Below are positions 1 to 64,000 of a stretch of DNA of 64,000 bases, one piece after another (position 1 is the stretch's first letter; the number at the start of each line of letters is the position of its first letter). The position numbers were made by a program, and so were the translations under genes. Below the pieces are notes generated by a model. The model did not search any database, was not told the origin of the DNA, and worked only from the letters and a program-made list of their open reading frames with translations. The stretch is from NCBI GenBank assembly GCA_002269645.1, contig NIVC01001158.1, positions 1 to 64,000 of the forward strand, written 5' to 3'. Origin of the DNA: Macrostomum lignano (Eukaryota).

Positions 1-410
1 CGCAAACGAGCGGATGCCACTACACAGTTCGACCGATAGGTTAGAGGAGAGTTTTTGTAAATTTCTTGGAGGGCAGCTGCAACTGCTTCTGACTTCTTCG
101 TCTTGAGTGGGCGAGCTTCCTTATATCTGGAGGCAATGTCAATGAAAGTCAAAGCATACTTGAACCTTGAGTCATTGGGCATAAAGAGTAAATCTGCCTG
201 ATGCACCTGATTCGGTTTATAAATACTGAAATGGGGCCTTTCAAATTTTACTGGTGGGAAATAGACTTGGTAGAGTGCTTGCTTGAATAGCCATCTTTCA
301 ACTGTTTGTTTTGATTCATTACTTAGTTCTGCGAGTTTGGTGACAGCATTTTTTTTCTACAAAGAATACTTTGTCGCTGTAGTAGAGCTTTTGAGGTTTC
401 TGCCCTGTAA
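1..410 (-). pseudogene. Polinton-type rve integrase, N-terminal part (frameshifted; runs off the window start)
   Basis: Minus-strand translation reads ...ERWLFKQALYQVYFPPVKFERPHFSIYKPNQVHQADLLFMPNDSRFKYALTFIDIASRYKEARPLKTKKSEAVAAAL, i.e. the HQADL..M...YKY.LT.ID..SRY first catalytic Asp region. Close paralog at 24430-24947. Confidence 0.85.
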
Positions 411-434
411 TTTTTTAAGAAAATTTTTAATAAA

Positions 435-902
435 ATGCAACGCTCTGGTGGTAACTTAAATTCACATGGACTGATAGAAAAGCTTCCTCATCCAAACAAA
501 GGCTGGACAATTCCTGGCTACAAATATTGCGGGCCTTTGAATCCGCTTGAAATTCAGTTAGATAAAAACAATAATCCAAATCCTGGGCATGACATGAGCC
601 TGTGAACGAGCTAGACTCTGTCTGCATGTGGCACGACATTAAGTACACTGTATAGGGATTTTCCTGAGGAGAAGAATCGCTGGGACAAAGAAATACTTAG
701 GAGATTAGACAATATGGGGACTTCAAGGGGGTGGAGGAATCGATCGCTCGGAAGCTAGTTAAAGCTGTTATTATTGGAAAGACAAAGTTGGGGTTGGGGA
801 TTGGCGGCTGTTTGGGAGAAGGGGCGGGTTTTGTATTGCATGCGCCAAGTGAAGAACTAGGAAGACTGCTGAAAGAGCTGGGGGTTGAGAGAACAGAATG
901 AT
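435..902 (+). pseudogene. Parvovirus-VP1u-like phospholipase A2 domain protein of a Polinton/adintovirus (frameshifted), intron-free copy 1
   Basis: MQRSGGNLNSHGLIEKLPHPNKGWTIPGYKYCGPLNPL (Ca-binding loop), then after a frameshift EPVNELDSVCMWHDIKY (catalytic HD) and a C-terminal IARKLVKAVIIGKTKLGLG. Head-to-head with the integrase. Confidence 0.85.
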
Positions 903-1648
903 TAAAGCAAGAAAATTCAGCTCATTTTTTTGAATTGGCGGGTGTTTGGGAGAAGAGTTAAGTTTTCTGGCCTTCTGGCCTTCGCTTCTATTCTCTCCAC
1001 ACAAGTGTACAGTCTTGAGCACACTGGTTTCGGCTAAAATCTCTCTTTCCACCATGCTTCTCCTTCATGCTCCTCACCTCATCACCCTATGCTCTGTGTA
1101 CAGAGAATTCTCACCCCTCACTTTCTATCGTACACTGAGCTATATCGATTGTTTTTTCCCTGCTTGACTCCAAGATTGTAGTCTAGAATTTTCTGGAATT
1201 TTCTAATGGGAGAGGGGCATTCTAATTGTATTGCATGCTCCTAATAAAGAACTAGGAAGACTGCTGAAATAGCTGGGGGTTGAGAGAGCAGTATTGCGCG
1301 CGCCCAGTAAAGAAATAGGCAGACTGCTGAAAGAAATAGGAGAAATAGGAGAAATTGTTTCTAGCGGACGCTCGAATTCGCATAGTATCTTCGTAAGTAA
1401 ATCCTGATTTACTTTAAACCATTTTCTGTAACTTTCAGTTACTTTTTAATTCTAAACTATTTAAAACACTCTACTTATATATATTTGTAGACAAAATGTT
1501 TAATGCAACTACAGCCAGAATCACCATGGAAGATCTGACAGGTTTTATCGATTTCATCGATCAATTTTTTGTTGAAGAGCATAAGGATAACGTTAAAGAC
1601 ATGGTTTGAGAACTTTGGGCAAGATTATCTGAAGATGAAGAAAGGCAT

Positions 1649-2218
1649 ATGCGAGTCAGTGAAGAAATGAAAATACGGAAGATAAAGGAGAGAGCCACGG
1701 ATGTATTTCATAAACTTCGAAGTTCGCTTCAATATGAGAACGAGCAAGCGGCTCAGGCAGAGGTTATTAGTGAGGGGGAGTTAGAAGCCATCTGCAACGA
1801 CATCACACGCCGAGGTCCTGTTGACAATGGGGTGCCGGAACTGCATGAAAACCTGGTTAAGCAGGACCAAATATTCAACCAGCGAACTTGGGTGGCAGTA
1901 TTTTTTCTTAGAAAAGTGCATGACCAATTTATTACAAGGCATCAGCAGACATTAAAAAGCTTGGCAGAACTGTTCAGCGTGAGTTACTTCCACGTGCAAT
2001 CCCGCCATAACATCTATACTCTGGTGACCGAGCTTCCGCGGCTCCGCTTTTGCTCTGTTTCGGCTACATTACTGCATGACAACTCAAAGACGATTCGGAG
2101 CGAAAGGTTGTGGCAATCGGATGCAGCAGATTGGCTAGATCCGACTCCCCCAACAAGACCTCCATCAGCGGCTGAACTTCAGGGCCTTCTCGATGATTAC
2201 TGTGAGTTATCTGTGTGA
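1649..2218 (+). CDS. Hypothetical Polinton-associated protein
   Basis: 189-aa ORF. The C-terminal YTLVTELPRLRFCSV resembles YDLLTEFPALQRCTV in the ORF at 25955-26260, which occupies the same position downstream of PLA2. Confidence 0.5.
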   Translation: MRVSEEMKIRKIKERATDVFHKLRSSLQYENEQAAQAEVISEGELEAICNDITRRGPVDNGVPELHENLVKQDQIFNQRTWVAVFFLRKVHDQFITRHQQTLKSLAELFSVSYFHVQSRHNIYTLVTELPRLRFCSVSATLLHDNSKTIRSERLWQSDAADWLDPTPPTRPPSAAELQGLLDDYCELSV

Positions 2219-2220
2219 AG

Positions 2221-2405
2221 TGACGGAAAAACCGTGTGTATTATTGGCCCACCCAATATGTGTGTGAAATGAAGGAAAAACAGTGTGTATTATTGGTAGA
2301 CCCAATATGTGTGAGGCGGTGGAAAAACCGTGTGTATTATTGGCCCACCCAATATGCGTGAAGTGAAGGAAAAACCGTGTGTATTATTAGGCAGGCCAAT
2401 ATGTA
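2221..2405. repeat. Tandem repeat, ~50-bp unit, ~4 copies
   Basis: Unit core GAAAAACCGTGTGTATTATTGGCCCACCCAATATGTGTG recurs four times. Confidence 0.85.
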
Positions 2406-2744
2406 TGCTGCGCTCTCCCCTCTGCCTCTCTTTTATAAAACTATAGTACTCTAATGTGAATACTACCACTCAACTTTTCGCTGCATATGATGAAGCTGGC
2501 CAGCCTGCTGGTGATGGAGAAGGTCAAGCAGCTATGGATGAAGCCGATCTTCAGAACAACTGAGCTCTTTTGAACAACTGAGCATTGTTAACATGGACTT
2601 ATAGTCGTTAATCTAAAGACACTATGGTTGTAATTTTTAAGCCTTTTCTAACTTCAAAGCCTGCTTAATTATTAAAATAAATGATAACTGAATCAAGATA
2701 ATCTGGTTATTTTGTTAATTGGAATCTTGACACATGTCTAGCAG

Positions 2745-3060
2745 TTTTAACCTACTGCTAGTAGAAGTAGTAGTCCAGAGTGAATATTTTTAGCGACAGA
2801 AAATTCCAATTTACCAAGCTTCGTAAACTCTTTAATGAAAAAGCAGAAAATGCTAAAATATATTTTAACCTACTGCTAGTAGAAGTAGTAGTTCAGAGTG
2901 AATATTTTTAGCGACAGAAAATTTCAATTTACGAAGTTTTGTAAACTCTAATAAAAAAGCAGAAAATGCTAAAATACATTTTTAACCTACTGCTAGTAGA
3001 AGTAGTAGTTCAGAGTGAATATTTTTAGCGACAGAAAATTTCAACTCACGATACTTCGTA
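2745..3060. repeat. Tandem repeat, ~120-bp unit, ~3 copies
   Basis: TTTTAACCTACTGCTAGTAGAAGTAGTAGTTCAGAGTGAATATTTTTAGCGACAGAAAATTTCAA recurs at ~2745, ~2865 and ~2983. Confidence 0.85.
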
Positions 3061-3352
3061 AGCATATAAAAAACAATCAAGATTCAGAAAAAAGATTTTT
3101 TTCGGAGGATGAGCGCCCTCGCTAAAGTCTTAGGGATCTGGTTTCGCGTTGCGAATTGAATGTGGGGAGATAAATGCAGATTATTTTTCGATTGTTTCGA
3201 AGATGCTATGGGCGGATGTCAGTGGATTATTTAGGACACCTGTTATGCTTTGATTCTGTCAGGGATAATATGGATGGATTTAGGAGGATTATTTTCGAAT
3301 TTTTCGAAGCAAATTCGACCCCCCTTTTTATGATTGTGTCAGGGATAATATC

Positions 3353-3860
3353 AGTAGTAGTATGATAAAAGGGGCTGCGCCACACTTATTGCTCGGGCGC
3401 ATTGCGCGCCAGCTCGCTGGATGACTCAGCCCCTTATATAACACTACTACTACCAGGAGGTCATTGTTGCAAGGTGTGTGTGATAAGTATAAAAATATAA
3501 ATATTATAGATATATATATATTGTGTGACGGTGTTGAGGGTGGGGGTATGTGGGGGCATTGGCCTGTGGTATATTTCACAGAACACAGATTTTTCAGAAT
3601 TTTTATACTTTTTAAAAAGGAGGGTGCCCTCGCCCTCATGCCCTCACTCATTTTGATAATCGCTAAAAATAAGTGAAAATGAATAAAAATATGGAAAAAT
3701 GGTCTGAAAACAGCGATTTTTGTGATTTTCAAATATTAAAAAAAGTGCAATTTTCACGATTTCGAGAGTAAAACCATGAAAAAAGTTGGATTCACGGGTC
3801 AATTCAATGCAATTTCAGGTATATACAATATGAAAGTGTCATCCAATTTAACGATAGTAA
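3353..3860 (+). mobile_element. Probable Polinton-type terminus (family C, copy 1) beginning AGTAGTAGT with a terminal fold-back
   Basis: AGTAGTAGT at 3353 and an inverted copy ending ACTACTACT at 3451. Downstream sequence is homologous to 8693-8820 and 9340-9660. Confidence 0.6.
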
Positions 3861-5289
3861 ATTAGTAAATTAATATATGTATATAATGGCCTTCAGTAAA
3901 CCATTATTTCTTTCTAAACCATTCAATGGGCAAGCGAAAACTAGTTAACTGCGTATAAGTGCACAATCCAAAGCTTCCGCAGTAAGTCACACTTCTCTAA
4001 ACCTGTGGGTGTTAGAATTATTCATTTTCACCCCTAGTATGTTACATGATATTTTTTTCACTGGCAGTAGTAATCTACCATACAAAATAGCCAGATTGAC
4101 CAACCCCGAGCACTCGCATTCAGTGCCACAATGAAAAAAAATCTAACACAATCCTTGATTATACAGGATTCAGCAGGTTTTAGGAAGTCTATTCTTAGAA
4201 ACACTGGCAGAATTATAATTTTTGCCAGAATGAAATTTTTGCCAGTGACAATATTTTGCCAACCAATAAAAATTACTTGTGAAAACGGAATGAGTGTAGA
4301 TTGGTGCGCGTTTGCATATATAAGTTTTGGCGCAAAGATGGTTTTATCACTATACATAAATAAGTTATTATATAAGGCTGTCATCTAAGAAAAAACGAAA
4401 TGGTAGCCGGGAGACCAACTCTTCGCGCGCAACATCCCTCATACAGAGTTGAAGCCAACACATTTCTAGCCGTTTATATGGATCAGTATTCAAAGACACA
4501 TTTTGTCTTCACAATGACGGCCGAACAATTTCTTCAACGATGTCGAGATAATTTCAACGAGATCAACGCGGATATAGCACTGCTGAAGCTGGCTCAAAAG
4601 CTCATACGAAAAGAGCGCTCTATTGATAGTGTTCATAATCAGCTACAGCAGGAGCAAATACTTGGTAATGCCGCTGCTTTAATTCCAATTAAACCACCAC
4701 CTCCATTTAGTAACTGAGTCAGAGGCCGTGTTTGCTGTGTAGCCAAACTCTTACAAATCTCGCCGCGCTGGGCACGCGTCTATATATTATGGAGTTAGAA
4801 TTGGGGTGGCGGCACCCACCCCACTCCGCAGCCAATCAGACTGCCCGGGCGTACCATACTGTGCGTACGCACACTACACTCTATACGCTCCGCCGCCGCC
4901 GCCACAGCAGGAACCACCACATTCGAGAATTCCCGCGACCAAGACGAACAGGAGGTATAGAGGAGCCAATGAATCAGGATTCATAATTCTTCATCAAGAT
5001 TCATTATAGTGACTGAATCGCTTTGAATTATATCCAAGAACGCATCTTTTTAAAATATAGCAGAACATTGTGCTAGTGTCTGACTAATTTTACTTGATAG
5101 AGTAAAATGCACACCATCTATTTGAATAAACGGCGCCCAGCGTGCTCCACCAGATCCGCTCAGGCTGAGTCAGCCCTCTTTTGTGTCTTAAGAGTCTTTT
5201 GCATTCCTGTCTTACTCATTGACCACTACTGGGCTCGCGAGCACGAATTTTTCTACCCCCTAAAATAGAAGCTGAAATGAATATAACAA

Positions 5290-5536
5290 AAGAACAATAT
5301 GGCAGACTTGGGTATAGAGACGAAAATACACGAGGAGAGGGTTTTGCATCTTTGCTAGGCAAGTAGGAAACTTAGTAAAAGACAACCAACCTCTAATTGC
5401 ACAAGCAGGAGCAGCAGCAGGTTCTATAGCTACCGCTGTGAAAGGAGAAATTGACGCAGCAAAAGCAGCCGAAGAATTAAAAAAGCTGAAAGGCTACAAC
5501 GAACCCCTAGAGATGTTGAAAGTTATACAAGCGTAA
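5290..5536 (+). pseudogene. Ala/Gly-rich amphipathic virion-type protein fragment
   Basis: GEG...PLIAQAGAAAGSIATAVKGEIDAAKAAEELKKLK; clear homolog at 29965-30340. Confidence 0.5.
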
Positions 5537-6052
5537 AGGGCTTAAAGCAACACCAAAGGAAGAAGAGAAGGCTCAGTCAACTACTAAATGTAACAATCTG
5601 GGGGTAAGTCCACTATATTCAGAAATTTGTAAACACACTACAGCCGATTCGATAAGTCTGCATTTACATATTCTCAGCATGAGGTCTGTTGTTGGTAACG
5701 GGTTCACTTCCACTTGAATCAGATTGTGACTTAAATTTTCCTAGAAAAAATGGAAGCTAATAGCCCAAATGTACGAAATGCTCTATCACAAAAGTACTAT
5801 GATTATATTAAATCATTTTCTCAAATAAAAACACCACTCGAAAGGCTCGACGAATTGAAGAAATTGATAAGCTTACGATGAATATAAAGCAGAAATATTA
5901 AAACACACCGATTTTAAATGCCCCCATATTTGTATTCATTAGAGTATATCTTGCACATGTTGATAAATGGGCATCGACTTTGAGACAGCACAAAGGGAAT
6001 GATGAATTTTTCGTCATGCTGAAATTGAACATTTTCAAACTCCCCATAACCC

Positions 6053-6912
6053 TTGAGAAGTACATTGCAACTGATGAATTATATTGTTAAATTTATTTTT
6101 AATAAAATGGAAGGAAAAAATCAAAACGATTTAAGTTTCTCTCCTGTGATCGTACAGGATCCCCTTCAAAACCATGATGCCCCACCACCAAGGTTGAGAA
6201 ATTTAAAACAAACAAAATTGTACGATAAACTAATTAATCTCTATGGAGAACTTAATTTTAGATTCGGAAGTTGCAGTATAACATGGAATAGTAAAACAAA
6301 GAAAAAAATACCGTCAGGAATGCCAACCAAAGCAGATAGGAATTCAACCTCCCCACCATTTCGACCAGAGGTAGACAACATGATTTGGATAGATACTCGA
6401 AATTCAAATATAACCGTAATCGATATTGATGATGCTGACCTATGCCCTGAGTTGAATGAACTGTGTATGACTCATTGTGATTGGATTGTTCAGACAAACA
6501 AGGGTCACCACTTTTACTTTAACAAGGTAGATAGATAAAAAAAAATTCAACAAAGAGTGGGTTTTGATATTCCGGCTTTAGTATTTGCTCCACCAGGTTT
6601 CTATTATGTGAATGGTAAAATTAAGGAATACAAACATATAAAGCCCGAAGGCTTAATAGACATGCCAGATGTAATTCTTGATGAGATAAATAGATTAATT
6701 AAGCCACAGGATAAAACGGAAAACCAAGAATCCGATAAAAAGGCACTAAAAAGCGACGTTCCACCACCCACTTGTGAAGGAGTTTCAAAGTTGTTAAATA
6801 TAATGCACACAAAAACCAAGACCAAGACTATGATTCTTGGTACAAGGTAGCACTCATACTCCGCGACATAGACAGTGGTGATGAAATGTACAAAGTATTC
6901 ACTGAAAAGTAA
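6053..6912 (+). pseudogene. Bifunctional primase-polymerase (Prim-Pol) domain plus PriCT-2-like segment, disrupted
   Basis: IDTRNSNITVIDIDD (DxD), VQTNKGHHFYF (T..G.H.YF), GFDIPALVFAPPGFY, then in a shifted frame DSWYKVALILRDIDSGDEMYKVF. Contains a stop and frameshifts. Confidence 0.7.
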
Positions 6913-7273
6913 ACTATGAAAAGTTCGATTCTGAGTCATGTAAAAAGGCGTGGAATAGCACCAGTACCAGCTCCGCTGATCGAGAGGACAGACTTACTAT
7001 CGATGGAGCTCCAGACTCACCGATGGAGACTGTTGCCTCGCCGCTACGCCTTAACCGGCTGGTGCCATCTGATAGCGGCGATGCAGTGGTGCAGCAAGCC
7101 GGGGGCTTGCGCCTGATAGGAGCCAGCGCGGCAAAACAGGCGCGCAGTTCAAAGGATGGAGCGACCCCGTAGGGCACCCACCAAACTCGCGAAAACGTGG
7201 TAGAAGAGGAGGGCGATTTTGCGGCCCGGCGGGCAAGCAGCTCTTTATTAAGCTGCGCCGCGCTGCTGCCCAG

Positions 7274-7683
7274 GTGGCTACGGTCACCCCGTTACATGCT
7301 CGTAACGTCAGGCCGCCAGGACCTTGCCCAGAGGCTAGGGCAAAGGCGCCGCCGTCGTGGCCGATTAGTCGCGCCTCCTCGATGGAGGATTTAGCCGCGT
7401 GGATAAGAGAGCGGCAGGCGATTGAAATCGCCGACATCATCTATTGGCCGGCGTGCGCGGGAATATCTTCGAGGGGTTGCCACCGGACTTGTCGGCGCAG
7501 CTCCGGGCTGAGGACCGGCTGTATCGGGTCAGCCTCTTTGAATGAGCCACCAGCCTGGCCGCTGAAAAGCTATCGGGCGGACTGTTCAACCGGCAGGCGG
7601 CCGGATCAGTGGCCCACAGAATTGCCGCCGAGCAAGGTTACCAGGGCCTGCCACCTTTGCTTAAAGCCGAGCTGCGGGAATAG
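7274..7683 (+). pseudogene. Orphan ORF family, copy 1 (frameshift plus TGA)
   Basis: DLAAWIRERQAIEIADI / LLAGVRGNIFEGLPPDLSAQLRAEDRLYRVSLFE*ATSLA aligns with the intact ORF at 18402-18959. Confidence 0.6.
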
Positions 7684-8692
7684 AACTTTGAAGGCAATTT
7701 AACTGACGGTGCAATTTAACAACTATTACAATTTCAGGAACGCATTAACCTTTTCTTTTATTCAATCTAATTTTTCCTCTATGCATTTCTCTTGTTACTT
7801 TACTTATTGTCGCCGTGACAGGCCACTTAGGTCTCAAATTAGGCATTGTAGCCATTATTTTTCAGGGTATAGCAATCTCAACCTTCAGGGCAATCTATTG
7901 TTTTAAACTATGCTCAATCTCGTAACCAATTTATACTCTATTTATACGCGTGCCAAATAGTAATTATCATTCTTCGAACTTCGAACTTCAAGAGTGAGAG
8001 TGATTGTGCCGTCGCAGCACACGTGCGCGATTCCACTACGGGCCTGAGCTCGGCCGTAGGCTCGTGGCTCCGGAAAAATGTAGCTAGGCAATTAAAATCA
8101 GTGTATTGTGTTCTATCCATCCTTTGCTGTCGTAGACAGAAGGTAGTGGATAAACAACAAAAACATCCGCTATATGCTGCTTCAGGCGCATAGACCTATC
8201 CTCGCCACCCATCTGCGTGAGACTAGTTAGCATCAAGGTTATCAGGAGTTAGGAGTCCTCTGACAGCAAAACTCAGACACGCTCAAGCACTGACCATTTT
8301 AGTCAGTGCCAGGACTGCGCCGCTTAGGCCATTTGGTACCATTGACTCCTGTTATCTTGACATTGAAATCTCTGAGACTAGTTTTTATAGCGTTATTTAT
8401 TTGCGTGGAACCCAAACAAACCCCTTCATTGCGGATCCTACGGTACCTAGGCTGGTGGCAGCACTACCGTTAATTTTAGACTTTTCCCCAGTCTCAGTCC
8501 CCATACACGTGCTAGGTAAGGTTGCTTCAGGCATCAGCAGTACCTGTCAAAAACCCGCCACAGTAGTGAGAGCCAAACCAAAAAGCACAATACTGGTGGC
8601 AGCGTTGAGACTCACGGCAATATCAACACTGCCCATATGAGCAAACAAAACCTAAACCACGTCACATGGAAAAGGCTAGGAAAGAAGAGAAG

Positions 8693-9660
8693 AGTAGTAC
8701 ATGATGTAAGGGGAGGAGCCACATTGATCGCTCGGGCGCAGTTCGCTCCATTCGCAGATGACTCATCCCCTTACATCATGCTACTACTACCAGGAAGTCG
8801 CAGTTGCAAGTGGGTGGGGGGATAAATATTGTGTGTGTGAATATATACTGTATATATTGTTGTGAATATACACAACATGTGAATATAAATATATAAATAA
8901 TATATAAATATATAAATATAATCAACAATACAAATATACTAATATAATATAAATACAATAAATATAATACAATATAAATACAATAAAAATATATATTGCA
9001 ACTGTATTGTACTGCAACTCAATTTCACATATCTTTAGTGATTTTTAAATGAGTGAGGGCATGAAAGCGAGGGAACGCTTCTTTTTTTGAAAGTATAAAA
9101 ATTCTGAAAAAATCTGTGTTTTGCATGCTCTCACCCTCAACACCCTCACAATATATACATATATATATATACATACAATATACATACAATACATACAATA
9201 TATACATACAATATACATACAATACAGGGTGTTGAGGGTGAGGGAATGCGAAACACAGATTTTTTTCACAGATATTGTATCCATACGAGCTATATATATA
9301 CGACATATATATTTATATTTATTATATTTAGTATATTTATATATATATATTGAGGGTGTTGAGGGTGAGGGCATGCGAAACACAGATTTTTTCAGAATTT
9401 TTATACTTTCAAAAAAGAAGCGTTCCCTCGCTTCATGCCCTCACTCATTTAAAAATCACTAAAGATATGTGAAATTGACTAAAAACACGTGAAAATGGTC
9501 TGAAAACAGTGATTTTTTGTGATTTTCAAATATTATAAAAAGTGCAATTTTCGAGAGTTCGTGAGTAAAACCATGAGAAATGTGTGGTTTAGGGGGTTAA
9601 TATAATCTATTTTCAAGAATAAACAATATGAAAGTGTCAACCAATTTAACGATAGTAACC
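8693..9660 (+). mobile_element. Probable Polinton-type terminus (family C, copy 2) with terminal fold-back and internal inversion
   Basis: AGTAGT at 8693; CATGATGTAAGGGG / CCCCTTACATCATG perfect 14-bp inverted repeat; homologous to 3353-3860. Also 10313-10380 matches 5890-5960. Confidence 0.6.
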
Positions 9661-12619
9661 CCAACAGAAGTTACAATTTATTCGTTAACAATGAAAAGCT
9701 AAAACATTAATAAACTTCTGATGCAGATTTTTGCACAATAGAATTTCTTCTGAATTTCAAAAAAATTCTCTTTTACCCTGTGCGACTGAATGTATTCGAA
9801 TTGTAGACATTGTTGTCACGATGACTAAGAATCATGGCTTCTTTCATATCACTTTACTTTCTATATATCCATCACCCTCTGTCTTCTATACTCTATGACT
9901 CACTCAAAAAGCCTCCAGCATCATGCAAAGAATTAAAGGTTTAGATTAGCTGCGAACAGCCATTTATCAACCCACTTCAAGAAGATTCTGGAATGTGTTT
10001 ATTTAAATCTTTGCTGCCTTGAGAATCTGGCTCTTCATTTTCTAGTTTCCGCCTTCTTTAGCAAATATTTTATTTCGCAGTGCTTGAAATGGCTGATAAA
10101 GAAATATGGTCTATAATGACACATTTGAAGAATTTAACTAAGAAGACTGAGACTTCGCTCACGCTTCTCCTAAACGATCTTCGGAAAGATGATCGTGAGT
10201 ATTTCAAGAAGACACTAGACACTCTCGTTCTGAAAGCAAGTGACAAGAATGGAGATGGCGATTCGGAATCCGGCGGAAACAAGAAGTCCTCTTTTTTCCG
10301 GCGGAAAGAAGAAATATTAAAATACACCGATTGTAAACGCCCCCCATATTTGTATTCATTCAGAGTATATCTTGCAAAAGTAGTATGCGAAAGGGGCTAT
10401 ATAGGACAAAAATTATCGCAGCCTCCATAATGCACCAACGATTAACTTCATTCTTCCCGAAGAGATCAGGAAAATAGGGTACCTGCCTGTGACGTTGTCA
10501 GTTTAAAGTGGTCCCGCAAAAGGGCCGTTGGACTACAATTTCTCATTTAACATTCTCCAATCTTGTATGCGCACGTTTACTTGTAGTAGCGCCCAACGAA
10601 TCTGTATCAATTGCTAATCATTGCGTACATTGTAATCTTTGCGTACGTCTGTAGGGTCTTCGCGCGATCGATACTTTTTGTTTTTGCTTTTCCACCGCCA
10701 GCCAATGGAAACTCCGCGCATATATTATGCTAACCCTCCTGCGCTCCTTTATTAACCCCGCCTGGCGGCGGGCTAGGGGTTTTCTCTTTTCTCCCCCCTC
10801 TCCTTCCTTCCTTCACTCCTCTCCTCGGCTTGCGCGCTCTGGCTCTCAGTTTGTTATCTCCTTATCTCTCGCCACGGCCCCGCTCCGTCTGGGCCAGACT
10901 TGTTTATGCCTTCTTTTCTCTCTCTGTCTCACTCCACCGCGGGCTAGCCTTACCTTCGCTAGGCCCTGCTACGCTGCCTTCCTACCTGCCAGTTTGCCAC
11001 CGAAGACTGCCATCACTGTCTACTCACCGCCATCGCTCTACTATTTGCATCACCTTCATCAATCTGCTCATCATCCTACTTAATCTATTAAATTCAAACC
11101 CATTGTTGCAGTCGCCAGCGCCCCCGCGTGCCATAGCCTCTGTACTAACTTATATTTACAATTACAATAAACAAGCTGCGGCCCTTATTTATCTTGCCGC
11201 TGAATTGCCAAGTGCTACCGCTAGAAATCTACTCCGCCATTGTTGAGTTCACCATCTTTTTTGGAACCTACAACTAAGAACGTCACATGCCTCTCCAAAA
11301 AATCTGTCTCCATATTCTAAATTCTGTACTTTTATTATTCCAGATCAGTTTGTGAGTTGCGTTCTGTGAGCATAGTATTCTAGGACAAAAAATATCACAG
11401 CCTCAAAAATAACTTTATTATTCCCGCAAAAAGGGTACCTGCCTCTAAAAAAATTATTCTAACTTCTACTTTTATTATCAAAAATTTACGCAGTATAGCA
11501 CAAAATATTAGTCTCATAAGGAGCCTCCCAGCCTTGCAAAAAGTGTGCTAAGACAATCAAATTAGCGCCAATCCCCAAACTCAATAGAGTGCTCATCCTC
11601 CGCAAAAAAATAAATTCTCAATAAAAATGCTTCAATCGTCTCTCCAGGTTCTTATTATAAGGCGCGCGAGCCTAATTACAAGAGTAAGTACCGATGCAAA
11701 CTAGAATGCAGCGAGTACATGAGGAAATATTGGCCCGACTACACAATAAATGTCCCTAATGTTAATCTAGCTCTCCAAAGACACTGGTTTCTCAAGTATG
11801 GAGTCACCTACGTAAAAGATTACGACAGCTACTATAACTTTGCAGAAATCATTAGGCAATTGTAGAATGTCGTTACAATACGCTTAAGACTTAGACTGCA
11901 TTAAAATAGATATTTTTACGCGTGGTATTTTGCTGTGTGGCGGGTGGGTGTTGATCGGAATAGGTATGGCAGCTGTTTCTTGTCATAGCGCGAGCGGCGA
12001 TGGTAGCCACTCCCGGTTGGCTCTACCCCTCCCCCCAAATATGCTATTAAAACGAACGTGTTGAATAGCTGCATGATTACTCCACCATAGTCAAACCGGA
12101 ACTTTCTTCTTCAAAAGAGACAAGAATTGCAACGATTGCCGAACTGGCGGTCTCGCTGTCATCTAAAGAAAGGTCGGCAATGAGAAGCAGACTGAGCAGC
12201 TGGAAAGAAGAGTTGGTAAGGTTCCAGGCGAGCTTGGAAGAGCTTGAATTGATTCCGGATAAGAAGAGGGCGCTTCCCAAGAAAAAGGAAGAGAGCGAGC
12301 GAGAGAGAGAGTTATTGCAAGGATATACGCGAAGCTGGAAGAGAATGAGAGTCGCGGTGTAAAGTTGTCTCTGGGTGCAATTTCCGAGGGTCTCAACTTG
12401 ATCGCCATGAATTTGAATGGAACGACAAAGGTAGACTTGGATACGAGGTTTAAGAAGCTGACCTATTCTATCGAGAATCTGTCAACTGCGAAGGCCCTGA
12501 TGCAGTTTGAGCAGGGGCACTTAATTGCGTCATTGTTATTTTCAGAAGCTGTAAGAATAAAATCAGGATTAGATGTATATGATATAAGTGGCGTGTCAAA
12601 AATATAATCATCAGTTACA

Positions 12620-13170
12620 TTAGCTCGTGCATTGACTTTTTTGCATTGAAGTTTTTATCAACTACTGAGTTATTCGTTGTAATTGCAACATTTATAATTC
12701 TATTGTTACTCATATCCAAGGTTCCAGTTGCTGTGGTTTGAACATAACGCGAATCAGAATCGGTTCGAGAATAGGAATCGCTTATTTCTCTTTTTGCATT
12801 AACTGCAGAATCAACTTCAGCTTGACTATGAGAATCTAATATATTGCGTTTTAAATTTAATAAATCATCAATTTCTGTTTTGGTATATGAATCAAAAACA
12901 TTCCGTTTTAAATTTAAGGAATCATCAATTTCTGTTTTGGTATAGGAATCTGCTGTATTACATTTTAAGTTTAATGAATTATCTATTTCAGTTTTGGTAT
13001 ACGAATCTCCAACATTCCGTTTTAAATTTAATTTAGTATCTATTTCACTTTTTATAACCTACATCTTCATTTATATATCTGCCATCTGCAAATGAAACAT
13101 AAACGCCGGTTGATTCTCCACCACCGGTTCGTGCTGTTCCGTTTCATGAGGGTGTTCCAGAAAATAACAT
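12620..13170 (-). pseudogene. Viral fibre/spike-like protein with 18-aa DSYTKTEID..LNLK.N repeats (frameshifted)
   Basis: Minus strand reads EIDTKLNLKRNVGDSYTKTEIDNSLNLKCNTADSYTKTEIDDSLNLKRNVFDSYTKTEIDDLLNLKRNILDSHSQAEVDSAV...TLDMSNNRIINVA. Lies directly downstream of the protease. Confidence 0.6.
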
Positions 13171-13191
13171 TTTTAGTCTATTTTATAGAGT

Positions 13192-13608
13192 CTAAAATAT
13201 TTTTAAATCTTCGGGCGATTGGTTAGAATTATTATTTCGATGTAAAAAATACAACGCCGCCTGTTCACAATAACTTTTATCAAAGGTTTGAAATTGTTCA
13301 TTATGATCTCCACATAAACGATTTTTTGTATGATTAAATTTGTCTTCCAATTCCTGCAATGGAGGTAATGCATAAGAATAAAAAAAGTAAACAACTTTTG
13401 GTTTTGAATAAACTGCTGACCAGTGTACACCGTTTTCTTTAGTCGTTTCAATATTGACAATGAAAGACCCATATTTTGGTAAATCTTTTATTTCATCGCG
13501 CATAACACATCTGAATGGTTTTATTTTTAATTGCCGCGCCCACTTTGTTAACTCAATATTATTAGTTGTGTCAACTCCATATCTTTGTTTAAAAGCATCC
13601 CAACTCAA
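13192..13608 (-). CDS. Adenain-like (Polinton PRO) cysteine protease, possibly inactive
   Basis: IVNIETTKENGVHWSAVY (catalytic His); FYSYALPP where FDSFG.PP is expected; EQFQTFDKSYCEQAALYFL (Q...C). The Asp and the Gly after Cys are substituted. Confidence 0.8.
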   Translation of the reverse strand: MSWDAFKQRYGVDTTNNIELTKWARQLKIKPFRCVMRDEIKDLPKYGSFIVNIETTKENGVHWSAVYSKPKVVYFFYSYALPPLQELEDKFNHTKNRLCGDHNEQFQTFDKSYCEQAALYFLHRNNNSNQSPEDLKIF

Positions 13609-13849
13609 AGTTATTTTAAGTTATTGAAAAACTTTTTTGATTTTGTTTGTTTATTCGTTGGTGGTTTTAATAGTTCCTTTTTCGTTTTTTCGGCTTGAAG
13701 TTGTCTTAATTTTGTTAATGAAGTTTTTATTTTTTTTGCTTTTTGAACTTTATCCGTTTGTTTTTTTAACTGATTGTTACCCATTTTTGAGACAAAAAAC
13801 TGAGTGAATTTTATAGTGCTTTTAATCCTCCGCGTCAACCAAATTTTAA

Positions 13850-14860
13850 CTCCTCTGCTGGCGACTTTAAGGCTTCTACTTGGGAGAAACTGTTGCATAA
13901 CGACCCCGACAAGCAGTATTTGATGAATGGTATTGTTCACGGCTTTCGTCTGGTTAATAATAAGCAACCTAATATTACTACTCTGAGAGATAATTACGCA
14001 TCCACTAGCCAGAATGCCGCCAAGGTGGAAGCTCAGCTTCTGGATGAGCTTCGGCTCGGCCGCTACACCGTTACTCAGGAGCCTGTGAAAGTGAACCCAT
14101 TGGTGCCTTGCCTAAAGCCAACGGGAAAGTTCGCCTCATTCACGATCCATCTGCTCCGCTCCGCGACTCTGTTAAGGACTACTATCAGCAGGAGAAAGGC
14201 ATCCGTTTTGGCTCTGTTCGAGAATTCAAAAAGCATTTAAAGCCCGGTTCCTTTATGGCCAAAGTGGATTTTAAAGATGCCTACAGGTCCGTCGCCATCA
14301 GTCCTGATGACCATTGTCTTACTGGTTTAAAGTGGCGCTTTCTAAGCCAGGACTCGAAACTACGATGTTCGACACCAGGCTGCCTTTCGGTTCGCGCGCC
14401 TCCTGTGAGATTTTTCACCGGCTTTCATCAGCGGTGAGGTGCCACATGGTGCGGTACGGTTTTCATGCCACCGTCAACTACCTGGACGATTGGGCGATCG
14501 CAGCTGACGCGGAGAGCGGGGCCTGGCGGGCCTATGATTTTCTGACTAATCCGCTGCAGTCGCTGGGATTCACTATTAACTGGGATAAGTCGGCTCAACC
14601 TGTGCAACAGTTGGTTTTTCTGGGAATAAGCATCGATACGCGAAAGGGCACTATGAGTCTTCCTGCTGACAAAGCCAGTGAGATCGATAGCCTGCTGAGG
14701 GACTGCGGCCGCATGCAGACCATTCGCCTCAAGACTATGCAGAAGCTGGTGAGAAAGCGTGGCTGTGTCAAATCAATGGCCAGCTGCGGCTTTTCCTTCG
14801 GCCGCTGATTGCCTCCGTGGACTTTGACTGCAAGGCTCCAATTTTGGTTACATCCGAGTT
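13850..14860 (+). mobile_element. DIRS/Ngaro (tyrosine-recombinase retrotransposon) reverse transcriptase fragment, frameshifted
   Basis: LLHNDPDKQYLMNGIVHGF, PKANGKVRLIHD, MAKVDFKDAYRSVAI, RLPFGSRASCEIF, VNYLDDW. Confidence 0.85.
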
Positions 14861-14947
14861 GAAAATGCTTCTTGGTCAACACCAAGGTGATACCTTGATA
14901 CCTTGGTGATACCTTGGTCAACACCAAGGTTGTGGTGTACTCTGATA

Positions 14948-17900
14948 CAGTGGCGTACGCAGGGGGGGGGCGGGGGGGGGCCGCGGCCCCCCCCCAATCG
15001 CCCGCCCAAAAAATTACGCCCCCACAAAAATTGCGCACCCCACAAAAATGCCCCCCACAAAAATTGCCCCCCTCCCCACTAAAATTGCGCCCTCACAAAA
15101 ATTGCCCCCCTGACAAAAATTACGCCCCCACAGTTCCACTAAAATTGCCCCCTCCCCAGGGAGTGGCAGAGCCTAATATTTTAGGGGGGCACTGGGCACA
15201 GGGCAAGGGGGCACAGCACAGGTACCTTTATATAAGCTGCTAATAATTAGGGCCTAAAATATCAGAAAAGGGACTAAAAATTACCGCCCGTGCGGTAAAC
15301 GTGCCCCCGGTGCCGTAAGCTCCCGCCGCCCATCGATCCCCGCACAAAAATTGCGGCCACACAAAAATTGCGCCCCCACAAAAATTGCCCCTTAAAAAAA
15401 TTGTGCCCCCACAAAAATTGCGCCCCTCCAACAACGAAACGATGGGGTATAAGCTCGATGAATGATAGGGGCGCCCACCTAAGGGACACGGACGCCCATT
15501 TAAGAGACAAGGGCGCACTGTAAGATACAGGGTGCCCACCCACCAAACGACAGGCGCCCACGCCCCACCAACAGATAGTTAATTTTGTTTTTGTAATAAG
15601 TGCGTATAAATGAAACAAATATCATGAAGGTATGACTAATCAGTTTGAAAAGCTACCTATACTAAATGTAGATTCTAATCATTTACTGAAAATTCTTCAT
15701 TCCATTAAGCAGAAATAACTCAATTTTTAAGAACTTCGCAAATAACTAGCTGTTCAATTCTCGCTTTCTATATGCATGCTTGTACTTGGCGTCAGTCAGA
15801 ATGTACACATTTTTCTAACATCAATTGAATAAGTTTGGCAAATAGACAACTCTCCACTGAATTTAATCGACCCATTCTCTACTGATAAACATGTTAGCTA
15901 AAAAGCTCTCCGCTGTACATTAAAATCGTGTGCATACCCTCACCACATGAAGCAAACCGTCTCCCGTCCATTATCGATCGCGCGGGGTTGAGTTGAGAGA
16001 GAGGAGGCAAAACAAGGACTGCCTGCCCCCCCCCCCAACGCCCTAAGCCCTAAGAGCTACGCTTGAAAGTACGTAGAAAGAAAGTACTATGATGAACGTA
16101 CGCTTACTTGTAAATAAAAGCGTCTGTGTTTGACTCATTCACGGAATATTCCTTATGCAAAGCAAAACCAAGCAAATAAGCTTTAAAAAAACGCATTAAT
16201 CCAATTCAACCTATCGAATCGAGAATGCATTTGAGAGCGTAGTCGGGACTCTGGACGGATTCATGTCGACAAAAAGAAAATTATCTGGAGCTGAAGGTAG
16301 AAGAAATAAACGTGCTCGATTGCTCAAAGACAGCGCAAAAGAGAGCGCCCAGATCCGACAGTATTTTTCAAGTCGTTCAGATGATAAAGGCGACAAGGCT
16401 ACACAAGCCATCACAGCTGCTTCAAGCACCGCCCTCTGCGAGCAAGACAATCCAACCGCTTCAGCTGCCGCCCTTGACATCGGCGGCGCCCCAATCCAAC
16501 CGCTTCAGCTGCCGCCTTTGACATCGGCGGCGCCCCAGACAATCCAGCCGCTTCAGCTGCCGCCCTTGACGTCGGCGGCGCCCCAGATAATCCAGCCGCT
16601 TCAGCTGCTGCCCTTGACGTCGGCGGCGCCCCAGACAATCCAGCCGCTTCAGCTGCCGCCCTTGACGTCGGCGGCGCCCCAGACAATCCAGCCGCTTCAG
16701 CTGCCGCCCTTGACGTCGGCGGCGCCCCAGACAATCCAGCCGCTTCAGCTGCCGCCCCTGACGTCGGCGGCGCCCCAGACAATCCAGCCGCTTCAGCTGC
16801 CGCCCTTGACGTCGGCGGCGCCCCAGACAATCCAGCCGCTTCAGCTGCCGCCCTTGACGTCGGCGGCGCCCCAGACAATCCAGCCGCTTCAGCTGCCGCC
16901 CTTGACGTCGGCGGCGCCCCAGACAATCCAGCCGCTTCAGCTGCCGCCCTTGACGTCGGCGGCGCCCCAGACAATCCAGCCGCTTCAGCTGCCGCCCTTG
17001 ACGTCGGCGGCGCCCCAGACAATCCAGCCGCTTCAGCTCCAAGCGCTCTCTTCTCTAATGTAAGCACAGCTTCACTTTGTGGCTCAGCTCTTATCATTGA
17101 AGACAGAATTCAGTCACAGCACTTTCAGCCATTCACTTTCAGCACTTTCAGAAAATGACTTCGGTCTTGCTGTTAAACTAAGTTCAATTAATATCGAAAT
17201 TCGACGAAAGTTTTTTAAACCGTGGGTGCCGAAAAAGCAAGAGCATTTTCCATTTTCAATGCATCGATGTCAAGGACGTCAGAGAAAACGAAAAATTATG
17301 CCCAGTCATCTTGAAGAGTTTCCCTGGCTGTCTGTGAGCCGAGTCTCTGGACTTGAAGGCGTATTTTGCACCCCATGTGTATTATTTTCATCAGCAGCTG
17401 GAGTTGGAGGGCGCTCTCATGGGGGTGGACAAATGCCTGGCGTATTAGTTATGAAGCCACTACAGCGTTTTGACGAACTCACTGGCAAGAGTGGACACCT
17501 TAGTTGTCACGAGAAGACCGCTTTTCATCTAGCAAATGTAGAAAAAATGAAGGAGTTTGAGAAGCGCACATTATTTGGAGAAGAAACCAACGACATTCGC
17601 TCCCAAATTGAGAAGACGCGTCAACAGCAAATCAGTAAAAACAGGGAAATTCTTATATCAGTGATTGACACAGTGCTGACATGCGCAAGACAAAATCTCA
17701 GTTTGCGTGGGCACCGCGGAGAAAATCAGCCTTTATTCCCAAAATCAGACAATTCTCAAGAGGCAGAAGAGCCAAAAGTCAATGATGGAAATTTCCGAGC
17801 GCTTTTACGATTTCGTATTCGAGCTGGGGACAGTGTCTTGGGAGCACATGCTAGACAAGCATCGTTAAACGCGACATATTTTTCTCCTCGAATTCAGAAT

Positions 17901-18233
17901 GAAACTTTGGATGTCGCGTTGCAACTTATTCAAGAAAGAATTGTCGCTCGAGTTAGGAATGCTATGTTCTGGGCACTGATTGTCGATGAAACGATGGATG
18001 TACAGAAGAGGGAGCAGCTGGTCATCGTTGTTCGATTTGTAGAACAAACTGAAGATGGTGCTTTTCAGCAATTCGAAGAGCCAGTTGCAATGCTAGATGT
18101 TGTTGCTGATATAGCTGAAAATTGTGATGGATGGGAGAATTTGCGACTCAGTGGTGCGAATATTTCATCCGCTATTGTCAGGCGCCTACGCACTCTTGGA
18201 CTTGATTTGATTCGCAATCAAATGCGGAGTTGA
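14948..18233 (+). mobile_element. hAT DNA transposon (ZMYM1/DUF4371-like transposase), 3' truncated
   Basis: Starts CAGTGGCG (hAT-like TIR start, inferred) with subterminal CCCCCACAAAAATTGC repeats. Transposase 16263-18233 has FPWL..S....GVFCTPCVLF, CARQNLSLRGH, GNFRALL, SPRIQNE, LIVDETMDV.KREQL.IVVRFV; it ends before the remaining catalytic residues. Confidence 0.85.
16445..17040. repeat. 48-bp tandem repeat (~12 copies) inside the hAT ORF
   Basis: Unit CCAGCCGCTTCAGCTGCCGCCCTTGACGTCGGCGGCGCCCCAGACAAT. Confidence 0.95.
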
Positions 18234-18401
18234 GGCCTAATTGGCCTGTCATACCAATTCTAACGAAATGCAAAATTTTGGTTACTAAGATCCTAGAGTT
18301 AAATTGAGAATTACATGTTGAGATAATAGAATGACAAGCAGATGCCGATTTTGAGTTCCTGAACTAATAAAAACTAAGAGTTATCCGCGCGACAGTTCCG
18401 A

Positions 18402-18959
18402 TTAATTCTTCCCATTCTTCCTCAGCAGGAGAGCCCGAAGCGGGGGCGTCAGGCCGAGGCATCCCAGCTCATCGGCGAACCTTCGGCCGACTAGTTCGAC
18501 CGCACTCGGGTCAAAGTCCCGATCTCTGAGTCTCTTGACAGCCAGACTGGCAGCCCACTCAAAAAGGCTGACGCGGTACTGCTGATCTTCCGTCCGAAGC
18601 TGCTCCGCGGTATCGGGCGGCAAGCTCTCAAAGAGGTGGCCGCGGGTGCCAGCCAAAAGAAGCACTTCGGCGGTCCCAATCGCCTGCTTCTCCTTTACCC
18701 AGGCGGCCAAGTCAGCAGTCGACGTGGCGCGGCTGGTCGGCGACGGCGACGGAGGTTGCGCCCCAACCTCGGGAGGTGGCCCTGGTGGCCTAATGTTCTT
18801 CTCTCTTGTTTCTCCTGGCTCGGACGCAGAAGGAACGAGAGAGCAGAAGGGGAGAGGGTCTAGCGAACGCACAAGGGGAGGAGTGTAGCTTACTAGACTT
18901 GCGTACACTGAGCGATCGTACGCGGCAGGCCAGACATCAACAGTACAGGCAAGCGCCAA
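18402..18959 (-). CDS. Orphan ORF family, copy 2 (open)
   Basis: DLAAWVKEKQAIGTAEVLLLAGTRGHLFESLPPDTAEQLRTEDQQYRVSLFEWAASLA; homologous to 7274-7683. Confidence 0.55.
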   Translation of the reverse strand: MALACTVDVWPAAYDRSVYASLVSYTPPLVRSLDPLPFCSLVPSASEPGETREKNIRPPGPPPEVGAQPPSPSPTSRATSTADLAAWVKEKQAIGTAEVLLLAGTRGHLFESLPPDTAEQLRTEDQQYRVSLFEWAASLAVKRLRDRDFDPSAVELVGRRFADELGCLGLTPPLRALLLRKNGKN

Positions 18960-19049
18960 ATTTGGCAGCTTTCACTAACTAACCCTAGGCTAGGATAACT
19001 TCCTATTTCCTATGTTAATGAGCCTCAATATGACGAATCGATTGCGCCA

Positions 19050-19850
19050 TATTGTGCAACTTCTCAGCGCCAAGGAAGGCTGCTTAGAGTGCATGGAGGC
19101 AGCAGAACAGTTCCTATTCCTATTCCAGTTCCTATTCCTATTCCTATAGACCAGGAACGTAAAAGACCTCAAATTCAACGTCAAAACGCAGACAGAGCAA
19201 CGCAACAGACTGCAGCAACCACATCAGACGCGCCTTGGAGACACCTCGCCTTAGAATCCAACACGCCGTCTCATTGTCGCAGTACACAGCAAGCCGACGT
19301 CCAGCCTAGGATCGGCACCATCTCAAAACAGCCAGCAAGATAACCACAGCCTCCTTGTAATTGATGCAGTAATCCTGAAAAACACCATTTGCGTCGATCT
19401 GCCAGTCAATGAAGCACCAATCACGAATTCCATCACCGTCACGGAGCACCGCCGCGGCGCCTGTAGACGATGAGTCAGTCTCTATGGCAACACAAGCCCT
19501 CGGCGAAGTCCACAGGCCAACACCGATGCGATGCTGCAAAGCCAAACGCCACCAGGAGATGTGGTGCACCACGGAGGGGCTAACAAGAACTCTGTCATGA
19601 GGCCGATGCAGCTTGTTGACAATGTCGATAAGAGGTCGGAGGAAAACTCTCCCGTGCCGAACAACTTGCGACGCCCAGTTTAACTTGCCGATCAACTTCT
19701 GCAAACACGACTTTAACAGCCTTTTCTTCGAAGAGCAGAGGAATAAAACACGCAACAAGGAACTGTTCTGCTGCCTCCATGCACTCAAAGCAGCCTTCCT
19801 TGGCGCTGAAAAGTTGCACAATATGGGGCAATCGAGCCGTCATAATGAGG
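19050..19850 (-). mobile_element. DIRS/Ngaro RT C-terminus and RNase H fragment
   Basis: LQKLIGKLNWASQVVRHGRVFLRPLID, ISWW, IETDSSSTGAAAV, INYKEAVVILLAVLRW. Confidence 0.85.
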
Positions 19851-20099
19851 CTCATTAACAGAAAATTAGGAAGAGTAAAATGCATGAGGGGGCTTTTGGG
19901 ACAAAATTTTTCACGTCCTCCATTATCCCATTAAATCCACACATGTTATCCCCAACAGAATAAAAAAAGGGGGGCCGCACTTGCTCTAAAAACTTCGAAC
20001 ATAATCCCATTAAATCCATCCATATTATCCCCGACAGAATCAGAAAAGAAGGGGGGCGCAGGGGCGATACTCAAAAGGATCCTTGTTGAGTATCGTTGT

Positions 20100-23030
20100 G
20101 CACTAGCCAGAGTGTTTTTTGCCGGAGGACGGCCGGAATCACCACGCGGTCGCCGTAGCAGAGAACTCCGTCCTCCACAGTCAGGGCGCATCGGGCCGCT
20201 TTGAAGGGCTTCTCGGCTGGCGAGCAGTTGGAACTCTGTTAGTGGCGACTCGCTTCATAACGTCCGTCAGCAGCCTCTCCCGCAGGGTTTCTTCCTTGAG
20301 CTCCTGCCATGGTATTACGGCTTCTGCCGTCCAGTGGATGACGCTCTCGAGCTGCTCGCCCTGATTCTCCGAGCTGTCGTCGTCGAAGTCCAGCCGTGTT
20401 AGGGCGTCGACTTGCGGAATCGACTCGCCCTTGGTGTAGATGATGTCATAGTCAAATGCCATCAGCTTTATGGCCCACAGAAGCAGCCTGGCGTTCGCAA
20501 CCTTGGGCAGCTGGCGCCTCGTGCCAAAAATGAACTCCAGCGGGCGGTGGTCGGTTCTCAGCGTGAAGCGCGATCCCAGCAGGAATTGCTTGGCTTGCTC
20601 CATGGCCCAGACGATTGCGAGCGCCTCTCTCAATGTTGGAGTAGCGAGTCTCAGCGCTGCTCAACCGCCGACTGAAGTACATGACCGGGTGTCCGGCCTG
20701 AGACAGGACCGCTGCAATGGCCTTCTCGCTGGCGTCAGTAGTGAGCGTGGTCTCCTCGCGCTTGTTGTAAGGCTTAATGACCGGTCCTCGGCTGAGAATG
20801 TCCTTGATCAGTGAGAAAGCAGCTTGCTGAGCAGGACCCCAGTTGAACTCTGCTGCTCGGCTTGGCAGTTGATTTAGCGGCTCGACGACATCTGAGTAGC
20901 TTGATGAACCGACCAAAGAAGTTGGCAAGTCCCAGGAAAGACTCCAGTTGCTTCTTGTCCTTAGGAGGCTTCACAGAGCGATTTTTTTCCACCAGCTCCG
21001 GGTCCGGAGTTATTCCTGAGGCGCTGATTCTGTAGCCTAGGAAGGAAATTTCTGTTTCTCTTAGATTCGATTTGTCCAGGTTGATTGTCATTCCAGCTGA
21101 CTGCAGAGCTTGCAGTACGCGTTGCACTTTTTGATTGAGCTCGGAGTCGGACTTCGCACCCAGAAGAATGTCATCCTGGTAGACAATTTTGCTGCTGATG
21201 TCTTCCAGGATTGTCTGCATGGCCTTCTGGAAAATCGATGACGCTGACTTCAGACCAGGCACCAGTCTCTTGTACCTGAAAAGGCCGAGTGGCGTTGAAA
21301 TAGTGGTCACTTCTCGCTGTCCTCGTCTAGCTCGATCTGCAGGTAGGTGTCCGAGAGGTCGAGCTTGGCAAAAAGCGTCATGCCAGCGACTTCGGAGAAT
21401 ATGGTCTCCATTTCCGGCTTTGGGTAGGTGTCGTTGCAGATCTGATGATTCACTCAGCCTTGAAGTCGGCGCATACTCGCACTTTTCCATTGGGCTTCAG
21501 GACGTTGATAATAGGGGACGCCCACTGGCTGCCTCCGGCAGGGACTGGCTCAATGATGCCTTCAGACTTCATTCGCTGCAGCTCACGCACCACCAGGTCC
21601 CTGAGATGTAGCGGCACTGATCGTGCAGCGCAGTAGAACGGCATGGCTCCCTCAACGAGTCTGATTTTGGCCTGGAAGCCTTTGAGACAGCCGAGCTGCT
21701 GTATCTCGTTGATGGTGACGGCGTCTTTCGGCAGCTTGATGTTGTTCATGCCGAGCAACCCGTGCTTCTTTTCCGCAACGGTGACGAACAAATCGACTGC
21801 CACGAACCTTGAGTCGGTCTCGAGCGACGCAGTGAATTCGCCCAGGCAAGCAATGCTGGAGCCATCAAACTGCCGCAGAATTCTCTTGCACTTGCGCAGG
21901 GCTGGGCGGCCGAGCTGTCGCTAGAGGTTCTGCGGAATGAGGCTGACCTCCGCGCCGGTGTCGACCTGCATTGGCACGCAACAGCCGTTGATCTTAATGG
22001 TCCTGAAAAGGCCAGTCCTTGCTGCGCTGGGGCCTACAGCATACACTTCCGCTTCCTCAGCAGACCCTGTTGTCTCCAAGTGGACAGCTCGGTATCTACA
22101 GACAGCCGCGAAGTGATTCTTCTTCTGGCAATTGGTGCACTTTTTGCCGTATGCCGGACAGCTGCCTCTAGGGTGGCTGGTGCCATAGAATCTGCATTTA
22201 AAGATTGCCGATGTCCTTGAAGGTGACGCGCTCTTCTGCTGGCCGGTGAATGCGATGTCCGCAGTCGCGGGAGCGTTGTAGTCCCTGATCTGCTCTAGGT
22301 GCTGTAGGCTCTGCAGAATGCTGTCTAGCAACATGTCGCCTTCTTGCAGCCGCTCGAGAATCTACTTCTTGTGTTCAGGCGAAACCAGACCATCGATGAG
22401 TCACATGACGATCATGTCGTTTTATTTAGTCCAGTGTCTCAAATTCACATAGCGATGCAGCAGCTCTCAGCCTTCGGAAGTACGGCATGACGCTCTCCCC
22501 TGCCTCCTGCCTCAAATTGAGAAATTTCGTGCGCTCAGCGATGACGAGGCGCTTTTTAGGGCGAATTGTGCTGTCGACGAGTTTCTTGATGTCGTCAAAC
22601 GTCATTTCATCCAACTGTTTGGGTGCTGCCATGAGGGACAGGATGCGGATTGCTTGGAGTCCCGCCATTGATAGAAACAAGTCCGTTTTGTCTCGAGCTT
22701 GGTCAGAGTCGGAGAGCTTCTTGATGCGTGCTGTTGCCGATAGCTGTTGCATCCACGCCTCGGCCATTTCTGCATTTTCCAAATCGAGCTCTTGGCTCTG
22801 TTGTCTGCCTGCTTGCGACGCCATTATTGTGTCGCAAATGACTAAGAAAAGTTCATTCTGTTCAGTGTTAGTTTTAGAGCGAGGCGAGATAAATTCTTTA
22901 TTTCAATGAGCGAAAATCAACAACGAGATATTACATATAGCGATCAGGAGACAGTGGTGGAAGATGACAATATTTGGGGTGGTGGGCTAGGCGCACACAG
23001 GTAGACAGAGTGTTCTAGAGAAAATGAGTA
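20100..23030 (-). mobile_element. Ty3/Gypsy (Mag-like) LTR retrotransposon: 5' LTR remnant, PBS, gag, protease, RT, RNase H; frameshifted, integrase missing
   Basis: PBS TGGCGTCGCAAGCAGG (22808-22823; tRNA-Ser-like, inferred) overlaps the gag ATG. Zn-knuckle region ...CTNCQKKNHFAAVC, VDTGAEVS, ASPI...KPNGKVRVCADFK, YQDDILL, TTDASEKAIAAVL, LRTDHRPL. Confidence 0.9.
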
Positions 23031-23034
23031 TGTA

Positions 23035-24343
23035 CGATCTCAGAAAGTCTTTAGCCTGAGTAGGATCCACGAGACGTAGAAGCATGAAATTTGTCTATGG
23101 TAAAGACCAACTTTTAAAAGTATCACAGCAAAAATTTCAAACAGAAGCAGCCACTTTTGAGTCCACTGCAGCGAGTTAAAGTCAGTTCACCCCCTGAGTT
23201 CTTCAATTCAACAATGAAGCTGGAAAATCGCGACTTCAGAGCAATGTTGTACCTGCACTTCAAGCAAGGCAAGTCGCCGGCCGAATCGTATCAAACTTTA
23301 CAGAACGTTTTCACCCATGTATGTCCTTCATACGCAACCGTCAAAAACTGGTTTGCTGAGTTTCGCCGAGGTCGAGAAAGCCTCGAAGATGAACATCGAT
23401 CCGGGAGACCCTGTGACGCAGTGACTCCACAAAATATCTGCGCTGTGTCCAGCATGATTGCCGCTGACCGGCGAGTGACCTACCCGCAGATCCAGCAGGA
23501 GATCGGTATTGGATCGGGGAGTGTGCACGCCATTATGCACGAACACCTTGGAGTGCGGAAGCTGGCTTCCCAGTGGATCCCCCATCAGCTGTCGGACGTG
23601 CAGAAGGACACCAGGGTGGCTTGGTGCCGATTCATGCTGCAGAAATTCGAATCCGGGACCAGCCGGCGTATCTGGGACATCCTCACGGGCGATGAGACCT
23701 GGATTTATCAATACGACCCCGAAAGCAAGCGCCAGTCAGCCATGTGGACCTTTGGAGACGAGGACAGCCCCACAAAGTTTCGACGCAGCCGGAGTGTCGG
23801 CAAGCAGATGGTGGCCTGTTTCTTCATGCGCACTGGGCATGTGGCTTCCGTTTCACTTGAAGATCGCCAGACAGTCACCGCTGACTGGTACACAACGGTT
23901 TGCCTGCCCAAGGTCTTTTCTGCTGTGAGCCAGAGGCGCCCAAGGTGCGGAATGCGTGGGGTGCTTCTGCACCACGACAACGCCAGCGCGCACACGGCGG
24001 CTCAAACTCTGGAGTTTCTGGCTGACTGTGGGGTCCAGCTGATGACTCACCCTGCTTACAGTCCAGACCTGGCACCGTGCGACTTTTTTCTGTTTCCGAA
24101 GTGCAAGGAGATTCTGAAGGGCCAGGTCTTTTCTTCACCGGAAGAAGCTGTGAATGAGTTTAAAAACATCATCGAGGAGCTCCGGGATGAGGATTGGCGG
24201 CAGTGCTTCGACAGCTGGTTTCACAGGATGCAAGCCTGTATCAATGCCGGTGGAGAGTATTTTGAGCACTTGTAGTCGTTTTTTAGTTCATTTGTTGCTG
24301 TTTTCGTGTTCAAGCTAAGAACTTTCTGAGTGACTTATTCTCG
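23035..24343 (+). mobile_element. mariner (DD34D) DNA transposon with TA flanks
   Basis: TA at 23033-34 and 24344-45. Ends share CTCAGAAAGT..TTAGC; the left TIR carries a deletion relative to the right. Confidence 0.9.
23214..24275 (+). CDS. Intact mariner transposase (353 aa from ATG 23214)
   Basis: WIPHQL, GDETWIY, HHDNASAH, YSPDLAPCDF; 34 residues between the second and third Asp. Confidence 0.95.
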   Translation: MKLENRDFRAMLYLHFKQGKSPAESYQTLQNVFTHVCPSYATVKNWFAEFRRGRESLEDEHRSGRPCDAVTPQNICAVSSMIAADRRVTYPQIQQEIGIGSGSVHAIMHEHLGVRKLASQWIPHQLSDVQKDTRVAWCRFMLQKFESGTSRRIWDILTGDETWIYQYDPESKRQSAMWTFGDEDSPTKFRRSRSVGKQMVACFFMRTGHVASVSLEDRQTVTADWYTTVCLPKVFSAVSQRRPRCGMRGVLLHHDNASAHTAAQTLEFLADCGVQLMTHPAYSPDLAPCDFFLFPKCKEILKGQVFSSPEEAVNEFKNIIEELRDEDWRQCFDSWFHRMQACINAGGEYFEHL

Positions 24344-24429
24344 TACTTGCAGTGGAATAAAATAAGAACAAAAATATAATAAACAAGTTGTGATAATGTA
24401 GAATAATATAGAGTATCAAATAACTTAAG

Positions 24430-24947
24430 TCAAACGCCGCCTCAGCCTGGTCTCTGTGGAGCTCAGTTCTTCCGTAGCGCATTTTCGTATTGTTCTTTTC
24501 CATAAGGGATTTGACTGCACCCATGAATTCTTTGCCAGGATCAGTCATAAAGGTTTGGGGGTATGTAAGCTGAGAGTTTTTGTAAATTTCTTGGATGGCG
24601 CAGCTGCAACTGCTTCTGACTTCTTTGTCTTAAGTGGTCTCGCTTCCTTATATCTGGAGGCAATGTCTATAACTGTGAGAGCATACTTGTAGCCTGAGTC
24701 ATTGGTGAGAAACAGAATATCTGCTTGGTGCGCCTCATTAGGTTTACGCTCGTATAGATCTCAAAGTGAGGTCTTGTAAATTGAACAGGTGGGAAATAGA
24801 CTTGGTAGACTGCTTGCTTGGAGAGCCACTTTTCTACTGTAGCTTTTGGTTCCTTACTCAGCTCCATGAGTTTACTAACGGCATTTTTTCCTACAAAACA
24901 ATCCTTTGTCACTGTAGTAGACAGATTTAAGTTTTTCTTCTGCCATT
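24430..24947 (-). pseudogene. Polinton-type rve integrase fragment, copy 2
   Basis: KWLSKQAVYQVYFPP..FTRPHF, TDPGKEFMGAV (second Asp), GRTELHRDQA; truncated afterwards. Confidence 0.85.
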
Positions 24948-24971
24948 TTTAGAATTTATTTTTTCAAAAAA

Positions 24972-25402
24972 ATGGCTGATGCTCACGGATTAATTAAACT
25001 GCTTCCTCATCGAAAACAAAGGCTGGACAATTCCTGGCTACAAATATTGCGGGCCTTTGAATCCGCTTGAAATTCAGTTATATAAAAACAATAATCCAAA
25101 TCCTGGGCCTGAGCCGTTGAACGAGCTCTGTCTGCATGTGGCACGACGTTTAGTATAGGGATTTTCCAGAGTAGAATTGCTGGGACAAAGAAATGCTTAG
25201 GAGATTAGACAATATGAGGACTTCCAGCGGGTGTAAGGAATCGATCGCTCGGAAGCTAGTTAAAGCTGTTATTTTTGGAAAGACAAAGTTGGGGTTGGGG
25301 CTTGGCGGCTGTTTGGGTAAAGGGGCGGGTTTTGTATTGCATGCGCCAAGTAAAGATCTAGGAAGACTGCTGAAAGAGCTGGGGGTTGATAGAGCAGAAT
25401 GA
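24972..25402 (+). pseudogene. PLA2-domain gene, intron-free copy 2 (frameshifted)
   Basis: GWTIPGYKYCGPLNPL...CMWHDV; highly similar at the nucleotide level to 470-900. Confidence 0.85.
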
Positions 25403-25605
25403 TACCATAATCGATTTTAGCTAGCATGATTTAGCAAATTTTTAGCCACGTCTTAACTGAACTGCGCATAACCAAGACTCAGCAACCACTACCACCTCAA
25501 ACCCGCATTGGCTCTTGCGGGTGAGCTTATTGGCTAAGAGCTCAAACGCGAGCGGAAAACGTTTTTTTAAGTAAAGGCGGAAGCCGGCCAGCCTTTTTCA
25601 CTTAA

Positions 25606-26260
25606 TTGCTATTAGAAAACGCAATGGCTGAAAGAATTACAGTTAGAACCGCTCGACTTAACGCATTTGTGAACGATTTGATTAATTTAATACCTTTAGA
25701 GCGGAGAGATGGACTCCATCAATTGTTTGAAAAATTCAAAGAGGAGGAAATACAATACGATTTGGCTAGCATGAAAGGACAAACCCAACGCGATATTTCC
25801 GCCTACGAAGCACGAGTAGCTGCTGTTTTCCAGTGCCTTCGTGCTTCGTATGGAGTCGAAGTTCAAGCGCCAACAAGGGAGCTATCAGTGATCGAGGAAA
25901 GTATGCGCGCGTTGAACTTTAGTCATCTACCCACTGTTTTACCCACTACAGAACATGCTGGCGGAATTATTTCAGCTTGAGACTTTTTACGATAAGCGCA
26001 CATTAATTGTGTCATTTTACATCGGCTTCATCATTCACCGACCTAAACTTACACTAAAGTCGGTTCGGAATACAATTCGACGGCTTAATCTACAAGTATC
26101 GAGGCAGACTTTGGACAAGAAGTTGAGAGTGTACGACTTATTGACAGAATTTCCGGCCCTACAGCGCTGCACCGTACCAGTTAGCTTCGTTCTGGAAAAT
26201 ATGAAGCTCATTCGGGACGAGGTGCGCTACCAGGCGGATGCAGCGACGTGGAGACAGTGA
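25606..26260 (+). pseudogene. Hypothetical protein related to 1649-2218 (split in two frames)
   Basis: ORFs 25606-25980 and 25955-26260; shared Y.L.TE.P.L..C.V motif and synteny with PLA2. Confidence 0.45.
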
Positions 26261-26446
26261 CGGTTACGGGTTATGACTTAGCCAATTTGAAATACGATCG
26301 CATTAGCAGTGTTGAGTTATTTTTAGTAACAAGTCATTTCCAGTCTCTCTTTTGTATAATCTTATCAACCAATGAGAACGCTTATAATGGACACCAGTGG
26401 GGCCATTTTTAAATGAAAGTACTGTCACACTTTCATACTTTCACAT

Positions 26447-28540
26447 TATTATCCCAGAGGTTAAATAGAGCTCGGCGGGACATGTTGGAATCAACAGAGA
26501 GTAAAGTATTAGAGCTAGGATGGGGTTTGGCTCTCTGGAGAGAGAGGAAACACTAATTATATAGTAGATCCCAGTGAGGTGGTGTGAGCCAATAGGAAAC
26601 TACCAGTGCCGACCCTCGTCATACATATTTTCCCAGGGCGGGGATTGGTAGGGTTTGAGACCCACAACCTGAAGAACGTCCTGCAGATTTTCCTCCTCAG
26701 TCCTGGCTACCGGAGGGGTCTCTGTCTTGGCTCGCTTGGCAGGCGGTGGGGCCTCAGGTGCCGGCTTGAAGAGCTTGTCCAAACGGGCGGCAAACATCCG
26801 GCGCCACAGTTCAGGCGTGAATTCGATCGTGTAGCGCCAATTAAACTTTGGGTCCACGTTGAGCCAATCGCGCAGCAAACGAATCCTTCCTTGCGAAGCC
26901 TCGACAGCCTTGAAATTGCCCAACACGACCCGCTTGTACACGTGAAGGCGGGCAGCAGCCTCCAGGTCAGGGCGCGCAGCTTCGAGCTTCTTCCACTCTT
27001 GCTCGCTCAAGTAGATTGCAGGGAAGCCGTCCTTCCACACTCCAGCCTCGTTGGTGTAGAGCAGCCGAACTTCAATCAAGTTGTGCTCGGTTTCAAATGT
27101 GGGCTTCCGCGCCACAAAGTTTTCGTATACAGAGATAGAAGACATGATTTAGCAGTAGCAGCAGCACAGAGCTCTCTGACAGCCGTGCAGCGCCTTATAT
27201 ACCCCCGGATGGAGGGTGGGTGGGGGTGATTTTGGGGACGATTTCTGATGATTTTGGTTGGTTTTTGGTGATTTGACCAATAACAGTCGAGCTGAGCAGA
27301 TTTTTAGTATATATACAGACCCCCAGAACCGGGGTAGAGAGATAATCCTTCTCTCTCCGCTCTCTGTTTTTAAAATGGCTAAACGCAGCGCAGCACCAAC
27401 TGCTTTCCTGGCTGATAAGAGGCAGCGTCTTTATGGTAGGTTTTAATTAATTTCTGGCCAGTTGTTTATCAGTCTAGACTAGAGTTGCTAGGGTGCTGCG
27501 GCAGGGTACCGATAAGAATTAGCAGTGGGGTGAGCTGCTGCGACAGCTGCAAGGGTTTAGCGCTGTCTAGACAAGTTTCAGCACGGTGAGCTGCGCGTGT
27601 AAACAAAGACTGGGGCTGCAGATAGGGTGCGTGTACGGAGCTGCCCAGACAGGCTGCAGCTGGGGTGCTGATAAGAAATTGGCAGGGTCTGTAACAGATA
27701 ATCGTTGGGGTGCGGTGACAGAGAGTTGCTAGGGTTAACTGCTGCAGGGAATTGGAGGGGTGCAGCAGAGTAAACAAAGACTGGGGCTGCTGCGAAAGCT
27801 GCAGGGGTCTAGACTGGAGTTGCTAGGCAGGAGGGTACGTTGCTGATAAGAAATAGGCAGGGTCTGTAACAGATAATCGTTAGGGTTAAAAAATTGCAGA
27901 CACGTGCTAGGTAGATTTAGCGGTGCTGTGATAGCTACACGGGCTGGCAGGGACAGCGTAAACGAAGACTGGGGCTGCAGATAGGGTGCTGCGCGTGTCC
28001 AGACAGGCGGGGGGTGTGCTGCGGTTGGGGTACTGATAAGAAATTAGCGGGGTCTGTAGCAAAAACAGACAGAGTTGCTGGGGAGGGCTTGACACGTTTC
28101 AGCAGGGTTAGCAGCAACAGCTGCAGGGTCTGTGAGAATTGGAGGGGTGCAGAAGAGTAAACAAAGACTCTGATAAGAAATAGTTGCAGGATAGAGTTGG
28201 TGAATTGCTGCTGTTAGGGTGCTGCGACAGAGGGGTGACAGGGCTGATAGGAACTTGCTGGGATAGAGTTGGGAGGGGTGCCTCTTTGTCCGAACACGCT
28301 GGGGCCAGGAAAATGACAGATTCTTCTGGTTTTTATCTCCTTGTGTTTTTTTTCAGACGCGTTTGTCCCGCCAACACAGCCGGAATCTGTTACCGGACCG
28401 GGTGAGTTATCTAGCCCCCATTCCCCAGACAGACCCAGGCTGACTCACACCCCCATTCATTCTCTGCAGGTTTTACGGCCCGGCTGTATAATCAACGCGA
28501 CCTGCCTAAGTTTAGGGCAAAGGGCGTTGAATATGTGGTG
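26447..28540 (+). mobile_element. Diverged partial copy (A1) of the family-A element: PC4-like gene plus pPolB exons 1-3
   Basis: Colinear with 32480-34371. Exon 1 27375-27435, exon 2 identical to 34181-34225; exon 3 is cut at 28540 by an AGTAGT terminus. Confidence 0.85.
26600..27145 (-). CDS. Tandem PC4-like ssDNA-binding protein (copy A1)
   Basis: LIEVRLLYTNEAGVWKDGFPAIYLSEQEWKKL; homolog of 32630-33163. Confidence 0.7.
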   Translation of the reverse strand: MSSISVYENFVARKPTFETEHNLIEVRLLYTNEAGVWKDGFPAIYLSEQEWKKLEAARPDLEAAARLHVYKRVVLGNFKAVEASQGRIRLLRDWLNVDPKFNWRYTIEFTPELWRRMFAARLDKLFKPAPEAPPPAKRAKTETPPVARTEEENLQDVLQVVGLKPYQSPPWENMYDEGRHW

Positions 28541-28896
28541 AGTAGTATGTAAAAGTACGCTTCCAGACCCAGAGGCACCTATTAAACAGCACATTTGAAG
28601 GGCTAGAGAGGGGGACACGGGGGGGAATAAAAAAAACACATGTAAACACTAAACAGCACAATTAAACACAATTAAACACCCCCAATACCCCCAATAACCC
28701 CATTTAATCAAAAACACTATTAACACACCCAATCAAATCCTCACATCAGAAATCAAACCCCCATGTCCCCCCTCTAGCCCTTCAAATCCATTGTTTCAAT
28801 AGGATCTGATCTAGAAGCGTACTTTTACATACTACTACATCCAAACACACACTAACACTCTCTAACCGTCGCCAGCGCCGCAGGCGCAAAGGGTCT
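28541..28896 (+). repeat. Left TIR of Polinton B (~356 bp)
   Basis: The inner 210 bp match 47236-47446 in inverted orientation. The outer 145 bp are inferred from the AGTAGT start. Confidence 0.7.
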
Positions 28897-29457
28897 AGAA
28901 TGGTAGAAAAGAATAGAAGCTATTTTTAGCCAGCTCACCCACGCACTCAACATTCCATTAAGGCAGATTTTTCGTTTTCGTTTCGTTTTCAAAAATCTGG
29001 CCTTAATGGAATGTGGGCATTCATCACCCCACCACGCAGCTAAATGGAAATTGGACATTCATCACCCCACCCACGCAGCTAAATGTTATATAAATGCATA
29101 TAAGAAGAACTCAATTTATCACGAAGCGAAAAAAAAAATTAACCCAGCTCACATCAACGAAAATGCCATCATATAGCACCCTCAATGAGCGTCTAAGAGC
29201 CGCAGCAAATACTTGCAACTCGAACCCAAACTCTTCGACGACACCACCAAAACTCCATGTTTCGTAACACCGAGCTTAATAATTTTATTAATCAAAGAAT
29301 TACATCGTGGAGAAACGAAGAAAGATTTTTCAACGCGCTCAAGGTAATAAATAAAATCCTATTCATTTAATAACTATATCTAGCTATTAACACTTACTAA
29401 TTTATATTTTAGAAATATCATCAACAGCGACAAGCGTATCAGAAGGCACAGAGGCGA

Positions 29458-29734
29458 GTGGAGGAGTTTATGGAAGACATCCAATATCAACCAACTCAAG
29501 ATATGCCGCCACAAAACCAAGATCAACCAACTCAAGCTATGACTCCACAAAATCAAGATCAACCCACTCAAGCAAACAATGTAGCAGTCTGTCCAATCTG
29601 CCAGCACACGCCAACCAGGCCTATTGGAAAACACATGTTGTCAGGTAATGATATGTGAAGTGTGTTACAATCAAGCAATGGCGAATGGTCTAAGAAACTG
29701 CCCAAACTGCCGCGCCGTATGGAATGTTGATTGA
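29458..29734 (+). pseudogene. RING-finger protein (one frameshift)
   Basis: CPICQHTPTRPIG / TCCQVMICEVCYNQAMANGLRNCPNCR, preceded by QDQPTQ repeats. Confidence 0.7.
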
Positions 29735-29964
29735 GAACGAGGAAAAGAATCAATGACATATTGACAAACATCTCTTATAGAAAAGGCGCACAAAAGTAAA
29801 ATATAAAATTCTCTGTATTCAAACGAAGTTATTACCATCTTTGGAACGAAAAAAAATACACAAGCTTTATGTCTACCCTTTTTGTGTCTCCATATCGTCT
29901 CAATTTTCTGTTACTAAAAATAGACAAAAATGACACACGTTACACATATACAAAATCTAAATGA

Positions 29965-30340
29965 ATTGCAAGTAGGAGACACCAGTAGAATACAGAGGTG
30001 AGGGTCTTTTCGACATAACAGGCGCTGCAGCAAATGCATTTAAAGACAATATGCCACTAATAGCACAAGCAGGCTCAGCAGCAGGCCTCTTAACCACGCA
30101 GTCAAGGGGGGAATAGAAGCAGCTAAGGCAGTAGAAGAGCTCAAGAAATTGAGAGAATTTAACGACACCCTCTCGCAAATAAAAGCAATAAATATTTATA
30201 GCTAGCACAAGAAAGCCACCCAACTCACACAAGCTACTGAAAACACCTACTAAAAGTAACCCATTGAGCAATAAAGATATCCAAGATTTTAATAAAATGT
30301 TAACCTCAATTAAAGGCGGAAAAGGATTAAAGAAGTTTTA
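29965..30340 (+). pseudogene. Ala/Gly-rich amphipathic virion-type protein
   Basis: GEGLFDITGAAANAFKDNMPLIAQAGSAAGL...IEAAKAVEELKKLREF; homolog of 5290-5536. Confidence 0.5.
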
Positions 30341-31561
30341 GTAATATAAAAATGGGCTCAGTTAATGATGAAAATCGTCACTACTAAGCAACGGTAGATC
30401 CGTCGATTTTGGAGGTGGGGTGGGTGTCAACCCTCCTCGCCTCTCATTGGCTGGCGCCCCGATCACTAGGTGATCGATACCCGTATCGATATCGGCGCTC
30501 GGCGCGCGCGCGCCGCAGGCGCGTGGCGCCAAGCGCCGCAGGCGCACCTACCGATATGTACCGATATGTATGCTCACCCTACCGACATGTACCCCGATAT
30601 GTACACCCTCCCGAGCCGCAGGCGCACCCTCCTGAGCCGCAGACGCCCATGCCGCAGGCGCCCTGAGTGTACACTCTCCCGAGCCAAAGGTACACTCTCC
30701 CCAGTACACTCTCCCGATATGTACACTCTCCACAGTACACTCTCCCGATATGTATGCATACACAGATATGTAGTCAACGATATTAGGCTAGTGAAAACTA
30801 CTTATAGTAGGTGAAATTGAGTATATTTACATAAAAATGTAGATAAAACATATTGGTAGGTGAATAATGACGCATATTACATATTAAAATGTACATATTG
30901 GAGCATATGAGCAGCAAAAACACACAATGTAGGTGCATATTTGACAGAAATAGACAAAGCAGGTACTGTAAGCACTACATAGGTGGTAATACACACAGTA
31001 TAAAGTAGGTTTACAAAGTGTACTTTCGATACATATCGGATTAATGTATAAAGCGGGTTTACAAGGCATGCATATATCAGAAGGTGTAGTTGTATAATAC
31101 AGGCGCGCATGTATAATCAGATTATAGGCAAACGCCCAGGTGCAATTTCAACAGACGCGTAAATAATGTCACACCGACTAAAGAGTAAATATTGTCTAAC
31201 CCGCAGGTGCATAAATATTAAACAAAAGCGGTTCGGGGAAATCCCAAAAGGGAGGTTTTAGCCGCCCGTTTTCGCCGCCCTAACCCTCTTATGGGTACAA
31301 TTGCGTTGAAAATATTTCAAGTCATTAGGTTGTAAGACCCTCCATATTTTAGGTGGGTGGACTCGAGCCCGGGGCCAGCCCATTACAGTTTTTTGGGCCG
31401 GCCCCTCTGCCAATTTCCTCCCTAGGTGCGAGCTATCAGAATTGGTCTTTTAACCCCCGTGTATACACACATAGAGGCCCCCAGCTAGCGTCCCATTCTA
31501 ACCTACCCAGTGTACAGTGTTGGGTTCCCCAAACCGCGTACAAAGAGAAATACCTTATCAG

Positions 31562-32518
31562 TCAATCTCCATACGCTCCCTCAGGGCTGTCTCGTACGCG
31601 GCCTCTTCCTCCACGCTCTCGAAGCAGTAGTCGGATGACTGGCAATGTGGAAATTATAACAGTCAATGTAGATAGAATATAGGCAAGGTATATGATTAGA
31701 TGAGTTGTGTATACAGTGTAATATCTAACCAAACCTAAATCCTCCTCCAGCCGCCACAGGCGTAGAGACGCTGTATAGCGCACCAACGAAAGGTGCTCCT
31801 CCCAGTTGGTAGACCGGATAGCAGTAGCTATCCGGACCGGATAGCAGACTGCAGGCTCATCCCACGCAGTCGGGCGCGCTCCCGGACCGGCCAGGTACGC
31901 CTCCGAGTCGGGGGCATACGAATTACGCCCTATTAGCCAATCCTGGTGTAGCGTCTCCGCCTCCAGCACCTCCCGCAGATCAGCCCCTCGGGCCACCAAA
32001 GTATCAAGAACCCGATTAAAGGCTCTGACAAAGGTGGCTTGGGAGGGCAGGCCGCCAGGGTGGCGAGACCTCAACCAGTCAATGTCCCCGCGGAAAAATG
32101 AGGCCACAATGCGAGGAAAGCGCTCACGAACCACGGCGATCTCCTCAGACATATCCTCGTCCTCATCGTCGAAGAGAAGGAGCGTAGAGGCTGATGATAT
32201 TGAGGCCCGGTGGGAGGTAGTTGAAGCAGAGGCGGCAGCGGCAGAGACGGGCGCAGTAGAGACAGAGGCGGCAGCAGCAGCAGGGGCGCCGTTCACAACC
32301 CCGCCGATAGCCAGCAGCGGGAGGTCAAAAACTTCAGATTCGGTGTCGCTATCATAGGACATGGCCCAAGCTAGATATTGATCAGCCTCCCAATTATCGG
32401 TTCCGTTGTTTTCAGTGCCTAGGGGAACTATGTGTTCAGGGATATCACCCTCGAGGCTGGTTAACTCTTCAGTCGGGCGATTATTATCCCAGAGGTTGGA
32501 TAGAGCTCGGCGGGCCAT
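31562..32518 (-). CDS. Orphan 318-aa acidic/Ala-rich protein (left arm)
   Basis: Open ATG ORF with translation identical to 38756-39712; no recognisable family. Confidence 0.6.
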   Translation of the reverse strand: MARRALSNLWDNNRPTEELTSLEGDIPEHIVPLGTENNGTDNWEADQYLAWAMSYDSDTESEVFDLPLLAIGGVVNGAPAAAAASVSTAPVSAAAASASTTSHRASISSASTLLLFDDEDEDMSEEIAVVRERFPRIVASFFRGDIDWLRSRHPGGLPSQATFVRAFNRVLDTLVARGADLREVLEAETLHQDWLIGRNSYAPDSEAYLAGPGARPTAWDEPAVCYPVRIATAIRSTNWEEHLSLVRYTASLRLWRLEEDLGLVRYYTVYTTHLIIYLAYILSTLTVIISTLPVIRLLLRERGGRGRVRDSPEGAYGD

Positions 32519-32629
32519 GTTGGAATCAACAGAGAGTAAAGTATTAGAGCTAGGATAGGTTCGACTCTCCAGAGAGGAAACACTAATTATATAGACGGAT
32601 CGAGTGAGGCGGTGCGAACCAATAGGAAA

Positions 32630-33163
32630 CTAGCAGTCCCAACCCTCGTTATACAGATTTTCCCAGGGCGGAGATTGGTAGGGTTTGAGACCCACAAGCT
32701 GAAGAACATCCTCCTCAGTCCTGGCTACCGGAGGCGTGTCTGTCTTGACTCGCTTGGCTGGAGGGGGTGCCTCAGGTGCCGGCTTGAAGAGCTTGTCCAA
32801 ACGGGCGGCAAACATCCGGCGCCACAGTTCAGGCGTGAATTCGATCGTGTAGCGCCAATTAAACTTTGGGTCCTGATTGAGCCAATTGCGCAGCAAACGG
32901 ATCCTCCCTCGCGAAGCTTCAACTGCCTTGAAATTGCCCAACAGGACCCGCTTGTTCACGTGAAGGCGGGCAGCAGCCTCCAGGTCAGGGCGCGCAGCTT
33001 CGAGCTTCTTCCACTCTGGCTCGCTCAAGTAGATTGCAGGGAAGCCGTCCTTCCACACTCCGGCCTCGTTGGTGTAGAGACGCCGAATTTCAATCAAGTT
33101 GTGTTCAGTTTCAAATGTGGGCTTCCGCGCCACAAAGTTTTCGTATAGAGAGATAGAAGACAT
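32630..33163 (-). CDS. Tandem PC4-like ssDNA-binding protein
   Basis: LIEIRRLYTNEAGVWKDGFPAIYLSEPEWKKLEAARPDLEAA aligns without gaps to the PC4/SUB1 core as I recall it ([42 protein letters not shown]). The second half repeats the pattern. Confidence 0.7.
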   Translation of the reverse strand: MSSISLYENFVARKPTFETEHNLIEIRRLYTNEAGVWKDGFPAIYLSEPEWKKLEAARPDLEAAARLHVNKRVLLGNFKAVEASRGRIRLLRNWLNQDPKFNWRYTIEFTPELWRRMFAARLDKLFKPAPEAPPPAKRVKTDTPPVARTEEDVLQLVGLKPYQSPPWENLYNEGWDC

Positions 33164-33404
33164 GATTTAGCAGCAGCAGCAGAGAGCTCTCTGACAGCCG
33201 TGCAGCGCCTTATATACCCCCGGATGGAGGGTGGGGTGGGTGATGATTTTGGGGGGTGATTTTTGATGATTTTGGTTGGTTTTTGGTGATTTATCCAATA
33301 ACAGGCGAGCTGAGCAGATTTTTTAGTACATATACAGACCCCCCAGAGCCAGGGTAGAGAGATAATCCTTCTCTCTCCGCTCTCTCACGCTCTCTGTTTG
33401 CAAA

Positions 33405-36400
33405 ATGGCTAAACGCAGCGCCACCGCAACTGCTTTCCTGGCTGACAAGAGGCAACGTCTTTATGGTAAGTTTTAATTAATTTCTGACCGTCTAGGCTAG
33501 ACTGTAGTTGCTAGGGTGGGGGGTACTGCGGCACGGGGTGAGCTGCTGCGACAGCTGCAGGGTCTGTGGGACCGCAGAGTAAACAACAAAGACTGTCACT
33601 GCTGCGACAGCTGCGGGGGTCTAGACTGGAGTTGCTAGGGTGGGGTGCAGATAAGAAATTGGCAGGGTCTGTAACAGAGAGTTGCAGGGGAGGGCTAGAC
33701 AAGTTTCAGCCGGGTTAGCAGCAGCAGCAGCTGCAGGGTCTGTGGGACAGCAGAGTAAACAAAGACTGGGGCCTCGGGTGGGGTGTTGTCTAGACAGGGA
33801 GGGGTGTGCGGCAGCTGATAAGAAATTGCTGCAAAAAACAGAGAGTTGCTAGGATGCTGCGGCAGAGTACTGATAAGAAATTGGCGTGGTCTGTAACAGA
33901 TAATCGTTGGGGCGGGCTAGACAAGTTTCAGCCGGGTGGGGGGCAGAGAGTTGCTGGGACTGTGTAGCGCGGGGGCAGACTGATAAGAAATTGGCAAGGG
34001 CTGTCTAGACAGGTTGCAGCTAGGTGCAGATAAGAAATTGCTGCAAAAAACAGAGAGTTGCTGTGGGAGGGGTGCTGCAGAGTAAACAACAAAGACTGGA
34101 ACTGCTGCGACAGAGGGTTGCTGGGGCCAGGAAAATGACAGATTCTTCTGGTTTTTTTTTATCTCCTTGTGTTTTTTCAGACGCGTTTGTCCCGCCAACA
34201 CAGCCGGAATCTGTTACCGGACCGGGTGAGTTATCCAGCCCCCCATTTCCCACACAGACCCGGGCTGACTCACACTCCCCCATTCCCCCCATGCAGGTTT
34301 TACGGCCCGGCTGGATAATCAGCGCGAGCTGCCCAAGTTTAGGGCAAAGGGCGTCGAGTATGTGGTGCGTATTACCAACACCGAAGATTTGCGGGAGCTG
34401 TTTGTCGACATGCTCGAAGTTTTCAAGCAAGATTTGGCAGGCGAGGATTTCATGGCTGCGAAATTCGAGAGCGACAATATGCTCAAAGCAGCCCATACTC
34501 CCCCGGTGCGTGCAGCCCGCATGACGGCTGAATTATTATTCAAGCACATTGACAAGATTGTGCAGTCGGATGCCACTGTATTGTCAGGCAACTTTTCTAT
34601 CCGCCTGCTAAAAGCCTGGGTACCTCGAGGTGGCTGCGCCCTCGAGAACAAACATGTAGAGGAGCGCCACGCCTTCTCCAAGCACTATGTCCGCATCACC
34701 AACTCGGACAAGAGATGCCTGCTGCGAGCGCTTGTTGTCGCATGCGCCTACCTGCAATTTGTGGTCAAGTCCATCACCGAGCGGCTGTGGCGCACGATCA
34801 AGGCCAATTCGCCCACGCAGACTAAGCTGGTGGCTGAGCTACAAATCGAAGCGGGCCTCTACACGGTAAGTTTATAGTATTTTCATGGATTACTAAAAGA
34901 ATTTTTACGATAAGGAATACTAAAAGATATATTTTCTGATAAGAATTTTTACGCAGTATCATGGAATACTAAAAGAACCATACTCTGATAAGAATTTTTA
35001 CGATAAGGAATACTAAAAGAATTTTACATAGTATCAGGGAATACTAAAAGAAATATTTTACCCCCACACAGACTCTTCAAACCGTCTCGCAGGCCGGTCC
35101 TTTCGGGGTGGATGCACTGTCCGAAGCGATCCGTGCCCTGAACCGGCTGCATCCAGGCCATGATTTCGGTGTACGAGTGTACCGGGCAGAGGAGGCCAAC
35201 AGGTGCATCTTCAACCTGCCTGGCACCGAGATTCTGCACCTGCACCTGATTGAGCAGCACTTTAATGTGGTTACAAAGCTGCCTGCGTTTTTCGGCTCCG
35301 ATCACTACTGCCCCAAGTGCGAGATGGCCTACGACTGCGCCAACGCCGAGCACAAGTGCGCTGATGCCTGCAGTACATGCAAGACTCCGGGCTCCAACTG
35401 CAAGCATAACCGCGCATGTGAGATGCCATGATTGCGGGCTAAATTGCTATAATGCTCAGTGCCTAGAAAATCACAAGCGCAAGAATAAGGCGGGCAGATC
35501 GCGCTGCGATTCAGTCCACGTTTGCGGCACGTGTGGTTATCTAGAAGAACTAAAAGTAGGCCAGCCCCCTGAGCATCAGTGCCGTTACGCAAAGTGTCCA
35601 GTCTGCAAGCAGTACGACGAAACGGCCACCCACGAGTGCTTTGTCACCCCGCCCAAAGCCAAAGAGTCTAGCGCCCCGTATGTTTACTATGATTTTGAGA
35701 CGTACGTGGACTCTGGCAAGCAGCACCGGGTACACTTGGTTACGGCTGCCACCTCCTGCGAGGCGTGTCCCAAACTCTTCCCCAGGCCCCGCTGCAGCGT
35801 GTGCGGGGGACTACACAGCTCAGCCAATTGCATTGCGGGACGCAATCTGGCGCTGGATTTTACGAGCTGTGTCTCGCACAATGACTGTGCCTGCGGGATG
35901 CGAGAGTTTGTATCTGTCGGGCCGCACTCTATCGATGCCTTTTACTGCTGGCTGACTAGTGTGTTCAAGCAGGGGGCAATTGCATTTGCGCACAATGGCT
36001 CTGCGTATGACGCATTCCTCCTGCTCGGCGCCCTACTCAACGGACTGGCCAAGAAGAAGCCCCAAGTGATCTTCCAGAACAGCAACCTAATGTACATGAA
36101 GTGCGACAAGATCACGTTCAAGGACAGCCTCAACTTTATCCCTATTGGTCTGGCGCAATTCCCAAAGGCGCTTGGTTTGGGCACACAACTGACCAAAGGA
36201 GATTTCCCGCACGTGTTCAATCAGCCTCAAAATTGGGGGTACGTAGGTCCCTACTGCTCAATTGATATGTACGGCGGGAAGAAGAATAAGCAGCACGACT
36301 CCATCGCCGACTGGCTGGCCAAGCAGGAGGGCAAAGTGTTTAATTTTAATAAGGAGTATCTGGACTATTGCCTGCAGGACACGCTAATTTTGCGGGAAGG

Positions 36401-37015
36401 CTGCCTGAAATATACCCGCCTGATTAAGGACATTTGCGGACTGGACGCATTTGTCCAATCCAACACCATTGCGGGCTTGGCCATGGCTGTATTCACCACC
36501 AAGTTTATGGAGCCCAACACTCTTGGGGTGATTTCCCGCCGGTCGGATGTACAGTCGCACAAGGCGCGGTGCTGGCTGGCACATTTGAATGCAACCGAGT
36601 TTGGCGGCCGGTTGCGGACAGCCGACTCTGGCGGCGAGGCTTTCGCCATGGGCCGTAAGGTGGACGGTTTCGACCCGGAGACCAGGACAGTGCTGCAGTT
36701 TCATGGCTGTTTCTTCCATGGCTGTCCCAAGTGCTTCCCCAACGGTGACGTGCTGCACCCGCTCAAGAACCAGCCAATGCGGGCAATTTATGAGGAGACT
36801 GAGCGCTTCACCCGGCTGCTCTCCACTGCATACAATGTACGTGTTCTGTGGGAGCACGACTATCAGGGCGAGGGAGCGCCAGTCCAGCAGCCTATACGCC
36901 TGGAGGAAGCCCTGTTTGGCGGCCGTACCGAGGCTTTTGTCCCGCACGCCGAGGCCACCGAGACTGTAGAGCTGCGCTATCGGGATGTGGTACACACTGT
37001 GGATGTGGTACACTT

Positions 37016-37049
<34 letters not shown>

Positions 37050-38038
37050 GACATGCGTTTGAGTTTATCTTATCCTCTAATTCTCTATTATCCTTATTAT
37101 ATTATATTATATTATCCTTATACTTATCCCTAGGTGTCGCTCTACCCGACTGTCAACAAGTTTGACAAGTACCCTGTCGGGCACCCGGTTCACCACCCCG
37201 TGCCTCATCTACTGGATGAGCAGCAGCTGGCCCGGTATTTTGGTATCGCTGAGGTGTCGATTCTGCCGCCAACCAATCTCCACATTCCGCTACTGCCCGC
37301 CAAGATTAGCAAGAAGCTGGTTTTCGGCCTCTGCCGCGTCTGCATGGAGACCCAGTGCAGCAGCGAGTGTACACACACTGACGCTGAGAGAATGCTCCGC
37401 GGCACGTGGTCGACCCCAGAGCTCCACAAGGCCCTGCAGTTGGGTTACAAGCTGCAGTCAGTTCATGCCCTGGCCTATTGGACCGAGACTCGCACGGGTT
37501 TGTTTGCAGATTATGTAAACACTTTTTTGAAGCTCAAAGCCGAGTCTAGCGGTTCGCCGGGGATGACTGAGGACGCCAAGGCTGCCTACATGGCCAGCTT
37601 TTTCGAGCGCGAAGGCCTCCGGCTTGAAAAGGTGGAAGAAAATCCCGGCCTGCGCCTTGTGGCCAAGATTTTTCTAAACTCGTAAGTTTTTCTACTTGCA
37701 GTGGGGCCGTGTTTTTCTACTTACAGTAGCCAGATATACAAAAATTTATTTTTCCCTGCAGGCTCTGGGGCAAATTCTGCCAGCGCGACGACCTGACCTC
37801 CACAGAGATTGTGGACAGCTACGAGGCGTGGCTGCAGCGCCTGACAGACCCCTCGATCAAGGTCAAGTCGTGCGAGCCAATTGGGGAGAGCTTTATGATG
37901 CTCGAGTACAAGCCCCGATTTGGCGGTGCTGGCGAACGGGCATTCAAGTACGCTAATGTACCTATTGGCGTTTTCACCACCTCCCACGCCCGGCTGCGAC
38001 TCTACGAGGCTCTGGAGGGTCTAGGAACCCGAGTCATT
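33405..38038 (+). pseudogene. Protein-primed DNA polymerase B (Polinton pPolB with Vsr-like insert), 6 exons, one frameshift, truncated before motif C
   Basis: Exons 33405-33465, 34181-34225, 34297-34865, 35072(or 35093)-36989, 37134-37681, 37762-38038. Motifs YDFET, AHNGSAYD, KGDFPHVFN, VDG...QFHGCFFHGCPKC, LFGGRTEAF, DV|VSLYP and KIFLNS|LWGKF are restored by GT-AG splicing. Frameshift near 35415. Confidence 0.93.
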
Positions 38039-38755
38039 CCGGGCCTCAATATCATCAGCCTCTACGCTCCTTCTCTTCGACGATGAGGACGAGGATATGT
38101 CTGAGGAGATCGCCGTGGTTCGTGAGCGCTTTCCTCGCATTGTGGCCTCATTTTTCCGCGGGGACATTGACTGGTTGAGGTCTCGCCACCCTGGCGGCCT
38201 GCCCTCCCAAGCCACCTTTGTCAGAGCCTTTAATCGGGTTCTTGATACTTTGGTGGCCCGAGGGGCTGATCTGCGGGAGGTGCTGGAGGCGGAGACGCTA
38301 CACCAGGCCTTCACGTGAACAAGCGGGTCCTGTTGGGCAATTTCAAGGCAGTTGAAGCTTCGCGAGGGAGGATCCGTTTGCTGCGCAATTGGCTCAATCA
38401 GGACCCAAAGTTTAATTGGCGCTACACGATCGAATTCACGCCTGAACTGTGGCGCAGGATGTTTGCCGCCCGTTTGGACAAGCTCTTCAAGCCGGCACCT
38501 GAGGCACCCCCTCCAGCCAAGCGAGTCAAGACAGACACGCCTCCGGTAGCCAGGACTGAGGAGGATGTTCTTCAGCTTGTGGGTCTCAAACCCTACCAAT
38601 CTCCGCCCTGGGAAAATCTGTATAACGAGGGTTGGGACTGCTAGTTTCCTATTGGTTCGCACCGCCTCACTCGATCCGTCTATATAATTAGTGTTTCCTC
38701 TCTGGAGAGTCGAACCTATCCTAGCTCTAATACTTTACTCTCTGTTGATTCCAAC

Positions 38756-39712
38756 ATGGCCCGCCGAGCTCTATCCAACCTCTGGGATAATAATCGCCCG
38801 ACTGAAGAGTTAACCAGCCTCGAGGGTGATATCCCTGAACACATAGTTCCCCTAGGCACTGAAAACAACGGAACCGATAATTGGGAGGCTGATCAATATC
38901 TAGCTTGGGCCATGTCCTATGATAGCGACACCGAATCTGAAGTTTTTGACCTCCCGCTGCTGGCTATCGGCGGGGTTGTGAACGGCGCCCCTGCTGCTGC
39001 TGCCGCCTCTGTCTCTACTGCGCCCGTCTCTGCCGCTGCCGCCTCTGCTTCAACTACCTCCCACCGGGCCTCAATATCATCAGCCTCTACGCTCCTTCTC
39101 TTCGACGATGAGGACGAGGATATGTCTGAGGAGATCGCCGTGGTTCGTGAGCGCTTTCCCCGCATTGTGGCCTCATTTTTCCGCGGGGACATTGACTGGT
39201 TGAGGTCTCGCCACCCTGGCGGCCTGCCCTCCCAAGCCACCTTTGTCAGAGCCTTTAATCGGGTTCTTGATACTTTGGTGGCCCGAGGGGCTGATCTGCG
39301 GGAGGTGCTGGAGGCGGAGACGCTACACCAGGATTGGCTAATAGGGCGTAATTCGTATGCCCCCGACTCGGAGGCGTACCTGGCCGGTCCGGGAGCGCGC
39401 CCGACTGCGTGGGATGAGCCTGCAGTCTGCTATCCGGTCCGGATAGCTACTGCTATCCGGTCTACCAACTGGGAGGAGCACCTTTCGTTGGTGCGCTATA
39501 CAGCGTCTCTACGCCTGTGGCGGCTGGAGGAGGATTTAGGTTTGGTTAGATATTACACTGTATACACAACTCATCTAATCATATACCTTGCCTATATTCT
39601 ATCTACATTGACTGTTATAATTTCCACATTGCCAGTCATCCGACTACTGCTTCGAGAGCGTGGAGGAAGAGGCCGCGTACGAGACAGCCCTGAGGGAGCG
39701 TATGGAGATTGA
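38756..39712 (+). CDS. Orphan 318-aa protein (right arm copy)
   Basis: Translation identical to 31562-32518. Confidence 0.6.
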   Translation: MARRALSNLWDNNRPTEELTSLEGDIPEHIVPLGTENNGTDNWEADQYLAWAMSYDSDTESEVFDLPLLAIGGVVNGAPAAAAASVSTAPVSAAAASASTTSHRASISSASTLLLFDDEDEDMSEEIAVVRERFPRIVASFFRGDIDWLRSRHPGGLPSQATFVRAFNRVLDTLVARGADLREVLEAETLHQDWLIGRNSYAPDSEAYLAGPGARPTAWDEPAVCYPVRIATAIRSTNWEEHLSLVRYTASLRLWRLEEDLGLVRYYTVYTTHLIIYLAYILSTLTVIISTLPVIRLLLRERGGRGRVRDSPEGAYGD

Positions 39713-40977
39713 CTGATAAGGTATTTCTCTTTGTACGCGGTTTGGGGAACCCAACACTGTACACTGGGTAGGTTAGAATGGGACGCTAGCTGGGGGGCCT
39801 CTATGTGTGTATACACGGGGGTTAAAAGACCAATTCTGATAGCTCGCACCTAGGGAGGAAATTGGCAGAGGGGCCGGCCCAAAAAACTGTAATGGGCTGG
39901 CCCCGGGCTCGAGTCCACCCACCTAAAATATGGAGGGTCTTACAACCTAATGACTTGAAATATTTTCAACGCAATTGTACCCATAAGAGGGTTAGGGCGG
40001 CGAAAACGGGCGGCTAAAACCTCCCTTTTGGGATTTCCCCGAACCGCTTTTGTTTAATATTTATGCACCTGCGGGTTAGACAATATTTACTCTTTAGTCG
40101 GTGTGACATTATTTACGCGTCTGTTGAAATTGCACCTGGGCGTTTGCCTATAATCTGATTATACATGCGCGCCTGTATTATACAACTACACCTTCTGATA
40201 TATGCATGCCTTGTAAACCCGCTTTATACATTAATCCGATATGTATCGAAAGTACACTTTGTAAACCTACTTTATACTGTGTGTATTACCACCTATGTAG
40301 TGCTTAGAGTACCTGCTTTGTCTATTTCTGTCAAATATGCACCTACATTGTGTGTTTTTGCTGCTCATATGCTCCAATATGTACATTTTAATATGTAATA
40401 TGCGTCATTATTCACCTACCAATATGTTTTATCTACATTTTTATGTAAATATACTCAATTTCACCTACTATAAGTAGTTTTCACTAGCCTAATATCGTTG
40501 ACTACATATCTGTGTATGCATACATATCGGGAGAGTGTACTGTGGAGAGTGTACATATCGGGAGAGTGTACTGGGGAGAGTGTACTGGGGAGAGTGTACC
40601 TTTGGCTCGGGAGAGTGTACACTCGGGGCGCCTGCGGCATGGGCGTCTGCGGCTCAGGAGGGTGCGCCTGCGGCTCGGGAGGGTGTACATATCGGGGTAC
40701 ATGTCGGTAGGGTGAGCATACATATCGGTACATATCGGTAGGTGCGCCTGCGGCGCTTGGCGCCACGCGCCTGCGGCGCGCGCGCGCCGAGCGCCGATAT
40801 CGATACGGGTATCTATCACCTAGTGATCGGGGCGCCAGCCAATGAGAGGCGAGGAGGGTTGACACCCACCCCACCTCCAAAATCGACGGATCTACCGTTG
40901 CTTAGTAGTATCGTCTTTATTTTATAGGAGAAATAGTAGACACCTTAAATTTAGATGATAACAAACATAGTCACTCA

Positions 40978-41877
40978 ATGTTAAAAAGATTAGATCGTTT
41001 AGGTAAAAAATTGGATTATGATATTGATACTTTTAAACTCGCTGCAAAATATGCACAAGAAGGAAGACCCATTTCATTTAAGCACAACCGTAAAACCTAT
41101 AGGCTAACAGATTCTGATGTAAAATTTTTAATGGAGAGTCACATAAAAAGGGATGGTGGATTACTACCCTTTCTACCAATCCTTTTAGGACTTGGGGCAG
41201 CAGGAGCAGCCGGTTTAGCAGGCAAAAGGATTCATGATAACCGAAAACAGTGAGCAAAATTAAAAGAAAAACAAGGGGGCATACTTCCACTTGCAACTTT
41301 GCTCCCAATAATTTTTGGAGGAATTGCCGCGGCTGAAGGAGTCGCTGGTGGAGCGGCTGGAGTTGCAAAAGCAGTAAATGACAAAAAAGCTGCGGATGAA
41401 AAAGCTAAACGAGATGCAGAATTTCAAAGACAGCAAATAACGCAGGACGCACAATTCAAACAAAAACTTATAGACACAATTAATAGTAGTTCAGCAACAC
41501 CAGAACAAAAAAAATGCAGAAGCTAGGTTAGCAGCCGGAAAAGGTTTAATTTTAAAAGGAACAACTCACGGTGAGGGTTTAATCTTGCAAGGAATGACCC
41601 ACGGAAGCGGAGTTGTCGCAGACAAATTTCATGAATTCGGTCAAACCTTGGAAAAACCGGCGAAGAAGCTAAAGGATTTTTCGACAATATCGGAGCTAAT
41701 TTTAGACCTGCGGTTCAGAAAATTTTTAATAAATTAGGAAAAGATTTTAACATAATTAAAAAACATGACGGAAGCGGATTATATCTCGAAATGCGACCAA
41801 AAGCAGGTTCAGGAATCTTCTTAAATGCAAACGTTATGGGTAGTGGCTTACTGTTACCAAAAGCGGAACTCGAATAA
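40978..41877 (+). pseudogene. Polinton B small virion/core protein cluster with amphipathic Gly/Ala helices and GxG repeats
   Basis: DGGLLPFLPILLGLGAAGAAGLAGK; GGILPLATLLPIIFGGIAAAEGVAGGAAGVAKAVNDKKA; repeated GKGL/GEGL/GSGV/GSGL/GSGI/GSGL. Confidence 0.65.
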
Positions 41878-41960
41878 GCTCCTGTGGGGAGGGTCAGGAT
41901 GCCCAAAACATAAAATTAAAAAACCAATAATTCAAACATTGTATAAATTTTATTCTATAA

Positions 41961-43205
41961 AATGGAAATATTTTAGCTCAAATCGACAACCCAGAACTTA
42001 GAGCTCAATTAATAGCTCAAATCAAAGCACAACGAATTGCCGATAGGGCGGAAATAGAAGCTAGAATTAGAGCAGAAAATGAAATCAATTTACAAACACA
42101 ATTAGATATTATCGAACAAACAGCATCACCACCAGCGAATGGTGCTGAAATAATAAATATTAATATTGATATGAATACAGATTATAAAGAATATTTTAAA
42201 CAAATGAAAGAAAAATTAAAGACCGTATTAGACGAATATACTATGAGACAAAATAACAAACGGCAGCCAGTTAGGTATAAAATTGAAATTGAAACAGAAT
42301 TTAAAAAACCAAATATGATAAATGCAATTTCAGAAATTGAAGTAATAAATACCTTTTCACAAGAATCATATAAGTCACTTTTATCAATGGGAACATATAC
42401 CAAACAATTTGATAATATCGAAGCAGAGTTTGATAAATGGATTGATAAGATGACAGAAAACGGATCAGGCTTCATTTTTGTTTCTTATAACTCAGCCACA
42501 GTAAAGATTGTTCCTATTGAAGTTCTTCGAGGACGATCACATATGGATCCAGGATTTACATCTCCCATGATCATAAATCCCAACAATGAAGATGATAAGT
42601 GTTTATTATGGTGTTTACTAATTCAAAAATATCACAAACAAGTAAAATGGCATGTAAATAAAATATATTATTAGAGATTATGTGGATGAAATAATAATGA
42701 AAGACATATCCTACCCAGTATCCATAGATGATATATATAAGATTGAAAAAATGAATGGGTTAAATATTAATGTATTTTCAATTGAACAGCCAAACGATTG
42801 GGTTAAAGCACACGATAAAGAATGATATAAAAAAAAGATGTTTTCTTATTAAGCCAGCAACTGATATAACAGCACCAGACCAAATCGATTTATTGTACAT
42901 ACAGCATGAAAACAATACACATTATATATACATAAAAGATATTTGTTCCTTATTAAGAACAAATGGAAATAGAATGCCAATATGTAGAAATTGTTTCACA
43001 TTTAAAAAGAATGAAAGTGCTCTTAAAAACCTAATTATTTACTAATGTTGTAATGCCCAATGAAAAAGAACAAATATTAAAGTTCCAACAACATTTTATG
43101 GCAATTAAAAAACCAATTGTAATATATGCTGATTTTGAAGCATCAAACATACCCCTCAAATGTCCTAAACAACAAGATACGGCTGAATGTACAAAAAATT
43201 AGCTC
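41961..43205 (+). pseudogene. Second pPolB type (Polinton B), N-terminal to Exo I only, frameshifted
   Basis: GSGFIF, INPNNEDDKCLLWCLL, YPVSIDDI.KIEKMN.L.INVF, IDLLYI...HYIYIKD, CRNCF, KKPIVIYADFEA; cut immediately afterwards. Confidence 0.85.
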
Positions 43206-43229
43206 AACAGCTCAACAACAACGGGAACT

Positions 43230-43761
43230 ATGTTTGTATTAAGGTAATTAATAAGAGCAGCGGTATCTGCGCCGGCTGCTGGTGCTATGGTAGGAAAATT
43301 TATTGCTCCACCATCTCCCTTATCGGGCATCCATCCAACATTATCACCAACCTGTTTTGATAAATAAGTATAATTTAAATGTTTAAGAACTCCATTAATC
43401 TCTGCGGGGTTTGTTGATGTCTCAACCTCAGCTCCGTTAATTCTTAGTTGCGCTTGGGAAAAACATTTATAAAACCAATCTTTCTCGATAACAATACCAG
43501 AACGATCGGCTATATCGCCGGCCGCAAGAGCTGTTCCGTCATTTCGTGTATATAAGCATCTAACACGGAAAATGCGTTTAGTTGCATTAGTATCGTATTA
43601 GTTGCACCAACATCAAAAGTTACCGTTCCGGTAGTAAAATTGTTTGAATTATCGCTTGTTGGTAGGGTATAATTTAAATCTTTTGCCCTGACCTCATTGA
43701 TATATTGCCGTGGTTTTTTGAAATAATACTTATCACTCCATCTGTTTTTTGTTTCAGCCAT
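43230..43761 (-). pseudogene. Double-jelly-roll major capsid protein, N-terminal part (frameshifted, truncated)
   Basis: After a frameshift: KDWFYKCFSQAQLRINGAEVETSTNPAEINGVLKHLNY...GWMPD, matching the Polinton MCP pattern F....L.I.G.E.E....P....G...W..D. Confidence 0.65.
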
Positions 43762-43795
43762 TTTTTTAAGTTAAAAAAGTTTTTTATGTTAAAAA

Positions 43796-44473
43796 ATGAG
43801 TCAATTTATGGATGTTGATGGTGAATTAGCGATTTATAAAGAGAAACAAAGATATTCTGATTTTGTTAGGGATTTACAAAAAAGAAAGTTAGGAATACAG
43901 TTAGCTGGTGAAAGATTTGCTGCTCCTTTTGTTAATCCTATTACGGGGAAAATTAGTGAATTAACAAAAACTGATAAAGAGCTTCTTGAAAAAATTGCTA
44001 AGAATACGGAGCCAAAAGAGGAAGATGTAATTGAGGATGAACCGCCCGCTTATGATGTTGATCAAGCACAATTGAGAGTTGCAGAGATTAGGGCTGCAGA
44101 ACTGGGTGGTAGGGAACAATATCAGAGAGCTTCTCCACAAAGTATTAGCGTGACGGATTTAGATAATGATAATTATCGAATTGGTGGGGTTGATAAAAAT
44201 CGGAATGAGCTATATAGAGAATTGGGTGAAGCATATAATATTATTATGAACCCTAGAGTAAAGTTTAATCCTGATTTATATACTGTGGATGAATTAGTAA
44301 GTGCTAAATTTTTTTATGATGAGTTAGGAGTAGGGGGTGTTAAAAACACTAGTTTGTATAAAAGGATTGATCAATCAATAAATAACAAACGAGCTGTTGG
44401 CGAAGGATTTAAAACTCCACGAAAACTTGTTTTAGCCGCTGCCAAAGCTGCTGGACATACAGGAATTATTTAG
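43796..44473 (+). CDS. Conserved-type Polinton hypothetical protein
   Basis: 225-aa ORF with NPITGKISEL near the N-terminus and a C-terminal GEG...RKLVLAAAKAAGHTG, which resembles the L..ASK.AGNT motif I recall from adintovirus proteins. Confidence 0.4.
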   Translation: MSQFMDVDGELAIYKEKQRYSDFVRDLQKRKLGIQLAGERFAAPFVNPITGKISELTKTDKELLEKIAKNTEPKEEDVIEDEPPAYDVDQAQLRVAEIRAAELGGREQYQRASPQSISVTDLDNDNYRIGGVDKNRNELYRELGEAYNIIMNPRVKFNPDLYTVDELVSAKFFYDELGVGGVKNTSLYKRIDQSINNKRAVGEGFKTPRKLVLAAAKAAGHTGII

Positions 44474-44497
44474 ATGTTAAATTTATTTTTTCATAAA

Positions 44498-45129
44498 ATG
44501 GAAACTAAAAAGATCTGTAGTAGATGTAAAGAAGAGAATTTTTTGCTTGAGTTTAGATATAGAATAACCCAGAATCGATATGAAGGTAATTGCAAAGAAT
44601 GTGGGAAATTTTATCAAAAAGAATATTTGCTATCCTCGATATTATGCTGAAAATAAAGAAAAAATTATAGAGAAAGTTAATATATGCACAAAACAATAAA
44701 GAAAAAGTTAATCAATATAGAAAAACAAGATATAGTGAAGATGAAAATTTCAAACTTATTGTAAACACGCGAACTAGAATAAATAAACTATTAAAATCAA
44801 CTAATGGTCAAAAAGACAACCATACTATTTATTATCTTGGTTGCCCAATTGAATTCTTTAAAGATTGGTTAAATTTCACCAAACATTATTATTTGCCAAA
44901 AGATTATATTGGTGTTTTGCATGTGGATCATTTTATTCCTGCTTCATCTTTTGATTATCGCAATGAGGAACAAATTAAAAAGTCGGAACATTGGACAAAT
45001 AAAAGATACCTAGCTGCTATGGATAATAAAACTAAATTTGTTAAAAAACCAACAATTAAAGAATTTGCAAAACAATTAGTGTTAACTTGTATTTTTAAGG
45101 CTATTAAAAATGAGCCAACTTTTGTTTGA
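44498..45129 (+). pseudogene. HNH endonuclease of the NCLDV/PLV type with an N-terminal CxxC...CxxC module (frameshifted)
   Basis: METKKICSRCKE...NCKECGK; YLGCPIEFFKDWL; LHVDHFIPASSFD...QIKKSEHWTNKRYLAAMDNKTK. Confidence 0.75.
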
Positions 45130-45830
45130 AGGTGGATTTTTAGATGTTCAAAAAGGACTAACAGGCTTACCACCAATCTTTACTACTGGAAAATATACTG
45201 GGGAACTACACCTACCATCAATGAACTTCACAGGTTAACCCGTGGCCTGAGTGGTAGAAGCAAAGCTACTGCTAGTCACTATTTGTGGCGACACCTTCAA
45301 ATTGCGTGAAACCCGTCATACAGCTTCAAGTACCACTTCAATTGAGAAATCTTTTGAAGGAACAGAGGTAACTCCTCTTCCCAAAGGTAACAAGCTTGAA
45401 GACATGGTGACAATGCGCAGTCAAGCTCCTAAGTATAAAAGTATAAGGAGAAGGTTCAGAGAGCAGACGGAGGTGGGTGGTAATTTAACCGCTTAAGGTG
45501 TGCTCCAGCCTCTTTCGAAAGATTGAGGGCAAACTACCCGGGACTAGGCTGGATTTGAGATTAAATCCTGATGATACTCCAAAAGCTGATTCAATTCCCA
45601 TCAATGGTATTGATTGGTTAGCATATTATCATGACTTAGCATACAGAGATGCTGACAAGAATTCTCCTGAGGAAGCATAAGATTAAAGCATGAAGCCGAT
45701 AGAAAAATGATTGAAGGATTAGATAATTTACAGGGATTATCGGTAAGCCAGAGATTAACTCGGTGGATGGTTAAAAAGATCTTGCAATCTAAAGTGAAAT
45801 TTGGTTTGGGAATTAATTACAATCAACATG
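45110..45830 (+). pseudogene. PLA2-domain gene of Polinton B, split by a group I intron (exon 1 45110-45235; exon 2 from 45537)
   Basis: Spliced reading MSQLLFEGGFLDVQKGLTGLPPIFTTGKYTGELHLPSMNFTG|PGTRLDLRLNPDDTPKADSIPINGIDWLAYYHDLAY; frameshift near 45678, then KHEADRKMIEGL...ILQSKVKFGLG. Confidence 0.9.
45236..45536 (+). ncRNA. Group I self-splicing intron, subgroup IC1-like, 301 nt, no internal ORF
   Basis: Helices found by eye: P1 CAGGU/GCCUG with U-G at the 5' splice site; P2; P2.1; P3 CACCUUC/GGAGGUG; P4 UGCGUG/UGCGCA; P5abc with A-rich bulge and GAAA loop; P6; P7 G(A)GAGCA/UGCUCC; P8; P9; P9.0; P10. Confidence 0.93.
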
Positions 45831-45859
45831 AAAATAATTGTGTAGAGTGTTTGTTATTA

Positions 45860-46697
45860 AGTGGTGGTGGGTTAAGTTCTGATGAGGCAAAGGTTCTTCA
45901 CAAAGAATACCGAAAGCCTAAATTTTATAGAAAAATCATTAACTTCAAAAAGAATGAAATTTGATATGCTGATTTAATGTCAATGCCGAACGAAAGAGGA
46001 TATAAATATATCTTAACCATACTGGATAGTTATATCTGGATATATCTTACTCGAAATGCGTGGCTGTTCCTTTGAAATCCAAAAAAGGAGAGGAGATTGC
46101 CGCTGCTTTTAAAAATCTTAGAGAAAAAAGTGATAGGTTGTGTGTTGATGAAGGAAAAGAATTTTACAATCATCATATGTATAAATTGTATCATTTTGAA
46201 AAAGGAAAAGAAAGGAAAAAAGACGCGAATGGTGAGTATATTAATAAAATTTATTCTATTTATGGAGAAAGCAAAAACGCACTGATTGAAAGAGTTAATC
46301 GAACTTTAGGTAAGAAATTGTGGTTTCAGTTTAGTATTAATGGTAACCAAAAGTGGGTAAAAATATTACCAGACGTTGTGAAAGATTATAATAATTCATA
46401 TCATTCAGCTATAAAAATGACTCCTCAACAAGCTATAACACTCCTGAAAATGTTAAAGTCACTTTTGGAGAGTTTGAAAAAAAGAAAACTAAAGGTTTTA
46501 AAGTTGGTAATTCTGTTTATATTTATAAATGGAAAGATAAGTTTGAAAAGGGAAGAAAAGGATATTGGAAGATAAGTGAGAAATTTACCATCAGTAAAGT
46601 TTTAAATACAAATCCTACAACCTATATCATTGCTGATAAAGATGGTGAAGAAATATTGGGTTCCTTTTATGAGAACCAGATAATATCTGCGAACTAA
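45860..46697 (+). pseudogene. Polinton rve integrase (stops/frameshifts), initially in frame with the PLA2 C-terminus
   Basis: LHKEYRKPKFYRK, *YADLMSM...GYKYILTILDSY, AVPLKSKKGEEI, CVDEGKEFYN, KNALIERVNRTL, YNNSYHSAIKMTP, FKVG...FEKG...GSFYE. Confidence 0.9.
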
Positions 46698-47235
46698 GTT
46701 CGTACAATTACTTAAGGCAACAGGGTAGTAAATTTTTTATAACAAAGAAAAACAATATTATTACTAATATAATTATTGGCCGGCACGTTTCCGATATAGG
46801 AATAATCATGAAAAGCATGCGTATCATTGATACGATTTACCTTCATTTTTTTAAATATATTTTTCACAATAAATGTAGTTTCTGTTACTGAGTAATAATT
46901 CATTTTTACATAAAAATTTCAATTTCATTCTCCGAGTCACTAGTTTCATATGAACTATTTGTTGACTCGGAATCAGTTGAACGAACCTCCCAATCGTCTG
47001 AATTTAAATAATCTCCAAGTTGAAATATTAACTCACCCGCTCGTTCTAGATCATACAAACCATCCAAATCTAACGGATAAAGTTTTAGATCTTTTTTGTC
47101 ATCATATTTTAAATATACTTCATCAATTATTCCATTCAAAATATGCTGTTTTATAATCTCTGAATTTTTAGCAACAGTCTTAAAAGTATCACTAACTGAA
47201 AAGGTGTAAACTCGGTTCATTTTCGTAACAGAAAA

Positions 47236-47446
47236 AGACCCTTTGCGCCTGCGGCGCTGGCGACGGGTTAGAGAGTGTTTGTGTGTGTTTGGATGTAGTA
47301 GTATGTAAAAGTACGCTTCTAGATCAGATCCTATTGAAACAATGGATTTGAAGGGCTAGAGGGGGGACATGGGGGTTTGATTTCTGATGTGTGGATTTGA
47401 TTGGGTGTGTTAATAGTGTTTTTGATTAAATGGGGTTATTGGGGTA
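47236..47446 (-). repeat. Visible part of the right TIR of Polinton B
   Basis: Reverse complement of 28686-28896; runs into Ns. Confidence 0.85.
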
Positions 47447-48144
47447 NNNNNNNNNNNNNNNNNNNNNNNNNNNNNNNNNNNNNNNNNNNNNNNNNNNNNN
47501 NNNNNNNNNNNNNNNNNNNNNNNNNNNNNNNNNNNNNNNNNNNNNNNNNNNNNNNNNNNNNNNNNNNNNNNNNNNNNNNNNNNNNNNNNNNNNNNNNNNN
47601 NNNNNNNNNNNNNNNNNNNNNNNNNNNNNNNNNNNNNNNNNNNNNNNNNNNNNNNNNNNNNNNNNNNNNNNNNNNNNNNNNNNNNNNNNNNNNNNNNNNN
47701 NNNNNNNNNNNNNNNNNNNNNNNNNNNNNNNNNNNNNNNNNNNNNNNNNNNNNNNNNNNNNNNNNNNNNNNNNNNNNNNNNNNNNNNNNNNNNNNNNNNN
47801 NNNNNNNNNNNNNNNNNNNNNNNNNNNNNNNNNNNNNNNNNNNNNNNNNNNNNNNNNNNNNNNNNNNNNNNNNNNNNNNNNNNNNNNNNNNNNNNNNNNN
47901 NNNNNNNNNNNNNNNNNNNNNNNNNNNNNNNNNNNNNNNNNNNNNNNNNNNNNNNNNNNNNNNNNNNNNNNNNNNNNNNNNNNNNNNNNNNNNNNNNNNN
48001 NNNNNNNNNNNNNNNNNNNNNNNNNNNNNNNNNNNNNNNNNNNNNNNNNNNNNNNNNNNNNNNNNNNNNNNNNNNNNNNNNNNNNNNNNNNNNNNNNNNN
48101 NNNNNNNNNNNNNNNNNNNNNNNNNNNNNNNNNNNNNNNNNNNN
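47447..48144. other. Assembly gap (~700 N)
   Basis: Run of N. Confidence 1.
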
Positions 48145-48425
48145 CACCTGCACCTGAGGTGGCTGCACCTGCACCTGAGGTGGCTGCACCTGCACCTGAG
48201 GTGGCTGCACCTGCACCTGAGGTGGCTGCACCTGCACCTGAGGTGGCTGCACCTGCACCTGAGGTGGCTGCACCTGCACCTGAGGTGGCTGCACCTGCAC
48301 CTGAGGTGGCTGCACCTGCACCTGAGGTGGCTGCACCTGCACCTGAGGTGGCTGCACCTGCACCTGAGGTGGCTGCACCTGCACCTGAGGTGGCTGCACC
48401 TGCACCTGAGGTGGCTGCACCTGCG
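48145..48425. repeat. 21-bp coding tandem repeat (QVQPPQV on the minus strand)
   Basis: CACCTGCACCTGAGGTGGCTG, ~13 copies, abutting the gap. Confidence 0.95.
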
Positions 48426-51400
48426 GCTGTGACGCCTGCACTTGTGGTGGCGGTTGAGACTGCGCCACGCGCATCTGGTTTCCAGCATCTTCAGACACTA
48501 TTTGCTGGTGCATCGCTACCTGCATCTGCTGAGGCTGGGTGCGATTTCTGCTGCTGTTGCAGCTGCTTGATAGGGGATTCTAGCTTTGGGACAACTTGCT
48601 GATTCTGAGCAGGCAGCTGCTGTGACGGTTGCACATGCTGTTCCTGTAGACGAACCTGCTGTTGTTGAGGATGCATTTGTTGCTTCTGAGGACGAATCTG
48701 CTGTTGCTGCTGAGGCTGCATCTGCTGTTGCTGCTGAGGCTGCATCTGCTGTTGCTGAGGCTGCATCTGCTGTTGCTGCTGAGGCTGCATCTGCTGTTGC
48801 TGAGGACGAATCTGCTGTTGCTGCTGAGGCTGCATCTGCTGTTGCTGAGGCTGCATCTGCTGTTGCTGCTGAGGCTGCATCTGCTGTTGCTGAGGACGAA
48901 TCTGCTGTTGCTGCTGAGGCTGCATCTGCTGTTGCTGCTGAGGCTGCATCTGCTGTTGCTGAGGACAAATCTGCTGTTGCTGCTGAGGACGAATCTGCTG
49001 TTGCTGCTGAGGACGAATCTGCTGTTGCTGCTGAGGCTGCATCTGCTGTTGCTGAGGCTGCATCTGCTGTTGCTGCTGAGGACGAATCTGCTGTTGCTGC
49101 TGAGGACGAATCTGCTGTTGCTGAGGCTGCATCTGCTGTTGCTGAGGCTGCATCTGCTGTTGCTGCTGAGGACGAATCTGCTGTTGCTGCTGAGGCTGCA
49201 TCTGCTGCTGCTGAGGCTGCATCTGCTGTTGCTGCTGAGGACGAATCTGCTGTTGCTGCTGAGGACGAATCTGCTGTTGCTGCTGAGGACGAATCTGCTG
49301 TTGCTGAGGCTGCATCTGCTGTTGCCGCTGAGGACGAATCTGTTGTTGCTGCTGAGGCTGCATCTGCTGTTGCTGAGGCTGCATCTGCTGTTGCTGAGGC
49401 TGCATCTGCTGTTGCTGCTGAGGCTGCATCTGCTGTTGCTGAGGACGAATCTGCTGTTGCTGCTGAGGCTGCATCTGCTGTTGCTGAGGCTGCATCTGCT
49501 GTTGCTGAGGCTGCATCTGCTGTTGCTGCTGAGGCTGCATCTGCTGTTGCTGAGGACGAATCTGCTGTTGCTGCTGAGGCTGCATCTGCTGCTTCTGAGG
49601 CTGCTGCTGAGGCTGTTGCTGAGGCTGCTGCTGATGCTGTTGCTGAGGCTGCTGCTGAAGCTGTTGCTGATGCTGCGGAACCTGATTCTGCTGAGGTAGC
49701 CCGTGCTGCTGGGATTCCAACATTCCTGCGTAATGCCCTCCTCGCAGGTTGGCCTGCACGTTGGTGTACATCAGCTCCGCTTGCTCAACCTCGGGATCAC
49801 GGAACAGCCTCGCCTTCAGATCGGACTCTGTGAAATGAAGTCGCCAGTAGTTGAACGCCAGCTTCTGCGATTAAAATATAAAAAGATGAAACATTTTCGT
49901 ACCCCGTTCAACGCGCAGAATGTCGGTCACTGACGGCTTCGGTCTATTGATTTTGCTCTCCAGTTCCTCCGATCGTTCCACCTTGCGCAGCTCCAATAGT
50001 CGCTTGAAGTTGGACGCCTCTGTTAATAGGAAAACGAGGTTCTTTGCACTTTTTTGCAATTTGAGAGACGAACAAACACAGCTTTTCAGACGTATGATCA
50101 TGACAAGCACATCTGCTTTTATGCAAGGGCTAAAACTTCTATGAATATCTTGCCAAAGTAAACCTGGGTCGGATTCCGTTAGAGCTTGTCATGCCATTCA
50201 CGGCCACCGGAGGGCCATAACCCCAAGTGGTAATGTCAGGGCCGCTATGCACCCATGATGTGAGACAAACTAACTCACTCAGTAGACACTCATTTTCATG
50301 CATTTCAGGACAGAGACTGAACAATATGATCCGAGCAACATCTCCCTGCAAGGCTGCTCACCCGGTTCCACGTGCTTCAGCTCAGGCCTAAAGTCTTCAA
50401 CGGGCATGACTGTCAGAGTGGCTTCGGCGAAGATCTGGCCGAGAGGGTTGCGAGCGAGCACGCGCAACCGAGTGTCGCCGATGTCCTTGCAGCGCAGGAT
50501 CTCAAAGTAGTTGATCGAGCCATCGTGGTACACCTTGCAGTTCGAAGTCTGGAAGTTATTAAAATATTCGTTTCCGAGTGAATGTGAAGAACAAACGAAA
50601 AATGGTAAAATCTGGTAGATTTATGCGCTTGAAAAGCAGCAACATAAGCAGTGCACAGTCACTTCAATTAAACAATAAGTTTTGCACCTGTTCTTACAGT
50701 AATTCTATACATTTTACATTTACAACATTGAGTACTATAAACGAAATTCAATTTGGGTAAGCAACTCTAACACTGAAGCACACGACTATTTGGGCGTTCT
50801 ACAATTCATATCTGTGATAATAGTGCGAAAATACAATAAAGTCACCACTTAGCAAAGCGCTTTTCGCAGCTGATGGGGCAGGATGCATAATTAACAACAA
50901 AATTTGTCTAAATTTTCTTCCGTCGAACGCCTCTATTGAAGCTGAAGCTAGATTTTTTACAAAGCCGTGCGCTCCTTTTGCCGCTGCGACGCAAAAAAAT
51001 CAATAGTTTATACTGACTACTAGCAGTAGATTACTCGAATGTGCACACTAATGCAATATAAGCAGCCTTACATCGCTTGTGTCAATGTTATTGCTGACAC
51101 TTTCAGTTTCATTAACCTCGTCCGAGTCCTGTTAGGAAAAGTGGAGCTTGACAAGTTGGAAATGTATTGTGTAAGTTTATATAAAAAAAATTGTTATTCA
51201 CACGAGGTAAAATTTAAAAGCAAAGGGAAACAGAAAAGTAATTAACACGACTGTGCAATCAAATTGAGCTGATGGACTTCATCAACGGCACAACCGAGTT
51301 CAGTGACATCAAAATTGTGACAGTTTCTATCACGTCAAGACAATTGCATTGAAATCGAGACAGTTGCATAAAAATCAAGACAGTTGCACCAATGTCAAGA

Positions 51401-54400
51401 CAGTTGCACGAACGTCAAGACAGTTGCACCAATGTCAAGACAGTTGCACGAACGTCAAGACAGTTGCACCAATGTCAAGACAGTTACACCAATGTCAAGA
51501 CAGTTGCACCAATATCAAGACAGTTGCACCAATGTCACGACAGTTGCACGAACGTCATGACAGTTGCACCATCAACGACACGACAGTTGCACCAACATCA
51601 AGCCAGTTGCATTAAAATGAAGACAGTTGCGCCAAAATCAAGACAGTTGCACCAACGTCAAGACAGCTGCACCAACATCAAGAAATTTGCACCGACATCA
51701 AGACCGCCACAACTTTAATCGAGCTATAAGTAACCACTTTCATCCAATAAAATTGTGACTGCGACCGTAGCTTAGAGACAGACACGGTGCCACGTGTTGG
51801 ACACCTTTGCAGTCAAGACACAAGACATAAGACACAAGATAAATCGTCATCTTTACGAAACTAATGGTACATAGTGAAAGATACAGCGGTTGCCATATTG
51901 TTTCAGATTCATCAAAGGTAAATAAGGCTGGTGATGCAGGTTAGGGTTATGGTACGGATTGTTGTTTGGTATTTCATAACGCGAACGATCATGTACATCA
52001 TAGGTTTGTATTACGAGCAAAAATACATATGTAGTTTCAACTAGAAGAGCAAGACAGAAGTATCTTGTTGTGTCTCAAGCGATGAGTATAATGACAAGTA
52101 GCTATAGTATCATCTATTCAACGGTATGATAAAATCCAAGGGCTTACGGAAGCAATCATCTGCTCGTTAAGATACCAGGCCACTCGAGGCCTTGGCAAAC
52201 CGCTGAGCTTCACCAGAAACTTTGCCGGATAGCCTTCGCATACGGTTACGGACTCCGGCATGATGTCGAAGTGAGGCTGAGACTGCGGCTCAACAAATTC
52301 GCGGAATTGAAACTCCTCGGGTCCGATCGGAGCCCTGGAGGTTGCGGGTGTTTCATTTAAAGTGAATTTCGAGCGCGTTTGTACAGAATTTACAGATCTT
52401 TACGAGGGGAGAAAGTCTATGCCACAGAAGAACTTTTACAATCTGAATGATTCCTACGTATTTAGACGCCAACCGAAGGACGTCCAGCAAATTTTTGGAC
52501 TGTAAATTAGCCGCCCAGAAACTGTAACTCACTCTCTCCACTGTCGCTCAAGATCCTCTAGCCGTTGAAAGCCCTGTGCACCTCCGGGTAACTGCGTTCG
52601 CGTCACCACCGACTCGCTCGCGTGGCACAGTACGGCGACTCGGTTGCTTTCAACTGCGCCAGACCGATTGCGCACCACCGCCCAGTACTGGCCGGAGTCT
52701 TCGGCATAGCAGTGCCCGATCTGCAACCAGGCAAGACCCCTCTCGCAGTCGGTGTGCACCCGCGAGCCCAGCGTCACCGCTTGGCCGTCCTTCAACCAGT
52801 CGACGCTCAGGTTGCCGTCTCTGGCCGGCTCAATCTGCAGTTTTGTGAGTTTTAATTTTACCAATCTGTTTTTAGTAAAGAAAGTGAGTAAAATTTCTGT
52901 GTTTCTACTCGCGACGGTAGTCTAAGACCACGTGATAAGATGCTAAAATAAAACTATCATTAGAAGAGATTCTACCATGGCTAAACGATAACCGAACGCT
53001 ATACGCTCATTTTTCAACGCTTTGAAATCGTTATTCAAGGCTACTAAAGATACGAACACATTAATGAGCCAATGTCTGCCTCCAAAACCACAGACAAAAT
53101 CTATCATTATACCATAGACGATACCATAGAACCATACCATACCATAGAACACAAAAACACCAACGATACGACAGCTACTCGTAGGCATGCGTTCCTTACC
53201 GAATTCCAGCTCATTTCTAAGAAAATCGTCCTTTTTTGACACTGTCGCAAATCAAGGCGCGGAGGCAAGCAGTTTAGCCAATTACACTGACACCTGAGCA
53301 TTCTCACAGGTTGTATAGTGGGCCTAAACTTCTTATCATCAGGCATGTGTACACTGTGCCTCTGTGGTCGGCCCCCATGTGGTATTACTGTAAATGCGTA
53401 AGTCAGATGAAAAGCACGTCACCGCGCTCCAAATCGACCCCGGGAATTTCGCACGATGCGTCACCGCTGCCAAAAAGTGTCAACGTCCCTTACTTAAGTA
53501 GTTGAATCCTCACCTGCAGCTGCAGACCCAATCGTTCGCCCTCCTTGAGCTCCGGCGGCTGCACCAGACCCCTGACAATGACTGGCGGCGGTTGCTGCTG
53601 AGCATCAGCGCCAGGCATCGCGGCTCGTCCAGTCGCCATCTCCTCCTCCAGCTGCATCAGACTGCGGATGCTGTGCTCCGCGTTGCCCGGCAACTGCGAT
53701 GACGTCACCACGCCGGTGCCGCCGGGTTGGCAGACAAGTTGAGCAGCAGTGCTCTGTGCCTGGCCGTGCTCGCTCTCCAGCACGGCGCAGTACGTGCCGC
53801 TGTCCTCCGAGTTCACGTAGGCAAATTTTAGCCAAGCTAGCCCGAGTTCGAATCCTGCCGTGATTCGGGAGCCGAATTGGACCAGGACGCCGTCGCAAAA
53901 CCAGTGCGCCTGCACCCGGTTACCGTTGCCGGGGTCGGCCCGGGCTGAGAACGCAGCAGGGGCCGCCGCCTCCGGCACCTGCAGCTGCGCTGGGCTTAGC
54001 GGGGCCAGGAAGCGTGGCGGGTCGGCGCGGCGAAGATCGGCGTCCATCCTGCGGGTGCGTGTTGCCAATCGGGTGCACAAAATGTTATCTTTCACTCACC
54101 ATCAGCAATTTTTTACTCATTATCTCTAGTATAGCTCATCGCTACACCCACCGATTGCTAATCGCTTCACCCACCGATTGCTCATCGCTTCACCCACCGA
54201 TTGCTCATCGCTACACCCACCGATTGCTCATCGCTGCACCCACCGATTGCTAATCGCTTCACCCACCGATTGCTAATCGCTTCACCCACCGATTGCTAAT
54301 CGCTTCACCCACCGATTGCTCATCGCTACACCCACCGATTGCTCATCGCTTCACCCACCGATTGCTCATCGCTTCACCCACCGATTGCTCATCGCTTCAC

Positions 54401-56790
54401 CCACCGATTGCTCATCGCTTCACCCACCGATTGCTCATCGCTTCATCCACCGATTGCTCATCGCTTCACCCACCGATTGTTTATCGCTTCATCCACCGAT
54501 TGCTCATCGCTTCACCCACCGATCGCTCGTCGCTTCACCCACCGATTGCTCATCGCTTCATCCACCGATTGCTCATCGCTACACCCACCGATTGCTCATC
54601 GCTACACCCACCGATTGCTCATCGCTTCATCCACCGATTGCTCATCGCTACACCCACCGATTGCTCATCGCTTCACCCACCGATTGCTCATTGCTACACC
54701 CACCGATTGCTCATCGCTACACCCACCGATTGCTCATCGCTTCACCCACCTATTGCTCATCGCTACACCCACCGATCGCTCATCGCTACACCCACCGATC
54801 GCTCATCGCTACACCCACCGATCGCTCATCGCTACACCCACCGTTCATTCCCCAACCAGGGCACTCACGGTCTGAACTCTTCCCCGTACTCCTCCAGTCG
54901 TTGAATGTTCATCACCGAGCTCGCTGGCAGAGCAGATGCGGTCACCACCCCAGCAGAGCCAGAGCAGCTGTGAATGATTGTTTTTTTGAACGATTTGACT
55001 CAAGTATTCGATGTTACTGCCACTAACTCGACTCCACTCATGACTCACCTCAGCTGAGCCGTGTTGCTCTGAGCCGAGCCGTGTTTATTCGTTGCCAAGC
55101 AACAATAGAGGCCACTGTCCTCCGGGTAGCAATAGATCATCTCCAGTGCCGTGTAGCCTCTATCGTACACTGCCCGAATTCTCGAGCCTAAAGTTACCGG
55201 GACTCCATTCTTATACCATTCCACCTGGATGTTTGAGTCCGCCGCCGGCGTCACTCGGGTCTCGAATCGTACGCTGGAGTTCTCTGCGACCACCGCGCTA
55301 TCAATCTGGCGGACAAACTGAGGCGCCGATTGCGGGATTCGATCGTCATAGTCCTGGCGGGTGCTGCGGGCGCTCAGACGCTCGTCCAGACGGTCGATGT
55401 TGGCCACCATGGACTGCTCGGGCAACTGGGTGTCCGTCACAACGCCCTCCTCGGCTACGACCCTGGCAGTTTCGGTAAATTTGAGCATATTTTGAATTTC
55501 TCAGGCGTTGTGAAATCAGGGGTTTTCAGCTTGTGGATATTGGGGCCCAGGTTGTGAAAGTCAGACCTCGGCCTGGAACTCACGTCAGCGACATCGGGTT
55601 GCTCTGGTCCATACCGAAGCTGCTGCGCACCACGCAAGAGTACTCGCCGCTGTCCTCCGGGTAGGTGTGCAGGATGTCCAACGAAACGTAGCCACGTTCG
55701 AATGTCGTGTTCAATCGCGAGCCTGGGGGAGGGTCGAAGACAGACCGCCGGGTGCTTGACGGGCTGCTTACACAATATTTAACACAACATGCGTAGGTAA
55801 TGCAAGTTTTTTAAAGTCTGTCGAATATCCAATTCGAAAGTAAATCAGATGACATCAGATATGGTATTCTCTGACCACGGTCGGGTTAAGACACAAGTTC
55901 AGCAGTCATTGTCAGTCATTGTATCTTTTGTTTACTTGTCAGATGGTCTCTTCTAAATTCTATTTTGCATCTTATAAAATAAAAAACTCCGGTCTCTCCA
56001 TCCGGCCCTCAGGACGGTTGAAACATCACAATAGCAATCCTGCCATGCAGCTAAGGGTTTGTGTCTCTTCTCAGCTCCTTTCTCTCATCTCTCCTCTTTT
56101 CTCTCATCTCTCTTCCTCTATTCCCTCCTCTTTCCACTCTTATCTGGCCTAGAGCCATTCTGTGCACTATTGAGAAAATTTTGCAAAATAAAAAAGGACA
56201 GGCATCGGCTCACCAGCATTGAGTGGCAGGCCGTCCTTGCACCACTCAGCCTGCATCGAGCTGTCATTCAACGGAGCCACTCGACAGTCGATTCTAACTG
56301 CGGCGCCTTCGCTTACGCTGGCAGACGGCCGCGGCTGGCGCACAAACCTGGGTGCCTCGCCAACTGCACCTTGGCGATGCTGCTGCTGCTGCTGCTGCTG
56401 CTTCTCGTTGAAAGTAGCCGACCGACTGAGCTCGCCATTTATGTCGAATCCAGTTGGGGCCGGACTCAGCTGTTGCTGGTACTGCTGCGGCTGTTGCTGG
56501 TACTGCTGCGGCTGTTGCTGGTACTGCTGCGGCTGTTGCTGGTACTGCTGCGGCTGTTGCTGGTACTGCTGCGGCTGTTGCTGGTACTGCTGCGGCTGTT
56601 GCTGGTACTGCTGCAGCTGTTGCTGGTACTGCTGCGGCTGTTGCTGGTACTGCTGCGGCTGTTGCTGGTACTGCTGCGGCTGTTGCTGGTACTGCTGCGG
56701 CTGTTGCTGGTACTGCGGTGACTCCATGCTTGAATTGATGAAGCGCAACACCAATTTCCGGCGCAACTGTTGCTTCACGCGGATTCTGTT
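48145..56790 (-). CDS. Kettin/sallimus(titin)-like giant Ig-repeat muscle protein, multi-exon, partial
   Basis: I-set Ig exons (VEWYKNGVPVTLGSRIRAVYDRGYTALEMIYCYPEDSGLYCC; WLKDGQAVTLGSRV; WFCDGVLVQFGSRI) joined by kettin-type linkers (VVTDTQLP, VVTSSQLP, VVTRTQLP...LE). GT-AG boundaries visible; Q-rich exons at 56215-56785 and 48145-49828. Confidence 0.88.
51345..51690. repeat. Intronic 20-bp minisatellite
   Basis: CAAGACAGTTGCACCAATGT and variants. Confidence 0.9.
54135..54845. repeat. Intronic 23-bp minisatellite
   Basis: CACCCACCGATTGCTCATCGCT(T/A), ~30 copies. Confidence 0.95.
56460..56716. repeat. 21-bp coding repeat (QQPQQYQ)
   Basis: GCTGTTGCTGGTACTGCTGCG, ~12 copies. Confidence 0.95.
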
Positions 56791-57829
56791 TTAGACCAGC
56801 TTGTCTACAGGTATACCCCGGGCAACACCCCTCCCTCAATCAGTTTCTGCCTTTCCTTTACAAAGTCTACCTGAACTGCACAGACAGCCACGGCAGCCAC
56901 ATCCAGCGCCAAGGCACCATCAGCTTGATGTCATCGATCCTCGAAGCTCTGGACGCAGACTGGTGGGGGTTGGTTGGTGTTCGTTGCTTCCCTCTTCCCC
57001 CGCTGCTGGCTTTCCCTGCCCCATCCCTCAGAGCGAAGAACAGAGCCGGATTTCACTATAGACAGGACGCAACCAAACGCGGTTAGCGAAAGGTCGATCT
57101 ATTGCCTGATCCTGCATGGCTGTTCTCCCTGTCCAGGCTAAAGTTCAGCGCCCGCGGAACACACGCGCAGCACACGACCCCACGTACACCACCCCCAACC
57201 CGCCGACCGCCGATATCCCATTCAAACCTCTGGGATGGTCAGAACGGAAAGGCCAAGCGTAACTCCGCCTAAAAGCAGAGATGTTGCAGATCCTTACGCG
57301 CAGCTCCAGCTCGCATTTGAACTTTGCATTCTTTTATTCTTGAACCGATGGCTTTTCTTGTCTATCAGGTGCTGCTTTGCCTCTTGGGGACATCGTAAGG
57401 TTTTGTATGGCAAAAGTTCTCTGAAAAAATGATATTTTCGACTAGAAGGGCGAAAAGTTTCAACACCTTGTCCATAGAAATTTGAGTTTTGACCATGCAT
57501 AATATAATACGCTCGTACTTGTACTAATATAATATATAATAGATTACACCTATTGTTGGGCAGACGTGCAACCGACAGCTCAGCCGCAGCTATTGCGCGG
57601 CGCATCTGAAGACTGCAATAAGGGATGCAGAATCAAGTGCATTGGAGCCCCCTACAGACTAAGAAGGTTAGTTAACAATATCCTACCTCTATAGCTCTAG
57701 CACTCCGAGATGTGATTCACAATGTGGAATCTATGATTCACGATGTGGGATCTGTTGTTCACAACGTAGAATCTTTCTTTCACAACGTGGCAGTTGTGAT
57801 TCCCGATGTAGCATTTGTGATTAACTGTT

Positions 57830-59025
57830 TAGTATCTGTGATTCACACTGTAGTATCTGTGACTCACACGGTAGTATCTGTGATTCCCACTGTAGTATAT
57901 GTGATGCAAACTGTAGCATGTGTGATTCCCACCGTAGTATATGTGATTCCCACTGTAGAATGTTATTCCCACTGTAGTATCTGTGATTCACATTGTAGTA
58001 TCTGTGATTCCCACTGTACTATCTGTGATTCCCACTGTAGTATCTGTGATTCCCATTGTAGTATCTGTGATTCACACTGCAGTATCTGTGATTCCCATTG
58101 TAGTATCTGTGATTCACACTGCAGTATCTGTGATTCCCATTGTAGTATCTGTGATTCCCACTGCAGTATCTGTGATTCCCACTGCAGTATCTGTGATTCC
58201 CACTGCAGTATCTGTGATTCCCACTGCAGTATCTGTGATTCCCACTGCAGTATCTGTGATTCCCACTGCAGTATCTGTGATTCACATTGTAGTATCTGTG
58301 ATTCCCACTGTACTATCTGTGATTCCCACTGTAGTATCTGTGATTCCCATTGTAGTATCTGTGATTCACACTGCAGTATCTGTGATTCCCATTGTAGTAT
58401 CTGTGATTCCCACTGCAGTATCTGTGATTCCCACTGCAGTATCTGTGATTCCCACTGTAGTATCTGTGATTCCCACTGCAGTATCTGTGATTCCCACTGC
58501 AGTATCTGTGATTCACATTGTAGTATCTGTGATTCCCACTGTAGTATCTGTGATTCACACTTTAGTATCTGTGATTCACACTGTAGTATCTGTGATTCAC
58601 ACTGTAGTAACTGTGATTCACACTTTAGTATCTGTGATTCACACTTTAGTATCTGTGATTCACACTTTAGTATCTGTGATTCACACTGTAGTATCTGTGA
58701 TTCACACTGTAGTATCTGTGATTCACACTTTAGTATCTGTGATTCACACTTTAGTATCTGTGATTCACACTGTAGTAACTGTGATTCACACTTTAGTATC
58801 TGTGATTCGCACTGTAGTATCTGTGATTCACACTTTAGTATCTGTGATTCACACTGTAGTATCTGTGATTCACACTGTAGTAACTGTGATTCACACTGTA
58901 GTATCTGTGATTCACACTTTAGTATCTGTGATTCACACTTTAGTATCTGTGATTCACACTGTAGTATCTGTGATTCACACTGTAGTATCTGTGATTCACA
59001 CTGTAGTATCTGTGATTCACACTTT
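57830..59025. repeat. 21-bp minisatellite
   Basis: GTAGTATCTGTGATTC(A/C)CACT, ~55 copies, with variants arranged in blocks. Confidence 0.95.
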
Positions 59026-59629
59026 GGATCTAGGTTTCACACTTTATTCACGTAAAAATTTTGCTTAATAGCATATTTGTTATGATTAAAAATTTTCACA
59101 AACGTCTTGCAATAAAAAATTTTTTTTTGCTTTCGTCAATCCTGAACAAGAAATTTTGATTGACAATCAGAAATTTCATTTCTGGTAACCTGTCTTCCCG
59201 GAAATTAACGAATTTCTGTGTCCGGAAGAGAGCCAGGAGGTCGGACCTCGGCTTGCAGTGTTGCCAGGAACAAAGGAGCAAAAATCTGACAACTTGCATC
59301 GGAACAGCTGATAGAAAATTTCATAGTCTCATTCCGGGAAACCATCACGGTTTGCGTGTGAAAGTGACTAGATAAGGCAAAACTGCCAGTCTGTCGGTTA
59401 CACCTGTCAACTTCAATTAATCAAACTGAGGATGGTAACTTTCCGCTTTGGTTATTCCTGTACCACTTTCTCTCTCCTCTCTCTCCGAGCGGTTGCCTGC
59501 AATTAGCCAAGCAAGCATTGCTCAGGTAAAAAGTAGATAAAAGTTGCCTAGAGAGGGACAGCCTGGATGCTATCCACTTTTTGGTGGTGGGTACAATATA
59601 AAACTGAAGCTGCTCAAAAAAAATACTCC

Positions 59630-60070
59630 GTGAATCTGTGAATCTCACTCTCTGTGAATCTCACTCTCTGTGAAGCTCTCTCTGTAAATCTCACTCTCTG
59701 TGAATCCCACTCTGTGATTCTCACTCTCTGTGATTCTTACTCTCTGTGAATCTCACTCTCTGTGAATCTCACTCTCTGTGAATCTCACTCTCTGTGAATC
59801 TCACTCCTATGTGAATCTCACTCTGTGAATATCACTCTCTGTGAATCTCTGAATCTCACTCTCTGTGAATCTCACTCTCTGTGAATCTCACTCCTATGTG
59901 AATCTCACTCTGTGAATATCACTCTCTGTGAATCTCTGAATCTCACTCTCTGTGAATCTCACTCTCTGTGAATCTCACTCTGTGTGAATCTCACTCTCTG
60001 TGAATCTCACTCTCTGTGAATCTCACTCTCTGTGGATCTCACTCTCTGTGAATTTCACTCTGTGAATTTC
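59630..60070. repeat. 16-bp minisatellite
   Basis: TCTGTGAATCTCACTC and variants. Confidence 0.95.
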
Positions 60071-60099
60071 ACTCGTTAGAATTCATGTCACAGTTGAGG

Positions 60100-60280
60100 T
60101 CCCAGTATTTCCCAATTTCACTACTGATATCCCAGTATTTCACAATCTCACTACTGATATCCCAGTATTTCACAATCTCACTACTGAGATCCCAGTATTT
60201 CACAATCTCACTACTGAGATCCCAGTATTTCACAATCTCACTACTGAGATCCCAGTATTTCACAATCTCACTACTGAGAA
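60100..60280. repeat. 30-bp minisatellite
   Basis: CTACTGAGATCCCAGTATTTCACAATCTCA, ~6 copies. Confidence 0.95.
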
Positions 60281-60798
60281 TCTTCATTCCTCAAATCTCG
60301 TTCCGAAGTATTTCAATCCTCAAAATCTCGCTCTTGAGAATTGTAAACATCAAAATCCACTCCTGGAGAATATTTTTTGTTAAATCTCGTTTCTAAGAAT
60401 TGCAATCTTAAAAATATCACTCCTGAGACCCTAGCCATGTGTTCGAATCTCTAGTTAGTTCACCGCTCGGAGCTCGTTAGACACAGACTGTCCTTAGCCA
60501 ACCAACTCCCAGCCAGCATCCCAGAGTTTGAGTCGAAATTGCATCCAGCCAATACGACCGCTGCATCCCAAGGAAGGATGGGTTGACACTTGGGATAAAA
60601 CCGCGGCAATCTTCACCGAGAAGACGCTGCTTCTTCTCCTCTAAAGCCTGAAATCTTCTTGAAGACTTTCTGTTTGCAACTCTTGCAGCAAATCAATTTC
60701 AAGGTAAAAGCTTTGGTTCCTGTCATGCACTAATAGCAAGTGCATACAAAAGGTTGACTCATATACCCACCGAATTTTCAGGCAAAAACTGTCAAAGC

Positions 60799-61363
60799 AT
60801 GAAGGTCGCCGCTATGATCGCTTTCATTGCTGTAGCAGTGTTGGTCACTGTTCAGCTCACAGGTCGGTTATACACCATCGATTGTTACTCGTATTAAAAT
60901 TGATTTGAAGTTCTAAGAAACCAATCGGTTTTGTTGCATCCCAGACGCCTCCCTGGTGGAGGAGGGTCCGAACAGCCATCAGATGTTCCGCTTCAAGAAG
61001 GGATTTCACTTCTTCCGACTGCGCAAATCTGCCGACGCTGCCCAGGGCTGCATGATTAACGACAACGCCTTGGAAGGGATGGAGATGGTGGTTGTGAGTT
61101 AAAACTGCTTCATTTACCCTGTCAACCATTTATCAATCAGAATGCAGCTTCTCGAGCGTCATCAGAACTGTATCAATAAATCAAATTCTAGGGCTGCTTT
61201 TAAAGGAACTGTCATGAAAGAGTTGTCAGACAGTAACTCAGTCAGTGCTAAACCGTAATCTTTCTTTTTCGTCGTTAATTTGCAGAAAGCGGCCCGCTCT
61301 GGAAAGCTGTGCAACCAGGACAAGCAGATGCTCAGGGTGTTCCTGGCCAGCTTGCTGCTGTGA
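60799..61363 (+). CDS. Secreted neuropeptide prohormone, 96 aa, 3 coding exons
   Basis: Exons 60799-60862, 60945-61093, 61286-61363 (GT-AG, total 291 nt) give MKVAAMIAFIAVAVLVTVQLTDASLVEEGPNSHQMFRFKKGFHFFRLRKSADAAQGCMINDNALEGMEMVVKAARSGKLCNQDKQMLRVFLASLLL. Signal-peptide-like N-terminus, KK/RK sites, AATAAA at 61451. Confidence 0.8.
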
Positions 61364-61789
61364 GCCGGCGCCTATACTCCTGAGGGACCCGACTCAATTA
61401 TTAAATGCTGGAGTAACCATGACAGAATTGACGCAGCCTAGCAAGGCACGAATAAAAAGGATTAGCCTTACAATCAGTTAATACCATCTCGTGTGTGATG
61501 CTTTTAAATTGTTGACACAATTATTATTAACTAAACGATCATGTTTAACTAAGAGGCTTTGAATAAATCTGAAAGTCAGTAAATTTCACTAATCAGTTAA
61601 TCGAGGTCGCGCGGATCCAAAAAACTGTTAATAATTGATTCAATTCTAAAAAAATCTGTTGTCTTAATATTCTTAGTTCTTTTGATAAATAGTTTGTTTT
61701 CAAAATCTATTAATTGTTAGAAAGCTTTCTATGAAAATTGTATTAATCAGACTATATTCTGAACTAAAGTTTAGACAGGCAGGTTCGGT

Positions 61790-62270
61790 GAAGACTGAAG
61801 CTTGGAAAGACAGGGTTTGTGAAGGCTGAAGCTTGGAAAGACAGACTGAAGATTTGAAAGACAGACTGAAGCTTAAAAAGACAGGATTTGTGAAGACTGA
61901 AGCTTTGAAAGACAGGATTTGTGAAGACTGAAGCTTTGAAAGACAGACTGAAGATTTGAAAGACAGACTGAAGCTTAAAAAGACAGGATTTGTGAAGACT
62001 GAAGCTTTAAAAGACAGACTGAATCTTTGAAAGACAGACTGAAGCTTAAAAAGACAGACTGAAGCTTAGAAAGACAGGATTGGTGAAGACTGAAGCTTAG
62101 AAAGACAGGTTTGGTGAAGACTGAAGCTTAGAAAGACAGACTGAAGCTTAGAAAGACAGGATTGGTGAAGACTGAAGCTTAGAAAGACAGGTTTGGTGAA
62201 GACTGAAGCTTAGAAGGACAGACTGAAGCTTAGAAAGACAGGATTGGTGAAGACTGAAGCTTAGAAAGTA
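61790..62270. repeat. Compound 20/33-bp minisatellite
   Basis: GACTGAAGCTTAGAAAGACA and GAAGACTGAAGCTTAGAAAGACAGGATTGGT units interleaved. Confidence 0.9.
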
Positions 62271-62729
62271 TTTATTTAATTTTGAAGGCCTGTCGATATT
62301 GTTTAAACAATCTGATACTTGTTATGTCAGTCACACCCTCTTAATCTCTAATTAAAATGCATACAAGTAGTGTTTGATCGCGTGTCATTATTAAATTTTC
62401 TAAACTCATTGGAACAGAGGTTGTAGACGCTAACTTTGTCTTGGATTTAGCTCGTATGTGTATACCGAATCACTTTATTTTAGGCCTATATACGGCTCGT
62501 ATCAGTTCTGTATACTTCTGTTCTGTGTACAGAGAATAAGGTTAGTTGATCAAAGCAACTGATGTTAACACGATCTTCCGTGCATCTACAAAAACTGTTT
62601 GCGAAATTTGTTAGTTTAACATTTAGCCCGTCCATGAAGATATAGTACTGTAGCATACCAGCCCTTCACAATGGAGAGAGAGCAGGGTTTTTGCTGTTTT
62701 TTACAAATTTTTGAGTGCCACTGTTTTTG

Positions 62730-63454
62730 GGTTAGGGTTTGGCTAGGGTTTGGTTAGGGTTTGGCTAGGGTTTGGCTAGGGTTTGGTTAGGGTTTGGTTA
62801 GGGTTTGGTTAGGGTTTGGATAGGTTTCGGTTAGGGTTTGGTTAGGGTTCGGTTAGGTTTTGGTTAGGGTTCGGTTAGGGTTTGGTTAGGGTTTGGTTAG
62901 GGTTTGGCTAGGGTTTGGTTAGGGTTTGGTTAGGGTTTGGATAGGGTTCGGTTAGGGTTTGGTTAGGGTTTGGTTAGGGTTTGGTTAGGGTTCGGTTAAG
63001 TTTTAGTTAGGGTTCGGTTAGGGTTTCGTTAGGGCTTCGTTAGGGTTTGGTTAGGGTTTGGCTAGGGTTTGGTTAGGGTTCGGTTAGGGTTTGGTTAGGG
63101 TTTGGTTAGGGTTTGGTTAGGGTTAGGGTTAAGGTTTGGTTAAGGTTTGGTTAGGGTTTGGTTAGGGTTTGGTTAGGGTTTGGTTAGGGTTTGGTTAGGA
63201 TTTGGTTAGGATTTAGTTAGAGTTTGGTTAGGGTTTGGTTAGGGTTCGGTTAGGGTTTGGTTAGGGTTTGGTTAGGGTTTGGTTAGGGTTAGGGTTAAGG
63301 TTTGGTTAGGGTTTGGTTAGGGTTTGGTTAGGGTTTGGTTAGGGTTTTGTTAGGATTTGGTTAGGATTTAGTTAGAGTTTGGTTAGGGTTTGGTTAGGGT
63401 TTGGTTAGGGTTTTGTTAGGGTTTGGTTAGGGTTTGGTTAGGGTTTGGTTAGGG
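62730..63454 (+). repeat. Interstitial telomere-like array (TTAGGGTTTGG)n, ~65 units
   Basis: 11-nt unit containing TTAGGG; unique sequence on both sides. Confidence 0.95.
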
Positions 63455-64000
63455 TCAAACTGGGCCAGTTAACAGCCGGAGACTCTATAGTTTTTTACTA
63501 TTAAAGACCCCTTCAGCTTAGTTTTGAAAGAAATACTTTTTTATATTAATGAATTTTTTTCAAATTTATTGATGAAAAACTGCAATGCAGGCAAAATAAG
63601 AATATTCATATTTTTTCTGGCAAATTTATGGCCTAAAATTTATTATCCTCACTGGGTAAGGTAATATGATTATAACTCATGACAGACGATTCGCCACTAT
63701 GAAATATGCTCATATCTAAGCTCTAGTTAGTTTTTCTTTTTGCATAAAAGACATGCACGGCGATCCAACATTAGCCTAATAATTGCTTGACCAAATTCAA
63801 TGAAGTCCTGAGTTGAACTCAAGCTTGTTTGCGAATGTGCTTTTCAAGGAAAAACAGAGAGGGTTATTATAATAGCTGGCTAATCGAAATTCAGCAGGTA
63901 AAAACGGATTAAGAGAAATTTTTATTTTTAGATGAATTGTCGGCTAATGCATTTCGCTTCCGTACCTGACAGAACCAAAAGGACTGTAGACCTCTGCTGG

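Follow-up and report, generated by a model that had tools for sequence, protein, structure and literature searches.

Locus and structure of the element

The window, a stretch of 64,000 nucleotides of Macrostomum lignano DNA (contig NIVC01001158.1), contains an element of 10,530 bp with inverted arms of 2.6 kb around a unique middle and with two internal junctions. It lies inside another Polinton copy, which in turn cuts a fragment of a relative of the element; this nesting within two other Polinton copies had been absent from the earlier, sequence-only reading of the locus. The main features are as follows.

26445..28540, plus strand: A2, part of a related copy, 83-90% identical to the element and interrupted by Polinton B
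28541..47446: Polinton B, the host of the insertion, AT-rich and decayed, starting with AGTAGT
30374..30379, plus strand: left target-site duplication (TSD) ATCGTC, matching the right copy
30380..32966, plus strand: left arm, the natural left end of the element, starting with ACTACT
31942..32210, plus strand: donor of the 269-nt insert, assigned by identity
38038..38039, plus strand: junction 1, polymerase/insert, no microhomology with the donor; same junction peptide in the sister gene model P0018
38039..38307, minus strand: 269-nt templated insert, a copy of 31942-32210
38307..38308, plus strand: junction 2, insert/right arm, 1-nt microhomology (G) and patchy upstream similarity (10/20)
38308..40909, minus strand: right arm, an inverted copy of the left arm ending with AGTAGT, with a 5'-truncated PC4-like ORF and the second copy of a 318-aa ORF
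40910..40915, plus strand: right target-site duplication ATCGTC, matching the left copy

The structure is real: the left end is doubled, and the right part is replaced by the inverted left 2.6 kb. The arms (30380-32966 versus the reverse complement of 40909-38308) are 99.2% identical over 2603 columns. They differ by five substitutions (left coordinates 30475, 30664, 30968, 32114 and 32818) and two indels, one unit of a 14-bp minisatellite and one homopolymer base. The arm match ends exactly at ATCGTC, and the flanks beyond the TSD are unlike each other; a 6-bp duplication would occur by chance about once in 4096 for a given pair of ends. The insert is identical to the reverse complement of its donor at 269/269 positions. 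Within the partner arm its source lies at a depth of 756-1,025 nt, in the same orientation as that arm. The second jump lands at 32966, codon 66 of a 177-aa minus-strand ORF. The sequence-only reading had described scattered arm differences, an insert taken from the minus strand of 32210-31942, a jump to 32966 in the middle of a PC4 gene, and flanking ATCGTC copies. All this holds, the PC4 label at the level of the fold. Two template jumps are the minimum history of the element.

The end motifs ACTACT...AGTAGT are the reverse of the common Polinton type and had gone unnoticed.

Junction 1 has no homology to the donor at any of the six lengths tested. At junction 2 the similarity is 8/15 and 10/20, with P about 0.02, uncorrected for 12 tests, which is no more than a weak hint. 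Hairpins were rejected as jump signals, the 60-nt stretches at the four junction sides folding like shuffled sequences (z from -1.5 to +1.5). Rfam gave no matches across 26000-47446.

One possibility is that the locus is an assembly artefact, either a fold-back chimera or a mis-joined repeat. The published M. lignano assemblies are described as fragmented, and mosaics can arise when polyploid genomes are assembled (PMC10733133). A gap of 698 N is located 6.5 kb from the element; the right end of Polinton B is lost in this gap (47447-48144), although its terminal inverted repeat (TIR) can still be recognised (28689-28896 matches 47236-47444). However, the end of the fold-back coincides with the terminus, the two TSD copies match exactly, and the arms differ at seven places. 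Further, the insertion breaks a small ORF of Polinton B, the reading phase of which is preserved from one flank of the TSD to the other, and P0018, a gene model with a sequence unlike that of the window, has the same junction 1. Thus misassembly, which the sequence-only reading had itself raised as an objection, is highly improbable.

Polymerase and other genes

The following genes and gene parts were found in the element.

33405..38038, plus strand: gene for a protein-primed DNA polymerase B, split into six pieces, ending immediately before motif C and with a frameshift near 35405-35420
33405-33465, 34181-34225, 34297-34865, 35072-36989, 37134-37681 and 37762-38038, plus strand: polymerase exons, the first of them inferred
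33466..34180, plus strand: intron 1, 715 nt, GTAAGT...CAG, position shared with the relative A2
34226..34296, plus strand: intron 2, 71 nt, position shared with A2
34866..35071, plus strand: intron 3, 206 nt
36990..37133, plus strand: intron 4, 144 nt, weak donor GTACAC, interrupting polymerase motif A
37682..37761, plus strand: intron 5, 80 nt, interrupting polymerase motif B
32633..33163, minus strand: 177-aa ORF, predicted structure with a PC4/PUR/Whirly-type fold (residues 1-129)
31565..32518, minus strand: 318-aa ORF, acidic and alanine-rich, with a putative small 3' intron suggested by a sister model

The unique middle (5,072 bp) has no unassigned space: it comprises the polymerase gene, a promoter gap and the 5' portion of the 177-aa ORF. 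Among the 18 element ORFs scanned against Pfam, only two had matches at E<=0.01, both to DNA_pol_B_2 (PF03175; E 3.9e-15 and 5.3e-13); none encodes an integrase, packaging ATPase, protease, or major or minor capsid protein. The loss of integrase and capsid genes, claimed before, is thus upheld. A search of PDB sequences with the last polymerase exon gave no hits. Thirty polymerase homologs were found among proteins of 917-2615 aa. The frame of the gene ends with ...LGTRVI at 38038 and is followed by 15 foreign codons before a stop. The copy in the window, truncated and frameshifted, is predicted to be unable to make an active polymerase, integrase or capsid.

The five GT-AG introns and the frameshift of the polymerase gene had been overlooked by the sequence-only reading.

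The 177-aa ORF probably encodes a single-stranded DNA-binding protein, as suggested by its structural model (pLDDT 76). In Foldseek the best matches are to human PC4 (E 4.9e-3; 66 aligned columns at rmsd 1.9). With VIA, the model aligns to Pur-alpha over 118 residues (Z 9.4, rmsd 3.8) and to PC4 over 66 residues (Z 6.7, rmsd 1.7). The direct Pfam match to PC4 has an E-value of only 0.041, and that of the relative P0043 is 1.1e-6. The hit P0041, an unrelated repeat protein, was excluded from the alignment. For the 318-aa ORF, Pfam gave no convincing match.

Sister copies and age

The element derives from a multi-copy Polinton family of Macrostomum and is non-autonomous. Sister gene models of the same species were searched among proteins of 917-2615 aa. 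In 8 of the 22 models LGTRVI runs into motif C as YADTDS, and in two more the motif is YCDTDS. Since the sister models continue in this way, whole-polymerase helpers exist in the M. lignano genome, and the polymerase in the window is truly cut at the position first proposed (38038).

This bears on the possibility that the family naturally carries gene-containing TIRs of 2.6 kb, the second objection raised by the earlier reading. TIR length does vary among Polintons. However, the arm starts in mid-gene, the polymerase is cut where eight sister models go on, and the longest TIRs on record measure 1,447 bp in vertebrates and about 1,500 bp overall. Thus the long arms are derived, and natural TIRs of this length are the least probable of the explanations considered. 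As to the natural TIR length, no full-length relative of the element occurs within the window, and none of the sister models extends into the terminal 1.2 kb.

Junction 1 is present in one of the 22 models, P0018, known as a protein model alone and mosaic in appearance. It has no private residues, as is the case for 9 of 13 other models, and at 10 of the 598 codons scored it has the residue of the family majority. For these reasons P0018 is more likely to be the same locus in another, majority-polished assembly than a second insertion, and no second insertion site came to light. That P0018 is another copy sharing the junction is a less likely reading, which would favour copy-back, and it was not accepted as proof of a further insertion. 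Two states are common to P0018 and the window alone, and the full-polymerase model P0004 shares four.

The element is young, as supported by the five substitutions in 2,587 bp of the arms. The three copies of the 269 nt have accumulated one mutation, versus 5.0 expected for an insertion as old as the distance of this copy from its sisters (P 0.04). On the other hand, the polymerase contains 10 window-only residues in 598 codons, where the arm clock predicts approximately 1.6 (upper bound 3.6). These changes are more conservative than random ones (P 0.03-0.04), and therefore most of them were probably inherited from a working parent.

The same excess could mean that the insertion is old and common to the subgenomes, its arms being kept alike by arm-to-arm gene conversion; the word "recent" in the earlier reading would then be wrong. 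The host has three subgenomes that are 1.4-2.4% apart according to PMC10733133, and P0018 could be a collapsed homeolog. However, the third copy of the 269 nt, situated outside the arms, is equally young (P 0.004-0.04), and the private residues are conservative. Moreover, four positions of the 269 nt differ from P0006, P0021 and P0025, yet are common to all three copies in the window. An old insertion is very unlikely.

Origin of the double left end

We consider it about an even chance that the element arose outside the chromosome by copy-back and was then integrated by a helper. A strand begun at the left end would have halted at 38038 and been primed at 32210 on single-stranded left-end DNA, either the strand that had been displaced or another fragment of the left end. 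After 269 nt had been copied, the strand would have been released and re-primed at 32966, with synthesis onward to the terminus. The resulting molecule would carry two left origins. Proteins of intact family members could have replicated it in trans, and a helper integrase would have inserted it into the older Polinton, producing the 6-bp duplication. In this scheme the element is comparable to a copy-back defective viral genome that has become fixed in the germline.

Several observations favour copy-back. Both jumps read one strand in one direction, that of the strand displaced by left-end synthesis, if the geometry is inferred correctly. The 3-nt repeat (ACT ACT) retained at the ends is of the type suited to jumping-back initiation, which uses short end repeats (PMC8097293). 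In phi29, subgenomic molecules of 1-8 kb have been tied to template switching of the polymerase (PMC4974454). If both arms date from one moment, their differences should be evenly distributed, and they are compatible with a uniform distribution (KS P 0.39 and 0.31; scan P 0.12-0.32). The whole-polymerase helpers in the genome, the youth of the insertion and the conservative character of the window-only residues also count in favour of this route.

The other serious candidate, somewhat short of even, is repair in place. A normal Polinton would have integrated first, making the TSD; after a break or an excision gap, its right TIR would have invaded the left one and copied 2.6 kb inward, and the end would have been joined at 38038 with the 269-nt templated insert. 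Only host repair would be involved, a helper being needless after the first insertion. The clean TSD is not decisive, since repair inside an integrated copy keeps it and yields an identical sequence. The same route has been proposed for recruitment of internal sequence into the TIRs of Galileo (PMC3573991), and TIRs of integrated Polintons have been implicated in rearrangements in C. elegans (PMC11414722).

The junctions also suit repair, with microhomology of 0 and 1 nt and, at junction 1, no homology to guide re-priming. The insert comes from inside the partner arm, as if internal priming was followed by a restart at the partner's end. Such a course of events, internal priming and then a jump back to that end, is reminiscent of end-joining that leaves a templated insert, which counts against copy-back. 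The arm differences lean outward, as expected if natural TIRs predate the extension: the outer 600 bp hold three of the five substitutions (post hoc P 0.085). However, when the arms are scanned for an outer segment of greater age, this lean is not significant (P 0.12-0.32), and of these three changes two occur in CpG context. Repair in place also requires a rare break within a short time after insertion, and it fails if P0018 is a separate, earlier insertion. That a copy-back genome was replicated in trans, exchanged sequence with helpers and integrated at least twice, as the element and as the source of P0018, seems unlikely.

The arm clock and the junctions do not tell the two routes apart, and copy-back before integration is only slightly favoured over repair in place. 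Of the sequence-only reading, "copy-back" is retained, whereas "snap-back" is not, as the definition in PMC13506859 assigns arms that flank a long unique middle to the copy-back type. Its two template switches stand as the minimum, and the element is indeed young; replicative origin and insertion by a helper do not follow, repair in place giving the same product.

A copy-back genome at several insertion sites, if real, would be direct sequence evidence of strand-displacement replication and of integration in trans. Replication in trans with at least two integrations would make the element a fossil replication intermediate that documents strand-displacement replication and helper-dependent integration in a family with reversed ends and five spliceosomal introns in its polymerase gene. 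Formation in place would show long Polinton TIRs acting as templates for their own rearrangement, a less surprising result. Under either origin, this Polinton family merits annotation, being unusual in its reversed end motif and in the introns of its polymerase.

The scheme of Maverick replication is inferred from adenovirus and phi29, and defective adenovirus DNA has one genome end duplicated in inverted orientation. With Polintons/Mavericks (Eupolintoviridae, adintoviruses) the element shares the protein-primed PolB (PF03175), the 6-bp TSD and terminal short repeats. Its end motif, (ACT)2//(AGT)2, is none of the three listed vertebrate Polinton types. Defective copies constitute 96% of vertebrate Maverick loci (PMC8097293), and the family of the element likewise has many defective copies per genome. 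However, the element became defective by exchange of its right end for the left one and not by decay or internal deletion. The five introns of the polymerase are in contrast to intact vertebrate Mavericks, described as intronless; virions of animal Mavericks were unobserved as of the same source (PMC8097293). Introns do occur inside Polinton-like eupolintoviral proviruses of dinoflagellates, where they are introner transposons in protists (PMC12166617). The introns of the element are those of an animal and are common to sister copies.

As in copy-back viral genomes (PMC13506859), subgenomic molecules of phi29 (PMC4974454) and snapback genomes of AAV (PMC8235507), one end of the element is duplicated in inverted orientation round a unique middle, the ends required in cis are retained, and genes that can be supplied in trans are missing. 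Unlike copy-back viral genomes, the element is integrated in an animal germline, has two junctions and is known from sequence alone. In Galileo of Drosophila mojavensis, as in the element, internal sequence of one end is inverted at the other, and TIR extension was proposed to result from break repair with TIR1 as the template (PMC3573991). However, Galileo is a cut-and-paste transposon that lacks a polymerase, and its TIRs reach about 1.26 kb at most (PMC3573991), whereas the element has arms of 2.6 kb, duplicated genes and a templated insert at the join.

Inverted arms and the templated insert

Self-comparison of the window yields a single long inverted match, 30380-32967 against 40909-38307 (99.2% over 2603 columns), which ends precisely at the element termini, both bordered by ATCGTC. 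The element spans 10,530 bp, of which 5,341 bp separate the arms. Junction 1 (38038/38039) joins the polymerase gene to a short insert, and junction 2 (38307/38308) joins the insert to the right arm. By self-comparison, the insert (38039-38307) matches 31942-32210 exactly in reverse complement, and a single one of its 269 bases departs from the right-arm copy. Microhomology with the donor is absent at junction 1 and is 1 nt at junction 2. The layout is A B C D / B' / C' B' A', where slashes mark the junctions and the segments are as follows.

30380-31941, left-end segment A
31942-32210, left-end segment B, donor of the insert
32211-32966, left-end segment C
Segment D, unique middle of the element

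In a global alignment the arms show 5 substitutions, a 14-bp minisatellite unit that is extra in one arm, and a homopolymer that differs by one base. The sequence-only reading had described inverted arms differing by scattered substitutions and small indels, a 269-nt insert, two jumps and ATCGTC at both ends, and all of this was found again.

The truncated polymerase gene and the reality of the junctions

Pfam DNA_pol_B_2 matches two pieces of segment D. The remaining 16 ORFs scanned in the element have no Pfam match at E<=0.01, in line with the earlier statement that integrase and capsid genes are absent. The largest polymerase piece, searched against 4,687 candidate proteins with lengths of 917-2615 aa, returned 30 polymerases. 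The best 22 of these are labelled as, or group with, Macrostomum lignano models (55-99% identity; the species label is present on 21, P0014 being without it). LGTRVI, where the polymerase was said to stop immediately before motif C, indeed continues into YADTDS in 8 of the 22. YCDTDS occurs in two more distant models, the junction peptide in one, and the stretch is absent from 11. Since the sister models run past LGTRVI, the cut takes away motif C together with about 120-135 more residues.

The polymerase gene (33405-38038) contains five GT-AG introns, whose splice junctions are crossed by 8, 13, 9, 10 and 18 of the 22 models, respectively; the evidence here is automatic gene models rather than transcripts, and in the case of intron 1 it covers the acceptor only. 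Introns 1 and 2 have the same positions in A2, a relative of the element at 26445..28540. Exon 2 is identical to that of A2 in 46/46 columns, and intron 1 is 715 nt long against 921 nt in A2 (545/640 aligned columns match). Introns 1 and 3 consist of short repeated motifs, and intron 4 contains an AC microsatellite. A frameshift lies near 35405-35420, a point crossed in one piece by 6/10 models checked.

The 177-aa ORF has a predicted PC4/PUR-type fold, which agrees with the PC4 label given earlier, and a pN/pS of 0.32 against A2 (18 and 17 changes). Its product is the putative single-strand-binding protein of the element. The 318-aa ORF received no assignment in the Pfam search.

Misassembly, which the sequence-only reading named as one of two refuting cases, was checked from the window sequence and the sister models. 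The fold-back stops exactly at the element terminus, the flanks are different and in phase with each other, and there are 7 differences between the arms. Moreover, the terminal peptide of sister model P0018 (UniRef A0A1I8JAR4) is the junction-1 peptide, although this model differs from the window elsewhere. All this makes an assembly artefact very improbable, and the element is real as a feature.

P0018 is the closest copy, with 11 differences at 790 scored positions, against 2.2-5.1% in the 13 other models. Within 598 polymerase codons P0018 shows no private residues, shares two states with the window only, and carries the family-majority residue at 10 window-only sites. At position 32187 it shows the family state in its left arm and the window state in its junction copy, and thus P0018 is a mosaic. 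Private residues are also absent from 9 of the 13 other models, which suggests majority-polished repeats. P0018 is probably the element locus or its homeolog from another assembly; a second, recombinant insertion is less likely. Under either reading junction 1 is real, this support covering junction 1 and not junction 2. Residue sharing among P0004-P0025 is reticulate (P0004 has four states in common with the window only), reflecting either recombination among copies or mosaic assembly.

Nesting order and age

The window is a dense nest of Polinton-like and related viral elements. The element lies inside Polinton B (28541..47446), an AT-rich, decayed copy that starts with AGTAGT at 28541 and whose TIR matches 47236-47444 at 98.6%, ahead of an N gap. 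A small ORF of Polinton B is split by the element; the left part is a frame that starts with ATG, the right part is an open frame, and the two are in equal phase across the duplication. A2 is in turn cut by Polinton B. The order of insertion, A2, then Polinton B, then the element, agrees with the TIR identities (98.6% for B, 99.8% by substitutions for the element arms).

In Polinton B, translated pieces are presumably broken integrase, capsid and polymerase genes, and Pfam gave a weak Adeno_PX match (E 0.0028). At 41961-43770 the N-terminal part of a plus-strand polymerase meets a minus-strand capsid gene fragment head-on, which marks Polinton B as an internally deleted derivative in its own right; its frames are broken at many points. 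Its TIR (28541-28836, 47236-47444) carries, about 240 nt further in, an inverted copy of the first 70-80 bp of Polinton B; this inner copy occurs at both ends and resembles the trace of a small fold-back that became fixed in the two TIRs. The piece at 45560-45760, without a Pfam match, contains, in our reading, a motif similar to the phospholipase A2 domain that adintoviruses and parvoviruses, as viruses, possess.

Other features of the window are as follows.

1-900 and 24400-25403, a pair of related fragments, 81% identical, from a third integrase region of Polinton-like type, with an rve match (E 1.6e-6) at 3-356
6050-6850 and 12618-13620, weak Prim-Pol match (E 0.004), with a presumed repeat-rich fibre-like ORF and protease-like ORF, suggesting further Polinton-like or related viral remnants
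13791-14805, 17064-18230, 19309-22361 and 23118-24272, further transposons, namely pieces of reverse transcriptase, a hAT-like ORF (DUF4371), an LTR-type pol that is broken, and a mariner-type transposase frame open over 385 aa
48145-57100, minus strand, host gene that encodes immunoglobulin I-set domains and contains long tandem repeats of coding-like character, immediately past the N gap
62730-63455, minisatellite array in which the telomere-like 11-mer GGTTAGGGTTT occurs 66 times; the window has several other minisatellites

Arm divergence is 0.19% (95% interval 0.06-0.45%). The middle of the element differs from sister copies by 10 residues, against about 1.6 expected from the arm clock (P 6e-6) or 3.6 at its upper bound (P 0.004). 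One explanation is an old insertion with arms homogenised by conversion. However, the residue changes confined to the window are conservative (P 0.03-0.04, and 0.011-0.017 over all 13 sites), and segment B in its third copy is as young as the arms. An old insertion is therefore most unlikely, and descent from a variant parent is preferred to arm conversion. As the host subgenomes are 1.4-2.4% apart (PMC10733133), the insertion probably postdates their separation. The claim of a recent event stands to that extent, and a source in replication is plausible.

Origin of the element and comparison with known systems

The element is a non-autonomous Polinton derivative whose history needs at least two jumps. 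Formation before integration, as first proposed, has an even chance. Synthesis from the left origin would displace the top strand, both jumps would read this strand in the same direction, and the double-origin product would then be inserted in trans. Alternatively, a break within an integrated copy could have been repaired in place: repair would start from the right TIR, the left end would serve as its template, and end-joining would close the break, with a templated insert at the join. Repair in place has somewhat less than an even chance; the target-site duplication survives it, and therefore does not separate the two models. Nor do the junction sequences discriminate between them. The one local test is the age of the outer arms: their outer 600 bp hold 3/5 substitutions (post hoc P 0.085), an excess not significant by KS and scan tests. 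That the family naturally has such long TIRs is scarcely credible; Polinton TIR length ranges are given in PMC10748475 and PMC8097293.

Copy-back or Macrostomum Polintons are absent from the literature matches listed, which largely exclude subscription papers and Repbase, and this absence is weak evidence; excerpts of PMC8502044 and PMC4604429 do not mention Macrostomum Polintons. Among Mavericks, defective copies are the rule (PMC8097293). Definitions of copy-back genomes refer chiefly to negative-strand RNA viruses (PMC13506859), and phi29 is cited as a case of template switching (PMC4974454). In Galileo, repair is the proposed cause of TIR extension (PMC3573991), and Polinton TIRs of C. elegans are tied to rearrangements (PMC11414722). 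The element looks like a copy-back defective genome and is a candidate member of this class. Its five polymerase introns differ from the situation in intact vertebrate Mavericks, reported as intronless in PMC8097293; Polinton-like proviruses of dinoflagellates are reported to contain introns (PMC12166617). Its ends, 30380-30385 and 40904-40909, are (ACT)2//(AGT)2, the reverse of the common (AGT)2//(ACT)2 and outside the three vertebrate types given in PMC8097293.

Follow-up and report, generated by a model that had tools for sequence, protein, structure and literature searches.

Group I introns split the PLA2-integrase gene of Polinton-type elements in an animal genome

An integrated Polinton-type element in the nuclear genome of an animal carries, within one of its protein genes, a complete group I intron core, as the initial annotation of this DNA had proposed. 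The core was found in the 64,000-nucleotide stretch analysed here (the window), the features of which are listed in Table 1. The reading frame that starts at the ATG at 45110 runs to ...LPSMNFTG and restarts at 45537 as PGTRLDLRL...AYYHDLAY, in agreement with the intron boundaries originally drawn. A search with the covariance model RF00028 matched 45227-45527 at 48.4 bits (E 3.8e-11). Because this score falls just short of the gathering score of 50, a gathering-level Rfam scan of the whole window returned 0 hits. We regard it as practically certain that the insert is a real group I intron.

Table 1. Features of the window that bear on the split PLA2-integrase gene and the elements around it
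Feature	Position	Strand	Remarks
Left terminal inverted repeat, outer AT-rich element	28541..28896		Starts AGTAGT
Nested GC-rich Polinton	30380..40909		Inverted repeats of 2.6 kb (99.2%); 6-bp target duplication; protein-primed PolB at 35265-37685
Slot for a free-standing nuclease; overlaps the start of PLA2	44671..45129	+	HNH-like ORF in the window copy
Exon 1 of the PLA2-integrase gene	45110..45235	+	42 codons; ends with the Gly codon of the calcium-loop motif; last 5 nt in P1
Group I intron, family A, without ORF	45236..45536	+	P1, P2, P2.1, P3-P9, P5abc, P9.0; last base A
P7	45459..45506 (45459-65 with 45501-06)	+	Guanosine-site G-C kept; 3 adjacent pairs have both bases changed relative to family B
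Exon 2: remaining PLA2 domain (HDxxY) and rve integrase	45537..46697	+	Frame uninterrupted over about 382 codons in most sister copies
Right terminal inverted repeat, outer element	47236..47444		98.6% to 28689-28896; truncated by the N gap 47447-48144

All of the helices first assigned to the intron were recovered (P1, P2, P2.1, P3, P4, P5a-c, P6/P6a, P7, P8 and P9). P1 is formed by 45231-35 and 45245-49 and places a U.G pair at the splice site; P3 pairs 45292-98 with 45469-75 and P4 pairs 45303-08 with 45414-19, and P5a-c carries an A-rich bulge and a GAAA loop at 45346-49. In P9.0, 45507-08 pair with 45534-35 (64/67 cells paired), so that 45536 sits in the terminal slot. The P10 pairing described for the window copy is present there with 5 of 6 pairs, but is weak across copies (139/203 cells). 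Folding of the window copy compared with shuffled sequences gave a z of -2.07, with 4 of 100 shuffles as good, and folding by itself is weak evidence for an intron. The intron is IC-like and may belong to subgroup IC1. The IC1 feature list comprises P5abc with an A-rich bulge, a GAAA tetraloop, P2 and P2.1, all of which are present here, P5a-c and P2.1 being fully paired. P9.1/P9.2 and P13 are features of the Tetrahymena intron and are not required of every IC1 intron; they are absent here, where the stretch from P9 to exon 2 is only 8 nt long and leaves no room for P9.1/P9.2. IC2 introns likewise have P5a-d, according to the accessible part of one survey (PMC11835236).

The split gene lies in the outer of two nested Polinton-type elements in the window. 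The PF03175 gene at 35265 is the PolB of the nested element. Fragments at 41961-43360 are PolB-like by eye and matched no family or homolog; for the fragment at 41961-42671, no homolog was found among 853 candidates and no likeness to the nested PolB was seen. Of the capsid, ATPase and protease genes expected in a Polinton none was matched in the outer element, where the one hit was a weak match to pX (E 0.0028); the window copy is internally deleted, and any target duplication of the outer element would lie hidden in the N gap. We take the ORF in the nuclease slot to be HNH-like on the strength of its HVDH motif; the nearest Atlas cluster with a family offered PF01844 at 0.89, as a lead only. 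Exon 2 of the window copy is frameshifted near 45675, 46063 and 46432, and the best explanation of this copy is that it is a decayed family-A passenger. The two other PLA2 genes in the window (near 525 and 25045) are unbroken at the corresponding site (YCGPL), as had been observed at the outset.

The interrupted gene had been described as a PLA2 gene. A PLA2 domain is indeed present, but it forms part of a PLA2-integrase fusion and does not stand alone. In the protein of the intron-less locus L082, the PLA2 domain matched PF08398 at 33.1 bits (cut-off 23.9), while the rve domain matched PF00665 with an E of 6.7e-7, under the cut-off of that model, and foamy-virus integrase chains with an E of 3e-5; the top homologs also carry PF00665. 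We found 153 PLA2-integrase homologs, most of the top ones having both domains and an unbroken motif of the G-P-G-T type. Since the PLA2 is fused to an rve integrase, the intron splits the integrase gene of the element. Natural alleles without the intron exist: the identical loci L082 and L083 join the exons exactly at the proposed ends, giving one frame of 423 aa. Of the 60 loci, 58 carry the insert, and in each of these the exon frame runs into 2-6 stops. Copies without the intron number at least 22, and their junction reads GGC|CC in 20 and GGT|CC in 2, with GGA or GGG in none. For the exon-1 class that ends in LPSMNF, no intron-less allele was found in DNA.

The source genome (764 Mb, 5269 contigs) contains at least 40 copies of the window intron at 91-100% identity (40 scored of 173 candidates), which we call family A, and all 30 copies that were fetched sit between the same two exons. 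The RF00028 cut-off was passed by 16 of the 18 family-A loci scanned (55.6-72.1 bits), the window copy and L017 not being among them. Pairing was counted in 34 distinct copies, after setting aside L006, L081, L087 and L088 (unsure boundaries), L082/L083 (intron-less) and L056 (P1 pattern unmatched). Over 79 pairs in these copies, 2646 of 2685 cells were paired, against 0.39-0.47 with slid partners, a comparison that favours the structure model over the slid controls as the model was drawn from the window copy. Minority pair types comprised 23 that were one-sided yet paired, 6 two-sided and 11 broken. Pairing was found in 238/238 cells of P3, 204/204 each of P4, P7 and P9 and 200/204 of P8, and P1 with its U.G pair at the 5' splice site was kept in 167/170 cells in family A, in 110/110 in the sister family B described below, and likewise in the metagenome contig L092. 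P7 had been reported as changed with its guanosine-site G-C pair retained, and this pair is kept in 34/34 family-A and 20/22 family-B copies. The GAAA loop of P5b is present in 34/34 family-A copies and the A-rich bulge in 32/34, the canonical 3' strand of the tetraloop receptor in only 2/34. Within family A, variability was not reduced at paired relative to unpaired positions (36/152 versus 36/149, in a count where two helices were mis-set).

Searching the genome with RF00028 gave 28 scored matches of family B, all over the cut-off. Both ends could be placed in 27 of these 28 introns, which occupy the same insertion site, are 836-895 nt long and hold an ORF in the P2.1 loop; all 22 distinct copies end in G. 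The window intron is 81% identical to family B, compared with 68% for exon 2. Among the 79 pairs, 60 are the same in the two families, 11 show two-sided compensatory changes (three of them consecutive, in P7), 3 are changed on one side and 5 are broken. A third type of intron has an A-like periphery and a different core, and uses the same 5' site.

The terminal A had initially been read as a lesion of the window copy, which the wider sampling contradicts: A is the last base in 28 of the 34 distinct family-A copies and G in 6. As the majority state across the family, the terminal A is a family trait. Copies ending in G are scattered in the tree and do not form one clade, and P7 is identical in the two sets save for one G.U in one copy. 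The accessible parts of two papers describe introns that end in A, namely Diderma L2066, which self-splices in vitro (PMC3679873), and coral ND5-717, which is ligated in vivo at low efficiency (PMC6545197). Given these published splicing exceptions, the lack of the terminal G used as a criterion for group I introns does not exclude most family-A copies from the group.

We consider it quite probable that the intron is spliced in its host, judging from the need for splicing and from selection. No in-frame, stop-free GT-AG alternative exists near the intron ends. In terminal-A copies, pN/pS of exon 1 was 0.115 within the LPSMNF class (0.37 with two divergent exon-1 classes pooled), and that of the PLA2 part of exon 2 was 0.07-0.09, with pS of 0.25-0.36; HDxxY is retained in 21 of 22 such copies. 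By these substitution ratios both exons are under purifying selection with the intron in place, part of which could predate the intron. Of 36 distinct terminal-A stretches, 25 keep an open frame in both exons. The distance between introns tracks the distance between the adjacent exon-2 sequences (Mantel r 0.51, p 0.001), within a range of r of 0.31-0.51 and with trees blurred by recombination. Contigs from two runs guessed to be RNA (X5 and X9) span the unspliced boundary between intron and exon 2, and the exon 1-exon 2 joint is not listed among the contigs of four runs (three guessed to be RNA, one of unknown type) on L070:700-2700. As contigs show presence and not absence, and the copies are polymorphic, the missing joint says nothing on splicing. 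The intron-less copies could also supply the protein in trans.

The introns may instead have been imported and yet be silent, spliced in a viral or protist setting and not in the animal. The Polintons would then be non-autonomous for PLA2-integrase, or use an internal start in exon 2, and be moved by intron-less helpers. Such silence would fit the prevalence of terminal A, the weak P10, the existence of intron-less alleles with open frames of 423-463 aa, and the unspliced boundary seen in runs guessed to be RNA. Set against it, neither exon 1 nor the PLA2-coding half of exon 2 is of use unless spliced, and both are under purifying selection in terminal-A copies, compensatory change maintains the helices, and split copies outnumber intact ones among 150 scored junction matches. 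We rate silent carriage as unlikely and retain splicing in the animal as the preferred reading.

The ORF of family B points to a possible partner for the intron's mobility. It reaches at least 200 aa with a catalytic motif in 16 of 27 copies, and its product matched PF09553, the Eco47II family, at 30.1 bits (cut-off 25.9; 17 of 18 alignment members) and has a PD-(D/E)XK fold in the model. The enzyme model has high pLDDT over residues 1-160, and the closest fold is that of EcoO109I (E 6.1e-5; Z 9.6, rmsd 4.0, 160 residues aligned), the sole chain above Z 8, followed by AvaII (E 1.8e-3), Ecl18kI and PspGI; a fold search of BFVD gave weak nuclease matches only (best E 8e-4). At 17 of 60 family-A loci, a free-standing gene for an enzyme 64-68% identical to that of family B occupies the slot immediately upstream of exon 1, and an HNH-like gene fills this slot in 42 of 60. 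In a midpoint-rooted tree, the free copies group with the family-B enzyme (95/87) among intron-borne forms, which suggests that the free-standing enzyme escaped from an intron. Of 17 enzyme homologs, 10 (9 by script, P0005 by eye) end by reading through into a group I core. The entries P0022 and P0066 start with a read-through of the A-type P7 strand. Within the Polinton loci, viewed over 3 kb, the enzyme has the PLA2 exons as neighbours and no methyltransferase was seen. Free enzymes at 79 metagenome loci have about 30% identity and no intron likeness.

The recognition site of such an enzyme may coincide with the insertion point. Eco47II recognizes GGNCC (PMC12376442), while EcoO109I cuts RG/GNCCY and AvaII G/GWCC (PMC7337904), as given in the accessible parts of these sources. 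Codons for Gly-Pro always spell GGNCC, and the intron is inserted within that word; the Pro-Gly at the start of exon 2 spells CCNGG, which the intron leaves unhidden. In both Polinton families GGNCC is the rarest of 16 such words, at 0.12 and 0.14 of expectation, values that come from near-copies and amount to about two observations, and in single loci its avoidance is too sparse to count (0 seen versus 3 expected). In the DNA around the 79 free relatives, CCNGG is depleted (0.30 of expectation) and GGNCC is not (0.96). The distribution of junction codons among the intron-less alleles is the one that would result from a GGWCC cutter removing or converting all others, the 20 GGC alleles representing two lineages only. 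A C at the junction would also spoil the U.G pair of P1, which offers a second reading of why GGC alleles lack the intron. We lean slightly towards homing at the junction by this predicted endonuclease.

A different role for the enzyme, which we find improbable, is that the intron splices and the endonuclease, with either CCNGG or a broad GGNCC as its site, is a weapon of the restriction type directed at competing elements or viruses, for which a place in or next to the intron is a safe harbour. Free relatives do adjoin C5 methyltransferases (22/22 neighbours picked by motif, from 22/79 loci) and deplete CCNGG, the upstream slot is mostly HNH-like, also in the intron-less L082, and a five-base cutter would presumably be dangerous to an unprotected animal genome. 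However, the clade nearest to the enzyme is carried by introns in several data sets, GGNCC is precisely the word that the insertion interrupts, and it is this word that is rarest in both Polinton families; a role in homing is the reading we carry forward.

The elements very probably belong to the nuclear genome of the animal. The source genome yielded 70 Wnt, 18 troponin and 3 MyoD-basic matches. Troponin and MyoD are bilaterian markers, and on these gene matches the genome is that of an animal, and of a bilaterian given the two markers; a mir-124 model found no match in the genome and its controls were likewise unmatched, which makes that result uninformative. On contig C67 the distance between a family-B intron and a Wnt exon is 129 kb, and on contig C952 Wnt and a split PLA2 exon 2 are 23 kb apart. 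All 20 sequencing runs containing the stretch, from 7 studies, carry a single organism label, and none of them is recorded as RNA. The 13 scored 18S matches are all 1812-1813 nt long with scores of 1779-1783 bits, and from their near-equal length and score it follows that those rDNA copies are without an intron.

An origin of the elements in a protist symbiont, a food organism or a free virus co-assembled with the animal would accord with the published group I introns of Polinton-like viruses, all of them from protists in the accessible part of PMC12220804, with the similar cores in giant viruses, and with the N gap that follows the element in the window. We judge it very improbable, as copies occur on well over 100 contigs, some of which bear Wnt exons, and show the decay, frameshifts and nested insertion with target duplication typical of chromosomal copies, while the near-equal 18S matches and the single organism label of all holding runs also speak against it. 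A chance structure or a spliceosomal intron is rejected as vanishingly improbable: the window copy does score below the Rfam cut-off and has only a modest advantage over shuffles in folding, but sister copies and families exceed the RF00028 cut-off by up to 41 bits, their pairs are compensatory, and there is no in-frame GT-AG option.

We thus favour, as reasonably likely, an account in which a mobile group I intron family, of a kind common in giant viruses, colonised the Gly|Pro boundary in the calcium loop of a Polinton PLA2-integrase gene, where it would splice and home as follows. A free guanosine held at the G-C site of P7 would attack at the U.G pair of P1, and exon 1 would then attack after the terminal base, mostly A in family A, to yield PLA2-integrase mRNA. 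Less firmly, the endonuclease would cut intron-less alleles at the GG-N-CC word that lies over the insertion point. Repair from an intron-bearing copy would then spread the intron, which in family B would happen in cis and in family A through collaborative homing. With so short a site, flanking specificity or confinement to sites of viral replication would be needed to spare the host. A fuller version of this account, which we hold only tentatively and with somewhat less than even confidence, is that these are working mobile ribozymes in a bilaterian nucleus, spliced from an integrase transcript (one family with a terminal A and a rebuilt P7) and spread by a recruited type II restriction enzyme whose site the Gly-Pro codons spell, with the enzyme-inside and enzyme-beside stages and resistant intron-less alleles all in one genome.

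Related introns were also found beyond this genome. The JGI metagenome contig L092 has PLA2 exon 1, P1, the enzyme, a core (80.6 bits), a terminal G and exon 2; its PLA2-integrase has 40% identity, and the enzyme lies inside the P2.1 loop, as in family B. In IMG/VR, a 22-nt core motif had at least 121 matches, including capsid and RNA polymerase genes of giant viruses, and cores about 70% alike to the window core lay in capsid genes by 6/19 flanks and in RNA polymerase genes by 5/19. Chlorella viruses reportedly have group I introns as well. These matches point to the giant-virus pool as a possible source of the ribozyme, in a comparison without rDNA introns. A PLA2-integrase or Eco47II-like gene was present at 0 of the 121 viral loci, IMG/VR yielded no relative of the PLA2-integrase or of the enzyme, and one core-motif search there gave 0 matches. 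The single IMG/VR match to a P1 motif (L299) was rejected as chance, having phage-like ORFs and no RF00028.

The closest published systems share some of these traits. RF00028 introns in Polinton-like viruses (PLVs) are confined, in the accessible part of the report, to those of the protists Paulinella, Desmodesmus and Rhodomonas (PMC12220804). As here, they are about 300-380 nt long and interrupt a protein gene of a Polinton-class virus that is integrated in a nuclear genome, but that gene is an unannotated one of 50 aa ahead of the capsid gene, and no homing enzyme is identified in that part of the text (PMC12220804). The introns described here differ in that their host is a bilaterian, the gene they split is PLA2-integrase and their ends are defined, and in having intron-less alleles and a candidate enzyme. 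In Bodo saltans virus, essential genes are likewise split, enzyme-bearing and enzyme-less introns occur side by side with trans-homing proposed, and splicing was shown by RT-PCR; giant-virus introns differ in carrying HNH or GIY-YIG enzymes and in their protist hosts (PMC5871332, accessible part). With Tetrahymena-type rDNA IC1 introns, again as far as the accessible text goes, the shared features are P2, P2.1, P5abc with the A-rich bulge and GAAA, a CCUAAG receptor strand, a GNRA L9, the U.G splice-site pair and the G-C pair of P7 (PMC3679873). In contrast to these, the present introns lie in an mRNA gene, have no P9.1/P9.2, a PD-(D/E)XK enzyme and a variant P7, and mostly end in A. The same source, in the part available, confines nuclear group I introns to the rRNA genes of microbes, with His-Cys enzymes (PMC3679873). 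Animal group I introns are limited to placozoans, corals and sponges in the accessible part of an NT-wide survey, and are mostly mitochondrial and mostly IB4 (PMC11835236). Coral ND5-717 resembles family A in its animal host, terminal A and ligation in vivo, and differs in being mitochondrial (PMC6545197, accessible part).

For the enzyme, I-Ssp6803I and I-Bth0305I are PD-(D/E)XK homing endonucleases that also serve group I introns, but they are prokaryotic and of other families; PF09553 appears in the accessible part of the same source as a bacterial type II restriction family and is not given there as intron-borne (PMC3424549). In collaborative homing, as outlined in the accessible part of PMC11296320, a free-standing enzyme similarly moves a neighbouring intron. 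Adintoviruses and Polintons share with the present elements the rve integrase, a parvovirus-like PLA2, terminal inverted repeats and animal germline copies; their PLA2X joins PLA2 to pX, whereas here PLA2 is fused to the integrase (PMC8502044, accessible part). The word intron occurs in that part only once, with reference to other viruses that have a group II maturase-like gene (PMC8502044). An intron of the present kind is not mentioned in the accessible parts of PMC8502044, PMC11131425, PMC3671162, PMC11296320, 10.1101/2023.08.22.554363 or 10.64898/2026.10.13.758929. In the literature searched, which covered few subscription papers or repeat databases, there were no group I introns in animal Polintons and no intron-borne enzyme of the Eco47II type. 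It is likely that the finding is not in print. Protist PLVs and giant viruses are already known to carry group I introns; new are the host, the gene, the terminal base and the partner enzyme.

Why spliceosome-bearing nuclei exclude group I introns from mRNA genes is an old question. A single genome that holds alleles with and without the intron, with a terminal A or G, and with or without the enzyme makes this exclusion testable. If the account given here is true, a family of restriction enzymes would join the homing endonucleases, Polintons would be a route by which introns of giant viruses enter animal germlines, and these elements would provide compact ribozymes already fitted to the animal cell.

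A third type of group I intron was retrieved from the Macrostomum lignano assembly at two loci, L293 and L298, sharing its 5' site in the Polinton PLA2-integrase gene with the two other types found there, the ORF-less family A of the window and the endonuclease-bearing family B. Its P2, P2.1 and P5abc are close to those of family A, the P3-P4-P6-P7 core is unlike that of family A, and the 3' end is displaced. The type looks like a recombinant ribozyme. Scores with the Rfam group I model RF00028 were 33-34 bits for these two short loci, and around 24 of 150 matches to exon 2, the part of the gene following the intron, begin at residue 3 as they do in L293 and L298 (counted by eye).

In the IMG/VR database, a 22-nt group I motif was common to at least 121 viral loci (L172-L292), many of them giant-virus genomes, with two or three introns on several contigs; 11 of the 14 tested passed the RF00028 cut-off of 50 bits. 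Among the viral loci parsed, only the intron of L184 has a variant P7 and J8/7 change identical to those of family A, and its contig is without PLA2-integrase.

Among family-A introns, those of the L068 group are 333 nt long, with around 30 nt extra. Two runs (RNA-guess and DNA) have short insertions of palindromic sequence at the start codon of PLA2.

The AT-rich Polinton that holds the family-A intron itself contains a GC-rich Polinton, whose repeat ends (ACTACT...AGTAGT) run in reverse relative to the left end of the outer element. The decayed copies of another Polinton family are 81% alike, and both are without the intron.

Features in the window and at retrieved loci (G000, M. lignano assembly)
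Feature	Position	Remark
Nuclease gene directly 5' of PLA2	window 44671-45129	
GC-rich Polinton inside AT-rich Polinton	window 30380-40909	2.6-kb inverted repeats
Decayed copies of another Polinton family (two)	window 47-902; 24572-25403	PLA2 and integrase on opposite strands
Mariner-type transposase	window 23214-24275	
DUF4371 ORF	window 17259-18233	
Long tandem arrays	window 16445-17038; 48145-49710; 54131-54846; 57711-59046	
Third intron type, L293	G000:C103:8610-9060	5' site shared with families A and B
Third intron type, L298	G000:C2097:55340-55760	5' site shared with families A and B
Family-B enzyme frame	L035:1092-1778	

The family-B enzyme frame extends for around 68 codons across P3-P6 of the ribozyme core, and homologues of the enzyme likewise read into the core, in two different frames. 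Free relatives in metagenomes (L093-L171) adjoin convergent C5 methyltransferases, in surrounding DNA depleted of CCNGG, and are apparently a restriction-modification family.

Directly 5' of PLA2 lies an exchangeable cassette of nuclease genes: across 60 family-A sister loci (L001-L030 and L059-L088) this slot is occupied by an HNH-like gene in 42, by an Eco47II-like gene in 17 and by neither in one, the HNH-like copies being 57-85% identical to that of the window and the flanks around 90%.
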